The notes under the pieces were generated by a model. The model saw only the letters and a program-made list of their open reading frames with translations. It made no database searches and was not told the DNA's origin. From positions 112,413-176,412 of the forward strand of contig NIVC01000248.1 in assembly GCA_002269645.1 (NCBI GenBank): 64,000 nucleotides of DNA, given 5' to 3'. Source of the stretch: Macrostomum lignano. Its lineage: Eukaryota. Below are positions 1 to 64,000 of the stretch, piece after piece; the stretch's first letter is position 1, and every line of letters begins with the position of its first letter. The translations under genes were made by a program, and so were the position numbers.

Positions 1-195
1 AAGACCAACCCGGAGGTGTGCGAGTACGTCATGGAGGGCGGCGTGCTGGAGAAGCCCCGCCTCTGTCCGGAGCAGCAGGTGTACATCTACGTCATGCTGG
101 AGTGCTGGAAGGCCAGCCCGGTTGAACGGCCAACGTTCAGCGCCATCGTGGCCAAGTTTGACACCCTGCTGGAGAGCAGCAATGCTCTGCACTGA
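1..195 (+). CDS. Receptor tyrosine kinase, C-terminal end of kinase domain (insulin receptor/ROS/ALK-like superfamily); 5' part lies outside the window
   Basis: Frame 1 translates KTNPEVCEYVMEGGVLEKPRLCPEQQVYIYVMLECWKASPVERPTFSAIVAKFDTLLESSNALH*. It contains the PTK subdomain X-XI signature (N.EV..YV..GG.L..P..CP ... CW...P..RPTF). TGA at 193-195; GC3-rich codons. Confidence 0.88.
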   Translation, partial: KTNPEVCEYVMEGGVLEKPRLCPEQQVYIYVMLECWKASPVERPTFSAIVAKFDTLLESSNALH

Positions 196-261
196 CTGCG
201 CGCCAGCTGCTCCATGATCGGTGCTCCGAGTGTTGGCTCGAGATTCCATTCTTCCCTGATT

Positions 262-630
262 GGATTATCAGGCTATTGGGAGATTCTTCCCCGTGATTTT
301 GTATCTCAATAATCTGATAATCTCACTGGGGAGAAATCCCCCAATATCCTGATAATCCCATTTGGGAAGAATCCTAATAGCCTGATAATCCCATTTGGGA
401 ATAATCTCCCAATAGCTCGCTAATCCCACTAGGGAATAATCTCCCAATAGTCCGCTAATCCCACTAGGGAATAATCTCTCAATAGCCTGATATTCCCATT
501 TGGGAATAATCTCCCAATAGCCCGCTAAACCCACTAGGGAATAATCTCCCAATAGTCCGCTAATCCCACTAGGGAATAATCTCCCAATAGCCTGATAATC
601 CCATGGGTGAAGAATCTCCCAATAATCTGA
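262..630. repeat. ~35-37 bp minisatellite with one inverted unit (foldback) just downstream of the RTK stop
   Basis: Units like gggaataatctcccaatagcctgataatcccattt at ~315-630. Positions 262-291 are the reverse complement of 572-601 (29/30 match). Confidence 0.8.
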
Positions 631-1324
631 GGATCTCGTGGGAGTGTTCGAGCACCTGATGAAGGAAGCTGGCAGCTGCTCAGTAGCCTACCTGAGTGAT
701 GCTCAGTGTCGCGAATCTCACGCTAGTTCAGTATTTTGATTGTTTTGCCCTCAATGATTTATTGTGGTCCATCCGATGTGCTGGAGAATCTGCCAGCATC
801 CGACTGAGGACCCGGGGCCGGTGCCTCCCTTTGTTTGCCGCCTCTGCCCCCCCCCCCGTCTTTCCCAACTCTCGCCGCTTCGCTTCGCTTCCTGATTAAA
901 GCTGAGGGTGCTAAAAACTTCCTGTGTCCACTTGCCGCTTTGGGTATACTACTTGTAGTAGCAGAAAGTATGCAGAATTTATAACAGAATACAATGTGTT
1001 TTTCTAAATATAATTTTTTATCTTGCAAATCTTTTTAACGTAGACTCTTGAGGATGTACGGCTAAAATGCTTTATTTTGTTATCTGTAGACACGCCTCGC
1101 TGTATTATATATTGTAGCTTGTGTGTCCAGCGCTGTTCAGACCCCGTGTGTAATGAATATTTCGGTGAAACAGTAAGCTAATGTTTTTGCTAGTTTTATT
1201 TATATACCTGTTAATTTTTTTCTGATTTCGAAAATTCACTCAAATCCTATCCTTATCAGATCTCAATACTCGGACTTTGAGTCCCAGATGTGCTAGAATG
1301 TTGAACCTTGAACCCCTAAAATCC

Positions 1325-2185
1325 CTGATCCTGAACCCTTTGAGTCCCAGATACTGGACCCTTTGAGTCCCAGATCCTGAACCCTTTGAGTCCCAGATCC
1401 TGAACCCTTTGAGTTCCAGATCCTGAACCCTTTGAGTTCCAGATCCTGAACCCTTTGAGTCCCAGATCCTGAACCCTTTGAGTCCCAGATCCTGGACCCT
1501 TTGAGTCCCAGATCCTGAACCCTTTGAGTCCCAGATCCTGAACCCTTTGAGTCCCAGATCCTGAACCCTTTGAGTCCCAGATCCTGAACCCTTTGAGTCC
1601 CAGATCCTGAACCCTTTGAGTCCCAGATCCTGAACCCTTTGAGCCCCAGATCCTGAACCCTTTGAGTCCCAGATCCTTAACTCTAAATCCCAGATACTGA
1701 ACCCTTTGAGTCCCAGATCCTGAACTCTAAATCCCAGATACTGAATCCTTTGAATCCCAGATCCTGAACCCTTTGAATCCCAGATCCTGAACCCTTTGAA
1801 TCCCAGATCCTGAACTCTAGATTCCAGATACTGAACCCTTTGAATCCCAGATCCTGGACCCTTTGAATCCCAGATCCTGAACTCTAAATCCCATATCCTG
1901 AACTCTAGATCCCAGATACTGAATCCTTTGAATCCCAGATCCTGAACTCTGGATCCCAGATACTGAATCCTTTGAATCCCAGATCCTGAACTCTAGATTC
2001 CAGATACTGAACCCTTTGAATCCCAGATCCTGGACCCTTTGAATCCCAGATCCTGAACTCTAAATCCCATATCCTGAACTCTAGATCCCAGATACTGAAT
2101 CCTTTGAATCCCAGATCCTGAACTCTGGATCCCAGATACTGAATCCTTTGAATCCCAGATCCTGAACTCTAGATTCCAGATCATG
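1325..2185. repeat. 23/21-bp minisatellite
   Basis: Unit gatcctgaaccctttgagtccca (23 bp) grading into gatcctgaactctaaatccca (21 bp) variants. Confidence 0.95.
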
Positions 2186-2671
2186 AAGTCTAGATCTCAA
2201 GTCATGAACCCAGATCATGCACTTTATATTCAGCTTTAAATTCACACTGGTTCATTTTTCAAAATTATCAAGCAGTAATTTCAGTCCTACATGTGAAATT
2301 TGTCCATAAAGCTTGCGTCTTAACCATCTGTTTCGCCTTCTCATAATTAGTTTTATTAGCCCGCTACTGGCAATCGTAGTGTACTTCACACTGCATTCAC
2401 CATCGCTGTTCACCATCTAGCTCATTCTTTGCTGTTGTCTAGCTTTTTAAAGCGCTTCTATTTTCACAATCCCAGTTGCATTCTGCTCTGCTTGCGTCCC
2501 GTCTTCCTCTTTGAAAAAGCAAAATTTTTCTCAAGTTGGGTCAGTTTTGTTCAACCTGCTGCTGAGTTTTCTTACCACATTTTGCCAATTTCCATTCATC
2601 AGCTTTGAGTCTCCTTAACTTAATTGTCGTTTGTTCAATCTGCTTGGATGCAGTTCACTTGGCCTGTCGCT

Positions 2672-3955
2672 GAGTCGCCCTTGCCCCTCGGGTCATTCCT
2701 GAGAATCGCCCTTGCCCCTCGGGTCATTCCTGAGAATCGCCCTTGCCCCTCGGGTCATTCCTGAGAATTGCCCTTGCCCCTCGGGTCATTACTGAGAATC
2801 GCCCTTGCCCGTCGGGTCATTCCTGAGAATCGCCCTTGCCCCTCGGGTCATTCTCACAGACGCCCCTATGCCATCTGTGAGAATCGCCCCTATGCCATGT
2901 GTGAGAATCGCCCCTATGCCATCTGTGAGAATCGCCCCTATGCCATGTGTGAGAATCGCCCCTATGCCATCTGTGAGAATCGCCCCTATGCCATGTGTGA
3001 GAATCGCCCCTATGCCATCTGTGAGAATCGCCCCTATGCCATGTGTGAGAATCGCCCCTATGCCATCTGTGAGAATCGCCCCTATGCCATGTGTGAGAAT
3101 CGCCCCTATGCCATCTGTGAGAATCGCCCCTATGCCATCTGTGAGAATCGCCCCTATGCCATGTGTGAGAATCGCCCCTATGCCATCTGTGAGAATCGCC
3201 CCTATGCCATCTGTGAGAATCGCCCCTATGCCATGTGTGAGAATCGCCCCTATGCCATCTGTGAGAATCGCCCCTATGCCATGTGTGAGAATCGCCCCTA
3301 TGCCATCTGTGAGAATCGCCCCTATGCCATCTGTGAGAATCGCCCCTATGCCATCTGTGAGAATCGCCCCTATGCCATGTGTGAGAATCGCCCCTATGCC
3401 ATCTGTGAGAATCGCCCCTATGCCATCTGTGAGAATCGCCCCTATGCCATCTGTGAGAATCGCCCCTATGCCATCTGTGAGAATCGCCCCTATGCCATCT
3501 GTGAGAATCGCCCCTATGCCATCTGTGAGAATCGCCCCTATGCCATCTGTGAGAATCGCCCCTATGCCATCTGTGAGAATCGCCCCTATGCCATCTGTGA
3601 GAATCGCCCCTATGCCATCTGTGAGAATCGCCCCTATGCCATCTGTGAGAATCGCCCCTATGCCATCTGTTAGAATCGCCCCTATGCCATCTGTGAGAAT
3701 CGCCCCTATGCCATCTGTTAGAATCGCCCCTATGCCATCTGTGAGAATCGCCCCTATGCCATGTGTGAGAATCGCCCCTATGCCATCTGTGAGAATCGCC
3801 CCTATGCCATCTGTGAGAATCGCCCCTATGCCATGTGTGAGAATCGCCCCTATGCCATCTGTGGGAATCGCCCCTATGCCATGTGTGAGAATCGCCCCTA
3901 TGCCATCTGTGAGAATCGCCCCTATGCCATCTGTGAGAATCGCCCCTATGGTGTG
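2672..3955. repeat. Compound minisatellite: 31-bp unit (~5x) then 24-bp unit (~45x)
   Basis: gagaatcgcccttgcccctcgggtcattcct, then gagaatcgcccctatgccatctgt/gagaatcgcccctatgccatgtgt. Explains the CENRPYAI and VRIAPMPS ORFs. Confidence 0.97.
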
Positions 3956-5393
3956 AGAATCACCCTTAGACCGTTTCTTAAATTCGACCTTAATTTCGGT
4001 ATTATGTATCAGCTTAGGCTAATGAGATGCAGTATGTAGCAATGCTATTGCTAACGCATACTAACTGACATTGCATGAAATTGCTTATTTATAAATTATG
4101 CTTTGACTCAAATTAAACAGTCTCGCGGTAGACTTCGATTTAGTATTTGTGTATATTTAACTTGCTATCGATTTATATCCACTTATTTTGTACACAAGTT
4201 TCGAATATTATTTATAATTGTGCTCTATACTACACTATAGTAATTCTTCCGTGCAAGAATATTGAAAAGGCTTTCAAAAGCTGCCAAACAAGCAACTGCC
4301 ACACCTGGCATTGTGCATGGCTTTGTTACGAACTGATTTAATCCACCTGGATTGTAACTGCCTTGCCTTATTAAATCTCCGCTTTCATATAATTTAATAC
4401 AGCAGTGACTTTGTTGCAGACAGATACACGCTAATTAAACAAATTTCGCACCAATTTTCAGGGTCGCAGTTGCCCATGCGTACATGTAGAGAGAGAAAGG
4501 CCGAAGTACAGAGTGCACGTCTGAACGTGTACATTGCTAGTGTAAACCCCGCCTCAAGTGGGCTTTCCCTGGAATTGCCGGCCAGGGCAAGGAGGACCGT
4601 ACATGTATACATGTAGATGCTCGACTAAAAAGCTGCTTTTGTCAGTGCGCATACATGAAGTTAGCAATATATGATGTGCATTTAGTAGCAGAAAAAATGC
4701 ATCTACAACTACAAGCCACACAATAGAAATTATAAATGCACAGTTTGAATTTACAATTGCATATACGCTATTGTGTTGCATTTCAGTCTGTCTTTGCCTG
4801 GAATTCTGCAGCTCGCGCTGCCTTTGATGGCTAGTGTTTTAATGTGACTTGTGGAAGCAGAAGCATACTAAACTGCTTATTTCCAAGTTGATGTATAGAG
4901 CCTATGCACAATACAAGCGGTTAAAGCATCAAGCCGGTGAAATTGTCTGAATAAAAAGACAGAGGCAGCAAGCTGCCTTCCCCTTATCTGCCTGACCATA
5001 AAAAACTACTGAGAACAGAAGGCAAGAGAAACAAGCTACTTTCCATTCCATGTGTACACTTGAGCGTTAATGCTATGTAATGCTGCTCTTTGACTTTGGC
5101 TGGGGTTGTTGAGGTGGGATAGGCTGCTATACTATTAGAAACTTGAAAAGACAGAATGGTTTGGGGGTTAACGTACATAGTGGCAAGTGTACGCACAGCC
5201 TGCTAGCTATTTGGATTGCCCACGGAATTCCCATGGAGTTTTCTCGGTATGGCCATCTGGCTTAATCGATAGCAGTTGTTGCCTTGGCTACTAGGTCTTA
5301 GGAAATGGAGTTTGTATTATTTTAATTAATATCAAAATATACTAAATACAATTACTAAGTGTTATTTGGAGTGTTGAGCATTAATTGTTATCC

Positions 5394-6314
5394 ATGTCTA
5401 AACAGACTGAAGGTCTGATTATAGCAGGCTCCTCCAAACAAAACGAGAACTTGGCGGAGCCGTTTATTGCCACTGTTGACGAGACAGATGTAGAATTACT
5501 GGATATTCTGAAGATTAAGTCCAAGCACAAGCCCTACCATACGATAATGCGTATCTTGTTGTTCGTCTGGCCTTGTAAGTTGAAACAAGATGTGACTGCA
5601 CGGCTGAGTGAATTAAGGCAGCTGAGAAGTGATGAACAGCGATCAGCGCTTCTAACTGAAAGTCCGCCTACAAAGCTGATTTGGAAGAACCTGAACGTGG
5701 AGACTTACTATTCGTACGTCAATCGGCACAAAAGCTACGTTAAAAGGGGCTTCGAAGTCTTTAATGACTTAGTCATCTCTGCAGTAAAGCCCAGACTACA
5801 CCAAGAAGGCCGCCTACTCCCCGAGTACCGCCCAGAGCAAGATCCCACTGAGGAGCAGATCGATGAGCATGATGACAGCAAGTACAGCTTTGTAGAGACT
5901 GTCACCTACGCCATGAAATGGTATCCCAATCCCTGCTTAGATGGGAGCAAGTGCGACGATGACGCCTGGGAGACTGGCCTGCACCATCACTATTGCCACA
6001 ACGAACACCACCCAGAGCACTGGGGTAACAAGCCAATGTATTGGCGCTTTATTGTGGAGGCTCTGTATGACATGGCAGCCATGGAATTGGAGAAAAAGTT
6101 CAAAGGCCAGGAGCCAGACAGCAAAGCAATGTTGCTGCAGTTTGATCCACAGTTTCTGAGGCGGTTTAAAGAGACTGGTCAGTTGGAGTTTATTGAGAAG
6201 ATCATCGAGTATACAATTGAAGCCTATTGCAGACTCAATAAGCTGCCTATTCCAGCAGCACCAGCACCAGAAGCAGCAGCAGTGCCAGCAAGATCCACTA
6301 AGCCTTCTTTTTAG
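5394..6314 (+). CDS. Intronless HD-like putative metal-dependent phosphohydrolase, DUF5662-type (306 aa)
   Basis: Open frame from ATG 5394 to TAG 6312-6314; AATAAA at 6361-6366. Motifs RHKSYV, HDDSKYSFVE, AW...LHHHYCHNEHHPEHW, M....IVEALYDMAA match the His/Asp pattern I recall for DUF5662 (HD.SK.S..E ... HH...N.HHPE.W ... M...E...D..A). Family assignment is from memory, not a search. Confidence 0.75.
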   Translation: MSKQTEGLIIAGSSKQNENLAEPFIATVDETDVELLDILKIKSKHKPYHTIMRILLFVWPCKLKQDVTARLSELRQLRSDEQRSALLTESPPTKLIWKNLNVETYYSYVNRHKSYVKRGFEVFNDLVISAVKPRLHQEGRLLPEYRPEQDPTEEQIDEHDDSKYSFVETVTYAMKWYPNPCLDGSKCDDDAWETGLHHHYCHNEHHPEHWGNKPMYWRFIVEALYDMAAMELEKKFKGQEPDSKAMLLQFDPQFLRRFKETGQLEFIEKIIEYTIEAYCRLNKLPIPAAPAPEAAAVPARSTKPSF

Positions 6315-7964
6315 CTTTCTTTAAGTTAGTCCAAGTTGATTCACTCAGTATCCAGTCCTCAATAAACTTAGTCTCAATAGCTAGTTCAATTAGGCCTATA
6401 AAATTGACACTTGATTTTTTTTTAACTTTAAGTATCATAGACTACTTCTATATTTTATACAGTTAGTAAGCCTACTTGATTTATAATACTGATATATGTT
6501 TTACACTATTGCAGTATTGGTTTTACATTGTGATTAAATAGCTAAGCATGAAATATATCATATCTAGTATCTAAGTTTTGTAATAACATTGCTCTATAAA
6601 TATATATAGTCATATATGAGTGAGTATAAATGGACTTTTGTATTTTTAATTAATGTATATTTCTGGGCTACAATTTAATTTCCCAGATAGGCAGCTTGAG
6701 ATCACTAAAGCCATTAAAAATAATCTAATTCATCATCTCTGTTATTTAATTATAATTTTTGATACTACTCAATTGGAGCCTTCAGAGTTTTCTCATCAAG
6801 AAAAGATAAAGAATAATTTAAATGAATTAACAATAATACCATTTTCTATCTGTTTAAATACAATTTATGTTAAATTTTGTCTCCAACTTTGCCAATTTTT
6901 AGAACTGTATTTCCTAACAATAAATCTGCTTGTAAAAAAACTAGAAATTAAAGTACATTTTTACATTTCTTCATTTTCTGCCTTGATTTATTTAAGTGTG
7001 TCTACCAGTATAAATGGTATTTAATAAATGAAATATAATTTTCATTTTTTGCTGTTAAATAAGTATGTTTGTGCCTGGTGCCTAAAAAATCTTTTGTTTA
7101 ATCTATATAATCTGGTTTCTTAGTATGCATTTTAGTATTATGTGTGATTGTGTAGTCTAACAGCATAAAAATTTCTAAATCTTATTGGATAAAATGAGTC
7201 ATCTTATAATTTTGCCATAATTGCTTATTAAATTGAATGACAATTTTAATACTTTAAATAGTGCTCATTATATTCATTTCTCTTGTTTAAGTTGTAAGTT
7301 TTCATTATTCAGTTTGCTTCATGCTGTGCATAATTATATATGTCATTGAAAATGCTGTTTTCCTTCATTATCAATCATAATCCTTAGTCTAACATTGGCT
7401 CTCCTATCTTTATCTTTGACTCTGTGAATAATATACATAAACTCATTATTAATTTTCTGGAGCCAAATATTGAGAAACTGGTTTCCTAAGCTGACAATTT
7501 TTGTGATTTTTTTATTTTTGAGGACAAATAAGTCTGGTGACTGGTTTTGAAAGTATCCATTTTAAGTGCTGTTCAGCTACTGCACCAACCGCTCTCAATG
7601 ATCCCATAATTGATGGGCCAAAAATAACCAAGCCAAGACTTCAGCATCAATCTGTTTTAGTTTAGCAATAAGTGAATAGTTCAAGAATATTTATGAATGG
7701 CAAAAATATTACATTTATTAGTCTCACCAAAGCGTTACTGCATCAAATGTACTGGGACATGCAGCAGAGCCACTTATGAATAAAAAACAATGCATTAAGT
7801 AACCATCAGACTAAACATACAGACAGGAGGAATATTCATCAATAAACTGATTTTGGCTAATCACAGCAATAAATCCGACTACATTAACAACGCATTCAGC
7901 ACAGGTAGGAAAGCCGGCATCCGATAGGGTGAATCATGTAATGAAACCGTGGTAATCAAGCGAC

Positions 7965-8125
7965 TAATACATATGTCAAGTATACATAATGTATGTATAC
8001 TAATACATACATGTATGTGATGTATGCATAATGTATACATACTGATACATATCATGTTTGCATAATGTATTATACTAATACATATGTCAAGTATACATAA
8101 TGTATACATACTAATGTATGTCATG
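7965..8125. repeat. Degenerate AT-rich tandem repeat (atgtatacatactaatacat-like)
   Basis: Recurring gtatacataatgtatacatactaatacata segments. Confidence 0.7.
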
Positions 8126-8621
8126 TGAACCGAACCCCAAGCCCAGGAGAAAGAATAGGGAGCAGGCAGCAGCGCACCTTAGTGGAATAAAAATGGTTAA
8201 TAATTCTCATGAAGCATGCCAATATAAGGTAAGAATACGCAAGATCAGAAAACTGGCACGGTCAAATTACGGGCTCTTTCATCGGCAAATGCGACAAGGC
8301 CAAAAGACGGGTGTCTTTGGAGAACGAGGCGGAGGTTTCGCATTATGAACTCAGGGAGCAAGGAACGATCGAGAGATCTGCACGTACGAGCGTACAACTT
8401 AAAATCCCTTAGGATCCGTTTCTGATCCCAAATTCGACAAGATCCTCAACCAGTAAACTCAAATCTTAGATCCTCATCTCGAATCCCTACAGTGCACCCC
8501 AAATCTGAGACCTTAATCACAGATACCAAATCTGAGATCCCCAATCGCAGATCCTAAATCTTAAATTCCCAAGTTCATAGATCCCAAATCCCCGATCCGC
8601 TCCGCTCTCCTGTCCAGCTGT

Positions 8622-15206
<6,585 letters not shown>

Positions 15207-17114
15207 TGTGAAATGCTTATATAGCAAATTTTATTGTCTCATTGCTGTTGTTCTGACTGCAATATAGGTATGGTAAATTGGCTAACTATACATGCACAAC
15301 TTTTTACTTTTGGGTAAGTTTTTTCAGTCTAAACTAAATTGCATAGGCAGTGTAACTCTAGATAACAGAATATTGTACTATTATATTAGAATTATTGTGA
15401 ATGCTATACCAGAGTATCCATTAATATTTTTATGATTTTATGTACATAAAAATACCAGATACATTATTCTAAATCTATTAATATCAACTTTTCTATTAGC
15501 TAACAAGACATTGGCTGATAAGACAGTGTAGCATTTAAAGTTAATTATAGCATTAGTTATGCTAATATTCTCTAATATCAGTATAGCAAAATATACAAAA
15601 GAAATGACCATTACATTCTATAAAAACTTATAATTGTATAATTATTCATTAATATAATTTTTTATTAAAGATACCATATTAGATAGGCCTATAGTATTTT
15701 AATGCAACATTAAAATATTTAAATATAATATATCTAGGCCCTAGCTAAACCTAAGTAAGACCAAGGTTGTATGATAACCAATGAGGCATAAGCTAGGGCT
15801 TAACTATAACAAATTTAGATTTAAACAAGCCTTAATAAACTCTTAATAGGCCTAGGCAAAAAACAAGATATACTAGGCTTAAGCCTAATAGTAATTGAAT
15901 TGAGTTATAAGCATTAGTTATTAAAGGCCTAGTACAATCTAAGTAGCTCTTGTCTTAGTCTTTCTAATTTCAACTTCTATCTTAATTTAAAATCTTAAAA
16001 TCTCATTGCCATTTATATTATATTTAGCATTTCCATGATTATTATACTAAATAAAATTACTTGTCTTTATATTATAATCTTTTATTGGCATAATTTTAGT
16101 TTACTTTGTTATATTATTCTGCCTTTTATTAAATTATTTTACCCCATCTTTCTATCAATTTCAGGTTCAAGGTCAAGTCAAGTCCTAAGCAGGATAATAA
16201 ACAGAGGCCCAGTATAGCACGGCACCGAAGGGGTTGTTAGGGTACATGCGGCGCCAGATGTACTCCTCAAAAAGCGCGTCACTCAAAAATACATTAAAAT
16301 AATATAACAAAGTAAAGTAGAATTATGAAGTAATATAACAAAGTAAATTAGGCCTAGAACTATGCCCTTTTATTTTATATATAACATTTATAGCCATAGG
16401 TTAGATTTCAGTATTAGGCCTATTACTATACATTTATATCATATATGCCAATTTAGTACTAGTGTAGTCTTCTTTGCAAAATAAATTTTTATTTAAAATT
16501 GATAGTCCCATATACTAAAAATGAAAATCTTGCTTGCTTGTAATAATCGATTAGAGAAAAAATGGCTTAACCGATTTTCATGAGACTTGCACTGTTCGAT
16601 CAGAAATTTTCCTGGGACGGTACATGCAACGTGGCTAAGAAATTGCTCGATGCTAAAGGCATTAAATATTCGAAAAACATGCTTTTTTGCAAAGGTCAAG
16701 CAAACTTTTCGACTTGAAATGCATTGTAAGAATGCTAGAGAAAAAACTGACTGGTTGAATTCTGATTCTGAAATGGATTACATCATAACTGAATTGTAAC
16801 TCCAACTTGAATTGTGTCACAGTATTGAAAATGCAGTGTGGAAGCGTAGCACCAGACTTGATTTAGATTGCGCAACCATATTGTTAACTGATACTGACTG
16901 ACTGAGAAATTGATTATGTCATAACTGCCTCGTGTGATTTACTCTATGCTTGGAGTTTTGAAACTTATAATTATAAGTGCTGAATTCATGTTATCAAAAC
17001 GATGAGAGCTAGCCTAGAGGTAAACAGACTGAACTGCTAAATGCAGAAACGATGGTTCGAATTTTTAGAGAGTAGAGTTTTTTTAATTAAAGCTTTTTAA
17101 CGCCAAGGAAACTA

Positions 17115-19505
17115 AAAAAATCATAGAAGCGTCATGTAAAAAATCATAGAAGCGTCATGTAAAAAATCGTGGAAGTGTCATGTAAAAAATCGTGGAAGCA
17201 TCATGTAAAAAGCATAGAAGTGTCATGTAAAAAATCATAGAAGCGTCATGTAGAGAATCATAGAAGCGTCATGTACACAATCATAGAAGCGTCATGTAAA
17301 AAATCGTAGAAGCGTCATGTAAAAAATCATAGAAACGTCATGCAAACAATCATTGAAGCGTCATGTAAAAAATCATAGAAGCGTCATGTAAAAAATCATA
17401 GAAGCGTCATGTAAAAAATCGTAGAAGCGTCATGTAAACAATCATAGAAGCGTCATGTACACAATCATAGAAGCTTCATGTAAAAAATCATAGAAGTATC
17501 ATGTAAAAATCATAGAAGCGTCATGTAAAAAGCATAGAAGCGTCATGTAAAAAATCATAGAAGCGTCATGTAAAAAATCGTAAAAGCGTCATATAAACAA
17601 TCATAGAAGCGTCATTTAAAAAATCATAGAAGCGTCAGATAAATATCAAAAAACGTCATTTAAAAAATCATAGAAGCGTCATGTAAACAATCATAGAAGC
17701 GTCATGTAAAAAATCATAGAAGCGTCATGTAAAAAATCATAGAAGCGTCATGTAGAGAATCAAAGAAGCGTCATGTAAACAATCATAGAAGCGTCATGTA
17801 AAAAATCATAGAAGCGTCATGTAGAGAATCATAGAAGCGTCATGTAAACAATCATAGAATCGTCATGTAAAAAAATCATAGAAGCGTCATGTAAACAATC
17901 ATGAAAGCGTCATGTAAAAAATCATAGAAGCGTCATGTAAAAAATCATAGAAGTGCCATGTAAACAATCATAGAAGTGCCATGTAAACAATCATAGAAGC
18001 GTCATGTAAAAAATCATAGAAACGTCATGTAAACAATCATAGAAGCGTCATGTAAACAATCATGAAAGCGTCATGTAAACAATCATAGAAGCGTCATGTA
18101 AAAAATCATAGAAGCGCCGTGTAAACAATCATAGAAGCGTCATGTAAACAATCATAGAAGCGTCATGTAAACAATCATAGAAGCGTCATGTAAACAATCA
18201 TAGAAGTGTCATGTAAAAAATCATAGAAGCGTCATGTAGAGAATCATAGAAGCGTCATGTAAACAATCATAGAATCGTCATGTAAAAAAATCATAGAAGC
18301 GTCATGTAAACAATCCTGAAAGCGTCATGTAAAAAATCATAGAAGCGTCATGTAAAAAATCATAGAAGTGCCATGTAAACAATCATAGAAGTGCCATGTA
18401 AACAATCATAGAAGTGCCATGTAAACAATCATAGAAGTGCCATGTAAAAAATCGTGGAAGTGTCATGTAAAAAATCGTGGAAGCATCATGTAAAAAGCAT
18501 AGAAGTGTCATGTAAAAAATCATAGAAGCGTCATGTAGAGAATCATAGAAGCGTCATGTACACAATCATAGAAGCGTCATGTAAAAAATCGTAGAAGCGT
18601 CATGTAAAAAATCATAGAAACGTCATGCAAACAATCATTGAAGCGTCATGTAAAAAATCATAGAAGCGTCATGTAAAAAATCATAGAAGCGTCATGTAAA
18701 AAATCGTAGAAGCGTCATGTAAACAATCATAGAAGCGTCATGTACACAATCATAGAAGCTTCATGTAAAAAATCATAGAAGTATCATGTAAAAATCATAG
18801 AAGCGTCATGTAAAAAGCATAGAAGCGTCATGTAAAAAATCATAGAAGCGTCATGTAAAAAATCATAGAAGCGTCATGTAGAGAATCAAAGAAGCGTCAT
18901 GTAAACAATCATAGAAGCGTCATGTAAAAAATCATAGAAGCGTCATGTAGAGAATCATAGAAGCGTCATGTAAACAATCATAGAATCGTCATGTAAAAAA
19001 ATCATAGAAGCGTCATGTAAACAATCATGAAAGCGTCATGTAAAAAATCATAGAAGCGTCATGTAAAAAATCATAGAAGTGCCATGTAAACAATCATAGA
19101 AGTGCCATGTAAACAATCATAGAAGCGTCATGTAAAAAATCATAGAAGCGTCATGTAAAAAAATCATAGAAGCGTCATGTAAACAATCATGAAAGCGTCA
19201 TGTAAAAAATCATAGAAGCGTCATGTAAAAAATCATAGAAGTGCCATGTAAACAATCATAGAAGCGTCATGTAAAAAATCATAGAAACGTCATGTAAACA
19301 ATCATAGAAGCGTCATGTAAACAATCATGAAAGCGTCATGTAAACAATCATAGAAGCGTCATGTAAAAAATCATAGAAGCGCCGTGTAAACAATCATAGA
19401 AGCGTCATGTAAACAATCATAGAAGCGTCATGTAAACAATCATAGAAGCGTCATGTAAACAATCATGAAAGCGTCATGTAAAAAATCATGAAAGCGTCAT
19501 GTAAA
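17115..19505. repeat. 23-bp satellite array (~2.4 kb) with internal higher-order duplication
   Basis: Unit tcatagaagcgtcatgtaaaaaa. The diagnostic variant series starting at 17167 recurs at 18452 (offset 1285). Confidence 0.97.
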
Positions 19506-19589
19506 AAAATCTTACTGACATCAAAAATCAAGTGACAATAAAAAATGTCAGACATGAAAGAAGTGTCATGTAAAAATTAAATGAGGCTA

Positions 19590-20620
19590 TTGTGCTGTGC
19601 TGGGGAGACTTACTGAGATGTCAAGGCTCACGGAGAATAACTGAGATTACGGGGGGGGGGTTTCTGAGATGTCAAAGCAAAAGTCAGAAGCTACTTCAAA
19701 GTACATGTACTTTACTCAATTTTTTTATTACATTCTTTGTTGGCTCGCCACGGGGGGGGGGGGGCGCTAATAGAAGAAGAGTCATGTAAAAAAGAAAAGA
19801 AGCACTATGTATACATAAAAGAAGAGTCATGTCGAAGTTAAAAGATTCATTTGGGAATTGCTACAATGTCAAGGCTTGGGGAGGGTATCGCTATAGTGCT
19901 GTGATTCTTGAAAAAAAGAATCACTAAATTGTCAAGGCTTAGGGGAGAAGAATTGCTGAGATTTTAAGGCTTTACGTTGGGTTAAAGTTAGGTTTAGGTC
20001 AGGTTTGGGTTGAGGGTTATATTTTATCGGGTTTCAAGGTTAGCAGGGGATTTTTCAGATTTCAAGGTTTATGGGGGGCATTGCTGACATGTCAAGGCTT
20101 ATGAGGGTAATAGCTGAGATGTCAAGGCTCACTGGGGTATAAATGAGATTTCAAGGCTAAAGTCAGAAGCTACATGTGGTTTATTGAAAACTTTTTATTA
20201 CATTATTTGTTCGCTCCTCAGGGGAGGGATCGCTGATAGAAAAAGCGTAATGTAAAAAATAAAAGAAGCTTCATGTCGAAGTTAAGAGATCATTTGGGAA
20301 TCCCTACGATGTCGAGGCTTGCAAGGAATCGCTATAATGCTGTAGTGCTATAATGACTGTTGGAGAGAATTACTGAAATGTCAATGCTTTAGGGTTAGGG
20401 CTAGGGTTAGGGTTAGAAGGTTGACAGATTTTTTAAGATTGCAAGGCTTATGGGGCATTGCTAAGATGTCAAGGCGGTTGATATGCTAAGGCTTGTGGGG
20501 GGGATTTTCTGACATGTCAAGGCTTACAAGGTATAATGCAAAGAGACGCTTACATGTAGTTTATTAAAAAAACTTGTACTGCATTTTTTGGCTCCCCAAC
20601 GGGGGGGCACTGATTGCTAG
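19590..20620 (+). mobile_element. Non-autonomous Helitron-like element, tandem degenerate units ending in hairpin + CTAG
   Basis: Two to three ~450-bp related units built from ctgagatgtcaaggct sub-repeats. Terminal gctcccc-aac-gggggggc hairpin (20591-20608) then CTAG (20617-20620) followed by T. Homologous to 40276-40744. Confidence 0.65.
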
Positions 20621-22084
20621 TTAAAATACTATCTGTTTATTTATTACTATTATAATATTAGGGCTAGGATACTTTATAAATTTATATCAGTGCCTTTTGT
20701 GAAAATGCAAAATAATATATATTAGTAGATACTGATAGTTAGGCCTACACTGATTAATATTAGGCCTAAGTTATCATCAATAATCAAATTAGCTACATAA
20801 CTCATCTTCTCATTAACTAGGCGCTAGGCCTATCGCCTATTTGACTCAACTCAACTAGGGCTTAGGCCCTATTTGACAGAATTTTCTTGATTTTTAATTA
20901 TAGAAAAAAAATAGGCTGAATACTCAACTCAACTGTACCAATTAAGCCAAGTATTTGTGAGGAGGGAGGACCCTTGTCAGTGATTTATTGGGCCTTTAGA
21001 TTATTATTAGAGGGCCAAACAAGTATCGTATGTCACATGTGATGGTCAAGCCGTCAAGGTAGGCCTACCTGATAAGAATAAGATAGGCCTAAGGCTGCCA
21101 AAACTATGCTGCACATGCCCAGCAGCCCATCATCCAGTAGCATGTCCTATCGGATGTAATCAGAACTTAGTTAAACTTCTGGACTTCATGGAACAATTTC
21201 GTTCATGGAAATCAAAGTAGCTCGCTTATTTTAGTAGAAGTAGTAGAGTAGAAGTAGTAGTAATAGTAATAATAGTGGCTCAGACAACCTGTTTGAAAAA
21301 TACTAGTTTCCTTACCTTGTGTAATATTAGAGCTTTTGGGTTAAAATATCTGACAACAAAAATTTATATAAAATTTAAAGAACACTTATATAAAAAAATA
21401 CTTTTTGTTAATATCCGTTCCTCATCGGTATGAAATTCAGTAACAATGAACCAAATACCGCGCGCGTACACCGTACGGTGATGACTTGACTTGCTGACTT
21501 GCCGGGTGTCGTGGACGTGAAATCCAACTTCGCTACACTAACACTATCTACCCCAAAATAACTGCAGAACTTGATATTGAGGTCGGGGGGGGGGGGTTGA
21601 AAAAAGAACAGCGTGGGTTGGTCGCCGGGTTTAATCTGTTCGTTCCAGCCGTTCGAATCGGTGCGGTTGCGCGTTTCAAACAAACTGAAACGAAGATCTC
21701 GGCTTGCAGATGACGGGGAGCTCCGCTGCTGAGTTCCTCAGGCTCAGGGGGAGGGTAGCTGTGGTCGCGGCTGAGCGGTCTAGTTTTTGCCGACGTTCAG
21801 AATGCCGAATGCAGAGATTTGTAGCCGAAAAGTGAACTTCAAAATAAGCTAAATTTGTCGAGAGTCTTACTAAATAGTAGTAGGACGCTGCCACCACCGC
21901 GATTGTACGCGGGAAAGGTCTAAAGCTTGAAACTATAGCTTGAGTTCGCTCTAGCGCTTCTCGGTAGACCTCTAATAAGGGTCAAATGAAGCTTCCGAGG
22001 TCACGAAGGCTATAGTTGACACCGTTTCACACACACCATTAAACTGGGCCGGAATAATTAGTGGCCAATTGAACTGGATGAAAT

Positions 22085-22729
22085 TGTTATTATTGAAACG
22101 AAATAGGTTACACACTGCAATTAAAGTTACTAAAATCAGTTATTAACCGTTAACTCGATGGGCGAGGATCGTTGCATGGTCGGGTCGGGATGCTGGGCTT
22201 ACACGTAGGGGCCTCTCGTAATGGGCTGTATTAGAGTTATAGAAGATGGGCAATACCACGAGAGCGGGTAAAACCACGAGAGCGGGCAAAACCACGAGAG
22301 CGGGCAAAACCACGAGAGCGGGCAAAACCACGAGAGCGGGCAAAACCACGAGAGCGGGCAAAACCACGAGAGCGGGCAAAACCACGAGAGTCTGGCTGGC
22401 AAACCCACGAGAGTCTGGTTGGGAAAGACGGGCGCAGACTCTTAAATGGGCTCTCATGAACCACCGGGAGAAAAAGGGTTACCCCGGGTAGGACAGGAGG
22501 AGCACCGGGTGGAACAGGGGAGGATACACCGGGTGGTGATGATTAACACCGGGTGGACCCTAACGCAAAACAACGTAGCAAAACAAAATTACGGGGAGTG
22601 GGAAGGAAGTTACATCGCCTGGGAAAAAAATGACGTCAGAGTGACGCAGAATTCACCGCAGGAGAAAACAAACACTCGGTGGGGAAAAGTCTTGCACGCG
22701 GTGGAGAGAAGTGGGAGGCCTCGCCTACC
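22085..22729 (-). mobile_element. LTR-like / promoter-like module 1 (family unknown), containing an 18-bp repeat
   Basis: Right end reads TGTGGTAGGC on the minus strand; CRE TGACGTCA at 22631-22638; 18-bp accacgagagcgggcaaa x~8 at 22255-22390. Left boundary uncertain; no matching TSD found. Confidence 0.35.
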
Positions 22730-24099
22730 ACAATAATATTTTCTAGTACAAACTTTGAATTTGAATTGTACGTGTCATCACATTTTTGGAAACAGGCACT
22801 AAACTTCAGGCACTATAAGCTTTTTAACAATGGCTTTGGCTGGTCATTTTTGACTGGTCACCAATTAAAACATTATTTCTTGTTTCTTTTAATTTCTTTC
22901 AAGTTTTAGAAAGACGTTTTAGAAAAATTATCGGTTTGTTCGAACTGCGTTGCCATTACTGCACGCATATGTACATGTACAGGCCGCACAAAATTAAAGG
23001 ATCCGAACGTACGTACCCGCTTTCGTTATCAAGTGCCATTTTTATAAGCATTGTTCTCCGTATAGAGAAAGAGGGACATTACGCTTCTCATCCTTACCGA
23101 CGTTTACACAATGTTCATAGTGGGGAGTGGGCTGCACATTAAAATCCATGGCGACGCCCCTGAGTGTATGCAGAATCATGCCATTTGCTTAGTCTTGTGT
23201 ACATGTACATTTAGCTACGTACATTTTAATGTCGGGTTTTAACGTCGGTAAAAGCCGATTGGCCAAAGTTATATGAAAAAATCACCTTAGAAATTTCTTC
23301 CTAATACTCGCATCTTCCTATTTTATCAAGATAGAAAAAAATTCTGCATATTCTTTGCCTTTGGTTTTTACTTCTTTGATTTTTCGCTTCTAAAAGTATT
23401 TCCAATAATTTTTGTACATGCATATATTCCTGCAAATTCGATAAATTTGAGATAATCTGCACATTTGGATCAAACTTACCTGTAGAGCTTCAGATTATCT
23501 TCGGAAAGTTTAAGAGAAAAGATTTTAAAAATGCTGAAAAGCCGGAAAATTCCCACCTCGTTTTAATGTATAATTCACGCAACCCCCGGCTGCAGGAAAA
23601 ACGCCTGTGCAACCCCTGGGTTCCGGCGCTGAATGGTACAGCCACCAGGCCTCGTCCCATAGACTTTGTCCGCCTCTGGATGATGCGGTAGCTGACGTTG
23701 CGGTCAAGATCCCATTATCTAGTAGACTGCGGGCCCGCGGGGTTGTTTGTAGGTACACGCCAGAGGCGCGGCTTCCAACCAGTCACCTGTGTGCAGGAGT
23801 ACATCCAGTTGAAACTCCCACCAGCGAGACAGGACTCCCGGTCTTTAGCAGACGAACGTTCTTGGACCCCAATTCAACTAACTGTACTACATGTAGCTAG
23901 AAATGGCTGGTTAAGGGAATTTAAGCGAGGCATACAAAAGTGTAATTATTTAGAAGTATAGTTACGGCTATAATTATTTGGTTGAATCCGGCTCATACTT
24001 GGTGGTCTTCCACTCTGATCCTCAGTCTCTATTCCATGCCCTGCGACAGGCGCACTCATCTTACACACATTTCATACCACGCTCATGGTACATGTACAT

Positions 24100-24870
24100 G
24101 TAAATAAGTAAACAGACAGAAGCAAACGAGTTGAATATATCTTATGCCCCGAATTACTGGCCCTAAACTTTACCCTAAGGTTAAGATTGAAGGATTAGGA
24201 GATGGTGAGCAATGGGGGGAGACCGGGCTGACGATAGAGGCTATGTAGAGGCTGTCCAGAGGCTGAAGTCACGGACGATCAGTCCGGGAGGTTAAAATCA
24301 AGTCGTGTGGTCGCCTCTAGAGTTGAGAGAGGAAGAGCAACGAACGCTTAAAAAGTGTAAGGTGGGGGGAGCGGGTGGTAAAACGAGAGTGGGAGAGAGT
24401 TTGCCGCTCAGGGCTCAAAACGGGCTCTTATTTATAGCCTTTAGATCACGCGTCACGCGATCACTTGAGCGTGATGCGTGATTATTACATAAAAAAGGCC
24501 ATGACTTCTCCTTGACCTCCGTTACCAAGCAACCCTGATGACGTCACCCGCCAGCCGCGCTGTGATATGACGAGAAATTGGGATGGGGCGCAGCGGAGAA
24601 AAATGATTTATGATGGGAGAGTACGTCACAGACAGGAAAAGCTTGGGGGGATAGGGGGTCATAAAACTGTCACACGCATGAATGATTTCTAAAAAAAGAA
24701 ACAAGGTGGGTTTAATTTTGACATGTTGCGCGGGGGGAGTGGAGTGGTCGATAAGCATGAGTAAACGTGATGACTCATCCCAATGAGTCATCACGGGGAG
24801 GCGCAAGAATCACAGGGAAGAAAGGGAGGGTGCGCAAAAATTAATGGGGGCCAAGGACGTGCCTACATCA
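24100..24870 (-). mobile_element. LTR-like / promoter-like module 2 (family unknown)
   Basis: Right end reads TGATGTAGGC on the minus strand; TATAAATA on the minus strand at ~24429-24436; CRE at 24539-24546; two hairpins (24445-24482, 24766-24795). Left boundary uncertain. Confidence 0.35.
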
Positions 24871-25431
24871 ATATTTATTGTATGAAACGAAATTAGGCAT
24901 TTAAATAAATTTCTATGAATTTTATTTGCTTAATGATCCTCCTACTCTTAGTAGTACTTGACTGAAAGCTTCCTATCTATGATATTTTCACTGGAGATCT
25001 CTAGTTCTACTTTATACGTCCTTGACACGTCGCACTCGTAAATAAATTTAATGGGCTTTTTGCATAGCGTCTGCATTTCCATTTCCTGGTGCTGTCTGCA
25101 TGTTAAAAAATAAAAAAACTGACTTTGTGTGCTGTCGCTAAACGTGAAACTTCCTGCCTAGCTGGCTCGGTTCTGAAAATAAATATTTGCAGAAACTTTA
25201 GTAGTCTGCAATGTGTGACTGCCTGTCAAAGTGTATCATACAATTACTAGAACAAGTCACATGTAAAATGCATGTATGCCGACTGTGAGAATTATGCTTT
25301 GCATTGTGTTGCTTTATTTGCATTTCTGGATAGCTTCGTATTGGTTAGCCACGTGCATTGTAATGGCATATACTATATTACCAATAGGCAAATGCTGTTA
25401 GTCTCGCCGTCACAAATCCTTGCTTATGAAC

Positions 25432-27125
25432 ATTCATGATGTGAAGATTCATGATTGTGAACATTCATGCTTGAGAAGATTCATGATTGTGAAGATTCAT
25501 GATTGTGAAGATTTATGCCTGTAAAGATTAATGATATGAACATTCATGATGTGAAGATACATGATGTGAAGATTCATGCTTGTGAAGATTCATGCTTGTG
25601 AAGATTCATGCTTGAGAATATTCATGATTGTGAAGATTCATGATTGTGAAGAATATTGCTTGTGAAGATTCATGTTCGAAAAGATTAATGATTGTGAAGA
25701 TTCATGCTTGTGAAGATTCATGCTTGAGAATATTCATGATTGTGAAGATTCATGCTTGTGAAGATTCATGCTTGTGAAGATTCATGCTTGAGAATATTCA
25801 TGATTGTGAAGATTCATGATTGTGAAGAATAATGCTTGTGAAGATTCATGTTCGAAAAGATTAATGATTGTGAAGATTCATGCTTGTGAAGATTCATGCT
25901 TGAGAATATTCATGATTGTGAAGATTCATGCTTGTGAAGATTCGTGCTTGTGAAGATTCATGATTGTGAAGATTTATGCCTGTGAAGATTCATGATATGA
26001 AGATTACGATCATGCTTTAGAATATTCATGATTGTGAAGATTCATGCTTGTGAAGATTCATGCTTGAGAATATTCATGATTGTGAAGATTCATGCTTGTG
26101 AAGATTCATGATTGTGAAGATACATGATGTGAAGATTCACGCTTGTGAAGATTCATGCTTGTGAATATTCATGCTTGTGAAGATTCATGCTTGTGAAGAT
26201 TCATGCTTGAGAATATTCATGATTGTGAAGATTCATGCTTGTGAAGATTCATAATTGTGAAGATACATGCTTGAGAATATTCATGCTTGTGAATATTCAT
26301 GCTTGTGAAGATTCATGCTTGTGAAGATTCATGCTTGAGAATATTCATGATTGTGAAGATTCATGCTTGTGAAGATTCATGCTTGTGAAGATTCATACTT
26401 GAGAAGATTCATGATTGTGAAGATTTATGCCTGTAAAGATTAATGATATGAAGATTCATGTTTGTGAAGATTCATGATTGTGAAGATTCATGTTCGAAAA
26501 GATTAATGATTGTGAAGATTCATGCTTGTGAAGATTCATGCTTGTGAAGATTCATGCTTGTGAAGATTCATGCTTGTGAAGATTCATGCTTGTGAAGATT
26601 CATGCTTGAGAATATTCATGATTGTGAAGATACATGATTGTGAAGAATAATGATTGTGAAGATTCATGCTTGTGAAGATTCATGCTTGTGAAGATTCATG
26701 CTTGTGAAGAATCATGCTTGTGAAGATTCATGCTTGAGAATATTCATGATTGTGAAGATTCATGCTTGTGAAGATTCGTGCTTGTGAAGATTCATGATTG
26801 TGAAGATTTATGCCTGTGAAGATTCATGATATGAAGATTACGATCATGCTTTAGAATATTCATGATTGTGAAGATTCATGCTTGTGAAGATTCATGATTG
26901 TGAAGATACATGATGTGAAGATTCACGCTTGTGAAGATTCATGCTTGTGAATATTCATGCTTGTGAAGATTCATGCTTGTGAAGATTCATGCTTGAGAAT
27001 ATTCATGATTGTGAAGATTCATGCTTGTGAAGATTCATGATTGTGAAGATACATGATGTGAAGATTCACGCTTGTGAAGATTCATGCTTGTGAATATTCA
27101 TGCTTGTGAAGATCCATAATTGTGA
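25432..27125. repeat. 16-bp satellite array (~1.7 kb)
   Basis: Unit aagattcatgcttgtg with recurring variants; a marker block at 25971 recurs at 26805. Confidence 0.96.
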
Positions 27126-28050
27126 AGATTATTGTTTTTGAAAAATTCATGCCAGCCTCGATGATTGGCAAATGTTTTTCTGCTTCAAATCTTGCTGTAG
27201 AATTAGGGTTAAAGTTAAGGTTAGAGATAAGGTTATAAAGGTTTGGGTTAGTCTCGGCAGCCAATAACGTAGACCCACTTTTTGCCCGTGCTTAGTTCAA
27301 ATCTTCTTACAGGTAGCTTCGGAGCACCTGTAGAACGTCCTGAAAATTTGTCGAGTTGACTGGCAGAAAACCCAAAAAACAAATTTCCTTTCCTTTAGTG
27401 AGGATTCTGCAACTTTCTCAGCAATTGTAAGAATTTTTGTGCTTAGATTTGACAAAAGGATTTACTGAATGTTTGGAATTTAATTCTGCGCAAGCTGAAA
27501 GCCTTGTACAAATCAATGTCAGGCTTGGCTTGCGTGATTGTAAAGTGACAGCTTGAGTAAAGAATGGGTGCCGAGAAGGACCAACTGGCCCAGGCGAAAG
27601 CTCCAGTCTCTTGCCATTCAAACAAAGGCCGCATGATTGCATCAATTATTTAAAGACTTCCGAAGAAAAATTTCCGCAAAAAAAACCTACCACTAACCTC
27701 TTATAGCAGGCCCGCAAAGTACCTCTTCTCATTCAGCGTCTGCTCTACAGAATCCTTCAGTGACCACACAGCATATCCTCTCTCCCACATCGCTCGCTTC
27801 TTCTCGCCCCCTCCCTTCCAGAAAAGAGCCTTACCGATGCCTCTCGCTGGTTGGTCCAATGCAAATTTGCTCCTCAAAATTCCTTTCCGCTTCACTGTAG
27901 CCCGTGGCAACCTATTTAAATTCTGCAACTTTCCATAATTCTGCAACAATTCTGCAAAGTGCAAAGCAGGAAAGAACAATAATCAACAGAAATAATCTTA
28001 CTTCAAACCAGTGCCGATCTGACAGTAGTCATTGTTCAAGTCAAAAAAGC

Positions 28051-29533
28051 ATGTTAATTAAGATAATAATTTCTCTCTGCTTCTATGCAACAGCAGCTGC
28101 GACTGCGACAGGTAAGAATTGGTAGTAGCGATATAAGAATAAATGAGCCCCGAGAGTTATCAGAGGCTTTAGAAGACACATCAGCACACACTGGGGGAAT
28201 TGTTCGCGCTTTGCCGGCCTCCGAAGCGTCTTGGGATGAAATCAGTGGCAGATCTGGGAAAGAAGGCGATGGTGATAAGCTTCCTCAGGGCGGCTCACCC
28301 GCAGTGGATCGCCTGAGCGGAGCGCTACCGACGAAACACACAACAGCAGCAAACAACAGTGTATAGGTCATATAAAACAGGATCCTGAGCAGTGTCACAT
28401 GATGCGCCTCCAGGCTAGGGGGGGGGGGTTGCCAGTATGACAATCGATGGCAATCACTTATTGTTCTCAATGGTGACGTCGCATTACTCATAATACTCAT
28501 ACTACAAAATCGACTCGCCCTGCAAAATCTACTCAGAGTTTTCCACCGAGTCGGTGGCCCCGTCTGTTCCGGCCGCTGCAGTGTCCTCATGGGCTCGCAG
28601 CGACATCGAGTGCGCAGTCAAGTGCTCGGCCGCCGGGCCCGCCGCCTGCTCAGCGTCCGCCTTTCTGCCGCAGTCGGAGCTCTGTCTGATGTCCGCCGAG
28701 AAAGGCGCCGACTTTTCCGAAAAAGCTTCGCAAAGCTCCGTGCTTCGCAGGCTGACTACTGCCAGTAGTAGCGGCAGTGCTGGTAGTAGTTGGTCTCGCA
28801 ATGCAAGTAAGTTATTGAAACGATTGAAGTGCGATCAAATATTTCGATTTTTTAGAACTGCTGACCTCATATGCCCGTTCATGCGTAACAATTTCAGGCT
28901 ACGTGACCATCGCTGACCGTACGTTTCGCATCATCCAGCACCGATCGAAGGGAGCGCTTAGCTTTGCTCAGAACTGGACTGACTACGAGCACGGGTTCGG
29001 GGATGACGTCGACTTTTGGATCGGTGAGTCAGCTCAGACAGTGCCATGGTGGCATCGGTAGAAGAAACCAGTGTGCAACCACGTGGATCATAATTTCAGG
29101 CCTTCGCACCATCAACGAGCTGACGGGCAGCACGCCGAGAGTGCTGCGGGTGGAGGCCGTCACCTGGGCTGACGAACTCTTCATCGCCGAGTACTCCGGC
29201 TTCACCGTAGGCGATGCCAGCACCAACTACACCATGACTTACACCTCGTACCTGACCGCCAGCTCCAACATGACGGGAGACGCTCTGGCCTACCACAAAG
29301 GCAGCCAGTTCTCCACTATGGACCGGGACAACGATGGCAGGTCCGGCTCCAGCTGCTCCGTGGCTCACTGCGGTAACGGCGGCTGGTGGTACTCGAGCTG
29401 CGCCTACTGCAACCCGAGCGGCGTCTACGAGACCTCCGCCATCGCTGATTCGCTCAAGAAGATGATGTGGAAATACGCCACTGGTGGCACCTATGCCGCT
29501 CTGAAAAGCATCCAGCTGATGGTTCAAGTGTGA
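28051..29533 (+). CDS. Secreted fibrinogen-related protein (signal peptide + PAN/Apple-like domain + C-terminal FBG domain), 296 aa
   Basis: Exons 28051-28111, 28537-28806, 28898-29023, 29100-29533; all phase-1 GT-AG introns, total 891 nt. FBG motifs IIQHRSKGALSFAQNWTDYEHGFG...FWIGL, HKGSQFSTMDRDND, GGWWYSSC. Exon 2 has ECAVKC...C...CL Cys spacing. Confidence 0.9.
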
Positions 29534-30389
29534 ATCCGCTGAACTTCCACCGAAAATTTCAAGCAAACTCAACTCAAGCAAGCATGTTCCCGTAGTTGAA
29601 TGAGATCTGTTTTTCTTTGACTGCAGAACCAAGTTATCGATTTCTGCCGTTCTTTCTACCTAAACTCTGGGCCTTTTAAAGACGGGAAGCAAAAAACTTA
29701 AGTTGGTTTAAAGTATCTATCTTTCTGTAAGCATCGGGAAATTCTCTTGTTTTACTGTGACTACGCCACAATAAATGCAGTCAGACCACTGTTTTTTCAC
29801 TGTTGATCGGTACCCGAGTTGGGGTATCAAGCCTCTGAGTAGTACCCCATTTCGGAGGAGTAATACCCATGGAATTCCGAATACTTGAGTTCTTATAAAA
29901 ATCGTGACTCGTGGCCTTAAAATCGAACAAATTGATTCAAAGTTTAAATTCAGTTGCTAATAATTCAAAGTATTTGACTGCAAGGTTTATGGTTTCTGGT
30001 GCCATTTGCTGAACAAGTTAGATTTTGAACTTTTGACTAAGTCAGATAGCGTTACAGTATCGCATTGACAAGGGCACAAGGGCCCTGCGGCTGTGGGCCA
30101 TCTGACAATTCTAACCCTCCCTCTAGGGGGGGCTTCATAGGGAACTTCATAGAATTTCACAACGCCGAAAGTTCTGCATGGTCCTTGTTACATGTGTATT
30201 AAGTTTTCTACCATGTGAAATTTCGGTCTTGTGAAAGCGACCACTGTCTCTCTCACTCTTAGTCTGACTCTCCCCACGAGTGGATGTGCAAAGATCAATA
30301 CTGTCCCAGCCCAGCTTAGAAAGGATTTACTCGTACTTCCCCTTTCCTCTTTTTTTGCTTGTTTTGTTTGCTTGGCCATTCTGGCTCCA

Positions 30390-30745
30390 ACATGCTCCCT
30401 CGACATGCTCCACCGACATGCTCCACCGACATGCTCCACCGATATGCTCCACCGACATGCTCCACCCACATGCTCCCCGACATGCTCCACCGACATGCTC
30501 CACCGACATGCTCCACCAACATGCTCCACCGACATGCTCCACCGACATGCTCCACCGACATGCTCCACCGACATGCTCCACCGACATGCTCCACCGACAT
30601 GCTCCATTAACATGCTCCACCGACATGCTCCACCGACATGCTCCACCGACATGCTCCACCGACATGCTCCACCAACATGCTCCACCGACATGCTCCACCG
30701 ACATGCTCCACCGACATGCTCCACCAACATGCTCCCCCGACATCC
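30390..30745. repeat. 13-bp minisatellite
   Basis: Unit ccgacatgctcca; the 13-aa periodic ORFs are artefacts of it. Confidence 0.96.
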
Positions 30746-30916
30746 ACACCAACTCCGGTCTTCCACGATTCGGGGTCTATATGATTGAGCTGGGCCTGCT
30801 CAAGCAGCAGAGCATATCGCTCCTACAGTGCGCTCTCATATGTACTGCGACTGACACGTTCGACGACACTACCCTACAAAGGAGGTCACTGCTCTCAAGG
30901 CTAGGTAGAGCGAAGT

Positions 30917-31090
30917 CTGTAGAGTGGAGTCTGTAGAGTGGAGTCTGGACAGTGGAGTCTGTAGAGTGGAGTCTGTAGTGGAGTCTGTAGAGTGGAGTCT
31001 GTAGAGTGGAGTCTGTAGAGTGGAGTCTGTAGAGTGGAGTCTGTAGAGTGGAGTCTGTAGAGTGGAGTCTGTAGAGTGGAGTCTGTAGAG
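30917..31090. repeat. 14-bp minisatellite
   Basis: Unit ctgtagagtggagt. Confidence 0.95.
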
Positions 31091-31576
31091 TGTTTTTGGT
31101 TGCCTTAACCAGTGTTGACACTAAATGTTTTCTAAAGAATATTCTAAAGATTTTTTATAAATAAAATTAAAAACAAGCCGATAAAGAGCTCTTAGCGGTA
31201 TTCATGTAACGGTTTGACAAATTAGCAGGTGCACAAAGTGGGAGGTGAATTCAATGCGAATATCCTATTTTTACGACGCTAAAAGAAGCTTGCGAACAAA
31301 AAATGAATTGTAAAAGTTTACGAAAGCAAAAAGCTATTCATTTCTAAAAATTTGGACCGTTCTGCCTACAGAAGGCGGGGGTGCAATTGACCGGTCTTTT
31401 CGGCTGGTTTGAGCCCATAAAGTTTATGTTTTTACAATTTGTATATCCACAGAAAATCTCAGGTTATACAGCCATGCACCGCAGTGACTGTCTAAATTTT
31501 TGCTGATTCATTAATTTTTTGCTGTGTTCATTTTTACTCAAAATTTGACTCTAATCCGCACACCGATCAGTGACGG

Positions 31577-34500
31577 TCAATCGCAGATTTTCCTCTGCTT
31601 ATCGGTGATGCAAGTCTCGCACTTGACGTCGCAGCACCACACGAATCGACAGTTGCACTTTTTGTCCACGTGCTTGTAGTGCTCGATCCTGTAGGTGCCC
31701 GAGCAGCAGATACTGCTGCAGCTGCCATTGTTAATGCTGCACACCCGCTGGTGCACGCCCGGCAGGCTCCAGACGTGGTTGGGCTCGCAGAAGAAATCCT
31801 CGCTCACAGATTCGTAGTAGACCAGGTCCCGCCGACGCGGAAGGCTGCCGGGCTGCTGCGGCGAGCGGCCAGCTTTCACCAGGTTCAGCCGGCGACGTCG
31901 GCGTCTTCGCTGTCGCTGGCCTCGGCGACGCTTGTGACGTTGCTGACGAAGCTGCTGAGATGATCGGCCTCCTCGACGAGACTTGCGAGACTGCAGATCC
32001 TGGTCCAGGTAGATCTTCACCGGACTGGCTGTTTTGTTACAAAACAATTTTCAGTTTCTGGTTCGTTTTATGAGACCTTAAAAGTGAACTTTATTCAATT
32101 ATACGCTCGTTAGTCCCTCACCTTGCTCCACCTTGACAGCTTCTTTGTACTGATACTTCAAAAATTCGCCGATTTTTTGAAAGCTGGCCACCTCGCGCCA
32201 GCAGATGTTATGCGTGCAGCTGCCGCTGGTGCCGTGACAGACGCATTTTACTTCCATCGTGCGAACCACCGCCTGCAATTTTAAGTTGGCGATCAAATTT
32301 GTTTGCGCACTACGAAGTGGGCCTGAAGCAACACACCAACAAAATATGCTATGGCTAGTTGGTTAAAGAAGACGACGTCACAGAGAACGCCTCAAGACTT
32401 TGGCGCGAACTTGTCCAGCTGTTGACGAGCTCTTCGATGGCCGAGACAGCGACGCGAGGTCGTCAGCGCAGCCAAGCACTCAAGCCGCCTCTCTGGTTGG
32501 CTTAAGCCCACGAAGCCCGATAGGCTGTTTAGCGTCAACAAAGCAACGCTAAACATCGCCACGATTAGAGCAGTTTATTTAAGAAAACTCCCGAATAAAG
32601 TGGCATTTAGAAAAACATATGATGATGAATAATTTCACGGCACCTCTTGAACCTTCCCTCAATGCCACTAACGATTTAGTTATACCTATAGCAACTGGTA
32701 TCGTTGACCCATCGAAGGAAAAAACATTAGCAAGCAAGACAACAAAATCAACCAAGACGCTGAATTTGTGGATCTCTTCAAGAGACTTGGATGCCAACGA
32801 AAGACGATTATTTTTCGCGCGAACCTGCAGCTGCTGCGTGTGAAATCTTTTTGAACAAATGTGGCCTTCCAGCTGGAATTCTGTGGTGCTGTGTCTGTAA
32901 ATCAATAGCCACCTGTGCTGCAAGTTAAGCAGAGTTGGCTATGGTTAGTACAGACATAAATCCCTGGAACAACCACCGCGCTGCGATAGGAATTACAGCG
33001 TCAGAGTTGCGACCCCCACAATGTCAGCACTGCACAAGCACCGTAACCTCAACCCTCAGATGTTTCGGATCTCCCTACTTAAGCCAATAAAAAGTCACCC
33101 AGGCTTTACCCTCCGTCCAGCGTTGAAGTTGTGCAGCATGGCCAGGTGGCGCACATCGCGGCCGCTCTCTGGCCGGTCCAGCAGTTTGCGGCTTATCGCA
33201 CCGGCGAAGCGCACGTTGTGGTCGCAGCCGGCGTATCTGGCCGCGGCCGGGGAAGCAGCCGATCGTAGCGGCGACAGGCCGCGTTCCGGGTCGTCTTGAG
33301 TCACCCGACAGGGGCAGCAGCGCAGCGACCGGCGACACTCTGAGGCGATGGACGCGGTGACACCTGCCGACACTATGGCCAGGGCGAAGGCGGTCTCCGG
33401 GATGCCTGTGGCAGTTTCGGCGAGGGAAATCATTTAGTTTCCAGAATGGTTCCAGAATGGTTCCAGAATGGTTCCAGAATGGTTCCAGAATGGTTCCAGA
33501 ATGGTTCCAGAATGGTTCCAGAATGGTTCCAGAATGGTTCCAGAATGGTTCCAGAATGGTTCCAGAATGGTTCCAGAATGGTTCCAGAATGGTTCCAGAA
33601 TGGTTCCAGAATGGTTCCAGAATGGTTCCAGAATGGTTCCAGAATGGTTCCAGAATGGTTCCAGAATGGTTCCAGAATGGTTCCAGAATGGTTCCAGAAT
33701 GGTTCCAGAATGGTTCCAGAATGGTTCCAGAATGGTTCCAGAATGGTTCCAGAATGGTTCCAGAATGGTTCCAGAATGGTTCCAGAATGGTTCCAGAATG
33801 GTTCCAGAATGGTTCCAGAATGGTTCCAGAATGGTTCCAGAATGGTTCCAGAATGGTTCCAGAATGGTTCCAGAATGGTTCCAGAATGGTTCCAGAATGG
33901 TTCCAGAATGGTTCCAGAATGGTTCCAGAATGGTTCCAGAATGGTTCCAGAATGGTTCCAGAATGGTTCCAGAATGGTTCCAGAATGGTTCCAGAATGGT
34001 TCCAGAATGGTTCCAGAATGGTTCCAGAATGGTTCCAGAATGGTTCCAGAATGGTTCCAGAATGGTTCCAGAATGGTTCCAGAATGGTTCCAGAATGGTT
34101 CCAGAATGGTTCCAGAATGGTTCCAGAATGGTTCCAGAATGGTTCCAGAATGGTTCCAGAATGGTTCCAGAATGGTTCCAGAATGGTTCCAGAATGGTTC
34201 CAGAATGGTTCCAGAATGGTTCCAGAATGGTTCCAGAATGGTTCCAGAATGGTTCCAGAATGGTTCCAGAATGGTTCCAGAATGGTTCCAGAATGGTTCC
34301 AGAATGGTTCCAGAATGGTTCCAGAATGGTTCCAGAATGGTTCCAGAATGGTTCCAGAATGGTTCCAGAATGGTTCCAGAATGGTTCCAGAATGGTTCCA
34401 GAATGGTTCCAGAATGGTTCCAGAATGGTTCCAGAATGGTTCCAGAATGGTTCCAGAATGGTTCCAGAATGGTTCCAGAATGGTTCCAGAATGGTTCCAG

Positions 34501-36096
34501 AATGGTTCCAGAATGGTTCCAGAATGGTTCCAGAATGGTTCCAGAATGGTTCCAGAATGGTTCCAGAATGGTTCCAGAATGGTTCCAGAATGGTTCCAGA
34601 ATGGTTCCAGAATGGTTCCAGAATGGTTCCAGAACAGAACCCTTTTTCAACAGCTGGCCGAAGATGTTTCCCGCCTCTGCCCTGTAGTTCTGGGTAGCCG
34701 GGAGCAGTTCCACCGCTCCGTGCTCATCTGTCGCTCGCACTCGTGCAACGCCAAGTTGACGCCCTGCAGCGCCGCTCGGATCGCGGCCGGATCGAAGCCG
34801 CAGCGCCTGGCGGAGAAGGTCGCCCACTGCTGCCGGGTGAAGTGGCTCCTGGCCTTGAACAGGTCGAAGTCAGGCCTAAGATAAGCCTCGTGCAGCGACC
34901 TGCGTGTTTCAGTTGAGGCTGGAATTTTTGTCTTTGCGGGTACTTTTTAATATAAATAGGAGTACTAGTACTTTGCGAAGCATTAAATCAAAAATTCGAT
35001 GAGTCCCAAACCGATGAGTCCCAAACCGATGAGTCCCAAACCGATGAGTCCCAAACCGATGAGTCCCAAACCGATGAGTCCCAAACCGATGAGTCCCAAA
35101 CCGATACATAGATACCTAGATACCTACCGACAAACCATTTTTAGTGTATTGGATGTTGAAAATTAACTATAATGCAGCAATCAAATTGGAGACCATGCAA
35201 TCAGGCGCGAGCTACAACTGAGCAGGATTCACTTTAAATGCAAATTTCAAAGTTTGCCAATCAAGACGAAGCAGAAATTAAAGCAGAGGTCGGGCAACTC
35301 AACTGCGACAGAACTGAATCTTTCCGAGGCTCCGCATGAAGCAGATTGAGATCATTACTGAGCGCTATAATTGCCCTCGAGGCTTAGAGCTACAGATTGC
35401 GGCAAAGGCACTATTTATTTCGAAATTTAATGAGCCCTCAAATTTGTGCACAAACTTTGACCAAATTTGCTTTCGCATGTAGCGATGAGTTCTAGCGCTG
35501 AGAAAAGGCATCGCGACAGAATTGCAAGTTAAAACTGAACCTGGACAGGTTTGATTCTTAATATGTCGCTTTAAAGGCAAGGTTAATTTGGGAATGGACA
35601 GATTAGCAAGCAGTTATGGAGGTCAGGCTTCAAGAGTGAATTACTCATAGGACCAAGGCCTCAAGAGTGAATTACTCATAGGACCAAGGCCTCAAGAGTG
35701 AATTACTCATAGGACCAAGGCCTCAAGAGTGAATTACTCAGATTGTCAATGCCTCAAAGGAACTGTTCGGATGACTAAGTACTCAAGGGAACTGCTCAGA
35801 TGACTAAGTACTCAAGGGAACTGCTCAGATGGCCAAGGCTCATTCATAACGTCATCAAGAGCCATCAAACCACACCACTAATGTACAAGCTTCATTTGAT
35901 GTCGATGTGATCGGGCCTTTTTAAAAGCAACTCACCACCATCGAGTGCCTTTCAGGTGCACATCGACTGATGTCGGATGCAGACTGCCGCCACCGATCAG
36001 CGCTGCTGACTGTGCAGCGGAGGGGTGGGAGGCATCAGCTGCGAAGCGAACCAACAGAAGGACGAGCAGCAGCAGTCGAAGGTTTGATCGGTTCAT
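31577..36096 (-). CDS. WNT: Wnt family ligand (~439 aa if one missing base is restored); subfamily not assigned
   Basis: Exons (minus): 36096-35936, 34899-34641, 33405-33110, 32272-32122, 32028-31577. Signal peptide; exon 1 ends ..RW|W; ECERQMSTERWNCS, ETAFALAIVSAGV, GCDHNV, HNFNAGR, CVCHGTSGSC...CW, CNCRFVWCCDVKCETC. Exon 2 is 259 nt where 260 is required (frameshift near 34692-34694). Confidence 0.92.
33440..34634. repeat. Perfect 11-bp tandem array (~108 copies) filling Wnt intron 2
   Basis: (ccagaatggtt)n with no visible variant; ORF-track frames run through it for >400 aa. Confidence 0.99.
34998..35105. repeat. 15-bp minisatellite (~7x) in Wnt intron 1
   Basis: Unit gatgagtcccaaacc. 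Confidence 0.95.
35625..35830. repeat. Two short minisatellites (31 bp x~4; 29 bp x~3) in Wnt intron 1
   Basis: aggcctcaagagtgaattactcataggacca and gggaactgctcagatgactaagtactcaa. Confidence 0.85.
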
Positions 36097-37044
36097 TTGG
36101 ACTGACCGTTTCTTTTTGGTTTCCAAAAGAATCATAGTTCTTGCTTGATCTCCTCCCGAATTTTTCTGGTTTTTAATGATGGAGACAAAACTCTCAGGTG
36201 TTGGGACCAGCCAATGGCGGGGAAGCACCGGGTCTCGGCCAGGGACATCTTAAGTTAAAATGCTGGACAGGCAACTAAGTTCTGGTTGGGCCGTTTTGCT
36301 GCAAGTGAAGTTTCAAAGGACCCGACCGAGGACAAAGATGGGAAGAAAATCGTGCTTCCATTTTTGCAAATAAGCACTGATTTTATAGCTGAATGAATTA
36401 CATACACATCGACAGAACAGAGAGTTTATTCAGAAACTTGTAACAGAAAAGTGTGAAGACACTTTTTTAAAGCCACCGTTCATAGTTAAAAAGGCTTCTC
36501 AATTGAACCTTCAGTAGATAGAAAACTCTGTCTTATATAATGATACCTACTCTAAACTACATTTTACGAAATACAGCTAAAACTCGAGGACTCCTTGTTC
36601 AGATCAGAACAGAATGCAGAGGAGGAAAGGTTTTTACTGCCTCCCGCATCGCACGGCCAGAAAAGTTGTTAATTCGCCGCCCCATCAAAACTGAAGGAAT
36701 ATTTGAAGAAGTATGCCTGCATATGCCAGCCAGACATAGATCTGTATAGAATCAGCTTTGGAGAAAATTCGAGGTTTTATCAGCGAGGCGGAGATAACTG
36801 TAGTCTTTCCGGCTGGCATAACAAGCCGGTTTTTGGTTATAGCCGACAATAAAGTCAAATTAGTTTATTTTGATGAGTATAAGGGCAATGGCAAGTCGTA
36901 ACTGTGTCTGAGAAGAGTATGAAAATAAATTAAACATCCAACTTTCCCACATTTTTGGTATCACCATGTTAATTTCTTTAACTGCACTTCCGCTCTTCTC
37001 ATATCATTTTTTGCTGCTTAGCCCGAGTTGGTTTCACCACTTTA

Positions 37045-37582
37045 CAAGCACCTAAACCAGTTTACATGTACCTAAACCAGTTTACATGTACCTAAACCAA
37101 GTTTACATGTACCTAAACCAGTTTACATGTACCTAAACCAGTTTACATGTACCTAAACCAAGTTTAAATGTACCTAAACCAAGTTTACAAGCACCTAAAC
37201 CAGTTTACATGTACCTAAACCAGTTTACATGTACCTAAACCAAGTTTACATGTACCTAAACCAAGTTTACATGTACCTAAATCAGTTTACATGTACCTAA
37301 ACCAAGTTTACATGTACCTAAACCAAGTTTAAATGTACCTAAACCAGTTTACATGTACCTAAACCAAGTTTAAATGTACCTAAACCAAGTTTACAAGCAC
37401 CTAAACCAGTTTACATGTACCTAAACCAGTTTACATGTACCTAAACCAAGTTTAAATGTACCTAAACCAGTTTACATGTACTTAAACCAGTTTACATGTA
37501 CCTAGACCAGTTTACATGTACTTAAACCAGTTTACATGTACCTAAACCAAGTTTACATGTACCTAAACCAAGTTTACATGTA
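37045..37582. repeat. 20/21-bp minisatellite containing TACATGTA
   Basis: Unit acatgtacctaaacca(a)gttt. Confidence 0.95.
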
Positions 37583-38635
37583 CTATAGCCTCATGGATAG
37601 ACATATACTCCCTTGCCAGTATCCAGCAGAATTGCTCAAAATCAAAGCTGACAAACTTGTACATGTAATTGCTCAACCTCCAATAAAATGCATGACGGTT
37701 GGACCACATATCGGAGTGAGAGTGAGAGATAGAGAGAGAGAGAGAGAGAGAAATTCCCAAGTTAGGGCTAAAAACTGCATGGTAAAATTCCCAGGTTCCT
37801 GATTTAAAGTATTCAGAACGATACAGGTTCAGAGTCTGTCAGAGTTATTAATTAATTTAAAAAATATGGTGGCTCATTTTCAGAAAAATGTGAAATTGCT
37901 GGGAAATTGGAACACGGATCCCCCCCCCGCTGGACTTCTTCGACCTGCGACATTCTGCGCGCAAAGTGGCTGCTGATTCAGTTACCCGACGGTTATGCGT
38001 CTAGCCAAGGGTCCAGCTAGCTGCGAAAATAACTGCACGTGAGGTGCACAGTTAAGTGGCTCTCACCCCTCTGTTGCTGCCTCTAGCGGGACTGCCTCAG
38101 TTTATGGGCGAGGGTGCCGCCACACTGCCACGGGGTGGGAATTAAGTGTCGGGAGTCCGGCATCCTGGTCTCTCCCCGGTGGCAGGTAAGGGTATTGGGG
38201 AGAGATTTTTTATTATCCTCACGATTCCTGCGTTCTTACGGATCGACAGCTGCTTTTTGAAAAGGGAGGCAGAGGAAAAAGTTTTCAAAACTAGGAAAAG
38301 TCGCATTTCAACTTTGTTAAATACAAGATTGCTCGCCTTCACTCTCGAATTGCACGATCAATGCGGTAGGCCCCGAGCAAGTCTGCTTCTCGGAATTTAT
38401 GACAGACGCTTGCGTCCATAGTCGGCTGTTTGGGTTGAGGACCGGAGGGATTCATCAAATTTGCAGGTGCGCAAGCAAGTATCTTCCTAGACTGTGTGTG
38501 CATGTAGTCACTTTTTCTGTCTTCAATATCTAGAGATTATTACGAGCGGTGTACTCATCATTGGTCTCAGAAATGATCGGACACGGTGCTCACGAGGCCT
38601 TGAAACGGACGGTGCCAGGTCGCAGCTTTTCCAGA

Positions 38636-38737
38636 TTGTGGACGCCGCACTGCTGTACAACGCTGAGGCTCTCAAGGGGCTGCTCGATCGAGTCCGAGAC
38701 ACCGGCGTCAACCAGCTCACCTCAGAGAGCATCACGT
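38636..38737 (+). pseudogene. Isolated exon-like fragment, weakly ankyrin-repeat-like
   Basis: ttttccag| IVDAALLYNAEALKGLLDRVRDTGVNQLTSESI |gtga; GC3-rich codons. No partner exons identified. Confidence 0.3.
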
Positions 38738-39198
38738 GACCGATTTTGGAACTCGACTGTTTAAACTGGGGATTTTTCTCTCGGAGAGCCTCAGGCTCCT
38801 GTCAAGGCCGTCAAGGACATGTACGCAGAATATGAAATTAACAGAATCCTAATTTTCTAAAGGAAAGGCTATAAAACATTAAGCATCTTAGAAACGTATT
38901 CTTTTTCACCATACTTGAGTAGTTTTTGGTCCCAGTTTCACTTGTGCTCCGCGCTGTTCTAACTTCAAGACTGACAGCATGTTAGAGTCCTACTGGGGCC
39001 TCTACTGCGACTCCGATCCTAGTGGCGACAACACCGGCTTCTCTTGTAGCAGCATCTCAATTTCATGAATTTCAATTTCAAAACAATACGGAATGCACAA
39101 ATGCCTTGCCATTGGAAACATGTAAACAAAATGCCAGCACCGCATTAATTAATATGCGTGCAGCATTGCATCGCCAGTTTCAGATGAGCTGAACTGAA

Positions 39199-39270
39199 GT
39201 GCTGAGCTGGGCGGAGTGCGTGACCGGATTCGGTCAGGGCGAGAGTCTCAACTACTGGATGGGACTAAAG
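39199..39270 (+). pseudogene. Degenerate fibrinogen-domain fragment
   Basis: LSWAECVTGFGQGESLNYWMGLKE matches the FBG motif W..Y..GFG.....YW.GL. Upstream in-frame stop; truncated by a 20-bp repeat downstream. Confidence 0.55.
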
Positions 39271-40275
39271 GAGTGTGGATCAAGTCCGCTGGAGTCAACG
39301 ACTGGACAAAATTGTCCACTGGCGGACAAAATTGTCCACTGGCGGATAAAATTGTCCCAAGGGCCACTAGAACTGTTTCCAACGGGTACAGCTAGTTTTC
39401 CGCTGGCTATTTTTTTTCGTTTAAAAATCCAAACTCAAGAGAGGATTGCGCCATTCCCTGTCTTTTTCTGCAAGGCCAGAGATGCTCAGCATGTTTGAGA
39501 ACACACTTTTTTTCAACTTTTATTTTGGAGCTACATGTAATTATCATGTAATTATCAATGTTCATCTTGAAATTCAGAGCGCGCTCAGTCACCCCGCCTC
39601 TAAACTCAAGTCATCAAAAGCGCGGCGTCCCGGGATGCCAACACACGGAGCAAAACTGCGGAATTTCAAATAACTGCTGTCTCACGGCGCAATGCATTCT
39701 CTGCTCTTCATCTGACGCTGTCATGGCGACTGCAACAGCCACAGACTCCGGCTGGGGGGGGGGGGAGGGGCGCCAACGAGGCGACCTCGCCGAATACCTT
39801 TGAGCGCCCTTTGCCCCAGGAGCGTGGTCAGGAGGGGGCAGTGGGCCACAGCCCCCAATTACGAGTAATAAACAGGCAAAAATTATGGCGCCCTATCAGA
39901 GTAGTTGTGGCAACCCCCCCTCTTAAAAGATTTGCGCCCCCGTTCTTAGTTTTAGTCGTTCTTCAACAGCTATAGATTGGCGCCATGCACCGTTGCTTGC
40001 GCCCTCTTGATGCTGGCGGCCACTATTATTGCTGCAGCCTCCATATGATGGCGCCCTGGGCTGGCGCACCCATGTTAGATGAGCAAAAACACGAAACGAA
40101 AAAAATTCGAAAAGAAATCTACATGCAGTCCTCAAGGACTACTCAATGATTCTTTGCAAAAATATATGCGAAGCAATCAAAAGCAAGCAGGCAAATAATA
40201 ATTATGTACATAAGCACGAAAACATCCAAATTTCCTATTTAAAGTAGTGTATGCGTATTTCTCGCATAAAGCCGC

Positions 40276-40744
40276 AGTCATGTCGAAGTTAAGAGATTCA
40301 TTTGAGAATCCCTACGATGTCGAGGCTTGCAGGGAATCGCTATAATGCTGTAGTACTACAATTACTCTTGGGGAGAATTACTGAAATGTCAATGCTTTAG
40401 GGTTAGGGTTAGGGTTAGGGCTAGGGCTAGGGTTAGGGCTAGGGCTAGGGTTAGGGCTAGGGCTAGGGCTAGGGCTAGGGTTAGGCGTTAGGGTTAGTGC
40501 TAGGGCTAGGGTTAGGGTTAGAAGGTTGACCAATTTTTTAAGATTTCAAGGCTTGGGGGCATTTTGCTGAGATGTCAAGGGGGAGTTGATATGTTAAGAC
40601 TTGTGGGGGGGGGGATTGCTGACATGTCAAGGCTTACAAGAGACTGCTGAGGTATATTGCAAAGAGACGACGCTACATGTAGTTTATTAAAAACTTGTAC
40701 TGCATTTTTTGGCTCCCCTACGGGGGGGGGGCGCTGATTGCTAG
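40276..40744 (+). mobile_element. Second copy of the Helitron-like element, with expanded internal (TTAGGG/CTAGGG)n tract
   Basis: Colinear high similarity to 20270-20620. Hairpin 40712-40732, CTAG 40741-40744, then T; homology stops exactly at CTAGT. Confidence 0.7.
40397..40521 (+). repeat. Interstitial telomere-like repeat (TTAGGG/CTAGGG mix, ~20 units)
   Basis: Directly visible; lies inside the dispersed element. Confidence 0.95.
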
Positions 40745-43157
40745 TGCTTTCCTAAAAAGCAATTAAAGTTCCTTTTACTTTTACTCAAAGACATATTTGG
40801 TACTCGTTGCTCGTTTGCCCGATGCTGGAAACACGTCACCTGCAGTCTTTTTATCTTTTTTAGGCCTCAAGCCAAATTCAGAGATAAATCAACTCAAAAT
40901 TTTAGTTGATACTACATGTATTTTTCTGAAAACCAATATACCGGCCTGGACCGCCCAAAAAGACCGTCTTAAATGGATCATATTGTTATTCCAACCTGAC
41001 ATATTAATTCTATTTATTATGAAAAAAGACTTATTTATACTCCGGCATTTACTTTAATGGCCCCAAAAACCAGCTGTACATGCACATGGCGCAGTACCAC
41101 ACAATCACACATGGATGGTTACTTGGGTAAACCATATAGATTGGCTTGCACCCGCGGTGTTCGCCTGGTCTGTTTCGTTCTGGGACGGCGGGACGGCGAA
41201 AAGGAGAGTCGAACAATCATATACTTCTTTATTTGCGAGCCTGTAACTGTAACTGCGAACAGGCCGAACGGTACCTGATTGAATGAGGCTTTTCATATTA
41301 CCGATTCCAGAATCAGAATCGGTTCGGATCTTCCAAGAAAAACAGCAGTATAACTATTTAGTTCTGTTGAATATTTGACTGCCTTAACAGCCTCACTTTG
41401 CACAATTTTTCACTTTTTTCTTGGCGATTGTCATTCAATAATAAAAACTTTATAGCATGTATCTCCCTCTAGTTATGGAGACAAAAAGTTATGCTTCACA
41501 AATTGGTTCTGGTTCTGGAACCAGAACTGTAAGCAATATGGAAAGGCCCTTAATACTCGGATTTGAATTAATAATCAGAGGTATTCATTAAAACGAATAA
41601 AAATACGTCTTTTAATTTTAGCACCAAAGGATAAAAAGCAATAAAATTAATTTTAAAACTTCATATTTTAAAAATAAAACAGTTAGTGCGAACAGCATTG
41701 GTAAAAAAAAAATTAAGCATCCGTGGAAAAACATTCTTCATTCATTCATTCAGTGCTCAAGCAAGCTAGGCCCCCAGTATGGTAAAGAGCAGACTACCTC
41801 ACTCGTCTACCTGTTTGAGACAGACTACCTGTGCAGGGTCGGATTTAAGGGGGGCCGGGGGCTAGTGTCTGGCGATGATGGTGCCTCTTTTCCTTTTTGC
41901 TGGCAGTCTTAAATATTATTAATTTTCTGAACTGTAATAGCCTAGGCTCCCCTTTTTTGGCTTCAACTGGAAACTGGACTGGATGGAGACATGGAGTGAT
42001 CAATCCAAAAGAGAAAAGACAATAGTGCCAAAAAACACAAGCATAGAAGTTGCCTGGCTTCTTTTAGTAAATTTGTTTAGCATTATTGTATCAATTATCA
42101 ATCAATTAGACTAGACTAGGCCTATATCTAATTTAATTATAATATTTTTTGTTTTGCTAATTTAATTAGGCCTAATATAAAAATGCTCATAGTACTATTT
42201 TATTTTACTTCATAAATTTTTTTATCAATATTACTTAGAATTAGAAATTGCTATAGCTAAACTAGGCCCCTATCAGTATCACTGACACTTATAAGTTATT
42301 AGTTTCAAATCTGACCATGCATTTTGTAGCAAATATAATTAACTAGGCCTATTATTATTAATATAATACATGTTGTAGGGGTGTTAATTTATAGTTTGAT
42401 CCTACTGCTTAGCTACCTAGTTGTTGAGGTTACTAACTGTAACTTTATTTTATCAAATTATCACAAGGGGTTTGGAGTTTCTTAGGATTTGGAGAAAAAT
42501 ATGCAATTTCTACTACTAATAAGAATAAGCCTTAGGTTGCTCCTAGTGGCATGGTATGTCTGAGTGGCAAGACACTATCTATAATTCTATCAGTTAGTAG
42601 AAGTCTGAGGGAGGGCTATGCAATGGATCAGAGTTGCCTGGGAAATGGGGTGCACTAGTGGGGAATTTTAATCACTAATAGGGAATTCTTGCATGGAGGA
42701 TGACCAGGATATGTTGTCTAGTAGGGAAGGAGGCAGTACGCCTAATGAAGGACTAGAATTAGAAAGGATTGGGCATGTAAACAGAGAGTCTGGCAGAGGA
42801 GTTGACAAAACGTCAGTCTGGGCCATAGCTGGGAAGGTGGCAGTTTTTGGTGAATTTTCCGGCGCAAATTGGCCCTTTTTTTGGCACACACGGCGCACAC
42901 GGCATACAAGGAAAAATTGGAAATGCTCTGGCGGCGCACATGGCGCATGGCACTGAAAAAATATATAGTTACACTTCGTTATACTTTGCAAAATAAATAG
43001 TGTCAGGCCTAATTCCATAATTTGTAAAATAAAATTACGTAGGGGGGGCCTAAATTACGTAAATTACATAAATTACGTAAATTATGTAAATCACGATATA
43101 AAATATGTAAATGAAATTCAAATTTGTCTACCGTAAATTCCTTACAGTAGAATAAAT

Positions 43158-43195
43158 ACCTTACCTTACCTTACCTTACCTTAGACTTACCTTAT
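43158..43195. repeat. (CCTTA)n microsatellite
   Basis: ccttaccttaccttaccttaccttagacttacctta. Confidence 0.8.
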
Positions 43196-46100
43196 CATGG
43201 TGCGCTGCGGCGCACAAAATCTTTTCTTCATGGCGCACGGCGCACAGTGCTCAAAAGCCATCAAAATAGTTCCGGCGCACACTGTGCCACCTTCCCGACT
43301 ATGGAGTCTGGGGCTCTGGGCTAAAAGATCTGGGGATAGGCAAAGCACTTGTTCAACTGGAAGGGGGAGATAGTGGCTGATTCGCCTAGGGAAGAGGGAA
43401 GGGCTATACGCTTTTGAGGAAAAAGGGGAGAGAGTGGGCAGAGACTGCATATCTCTAAATGAACAAGGCTGACTGAAGGCTATTTTTAGAACAAACTGTT
43501 CTTTCGGCGCCAGGCCTAATGGCAAGCCAGCACAAGTCACCTTTTGGAGAGGCTGTTACACTTGTATTTATAGTCTTATTACTAAAAATGGCAGATAGTT
43601 TAAAACAAAATGTTTTTATTACAAAAATTTTATCAAAGATATACACTGAAGTTACTATATTTTTATCAAAATAAACATTTAATATATGTATTATTACTAA
43701 TGATAGAAGTGTCAGTAATTTACTTATAAAATATGCAAGAAAAGGGTAGTAAGTACTAAGATTCTATTTATGCGCAAATAATCATCAATAAGGCAAGAAT
43801 TAATCGATTTTTCGCATAAGGCTAGTTTTGAAAACAAAGAATTAGGTATGCAACAAATGATTAAAAGAGTTATGTAATTATGCAATATTATAATAGCCCA
43901 TTACATACATATGTGCAGGGCCCCTCCCGATTTCTTTATAAAATAGTCCCCGTTTAGTCAATTTGAATTCACCCCAAAACTAAAAAACATATTTTGTTTT
44001 AATACTCGTATTTTCTATAATATTTTGCACTAACAAATTTTTGTTTAAAACTGTAGCAAATTTTAGTATAAATAGAAGTGTTTTTGGCAGAGGAGAGACC
44101 AACCTTGTGCATCGCGGTTCCACAATAAGTAATTGATAACGAATAGTAAGAGTTCCAAGAAAATAAGAATTGAAGAAGTGTTTTCTGTGTTAATTCCTTT
44201 TTTTAAGAAAGAGTGAAGTAGACAGAAGTGTGTACCATATATACTACTGAGAAAGAAAGTGTTGAGTAGTAAGAAGTTGCGAAGTAGATCTGAAGTAAAA
44301 CGTGTAAGAATAATGGAGGCTGTGACCCTCTGATCTCGATAACGCCCAAGGACTTGCAAAGTACATGATAAATACATATACCAGTAAGCCAAAATACCAC
44401 TCAGGCCATTATTAAATAGAATGCTACCAGAATAATAGAACGCTACCAGAATAATCAAAAGAGTAAAATCTTTCAGGGCTAACAGTTTTTCTAAGAATAA
44501 TACTCAGACTAAATACTCAGACTAAATAATCAGACCTATTCTAAGAAACTTTTCTCTAATATTGATAAACTCATAATTTATTAATAGAATAATCTTGGTG
44601 GCAGCTACCAACCTAAGAAGAACACTTAAGAGATTAGTAATTAGCCCTGTAACATCTTGGTGGCTAATTGGTGGGATTCTCAGTGTACAGGAAACACCCG
44701 TTACAGCTTTTGGTACCAGCGGTGGGATTTTGTATCGTATAGGAACACCACTTTGACAACTTGGTGGCAGCGGGTAAGACTAGAAAGAGAATAATTAAGA
44801 GCCCTGGGACAGCTTTTGGCAATAGCAGTGGGATATTATTAAGAAGGAAGAATCACCCCTGTTACACATATTAATTTAAATTTACTTGTATATTATACTA
44901 AAGCTTCTAGTGGTTCTTGTCATGGTAGCTTACCACAACATGGGTGACTTTAGGTAATTGCTAACTATTACCTTGTAATTTAACAGAAATTTCTTCCACA
45001 TGACTATAAAAATAGCCATTTTGCTTCCTATCTATTGTGACTATAAAATAACAGTTTTGCTATTTATAAGGTTACAATAAGTAAAGACCATAGGCCCGCA
45101 TAGTGTCTTATGTGTGAACCATAAAAATAACCATTTTGTTATTTATATAGTCACTGTAACAATAACAAGCCATGCTAAAAGTAAAAAGAATATATCATTG
45201 CTCAAAGTATAAAAAAGCTATCCTTCTACTTCTTTGCTATAAATACTTAAGCCACATATTAAGTATATTAGTATACTAAAAGAGAAACCAATAGGCCCCA
45301 ATAAGATATAGGCTAATATAATAATTATTCTTATTTAGTTGCAGCCTTTTTATTGTTGAAATAAATTTGTTGAAAATTCTTATCATTGTTAAAAAAAAGC
45401 TATTTTTAAACTATATTTTGCTTTTATATGTTGTTACTATGTTAGAATATGCAATTAGTTCCTATTCAATATATTCTAAATTTATTATTCATCTACATAT
45501 ACTACTAACTTGCTAAAATTTAATCCTACATAGCATATTCTATGCAAAAAAAATTTTCATTTTATTTGGACTTATCTACATAGTGGCTTGCTAGAATAGA
45601 GCCATATTGTGTTTTATTATTAAATTTGATTATAATTAACATGTCAATAACAATATTAATATGATCTACAGATTGAAATCTAGCTTTAATTCGTCATAAA
45701 AATTGCCCTAATTCCCCATGAGAATCTTCCAAGTTCCCTATGAGAACCTTCCCAATTCCTAAGAGTCACACTATTGCCCTATGAGAATTTCTCTAAAGCA
45801 GAAATCCCTAAGCTTATCACAAATCCTTATAATAAATATAGCCTTATTAATTCTTTATCAGATTTTCTCCAATCCATATGTGCAACACCTGGCCAATCTG
45901 GCCAGCTGGCAAGGGGCCAGCCAAGGTAAGTTGCAAAAATGCCCACCCATAAAAGATGTAGTACTGATTAGATGATGAGGCATTTAGCCTTTATATAAGA
46001 CAATCAATGTTACTTCTGCCATTTACCCAAAATTACATTAATATTTGCTTTTTGAGTTTCTTTCACAGGTAAGTCGCTTTTTTAGTCAAAAAGTAAGTCC

Positions 46101-46277
46101 CACGGCCAGTGTAAATCAGGGCGGTTGCACATGTATGATCCATAAGAGTGACCAAAAAACCACATTAGAGTCTGGTTGCTTTTATATTGAAAAATCATTT
46201 TTATTCTATTGATGCTACTAGCAGTAGACAACGCTGATAAAATATAAAAATTCAACCTTGCAGCCCAGCCGTCTCCA

Positions 46278-48675
46278 ATGGCCACCATGGACAGTTCAGC
46301 CCGTCAACCTACTGGCCGCCTGCCACTGCTGCCTTCCATGTCAGTGAAATCCGAAGCCGCCTCCTCAGCCGACGTCACCGAAGAGGACGAACAGAACTTC
46401 GACGACGCCGAAGACTATGACGAGGAAGACGAGGTCGGGATCGGCCTGCCGCGGCATCACCACCCCAGCCTGCTGCTGGACTACGACGAGCAGTCCGAGT
46501 CCGACCAGCGGGCCCTGCTGCTGCTCAACAGCGACGGCCAGCGTCAGGACGGCGGCGCCGAGGAGGGCGGCGCTCCGGTGGTTCGAACCCGTCGGCGCAA
46601 GGCGGCCCTGCCGGTTGACGCCCGGTTCTGCGCGGTGTGCAGCGAGCCGGCCACCGGCTACAATTTCGACCGGCTGACCTGCGAGAGCTGCAAAGCGTTT
46701 TTCCGGCGCAATGCGCTAAAATCTCGCGAACGAATCAAGCCGTGCAGCCGCGGCGGCGGATGTGACGTGAGCGGCCCGCAGAGGAAGCACTGCCCTACCT
46801 GCCGGCTGGAGAAGTGCCTCCGTGTCGGCATGAAGAAGGAACTCATCCTGCCGCCTGAGAAGCTGGAGCAGCGGGCCAAGCCGAAGAAGCGAACAGCCAG
46901 GCAGCAACTGCAGCTGCCCTGGTCGTCCTCGGAGTCGGCGGCAGCTGCCGCGTCGTCGCCTCGTGGCGGCGTTCTCGGGGTGCACAATCGCGATAGTGGT
47001 GAATCCGTGTCCTGTGTTGCATGTGACTGAGAGTCGCCCACATTTACCGCAATCGCAAAGAAAATCGCCTCGACCCAGTGAGAATCGTCCCAATCTCCAT
47101 GAGAATCGCACTAACCTCCGTGAGAATCGCCCCAATCTCCGTGAGAATCACACCAATCTCCGTCAGAATCGCCCCGATCTCCGTGAGAATCGCCCCAATC
47201 TCCGTGAGAATCGCCCCAATCTCCGTGAGAATCGCGCCAATCCTAATCCCACTCTGCCCCTCCCCAGCCCGCAGGCGCGCATCAGCGGTGTTCCTGGACC
47301 ACCTTCTGTCAACCCAGCAGCAGCAGTCGCAGCACCGCCAGCCGCAGCCGCCGCAGCTGCAGTCCCGGCCGGTCACGACTGGCGCCCTGGCGCTGGCCTG
47401 GTCTGAGGCCACCCTGGCCGGCCGCACCTGGAGCTCGGAGCTCACAAGCAACGAACTAGAGTGCCTGGATGGCCTCCGTGAGGCTCAGGACCGACTGAGC
47501 GACGCCCTGCAGATGTCGGACTGCGACAGGCCCGACGGCGGCGAGGCCAAGGACGGAGTTGGCCGGCTGGAGCAGGCCTTCAACCAGATGGAGGCCTGCA
47601 TTCGGCGCATCATCTCAGTGGTCAAGCTTATACCAATATTTAGCGAGGTCGACAAGGACTCTCAGATTCTCATGCTCAAGGTGCATAATCGCAGATGAAA
47701 TCTCACCCTAGCCAAAATAATCTTAGTTGGAATCTCACCCTAGCCAAAATAATCTCAGGTGGAATCTCACCTTAGCCAAAATAATCTCAGCTGCAATCTC
47801 ACCCTAGCCTGCATTATCTCATCTGGAATCTCACCCTAGCCCGGAGAATCTCAACTGAAATCTCACCCTAGCCCGAATGATCTCAGCTGGAATCTCACCT
47901 TTTCTATGAAATCTTATCTAGAATCTTACCTGGCCCACATGATTTCAACTGGAATCTCACCCTAGCTCATAAAATTTCATCTATAATCTCATCCCAGACC
48001 GTATAATCTCAACTAGAATATCATATTTTATACATATCTCATTTAAAATCTCACCCCAGTCCACATAATCTCATCCAGAATCTCACCGTAAAATTTCAGG
48101 TGAACATCTACGGCCTAGTGATTCTGTACTCGTCCTTCTTCTTCAACCCTGTCACCGGCTCCTGGGAGATCCCGCTGGCTTCGTCCAACGCCGATGATGA
48201 TCAGGAGTCGCAGCGGCGTCTGTCGGGCAGCGGCGGAGTGTCCCTGATGCGCGAGCTGGCCGCGGCGGTGGCAGCCATTGTGTCGATGCACCCGGGCTCC
48301 AGCGACCTCACCCTGGCGGACCTGGACCAGTACTGCGCCAACTCGCACAACGTGTACGCCCGGCTGGAGCTGTACAGCCGGCACGACAGCACGGTGAAGA
48401 TGCTGATGCTGGCTTTGAAGCTGTTCAACACCGACTCCATGCCGGCCTCTCCGGCCAGGGACTCGCTAGAGCGCGCCCAGTCTTTCTATTCGCTGCTGCT
48501 CAAGAAGTACCTGGCCCGCGAGTTTGGCGTGCCCGATGCCATGCAGCTCTACCCCAGACTCCTGCTCACCTTCATCGATATGCGCACAGTTGAGAATAAG
48601 ATGGTTGAGTTCACCCGCCTGCTGTCTGTTGAGTCGCTTAATCCACTGGTGCGGGAGTTCGCTCACGTGACCTGA
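46278..48675 (+). CDS. HR96: Nuclear hormone receptor, NR1I/NR1J (HR96/DAF-12/VDR-like) group, 569 aa
   Basis: Exons 46278-46998, 47268-47680, 48100-48675 (phases 1, 0; total 1710 nt). C4 [33 protein letters not shown] with ESCKA P-box. LBD with [26 protein letters not shown] signature and C-terminal [10 protein letters not shown]-2-like helix. The HR96 label is the closest family call, not a proven ortholog. Confidence 0.85.
47065..47240. repeat. 21-bp minisatellite in nuclear receptor intron 1
   Basis: Unit ccgtgagaatcgccccaatct. Confidence 0.9.
47700..48090. repeat. Degenerate ~30-bp repeat filling nuclear receptor intron 2
   Basis: Recurring gaatctcaccctagcc...ataatctca. Confidence 0.85.
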
Positions 48676-48742
48676 CTCAGGGATGCCGCAGCTGGCTGCA
48701 GCTCTGGGCTGTTAAATATCTGGTGGATAGTATATTGATTGA

Positions 48743-49290
<548 letters not shown>

Positions 49291-50004
49291 TAAAATCAGG
49301 CAACTTGTTAAAATGTATTAGAAACCCCCCCCCCCAATCATTGTCCATGCCCCGGCCTGTTCTGTTATATTATTTCTGACAAAATTTCGCAGCAGTTTCG
49401 TAGGAGCAGCCCGGCAAGCCTAGTATTGCTTCTCATCTGTCAATACTGATTTCATGTTTATTAATTTTATTCAATCCCAACTTTTTTATTTGAAATTGTT
49501 CACATTATACTGTAGTGTATTGAGTTTTCTGTGGATTCATTGATCATTATTCTGTTCTGTACGTTTTGTGTGTCTTGCCAGCCTATGTGACGGTAAGCAT
49601 TACCCCGGCTGTGTAACCGTGCTGTTATGTGCTGTTCCCGACGCGTCCTCCGTTTATTGACAAGCTCAATATTGACTAATTTTTTATATTGTATTTTTCT
49701 TGCTAAATCACCGTATTTATCTACAGCTACTTCGTGTTTTCCAATCAGTGTCTGTGCAGCATTTCTGTCTGACTTTTCTAATGCCATTTGGGGGGGGGGA
49801 GTTACAGCGGGTATAAAAGCTCTGGCACTCAGGTAAATAAGCTAATTAGGAAGCCGCTCATTGTAACTCTGCACATTAATTCCATTTGTAGCTATAGAAC
49901 TGTCTTTGTTTTAAAGCTTAACAGTTTGTTTAAATGCGCTGATTCCGGTTGAATTTCACGATTATGCAATTTTCTCTGCATCATCTCGTCTCTCTGTCCG
50001 GCCT

Positions 50005-51485
50005 CGTCTCTCAACCCCTGTTCTCCGTCTCTCAACCCCTGTTCTCCGTCTCTCAACCCCTGTTCTCCATTTCTCAACCCCTGTTCTCCATTTCTCTCAA
50101 CCCCTGTTCTCCGTTTCTCTCAACCCCTGTTCTCCATTTCTCTCAACCCCTGTTCTCCATTTCTCTCAACCCCTGTTCTCCGTTTCTCTCAACCCCTGTT
50201 CTCCATTTCTCTCAACCCCTGTTCTCCGTTTCTCTCAACCCCTGTTCTCCATTTCTCTCAACCCCTGTTCTCCGTTTCTCTCAACCCCTGTTCTCCATTT
50301 CTCTCAACCCCTGTTCTCCATTTCTCTCAACCCCTGTTCTCCATTTCTCAACCCCTGTTCTCCATTTCTCTCAACCCCTGTTCTCCATTTCTCTCAACCC
50401 CTGTTCTCCATTTCTCTCAACCCCTGTTCTCCGTTTCTCTCAACCCCTGTTCTCCGTTTCTCTCAACCCCTGTTCTCCGTTTCTCAACCCCTGTTCTCCG
50501 TTTCTCTCAACCCCTGTTCTCCGTTTCTCTCAACCCCTGTTCTCCGTTTCTCTCAACCCCTGTTCTCTGTTTCTCTCAACCCCTGTTCTCCGTTTCTCTC
50601 AACCCCTGTTCTCCATTTCTCAACCCCTGTTCTCCGTTTCTCTCAACCCCTGTTCTCCATTTCTCTCAACCCCTGTTCTCCATTTCTCTCAACCCCTGTT
50701 CTCCATTTCTCTCAACCCCTGTTCTCCATTTCTCTCAACCCCTGTTCTCCGTTTCTCTCAACCCCTGTTCTCCATCTCTCAACCCCTGTTCTCCGTTTCT
50801 CTCAACCCCTGTTCTCCATTTCTCTCAACCCCTGTTCTCCATTTCTCTCAACCCCTGTTCTCCATTTCTCTCAACCCCTGTTCTCCATTTCTCTCAACCC
50901 CTGTTCTCCATTTCTCTCAACCCCTGTTCTCCGTTTCTCTCAACCCCTGTTCTCCGTTTCTCTCAACCCCTGTTCTCCATTTCTCTCAACCCCTGTTCTC
51001 CATTTCTCTCAACCCCTGTTCTCCATTTCTCTCAACCCCTGTTCTCCGTTTCTCTCAACCCCTGTTCTCCGTTTCTCTCAACCCCTGTTCTCCATTTCTC
51101 TCAACCCCTGTTCTCCATTTCTCTCAACCCCTGTTCTCCATTTCTCTCAACCCCTGTTCTCCATTTCTCTCAACCCCTGTTCTCCATTTCTCTCAACCCC
51201 TGTTCTCCGTTTCTCTCAACCCCTGTTCTCCATTTCTCTCAACCCCTGTTCTCCATTTCTCAACCCCTGTTCTCCGTTTCTCTCAACCCCTGTTCTCCAT
51301 TTCTCTCAACCCCTGTTCTCCGTTTCTCTCAACCCCTGTTCTCCATTTCTCTCAACCCCTGTTCTCCATTTCTCAACCCCTGTTCTCCGTCTCTCTCAAC
51401 TCCTGTTCTCCGTTTCTCTCAACCCCTGTTCTCCATTTCTCTCAACCCCTGTTCTCCGTTTCTCTCAACCCCTGTTCTCCGTTTC
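50005..51485. repeat. 23-bp (with 21-bp variants) pyrimidine-rich minisatellite
   Basis: Unit tctctcaacccctgttctccgtt/att; explains the 537-aa ORF. Confidence 0.97.
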
Positions 51486-52362
51486 AATTTTGTCCACCAA
51501 ATGTTCTAACAAGTAACCGCAGCGTCCAATGTTTGTGCAGCAATCAAGACATTAATAATTAATAGTATGATTCGAAGCATTCCCCTTTGAAACTGCATAG
51601 TTTGTGTTCTGGTGCCCGTAGTGTTTATTCTGTTTGTTTGTAAATCGATCCGAGTATTTCTTGTTGTTTTTTTATCGCAAACTGTTCACGATCGGAACTG
51701 CCACTTATGTTTAAATTAAGGAAATTATATTGTCTTTTTTCTTCTGCTCGATTTCACTAGCCTGCACGCTGCACAATACTGTCTGTTCCCAATAAAATCT
51801 ATTTTAATCTTGTTGTTAGCTCCTTTATGGTGCTTGACTAGCGATCTGAGTGAAATTATATTTTATCCATGAATGACGTCCTGAGTTTTTTGCAAAGGTG
51901 TTCATTTTCGCATTGTTTTTTTCGGCCACTGGCCTGTCCCAGTTTTGCACCCAGTTTTTGTAGTGCGTCGATCTGTCTGTTAATTTTGCGAATGTAAAAA
52001 TGCTACTGCAAGTTATTTGATGAAAATATATTGATTTCTGTGAGCAGAATGCCGTGGTTTCACCATCGGCTTAAGAAATGAGACAAACAACGTTTTGCAG
52101 TAGTTCTATTATTTATTAAATTGATTGTATTGACAATATTAGCTACTTATGCATTTCACGGGAAAATAAATCATAGTTACGGAACAGGCTCAATATTAAT
52201 TTGTTTGTACTTTTAGTTTTTTGTCCCTTGCTAAATAATTCGGGTCTGTATATGACTACTAAAAAACTTATCGGATAGATGAGCCAAAGCATCAATCAAT
52301 TATTTTCGAGGTACACGTAGGAATCCAAATTTGGTGATGGAAAACAAGGTGCAAATCATTCT

Positions 52363-52505
52363 TTCATTTTTGTGGTCGCAAAGTCTGTCACAGAACTTAA
52401 TCTGGTCTAATATGTAAGCATCGATTTTTGTGCTGTGGACGCGCAAGATCAGTGGACCAAGCTAAATGCTACAGTTATCAGACTTTGCGACCACGGACAA
52501 ATGAA
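52363..52505. mobile_element. Small MITE-like inverted-repeat element
   Basis: Perfect 16-bp inverted repeat gtggtcgcaaagtctg (52372-52387) / cagactttgcgaccac (52479-52494), extendable imperfectly to ttcattt...aaatgaa; ~90-bp spacer. Confidence 0.6.
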
Positions 52506-53337
52506 CTTTAGCTTTGCCCTTCATTCAATGTGTGTAGGCCCTACTAAGCTGCAAAAAAGCTAAGTTTTCTGTTTGTTAAGAAGTACAGGGCTGTCATTAC
52601 GACAGAATAATTAAGCCAATCAATTTAAGCGTGCCCATCTCACTGATTAAAGCAGCCACTGCCATAGAACTACACTGGACCATAGACAAAAAGGCAGAAA
52701 ACAAGTTGGTGGGTAAAAGTTTTAAATGTATCCCACACTTAGCGTGTAACTCGTGTCTATCCCAATGCCATAGACAACACAAAACTATTCTCCGCTCCCG
52801 GCTTGTACTTTGCCATAGACAACCATAGATAAGTGTCATAGACATTCGCCCCGTTTCTACACCGAAAACCAGTGGTCAACAAGTACGGGGCAGCTTTAAT
52901 CCAACTCCAGCTATAACTCTCCACTCTCTCCTCAAAAGCCAAATCTGGGGTCCAAATTGCATCATAACAAATTGTTGTGTGAATTGCGTCACTTGTAGCT
53001 GAGATCTGAGAAAAGTTAGTTGCCCACTTAACACGTTGCCAAGTGTATTCTCTCTGGTTAGAATTTACAAAGCAATCAAGTACAGAATCTCAGACTAAAT
53101 TATTCAGACCACAGAACTTGATTTCTAAATAGAAAAGTCTGCAGTTTCTCGCAGTTTTGATGAAGTTAATCCACTCGATTGGCTTAATTATTAAATAACT
53201 GACTAACACAATTACTAGTCACTTTAAAAGTATCAAACAGTCTCTTTTTGAGCTTCTACTCAGGCATCAATGAATGGTCTGGATTGGCTTGTTTGAGGGG
53301 CAATATCGAAGAACTCTAGGGTTTCTTTCTCGGACAT

Positions 53338-54207
53338 TCAGTCACCCTGGCCGGCCACGCCGACAGGAGTGAGGAACAACTGGCGCATGCCGGCCGCCTG
53401 ATGGCAGGTGAACAGCGCCCAGCCCAGCAGCAGGAAGTGATGCCACAGGTACAATGGTACACTTAATTGATTCGCGTCTGTGGCGTCGTCTGGCATCGCC
53501 GTGACGGCTCGGCAGGCAAAGAAATCTGGCGGGCAATTCAGCTTGCGGATGCACTGGTCAAGGCGCCACCAGTTGCTGGTGAAGCTGCCGTTGTCGTAGT
53601 TGACCAGCTGTCTAGCCGGGATGCTCACGTTTGGTGGCAGCTGGCGTTGCAAGTTGTGCCTGCTTCGGTAGAGCAGCAGCATCGCTGCCACCAGGCATAG
53701 GCCAACGCAGGTCGACACAACTGCGGCCAGGAGAAGCAGCCGAAGCCTAAGCTGCTGCTGCTTGAATTCTGTGTATTGAGGTTGCTGCTTCGGATCCATC
53801 TGCAGATGTTGCTGCTTTGATTCCTGCGGTGGTTGCTTCTTCAATTCCTTCTGCGGTGGTTGCTTCTTCGATTTCTGCGGTGGTTGCTTCTTCAATTCCT
53901 TCTGCGGTGGTTGCTTCTTCGATTTCTGCGGTGGTTGCTTCTTCGATTCATTCTGCGGTGGTTGCTGCTTCGATTCCTTCTGCGGTGGTTGCTGCTTCGA
54001 TTCTTTCTGCGGTGGTTGCTGCTTCGATTCCTTCTGCGGTGGTTTCTTCTTCGATTCATTCTGCGGTGGTTGCTGCTTCGATTCCTTCTGCGGTGGTTTC
54101 TTCTTCGATTCCTTCTGATTCCGATTGTTCATCAGTGGTGCTTTCTTTTTCTGACCGTTTGCAACGGCTTTCACCGCATCTGCTGGTGTTTTTAACGCAG
54201 CAGGCAT
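53338..54207 (-). CDS. Uncharacterised type II single-pass membrane protein with N-terminal KQQPPQKES repeats (289 aa; may splice further at the 3' end)
   Basis: ATG preceded by an in-frame stop; 27/24-bp coding repeat; hydrophobic LLLLAAVVSTCVGLCLVAAMLLLY flanked by Arg. Post-TM part has NVS/NGS sequons, Cys residues and host-like GC3 codon bias. Confidence 0.6.
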   Translation of the reverse strand: MPAALKTPADAVKAVANGQKKKAPLMNNRNQKESKKKPPQKESKQQPPQNESKKKPPQKESKQQPPQKESKQQPPQKESKQQPPQNESKKQPPQKSKKQPPQKELKKQPPQKSKKQPPQKELKKQPPQESKQQHLQMDPKQQPQYTEFKQQQLRLRLLLLAAVVSTCVGLCLVAAMLLLYRSRHNLQRQLPPNVSIPARQLVNYDNGSFTSNWWRLDQCIRKLNCPPDFFACRAVTAMPDDATDANQLSVPLYLWHHFLLLGWALFTCHQAAGMRQLFLTPVGVAGQGD

Positions 54208-55752
54208 TTTGCTTCTTGACTTGTTAGATTATGCCTTCCTGTAGTTTATTGCAACCGATTCCGCTACTGACCACTCTTGCATGCTTTTATTCCGTCAGTT
54301 TATGCTCGAGTCCGTTGAGGACCAACTTGCCCTGCCACGCTGGAAGTTTTTGCCCGCGCGGCTGAGGTGAACGCGGATCAATTGTTCGGCTTGGTTAGGA
54401 AGCTTTTGCTCGCTCTGCGGACTGAACTGTAAGAGGCATGTCTTTGCCATGTGTGTTCGCAAGGGCCGGGGTCGTAGAAACTCCCCGAGCGGCTCAACCC
54501 GGGCCCGATACTGACTGCATTGTGTGATCGATTTTTCTTATAGTAAACAGCTGGCTTTTGTGAACTTGCAAGCGCCAGTGCTTAGCCCAGTGTGTTGTGC
54601 TGAATTTGCACTGTTTCAAACCGCTTCCAACTGGTCCAGGATAGTCGCGTTCTTTGCGAATAGCCTTCTGGATTACGCGGCGCGCGATGCTCAATAACGT
54701 ATATGCATACATACACATAAACTTTTTAGATTCAGTATATGGATTAGTACATGGATATCAGTATATGGAAGTCAGTTAACTGTGGCTGCTTTCTAATACC
54801 CAGATTCCTTGTCGCTTTTTACGTCAAAAGAATTCTGCACCCAGGTTATCAGCCAACTATCTGTACGCATAGCTCATTCTTGTCGCATCATGAGTTGCAG
54901 TTCTCCAAAAAAAACTCTAGCTTAAGCATTGAAGCCTCTTTCCTAAGCAGCTCGTCACTGGGTTTCATCCAATATCATGCTCTTTTTTGCCCAGGCTGCA
55001 GCGACTATTTGCACATTTGGTTTAACTGAGAGCCTGGGCTACGATTTTAAGGCGTTAGAACGAAAGCTGAGAAATTTTTAGGAAATTGGACACCTGCTTT
55101 GGATTCTTTGACAGGTCTTGACAGCTCAACAGGCGAAACTGGCACTATGCAACAAAGAACGACAGGAAATGTTTGAGAGCAAACAAAATTCTGCAAATGT
55201 GAGAATGGACTTTTTGTTTAGGGAGTGCATGTATACTTGCTTGCTTGGTAGAATATTTCAGTTGTAAGATATAGGATTTTTAACGCAATTTAAGTGAACT
55301 TTGGTGCAAGATAGATATATATTCATTTTTCTGAGTATTCCGATGTATGTTCGTATTTTACGAGCTGTAAAAGTACATGTGCGAGTTAGATTTGAGTTTT
55401 AAGGCGTATATAGCAGAAGCTGAAGTAGACACGATTGACACGATTCATTAACATTAAATATGGGCAGCCATGAGCACAAGGATTACAAAGTCTATTGGTC
55501 CTTGCATGAGCAAATGGATTCTATAGATTAGTCCTGGCCCTACAAATTAATCTAGCCTCAACGCTTCAAAGCTCTCAGTAAACTGAGAAAACAACTACGT
55601 GGCGTGCCCAACTTCAACGTTGCTTTACTAAAAGTCAGTGATAGGATTGTTATTGAAAAAGAGTTTAATCAGGATACGAGAGTAGGTTTAAGAGGAATAA
55701 AAATATAAATATCGAAAATTTTCTGGTTCCATTTGGTCAATGAGCGGCTGTG

Positions 55753-58700
55753 TTAGTTCTTCGCTGCATCCTCGACTCCGACTGCAGCTGAGCTGTCCAT
55801 CGCCCCACCGTCTCTGCCCCCGGTTGGCCAGGCGAACAGCGCCGCGCGGAGTGAGCTCTCCAGCTGGCGCTCCATCAGGTCTTCGGACTCGGCGCGGCTG
55901 GTCAGGGAGACCAGGACGTCGTTAACGTGGCGGACTGGGTCTGGAATGATCCGATTGACGAAGAAGCTGCTAGGAGTATGAAGAAAGGTCTTCAGATAAG
56001 AAAATATAGCTCTTAAAAAATAGTCCTTATTACACACTTTAATCATGCAAAAGCTGCAGGCAGGTGTTTCCAATTAAAGAATGCAACCATGCTTTAAGTT
56101 CGTCGCGCAATTCACACCTCGCATTAATTATCGCTCAGCCTGGGCGGGCATACAATTTATAGTACTCCCCCGTCCTTGCTCATCGGTGCGTCCGCCTACG
56201 CATCACTCTTAGCCCTGAATTGATTCGTACTGTTATTTTGTAAATAATTCCGCCCGACTAAAGTGTGAAACAGTTTAATCACAATTGGATGTGACGTACA
56301 GTGCTCGATATACAGTCGTGTTTTCGAATCGGACTTTACTTACCGTCAGTCTCGATCTCGCCAATGTACTCCTGCTCCGCGTCCTTTCGCAGTAGGGACT
56401 TGAACAGCTGCACGATGCTGTCCAGAGTCTGAAAATCCTCTTCGCTAGCCGCCAAATCCGCCAGTCCAGCATAGTAGCTTTCATTTAGCAGTGCCACAAA
56501 AATGTTCACCGCGATGAAGATCATGATTAGCGAGTAGCCAAACAGCAAGAACGTGGCCACAATGGAATGCTTGTTGCCAAAGTTCACATTAAGCTTTCCA
56601 AGCATAACAATGAGCTGCGTGAAGGCGGTATCCGTTATTGACTTGTAGTCTGGTTCGCTGGAGCCCAGCACCAGATAACTGGCAAAGCAGAAAGCAAAGA
56701 AAATGATGAGGAACGCCCAGACGAAGGAATTAAACTGCGAGATTGAGTTCTGCAGAGTTCTACCCAGGTGAGCCAGACTGCGCGAGTACTTCACCGTGTT
56801 TAGAAAGCTGATCTGCGAGAAGAACATAGCTACTCCCAGGCAGTAGTAGAAGGACTCGTCCAGAAACATGACGCTGGTAAGGCCGTTCGTAACGCCTGTG
56901 GCTGAGTTCAGCACTTCCTCTAGCGCAGTGACGGTCATGATGCTTCTGGCCACCAGGCAGCTGAGACCGACTATCATGGCAACTACTGTGGCGAGTCGAA
57001 TCAGGTGCCAAATATTGGTGGAGTATCGCCGGATGCCCTCGAGTCTCCAACTGTAGATCTGTTTGGCCAGCAGGAGGAGAGTGCCGATCGCTGTGAGAAT
57101 CTCGGCGCAGAGGCGAAACACGCCAGTGGCGCCGATGTACCGATAGAGACGGCTGGAGTGCAGGGATATCGAGCTAACTGTACCGCCGAATGGCATCAGT
57201 TCAATCAGTACCGTGAGCGAGGTAAAAAAATTTGTGTCAGGGTAGAATAGATTTGACTCAACCAGGACTGCCCTGGACAGATTCGTGAGCCACTGAGTTT
57301 CCTTAGCCGCAGCGACTGTGCTCAGCGCCTGTGAGAAGCTGCTTGGCAGAGCCAGCACGTACCCGCCGCCTGAATACCATCCGTACTGACCGAAGGTGGA
57401 CCAGCGGGACAGATGCGTGGCCCGAAACGCAGTTTTCAGTGGGTCCGCGTCACTTTCATTGCAAGTCTCACTAGCTCGCCAAGCAACATCGTAGCAGCCC
57501 GTGTCCTCAGAGTCCCGTCCGAATTTTGCTGACACGGCAACGGAATGCCTTGAAAAGTGCGGTCTGATTCGCAGCTGGCGCAGACTGACATGACCCAGTC
57601 GGTAGCCGGTTCCGTCAGCCATGAATTTCAGCTCCTCACTTGACAGCGGCCTGCCATTCACGGCGTTGGTCGGAAAGAACGCTGGCAACGCGACATGCTG
57701 CAGCCAACTGTACACGTCATGGTACTTTTGCACCTGGAGTAAAATAGGTATTCTAGCACTGATTAGGTTGGTAAGATGCAAACAGTTGAATAGTATAGCG
57801 AATGGTAATTACGCTTACCTTATTGAGGCTAAATCCCGGTGAAGACTTGTTTTCCCTGAGCATCCGCCGCAGGTTTTGGTTCAGATAAAATGACTCTGTG
57901 TCCATTGATCCGAAGCAGACGCAGTACAGAAGGAAGATGTAAATAACGCTCAGGATGATTTCAAACAAAGCGCATTTCGCCTTTTTCCTTATTTCGTTTG
58001 AAGCCTCCATTTGCTGAACGACGGATAGGTTTAGGAATCGCTCTGAAATTGTAAAATAATTTTTTACATGTATGCACAGTTCGTAATTGATGTCTCACTT
58101 ACTTAAACAAAGACATTTTTCGTACCTTGAGAGTCGACTATTTGTCTAACTCTAATGCTTGAAGAATCAAGCAAGTCGTAGTCTTTTCTAAGGAACAAAG
58201 CCATAACGAGTCCAATAAGGAGCACTTTGAGTGGCTGGATGATGAGCACAGTTTCAGAAAACGATAGAAAGAACGCTATGAGCCAGGCCTCTGATTTCTC
58301 CTGTCCCCAATCCATCGCGTAGAAAACGATGAAGACACCCGCCGTTACGACACTCGAGAGGAGCAGCACCCAGGCGATATACCGGCACCAGTGCGGCAGC
58401 TGCCAGGTGGTCTCCTGCTGTTCAATGACTGAGTGCTCCTCGCACGATGTCGAGTCCGGATTGAAAATGCGTTTCGGCTGATGCTCAGTTTTCTTTTCCT
58501 CTGGAGAGCTGGACTCCGGCACTTCATAGTCAGAGGGAGCCAACTTTGCCCTAGACTTTAGAAACAATATCACGGTTGCCATGGAAACTGGCATGACTGT
58601 CAGGCTACCCAGAATGGACGTAATAAGAGTACCGTAAGACACTTTAAAGGGTCCTATTGAGAACATCTCAGTTGAGTTGTCGGCAACTCCGTACCTGAAA

Positions 58701-61700
58701 TATAGCAATATTCTACTGTATCATTATATACCGCCATTTGAATATTGCACGAGAATGTTGAAATTGAAAAAAGTTCTCCTACCACATTGCGTTTGCAATC
58801 ATAGTCATGAATAGCAAATTCCAACAGACAGCAAACCGCTCAAGACGACTGAAATTCGACTCAGTTTTCCTGGTAGCAATCGATAGCCACGTGTGATCAT
58901 CCTGCATCCGCCTGCTGAGGTGGTTGCGCGTCAGGTTTTTGGTGTGCTTCAACTCGCTAGAAGACGCGCACTTAATCACAATTTCTTCGTCCGGTGGAAC
59001 AGCATTCTCCCAGACAAAGATGTAACGCCTGTTCGTAGAGCAGTCGGTGACAATGACTCTGCCCAGATACCAGCATCCTGATCCACTTAGAGTGCCCTCG
59101 TAGGACAGGCTTATAGACTTGATATCACCGAGTGGCTCTCGAGCGGTGAATGACAGGTTATCGACGTTTCCAGGAGTGAAATTCTACAATCAATCGATCA
59201 AATATTCCTCGACTCAATTCTGGGAAAAAATAAAAGCCCCCCCACATTATGAGTAGCTCTTACATGTACATTAACCTTATGGTCTGTCAATAGGAACGTA
59301 TAATGAAGAATGAGTTAAGTGAAAGTGTCGCACCCCAGTGGCGCCACGATTCGCTTACCTCACGAAGTCCGTCACTTAAGGTTCTCACTCGGTCGTTGTA
59401 GCGCTGTCCTCGAACTGTGAAGAAGACACCAAGCGGTACCTCACTACCATACGATCCGGTAAACACTTGAACCCTGTAGTTGGCTGCTTCTGCCTTGTCA
59501 TCAACCAGTGGGAGGTACTGAAACTGAATAAGGTGGGGAAATGCTGCAGAGAGCCACCGTACTAATCACTGTAAATAAACAAGCAGTCAGAAACATACCC
59601 TCGAATCGTCCCTCTTGTCGAGTCGACGCAGCAGCACTGCGAATGGCAGAAACAGAACCCAAAGCGTGGCCACCGTGGCAACCACGGCTCTGCTGTCAGC
59701 CAGTTTGCCGCTCCAGTTGTCAAATAGAGTGCCAAAGTCGATGGTGTTCGGCACGAAGGACACACCGGCGCCCAAACTGCCGAACAGATTCACTCGGAAT
59801 GATGCTTTGCTAGCCGTTGCCTCATCGTTTGGCTGAAAGAAAACATTAATGAAGTTATAACTGATATATACTGGAAAATAACATATTTTCAAGTTTTCAA
59901 GTCCTAAAAGCTGAAAATGTTTTGCAAAACTACGTCTGTCTGCCTGACCTAATTCAGTGGGTATCTAAAATCCTTTTCATAGACCTCTCCCGTAGAAATT
60001 CTGCATCAACTATTTACTCTTCCTCTTCACCGAGTGTGCTCAGCAAGACTTGCTTACGTTAGGAACTGATACTCACCTGGCATTCCGCGCTACTCAATCG
60101 AACCCACGAGTCACTGCTGGAGTTCCAGGCGTAGCAGTTCTGAACGACTATTCCAAAACTATACGAAACAGTATGATTAGTGCAGTTTACATTTCTGTTT
60201 TCATCTCTAATGCAGCCGAGTCGTCTCAACCCAACATTGACCGTTTGGTTTGGCAGGAAGCTATCGGCTGGCAGCAGAATCGCTGAGTCACTGCTGCGTT
60301 ACCGAGTGTCTTTGGCATCACGTACTGCCAGGTGCAGTTCATTGGGTCTGGCTTCATTTCGGCCTCGATGAACACTTCGAGCTGGACTCCAGCTTCTGGC
60401 AGATAATCAGTTGTACCGGATCACCAGTTGAAACAAAGCTGTGGTATACCATTAGCGATTGATCAGCAGGTGTAGTCCTGACAGTTTTTAGCTCCATCGA
60501 TCCAGTATCCAGCTTCATCAAATACTCTTTACCAGCTGCGATAGCTGCTGACCTTTTCACACGATGAGCTGAGCAGTTGCTTATCCAGTTACTCAGCACG
60601 GAGGATGAGAGCTGATCAGCGCTTTCGTCCCAGTGATAGGGATTCGCATCTGTAAGGAGAAGCCTAACTGAGCAGCCGTTGGTGCCGATCGAGGACATTC
60701 GTGGCAGTTTGACAGATCCTTGAGTACTCTTAAGAGTCCTTTGAGCTGATCCATCCGTTTCTGCTGCCTGCTCAAGTACCCCGAAGTAGGCGTATCCGGG
60801 CCTCGATACGGTGAACTGAGGACTTGAGTGGAGCAGGAGCTGGCCCAACGAGTCGAACACTGACATAATCGCTCTCATTGTCTCGCGCACGCTGGACTTA
60901 GCGGTCCCTGAGTCCGCCTGCTGCTGACCTGAGCAGCCCCTCTTGCACAGGCCGGATACAGACGCCCTTGTGGCATTCCACACCGCCAATCCGTAGTCCA
61001 TCATTTTTGTGGATACTGCCAGCTGCTCGTTCAAGGACACTTCGTTTTGAAGGCGCCACATATCACCTACCATTTGTGTCAGCTTCTGTTGGGCCATTGT
61101 CTGAAGTTGAAATACCATCGTAGTATGAGCTTTTGAAGTATTGTAATTGCATTTGATACGCACTACGAGCTAAGGCAAACGACTACGGGAACTCACCTGA
61201 GCAGTGAGACTAAATTGCTGCGGCTTCTGAGCACCAAAGATAATGAGGGTGGCCACTCTGTCCACTTCTCCAGCTGTGCTAGTGGGAAAGTCGTTCACGA
61301 CTTTCATGTACCTGTCTCGAAGCTGAAGAGTTGTGAGTTAATATGATTCTAGTACTCTGGAAGATGAAAATCTTTCTAAAAGTTTTGAATAGACTCCAAT
61401 CTGCAAAATATACTTTTATTCAAACCTATTGTTTCAAAGGACTGCTTTTTGTGTGAAAAAAGCTTTCCTTTGAATGAAACTTATAGCAGCTTCAGAAAGT
61501 CCTTGGTTGCCCTATGCCAGTTTCTCAAATATTCCCATGCAAATAAACAATACAATGAGGCCCGAATCTGCGCACCTTCGTCATGTTAGCGGTGAAGAGC
61601 TGCTTCTTTGCTGCGCTCGCACCAGCGCCCTCGCCGTCTTCATTCCAGGCGTTCATCATGCCGGCCACCGTCAGTAGAGTGTTGGACGCCAGCTGGTAGT

Positions 61701-64000
61701 TCCCATCGCTGAGTTGCTGGGCCAGGGCGCTCGCGTTGCCCCACAGAATGAGTGTCAGCTCACGAGTCAGCACCTCAGCCAGGTAATCTGTTATGAAGCT
61801 CTGTAGATGAAACGGTTAGATATTTTTGTTGATTGAATCATGTTGTAGTTTAAATTTCTGGGCGATAAAATGAAATCCACAATTGTAAAATTCACCTTTA
61901 TCGGCACAGTCCTCTCTGTTTTCAGACCAGATGCGTCAGTTATTGTGAAAATGATTTCGGCAGCGAAATCTCTCAAAGGCTCGCCCAGAGGAATAGAGAG
62001 AGCTTCTTTGCAGGAGTCTGTTGTTTCCAGAATGGTCGCCCTCTGGCCCATGTCCCTGCGGTAAAACGCGACTTTGTAACGCAGTGGGCCCAAAGAAATA
62101 TTGCCGAACTCGCGCCAGTCGGTGCATTCGAACTCGTGAGTTGTTTTGCTAGTTTGACCTGCGAGGGTGTGTGTCAGGTGCAGGGGTTTTACAGCGATGG
62201 ATCTGTTTCATGTATAAAAATTGTAAAACCTCTGCCAACTCATTCATAGCACCCTTATATAAATACATGAATTTGAGATTTAGAAGAATAATGCTCAAGC
62301 TACAGACGTAAATCTGTGTAGATCGTACTTACCAACTGTGGGAGTCACAGTGCATGCTCCCCCAACCGGCGGTCCGTTCACAACGACAATGCGCTCCAAT
62401 CTGACACTGTTTTCTGGCATGTAGTTCCACATTCGGCCCTCAACCCGGTAAAAAGTACCAGCAGAAATTTCACTCGGCGGAATGCTCAAACGCCTTCGCC
62501 AGCTCCTCCAACACGACTGCCAAGCTCGGACCAGCTCTCGCTGACTCGAACTATTGTCAGCTCGAAGCCAACGGTTTGAACTTGTTTCCACAATTCGTGT
62601 CACATATCAGCTCAAACGTAATGGCGCGATTCGCAGTGGCTTTGAGCCCGCAGTTATCGACGCACTGCAGTCGGCCCACTGGATTCGGTTGGCTGCGCAC
62701 AGTAAGCAACTTTTTCTGAATCACTTGTCGACTGTCTTTCGCAGACGCATTATGAGCTCGTAAGTGATGTTGGGAAACATGTTGTACGAGCTAATCGAGA
62801 GTGATGCAGCGTGAGACTGATTTCCGCCGAGAATACACCGGGACCATTACCGAAGCATCCTGCCAGAGTAGGCAGAGCCCTCACATCCGATTCCGTTGGA
62901 ATGGAAATGAAGTTGGTAGTTTCGGTCTCTCCAACTCTCAAGCAGACCCACTCAAACTTCATTCCCGTATAGTTGCCTTCCTCTTCGTCCCAATCCCTGG
63001 CTGACACAGACAGTGAAACAGTCGTATTGTAGTCAACGACATCAGGGCCCTGGATGGGTTCCAGATGCAGAGGAGTTTTTGACACATTTACTAGAAACCA
63101 AACCGTTGTAAATACGGGCGGCTTCACTGCAAGATCAACTGTGAGGGACACATTGCAGAGACCGTATGGCAGCGACCTGCGGATCAAGGAGCAGCGCTCT
63201 TCATCTCGAGTGCAAATTTGTAGTGAAGCATCCTTGGTAGATACCTGCCATCGATTGGTCAAATTCGTTTGCTTGGTGCAGTTAAAAGCATTCTCACTGG
63301 TTACATTGACGTCTTCCGATCTCAGTGTTTGAATGATCTGATCTGCCAGCAGCAGTCCCGGGGGGCTTGAGCCGAACAGTTTCACAACGGGGTGGAAGCA
63401 AGGCCAGTCGATCACAGATGCTGTCAGTGATGCGGTGTCGTTGCTGACCTCATTGTATGCCTCGACAGTCACTAAGTAGTCATCGTATGTTGGAAATACA
63501 CGACTCCAACTTAAGCTCAAATTAAAGTGATTGATCTCCTTGAATGACCTGCCCTCAGCCTCAGCAATGGAGCGACAGCGTGAGAAGCCGAACATGTCTT
63601 CAGATAAGGTACCGTTGTATCTAACTATGATGCAGCTGTCGGCACCAATTCGCTTCATTTTCAGGTGGAATTCAGTTGGAAACGTATCCCAAACGGTTCC
63701 GTTCGTAGTGAAATTTGCGATGATTACAGCGTCTAACTCAATTTCAATCGAATAGTTTCGAACTATTGGTATCGCTGACAGCGGGTTTCTGCACGTCATC
63801 GCAACATACTGTTGTCCAATAGATTCCTTTGGAAATGTAAACGATACCGTCTCATTGGATTGATCAGTAAGTCTCGGATTGAAGGTTCGTCTAGAACCAA
63901 AATTGGAGAATTGAAAATCACACAACACAAGACTGCTGGTGTGATTCGGCAGGTTGGTAAATAAAGAAGTTGGAAATTCCGGGCAAGTACAAGACAACTT
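55753..64000 (-). CDS. PKD1L: Polycystin-1-like protein (PKD/REJ - GAIN/GPS - TM1 - PLAT - TM2-5 - TOP - channel TMs); 5' part outside window; several frameshifts
   Basis: Exons (minus): >64000-62333, 62158-61896, 61800-61576, 61322-61197, 61100-60077, 59832-59599, 59517-59359, 59183-58783, 58694-~58126, ~58042-57819, 57733-56344, ~55969-55753. Motifs: REJ CFGNGPG and C.DNC, GPS CYAWN...W...C, VPNTIDF, PLAT Y.VQVFTG...WYLGRVIVTD, DDHTWLSI...NFSRLERF, YAMDWGQEKSEAWL, LRQLR, TRAV/SRAVLVE, polycystin channel helices. The last two junctions have phase conflicts. Confidence 0.92.

What the first reader, a model, noticed from the sequence alone, without database searches (positions are those of the whole stretch)
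5394..6314. Intronless prokaryote/virus-type HD-like (DUF5662-pattern) gene embedded in an animal genome
Seen in sequence: a 306-aa intact ORF with a polyA signal 47 nt after the stop, no introns, and lower GC3 than the neighbouring host genes, inside an AT-rich island. The HDxSK / HH..N.HHPE.W / E..D motif set points to a metal-dependent phosphohydrolase fold of a family I recall mainly from bacteria, phages and large DNA viruses. Inference: a horizontally acquired or element-borne (Polinton/virus-like) enzyme, possibly acting on nucleotides (antiviral dNTP or modified-base metabolism). An intact frame in an otherwise decayed island suggests selection.
Basis: partly seen in the sequence, partly recalled or inferred. 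Interest (0 to 1): 0.75.

Follow-up and report, generated by a model that had tools for sequence, protein, structure and literature searches.

The report
Phage/bacterial-type DUF5662 gene domesticated in flatworm
An intact, intronless gene in the flatworm Macrostomum lignano encodes a DUF5662 protein, a family otherwise found in bacteria and their viruses; it is a stably integrated, anciently acquired host gene rather than contamination or mobile-element cargo, and its enzymatic role remains inferred.

Summary
The ORF is real: window 5394-6314 (+), 306 aa, with AATAAA 47 nt after the stop. It scores 66 bits against Pfam DUF5662 (cutoff 27).

The window is M. lignano contig NIVC01000248.1. The gene lies between a Tec/BTK kinase gene and a Rab5-bind/FYVE gene. 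Two further ~95% copies lie in the same synteny on other long contigs, matching the three published subgenomes, so contamination is excluded.

No inverted repeats, viral or transposon domains, or dispersed copies surround it, so the Polinton/virus-borne idea is not supported.

DUF5662 is large (3,429 clusters) and sits in gut Clostridia/Bacteroidales MAGs and large phages. The flatworm proteins and four environmental lineages form a separate clade (100/100 bootstrap) sharing a ~100-aa N-terminal extension.

Between lineages pN is well below a saturated pS. Among the three copies dN/dS is ~0.8-1.2, though indels avoid the CDS.

The invariant H...HD...H...HH...D pattern matches dinuclear HD-type phosphodiesterases. 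However, Foldseek, Pfam, the PDB profile search and hhalign do not confirm HD-superfamily membership.

Verdict: an ancient horizontal acquisition, a new member of a known kind; function is probably a metal-dependent phosphoesterase, unproven.

The parts
5394..6314 (+). Complete intronless CDS (306 aa plus TAG) of the M. lignano DUF5662 gene, the third copy of the Mlig027342 group
   Evidence: ORF and sequence. The exact protein is found on NIVC01000248.1. Pfam PF18907 scores 66.1 bits.
5394..5693 (+). N-terminal extension (aa 1-100), helical and specific to the eukaryote-type clade
   Evidence: It is shared by all eukaryote-type sequences and absent from prokaryote-type ones. hhalign homology to prokaryotic members covers only aa 104-231. 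AF2 pLDDT is 71-95 over aa 21-100.
5700..6122 (+). DUF5662 core domain (aa 103-243, Pfam match)
   Evidence: The invariant residues are listed.
5727..5729 (+). H112, first invariant His of the H...HD...H...HH...D pattern
   Evidence: Invariant in 98 sequences. Motif definition from PMC8177086.
5868..5873 (+). H159-D160, the HD dyad (within EHDDSKY)
   Evidence: Invariant. Read directly from the sequence.
5988..6011 (+). H199...N203-E-H205-H206, the His cluster (followed by PEHW)
   Evidence: H199, N203, H205, H206, P207 and W210 are invariant in 98 sequences.
6069..6071 (+). D226, the terminal invariant Asp of the pattern
   Evidence: Invariant.
6249..6311 (+). Pro/Ala-rich C-terminal tail (aa 286-306), predicted disordered and specific to M. 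lignano
   Evidence: pLDDT is below 50 at aa 296-306. The tail is absent from other lineages.
6361..6366 (+). AATAAA polyadenylation signal
   Evidence: Conserved in all three copies.
1..195 (+). End of the last coding exon (with stop) of the upstream neighbour, a Tec/BTK-family tyrosine kinase gene
   Evidence: Translation. Kinase and SH2 exons lie upstream in L001. PH-BTK-SH3-SH2-kinase gene models are called at the two other loci.
307..3950 (.). Minisatellite arrays filling most of the upstream intergenic interval. The 24-mer array at 2861-3950 carries a doubtful 271-aa gene model.
   Evidence: Gene model at L001 7475-8576, with no Pfam hit.
8622..15206 (-). Downstream neighbour, a Rab5-bind/FYVE gene convergent with the DUF5662 gene
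   Evidence: L001 13229-19813, converted to window coordinates. The same neighbour is present at both other loci.

Best explanation
This is a host nuclear gene of Macrostomum lignano that descends from a single ancient horizontal acquisition of a bacterial or phage DUF5662 gene.

After acquisition the gene gained a ~100-aa helical N-terminal extension and eukaryotic 3' signals. It was later triplicated with its chromosomal neighbourhood (Tec/BTK kinase - DUF5662 - Rab5-bind/FYVE) when the three M. lignano subgenomes arose.

Shown here: family membership, genomic integration, synteny of the three copies, monophyly of the eukaryote-type clade, long-term amino-acid constraint, and transcript-derived gene models.

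Inferred: the protein is an all-alpha metalloenzyme. Its seven invariant residues (H112, H159-D160, H199, H205-H206, D226) would ligate a dinuclear metal centre that activates water to cleave a phosphoester bond of a nucleotide-derived substrate, as in HD-type phosphodiesterases. The substrate is unknown.

My confidence in the acquisition and domestication part is about 0.85. My confidence in the phosphoesterase mechanism is about 0.5. The overall figure given is for the statement as a whole.
For: Family: Pfam DUF5662 at 66 bits against a cutoff of 27. hhalign to prokaryotic members gives 97-98% probability.

Integration: the exact protein is on a 176-kb contig of GCA_002269645.1. Copies about 95% identical are on 180-kb and 312-kb contigs with the same two neighbours. 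The locus is colinear at ~95% including non-coding DNA. Three subgenomes are published (PMC10733133).

Origin: 3,429 representative clusters match the profile, almost all 160-220 aa. Members occur in Clostridia and Bacteroidales MAGs, in 14 IMG/VR contigs, and in large phage contigs in SNF2-helicase/NrdD neighbourhoods or between T4-type gp13 and portal genes. Only M. lignano carries a eukaryote name among the listed hits. The eukaryote-type clade has 100/100 NJ bootstrap support.

Constraint: between lineages pS is 0.75-0.90 (saturated) and pN is 0.23-0.45. All family-invariant residues are kept in every eukaryote-type sequence. Between copies, gap columns make up 0.65% of the CDS (a single in-frame indel), against 6.4% and 2.8% of the flanks.

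Expression (indirect): Mlig_3_7 gene models are built from RNA-seq, and the shared name prefix reflects 95% transcript clusters (PMC5730564; names). AATAAA is conserved.

Mechanism: the invariant pattern equals the 'H...HD...H...HH...D' pattern of HD phosphodiesterases (PMC8177086). The model is confident and all-alpha (pLDDT 82.6). The best natural Foldseek hits of the core are PDE4D and the PA4781 HD-GYP domain. Bacterial and phage relatives are fused to DHH/DHHA1 phosphoesterase domains.
Against: - No significant fold match: best E is 0.7-1.1 and TM is at most 0.32.
- No HD-clan family appears even below threshold in 95 members.
- The profile search of PDB sequences found nothing.
- hhalign against E. 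coli YfbR gives 0.3-2.5% probability and does not align the HD dyads. That test had low power, since the target was a single sequence.
- H199 lies only 6 residues before H205-H206, whereas PgpH has 24 residues between the equivalent ligands.
- Among the three M. lignano copies dN/dS is 0.78-1.18, and CDS identity (97.8%) equals flank identity (97.1-97.9%). Present-day constraint is therefore not demonstrated by substitutions.
- No expression table examined lists the gene.
- No stable prokaryotic sister group was found, so the donor is unknown.
- The organisms behind the four other eukaryote-type lineages are unidentified.
Confidence: 0.65

Rival explanations
1. The gene is cargo of a Polinton/Maverick, another virus-like element or a transposon, now decayed around it.
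For: The gene is intronless and of prokaryotic or viral type, and its flanks are AT-rich. The family does occur in phages.
Against: There are no inverted repeats in 3900-8600. Five flank ORFs and 42 six-frame segments gave no viral or transposon Pfam domain. The region has no second copy in the window. All three genomic copies are syntenic homeologues between the same host genes, not dispersed insertions. The viruses that carry the family are bacteriophages, not eukaryotic viruses.
Confidence: 0.04
2. The gene is bacterial or phage contamination, or a chimeric assembly.
For: The family is prokaryotic. One close relative is labelled 'Kangiellaceae bacterium MAG'.
Against: There are three independent long contigs with metazoan neighbours on both sides, and the non-coding flanks are colinear. 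The polyadenylation signal is conserved. The 'MAG' contig is 1.16 kb long, carries (TA)n and (GA)n microsatellites, and comes from a coastal brackish microbial mat, so it is most likely a mis-binned eukaryotic contig.
Confidence: 0.01
3. The gene is an old eukaryotic gene inherited vertically and lost almost everywhere, rather than a horizontal acquisition.
For: The eukaryote clade is internally deep (37-47% identity) and very distant from all prokaryotic members (mean distance 2.06, against 1.40 among prokaryotes). No prokaryotic sister was identified.
Against: Only five eukaryote-type lineages appear, against thousands of prokaryotic and phage clusters, in a 15-billion-protein collection that includes NCBI and UniRef. 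No other named eukaryote appears among the listed hits. The gene has no introns, in a genome that averages about 5 introns per gene (PMC5730564).
Confidence: 0.07
4. In M. lignano the three copies are now functionally redundant or drifting: transcribed relics heading towards pseudogenes, with no current function.
For: dN/dS is 0.78, 1.18 and 0.79 among the copies. CDS identity equals flank identity. One copy has a variant C-terminal tail. The gene is absent from the differential-expression and germline/neoblast tables examined.
Against: All three frames are intact, with every invariant residue kept. Indels are 4-10 times rarer in the CDS than in the flanks, and the internal one is in frame. 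There are only 20-35 substitutions per pair, so the dN/dS test has little power.
Confidence: 0.15
5. The protein acts on nucleic-acid ends or polymers, as a nuclease or end-processing phosphoesterase, rather than on small nucleotides. Alternatively it is not a hydrolase at all, for example a di-iron oxygenase or a metal-binding regulator.
For: Relatives are fused to RecJ-like DHH/DHHA1 domains (named 'phosphoesterase RecJ-like'). The phage copies lie in replication modules with an SNF2 helicase and RecA-like genes. According to PMC8177086, neither chemistry nor substrate can be inferred from the HD motif alone, and dinuclear HD proteins include oxygenases.
Against: There is no positive evidence for nucleic-acid binding. 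Other phage neighbours are nucleotide or NAD-metabolism genes: thymidylate synthase, a PnuC-like transporter, NrdD and a nucleotidyltransferase.
Confidence: 0.25

Closest known systems
Pfam PF18907 (DUF5662) / PHROG phrog_20637, uncharacterised proteins of gut bacteria and large phages
   Same: The core domain (aa 103-243) scores well above the Pfam threshold. All 15 family-invariant residues are kept, and hhalign probability is 97-98%.
   Different: The flatworm and related eukaryote-type proteins have a ~100-aa N-terminal helical extension. Their C-terminal third diverges, and M. lignano adds a disordered Pro/Ala tail. They form a separate clade. They are encoded by a chromosomal animal gene with a polyadenylation signal. 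PHROGs did not detect the flatworm protein directly.
HD-domain phosphodiesterases with dinuclear centres (PgpH, HD-GYP such as PA4781/4R8Z, class I PDEs)
   Same: They share the order of invariant ligand-type residues, H...HD...H...HH...D, including the extra His next to the last His. Both are all-alpha. These enzymes are the top natural, though non-significant, Foldseek hits for the core.
   Different: No significant sequence, profile or structural similarity was found. The third His lies 6 rather than about 24 residues before the HH pair. There is no GYP motif. Activity is untested.
Prokaryote-to-animal horizontally transferred enzyme genes (a general class known from bdelloid rotifers, nematodes, arthropods and others; from general knowledge)
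   Same: It is a single intronless enzyme gene of prokaryotic type. It is physically linked to host genes, restricted to one lineage, and transcribed using host signals.
   Different: The family has no known function. The nearest carriers found are large gut phages as much as bacteria. The gene predates the M. lignano genome multiplication and has a deep eukaryote-only clade. No paper in the searched library mentions DUF5662.

Membership tests
DUF5662 (PF18907) | Score above Pfam's gathering threshold | tested here: met
   66.1 bits against a cutoff of 27, E 3.6e-18, aa 103-243.
DUF5662 (PF18907) | Family-invariant residues present | tested here: met
   H112, H159, D160, K163, E168, Y172, H199, N203, H205, H206, P207, W210, M215, D226 and L247 are invariant in a 98-sequence alignment that includes the window protein.
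DUF5662 (PF18907) | Profile-level homology to prokaryotic members | tested here: met
   hhalign gives 97.4% and 98.1% probability over aa 104-231.
HD-domain superfamily | Tandem His-Asp dyad shared by all members (PMC8177086) | tested here: met
   H159-D160 is invariant.
HD-domain superfamily (dinuclear phosphodiesterase subclass) | Extended H...HD...H...HH...D ligand pattern | tested here: met
   H112...H159-D160...H199...H205-H206...D226 are present in that order and invariant. Caveat: the spacing from H199 to the HH pair is 6 residues, not about 24.
HD-domain superfamily | Significant structural similarity to solved HD-domain proteins | tested here: inconclusive
   For the full-length model the best E is 0.9, and the only HD-type entry, 1xx7, is at E = 6. 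For the core model, PDE4D and the 4r8z HD-GYP domain rank at the top, but at E 0.8-1.1 and TM 0.18-0.32.
HD-domain superfamily | Sequence or profile similarity to recognised HD families | tested here: not met
   No HD-clan Pfam family appears at E <= 10 in 95 members. The PDB profile search found none. hhalign against E. coli YfbR gives 0.3% and 2.5% probability, a low-power test.
HD-domain superfamily | Invariant residues converge on one metal site; metal-dependent activity | not testable with these tools
Polinton/Maverick or other virus-like or transposable element | Terminal inverted repeats bounding the insert | tested here: not met
   No inverted repeat pairs in 3900-8600.
Polinton/Maverick or other virus-like or transposable element | Hallmark element genes (polymerase, integrase, capsid, ATPase, protease, reverse transcriptase, transposase) adjacent, intact or decayed | tested here: not met
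   No Pfam hits in 5 flank ORFs, and only chance-level hits in 42 six-frame segments spanning 3951-8620.
Polinton/Maverick or other virus-like or transposable element | Multiple dispersed, non-syntenic copies | tested here: not met
   All three copies lie between the same two host genes. There is no second copy in the window.
Horizontally acquired gene in an animal | Physical linkage to bona fide host genes on long contigs | tested here: met
   The Tec/BTK kinase gene ends at window 195. The Rab5-bind/FYVE gene occupies 8622-15206. A polycystin-like gene lies at 56-64 kb. Contigs are 176-312 kb.
Horizontally acquired gene in an animal | Patchy eukaryotic distribution against a large prokaryotic family | tested here: met
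   3,429 clusters match the profile, with only five eukaryote-type lineages, which form one clade at 100/100. The donor lineage is unresolved.
Horizontally acquired gene in an animal | Evidence of expression in the host | tested here: inconclusive
   The gene models are transcript-derived by construction (PMC5730564; names). No read-level data or expression table for this gene was found.

The most novel reading that the evidence does not exclude
The eukaryote-type DUF5662 clade may be a phage-derived dinuclear phosphodiesterase that degrades nucleotide-based immune or second-messenger signals. Flatworms and related meiofauna would have co-opted it, with a new N-terminal regulatory domain, to control their own nucleotide signalling or innate immunity.

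The phage side of this idea rests on four observations: fusion to DHH/DHHA1 domains; one locus where the fusion gene lies about 1 kb from a 'Type II Thoeris inhibitor Tad8' gene and near NAD/nucleotide-salvage-type genes; a PnuC-like NMN transporter near another copy; and the HD-phosphodiesterase-type residue pattern.
Probability: 0.1. Interest if true: 0.7.

Novelty: new member of a known kind. Interest (0 to 1): 0.42.

Why it matters
The gene adds a clean, well-anchored case of a prokaryote- or phage-type gene retained in a flatworm. It has three syntenic copies on long-read contigs and a deep eukaryote-only clade with a lineage-specific added domain. M. lignano is a laboratory model, so expression and structure can be described readily.

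It also draws attention to DUF5662 itself. This is a large family (over 3,400 clusters at 50% identity) that no paper in the searched library mentions. It has a seven-residue pattern typical of dinuclear HD phosphodiesterases, and it sits in large-phage nucleotide-metabolism and possibly counter-defence neighbourhoods.

The significance is moderate. Single-gene acquisitions by invertebrates are a known phenomenon, and the function here is inferred rather than shown.

Tried and rejected
- NCBIfam, PHROGs and PADLOC scans of the flatworm protein found nothing.
- PDB sequence search with the single protein and with a 98-sequence profile gave only chance hits.
- Foldseek of the full-length model against PDB and BFVD, and of the core model against PDB, found nothing at E <= 1e-3.
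- A Pfam scan of 95 members at E <= 10, looking for sub-threshold HD families, found none.
- hhalign against E. coli YfbR was negative. An attempt to build a phage YfbR-family profile from IMG/VR found no relatives.
- tblastn of the flatworm protein against GenBank phages found no match. A prokaryote-type member as query matched one uncultured phage.
- A second homologue search with the eukaryote-only alignment added nothing. The metagenome scan found only prokaryote-type loci.
- Literature searches for DUF5662, Mlig027342, the SRA and ENA accessions, and 'Tad8' were empty or irrelevant. Only the JGI sample could be traced, to brackish microbial mats.
- The supplements of five M. lignano papers do not list the gene, or are not held as text.
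- The script machine was lost, which prevented an HMM search for the N-terminal extension among all fetched proteins. Two hhalign comparisons replaced it.
- Rejected: contamination, a mobile-element origin and 'lower GC3'.
Full report
OBSERVATION

The window holds an ATG-initiated open frame at 5394-6314 (+): 306 codons plus TAG. An in-frame stop lies 12 nt upstream of the ATG, and AATAAA starts at 6361, 47 nt after the stop. The frame is uninterrupted and aligns end to end with its relatives without intron-like gaps.

Two side claims are not correct. GC3 of the ORF (0.549) falls between the values of two polycystin-gene ORFs in the same window (0.653 and 0.492). The surroundings are not a 'decayed island': they are minisatellite arrays and AT-rich unique DNA without recognisable gene remnants.

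IDENTITY OF THE SEQUENCE AND THE LOCUS

The exact protein is encoded on contig NIVC01000248.1 (176 kb) of the Macrostomum lignano assembly GCA_002269645.1.

Two further copies exist. BOX15_Mlig027342g2 is 304 aa, on a 180-kb contig. BOX15_Mlig027342g1 is 300 aa, on a 312-kb contig. Both are about 95% identical in protein to the window copy.

All three copies lie between the same two host genes:
- Upstream is a Tec/BTK-family tyrosine kinase gene (PH-BTK-SH3-SH2-kinase). Its last coding exon ends at window position 195.
- Downstream is a convergent Rab5-bind/FYVE gene at window 8622-15206.

The window and the g2 locus are colinear at about 95% across the gene and several kilobases of non-coding DNA. 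This matches the published three-subgenome organisation of this neopolyploid species (PMC10733133). A polycystin-1-like gene (REJ, polycystin and PKD-channel domains) lies at 56-64 kb in the window. Contamination and chimeric assembly are therefore excluded.

FAMILY

Pfam DUF5662 (PF18907) matches aa 103-243 at 66.1 bits, against a gathering cutoff of 27.

A profile search of 1.84 billion representative proteins found 3,429 clusters at E <= 1e-3 and 640 at E <= 1e-10. Nearly all are 160-220-aa single-domain proteins.

Members were found in the following places:
- Bacteroidales and Clostridia MAGs.
- 14 IMG/VR viral contigs of up to 220 kb.
- Many gut-metagenome contigs.

The phage version corresponds to phrog_20637, of unknown function. 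The prokaryote-type members recovered first share one conserved neighbourhood. DUF5662 is followed by a 470-516-aa ORFan, a 102-aa ORF and a 575-aa SNF2-type helicase, with NrdD nearby. These sit on 137-220-kb contigs made of same-strand genes, most without Pfam hits, which is the signature of large phages. One 667-aa fusion protein lies between T4-type gp13 and portal genes. Only one GenBank phage record carries the family, an uncultured one from human faeces. No paper in the searched library mentions DUF5662.

A EUKARYOTE-TYPE CLADE

Four other lineages share a ~100-aa N-terminal extension with the M. lignano proteins:
- P0002 (Logan SRR31252258).
- P0003 (SRR31252262 and SRR31252249).
- P0155/P0007 (JGI 3300040801).
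- P0009 and relatives (ENA ERZ17091519).

They are 37-47% identical to the window protein.

Their ~1-kb contigs look eukaryotic. They carry (CA)n, (TA)n and (GA)n microsatellites, and AATAAA or ATTAAA signals after the stop.

NCBI labels P0007 as a protein of a 'Kangiellaceae bacterium' MAG. However, the contig is only 1.16 kb, has microsatellites, and comes from coastal brackish microbial mats (PMC8605020). A mis-binned meiofaunal contig is the likelier explanation.

In a neighbour-joining tree of 129 sequences (162 columns) the eight eukaryote-type sequences are monophyletic in 100 of 100 bootstraps. No prokaryotic group is a stable sister. hhalign shows that homology to prokaryotic members covers only window aa 104-231, so the extension is a clade-specific addition.

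NOT ELEMENT-BORNE

- There are no inverted repeats in 3900-8600.
- Five flank ORFs and 42 six-frame segments (>= 35 aa) spanning 3951-8620 show no viral or transposon domain.
- The region has no second copy in the window.
- The three genomic copies are homeologues, not dispersed insertions.

The Polinton/virus-like hypothesis is not supported.

SELECTION

Among the three M. lignano copies, dN/dS is 0.78, 1.18 and 0.79, on 20-35 differences. CDS identity (97.8%) equals flank identity (97.9% and 97.1%). Substitutions therefore give no evidence of constraint since the duplication, although the power of the test is low.

Indels tell a different story. Between the window and g2, gap columns make up 0.65% of the CDS, as a single in-frame two-codon indel. 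In the flanks they make up 6.4% and 2.8%.

Between lineages, synonymous sites are saturated (pS 0.75-0.90) while pN is 0.23-0.45. Every family-invariant residue is retained in every eukaryote-type sequence. Long-term purifying selection is clear. Present-day constraint in M. lignano is only suggested.

EXPRESSION

The Mlig_3_7 annotation was built entirely from RNA-seq assemblies (StringTie/TACO, with low-expression novel transcripts discarded), and transcripts at least 95% identical share a name prefix (PMC5730564). The existence of the names Mlig027342.g1 and g2 is therefore indirect evidence of transcription. AATAAA and the sequence around the ATG are conserved in all three copies. I found no table listing this gene.

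MECHANISM

In a 98-sequence alignment the invariant residues are H112, H159, D160, K163, E168, Y172, H199, N203, H205, H206, P207, W210, M215, D226 and L247.

According to the HD-superfamily review (PMC8177086):
- All HD proteins share the HD dyad.
- Dinuclear members show H...HD...H...H...D.
- The phosphodiesterase subclass (PgpH, HD-GYP) shows H...HD...H...HH...D.

DUF5662 reproduces the last pattern in order: H112...H159-D160...H199...H205-H206...D226. The third His, however, lies only 6 residues before the HH pair, against 24 in PgpH.

AlphaFold2 gives a confident all-alpha model for the full protein (pLDDT 82.6, pTM 0.79). The N-terminal extension is predicted with high confidence within this single-domain-like model. 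The core-only model is less confident (pLDDT 75.6).

Independent confirmation of HD membership failed:
- Foldseek found no hit at E <= 1e-3. The best natural hits of the core are PDE4D catalytic domains and the PA4781 HD-GYP domain, at E about 1 and TM 0.18-0.32.
- No HD-clan Pfam family appears even below threshold in 95 members.
- A family profile finds nothing in PDB sequences.
- hhalign against E. coli YfbR gives 0.3-2.5% probability.

I therefore treat 'works like a dinuclear HD-type phosphoesterase' as the best inference (about 0.5) and 'is a member of the HD superfamily' as unproven.

FUNCTIONAL CONTEXT IN PROKARYOTES AND PHAGES

- Two relatives are fusions of DUF5662 with DHH and DHHA1 phosphoesterase domains, and others carry tandem DUF5662 domains.
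- One such fusion lies in a phage-like contig about 1 kb from a gene matching Pfam 'Type II Thoeris inhibitor Tad8' (56.9 bits). Nearby are PRPP-synthetase-like and kinase-nucleotidyltransferase genes.
- Other copies lie near a PnuC-like NMN transporter, a thymidylate synthase and NrdD.
- PADLOC finds no defence-system match.

This points to nucleotide or NAD-related metabolism, possibly counter-defence. The Tad8 adjacency is a single locus and only a lead.

COMPARISON AND NOVELTY

The protein is a member of DUF5662; all tested defining features are met. It represents a eukaryote-specific subfamily with an added N-terminal domain. As a phenomenon it belongs to the known class of prokaryote-to-animal gene acquisitions.

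It is unreported in the searched literature, although the M. lignano proteins already sit in public databases with the PF18907 assignment. I rate it a new member of a known kind, with moderate interest (0.42).

The most novel reading not excluded is a co-opted phage signal-nucleotide phosphodiesterase in flatworm signalling or immunity (probability about 0.1).

Noticed in passing
L010 1-1160 (JGI 3300040801, contig Ga0450804_3804598; NCBI protein MEE4248734.1): A protein deposited as 'DUF5662 family protein [Kangiellaceae bacterium]' from a MAG sits on a 1.16-kb contig with (TA)n and (GA)n microsatellites. It carries the eukaryote-type N-terminal extension, and the sample is a coastal brackish microbial mat. 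It is probably a mis-binned meiofaunal (flatworm-like) contig. The NCBI gene call is also N-terminally truncated (218 aa, against 253 aa in the JGI call).
   Followed up: partly
L107 6503-6820 and 7812-10286 (Logan SRR30832649, 23-kb phage-like contig): A DUF5662-DHH-DHHA1 fusion gene lies about 1 kb from a gene matching Pfam PF25189 'Type II Thoeris inhibitor Tad8' (56.9 bits). It is also near PRPP-synthetase-like, CoaE+cytidylyltransferase-like and RecA-like genes. This may be an anti-defence or NAD-salvage neighbourhood, but it is a single locus.
   Followed up: partly
L101, L102, L103, L104, L105, L013, L014, L019: There is conserved synteny in large gut-phage contigs (137-220 kb). DUF5662 is immediately followed by a 470-516-aa ORFan with no Pfam or PHROG hit, then a 102-aa ORF and a 575-aa SNF2-type helicase, with NrdD further on. 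The ORFan partner is uncharacterised.
   Followed up: partly
window 2861-3950 (and L001 7475-8576): A 24-bp minisatellite (45 copies, 97% matches) carries an annotated 271-aa gene model with no Pfam hit. The model is probably spurious.
   Followed up: partly
window 17115-19508, 25421-27130, 33439-34634, 50007-51485: These are very large tandem arrays: 23-mer x104, 16-mer x107, 11-mer x109 at 100% matches, and 23-mer x65. They account for the extreme base-skew values and for long ORFs open in several frames. The perfectly homogeneous 11-mer array is striking.
   Followed up: no
window 56339-57781 and 62753-63997 (- strand): Large exons of a polycystin-1-like gene (REJ, PKD, Polycystin_dom and PKD_channel domains).
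   Followed up: partly
L002 about 4050-4520 (g2 locus, last exon of the Tec/BTK kinase gene): Relative to the window's contig (L001) the reading frame of the last kinase exon appears to shift once in this homeologous copy. This could be a long-read indel error or early decay of one homeologue of the host kinase gene.
   Followed up: no
L012 10001-10903 (g1 copy, P0159): The g1 copy ends with a different, shorter C-terminal tail (300 aa) than the window and g2 copies. The conserved core is unaffected.
   Followed up: partly
P0012 (812 aa), P0013 (938 aa): Some prokaryotic or phage proteins contain two DUF5662 domains in tandem plus several hundred residues of unannotated sequence.
   Followed up: no
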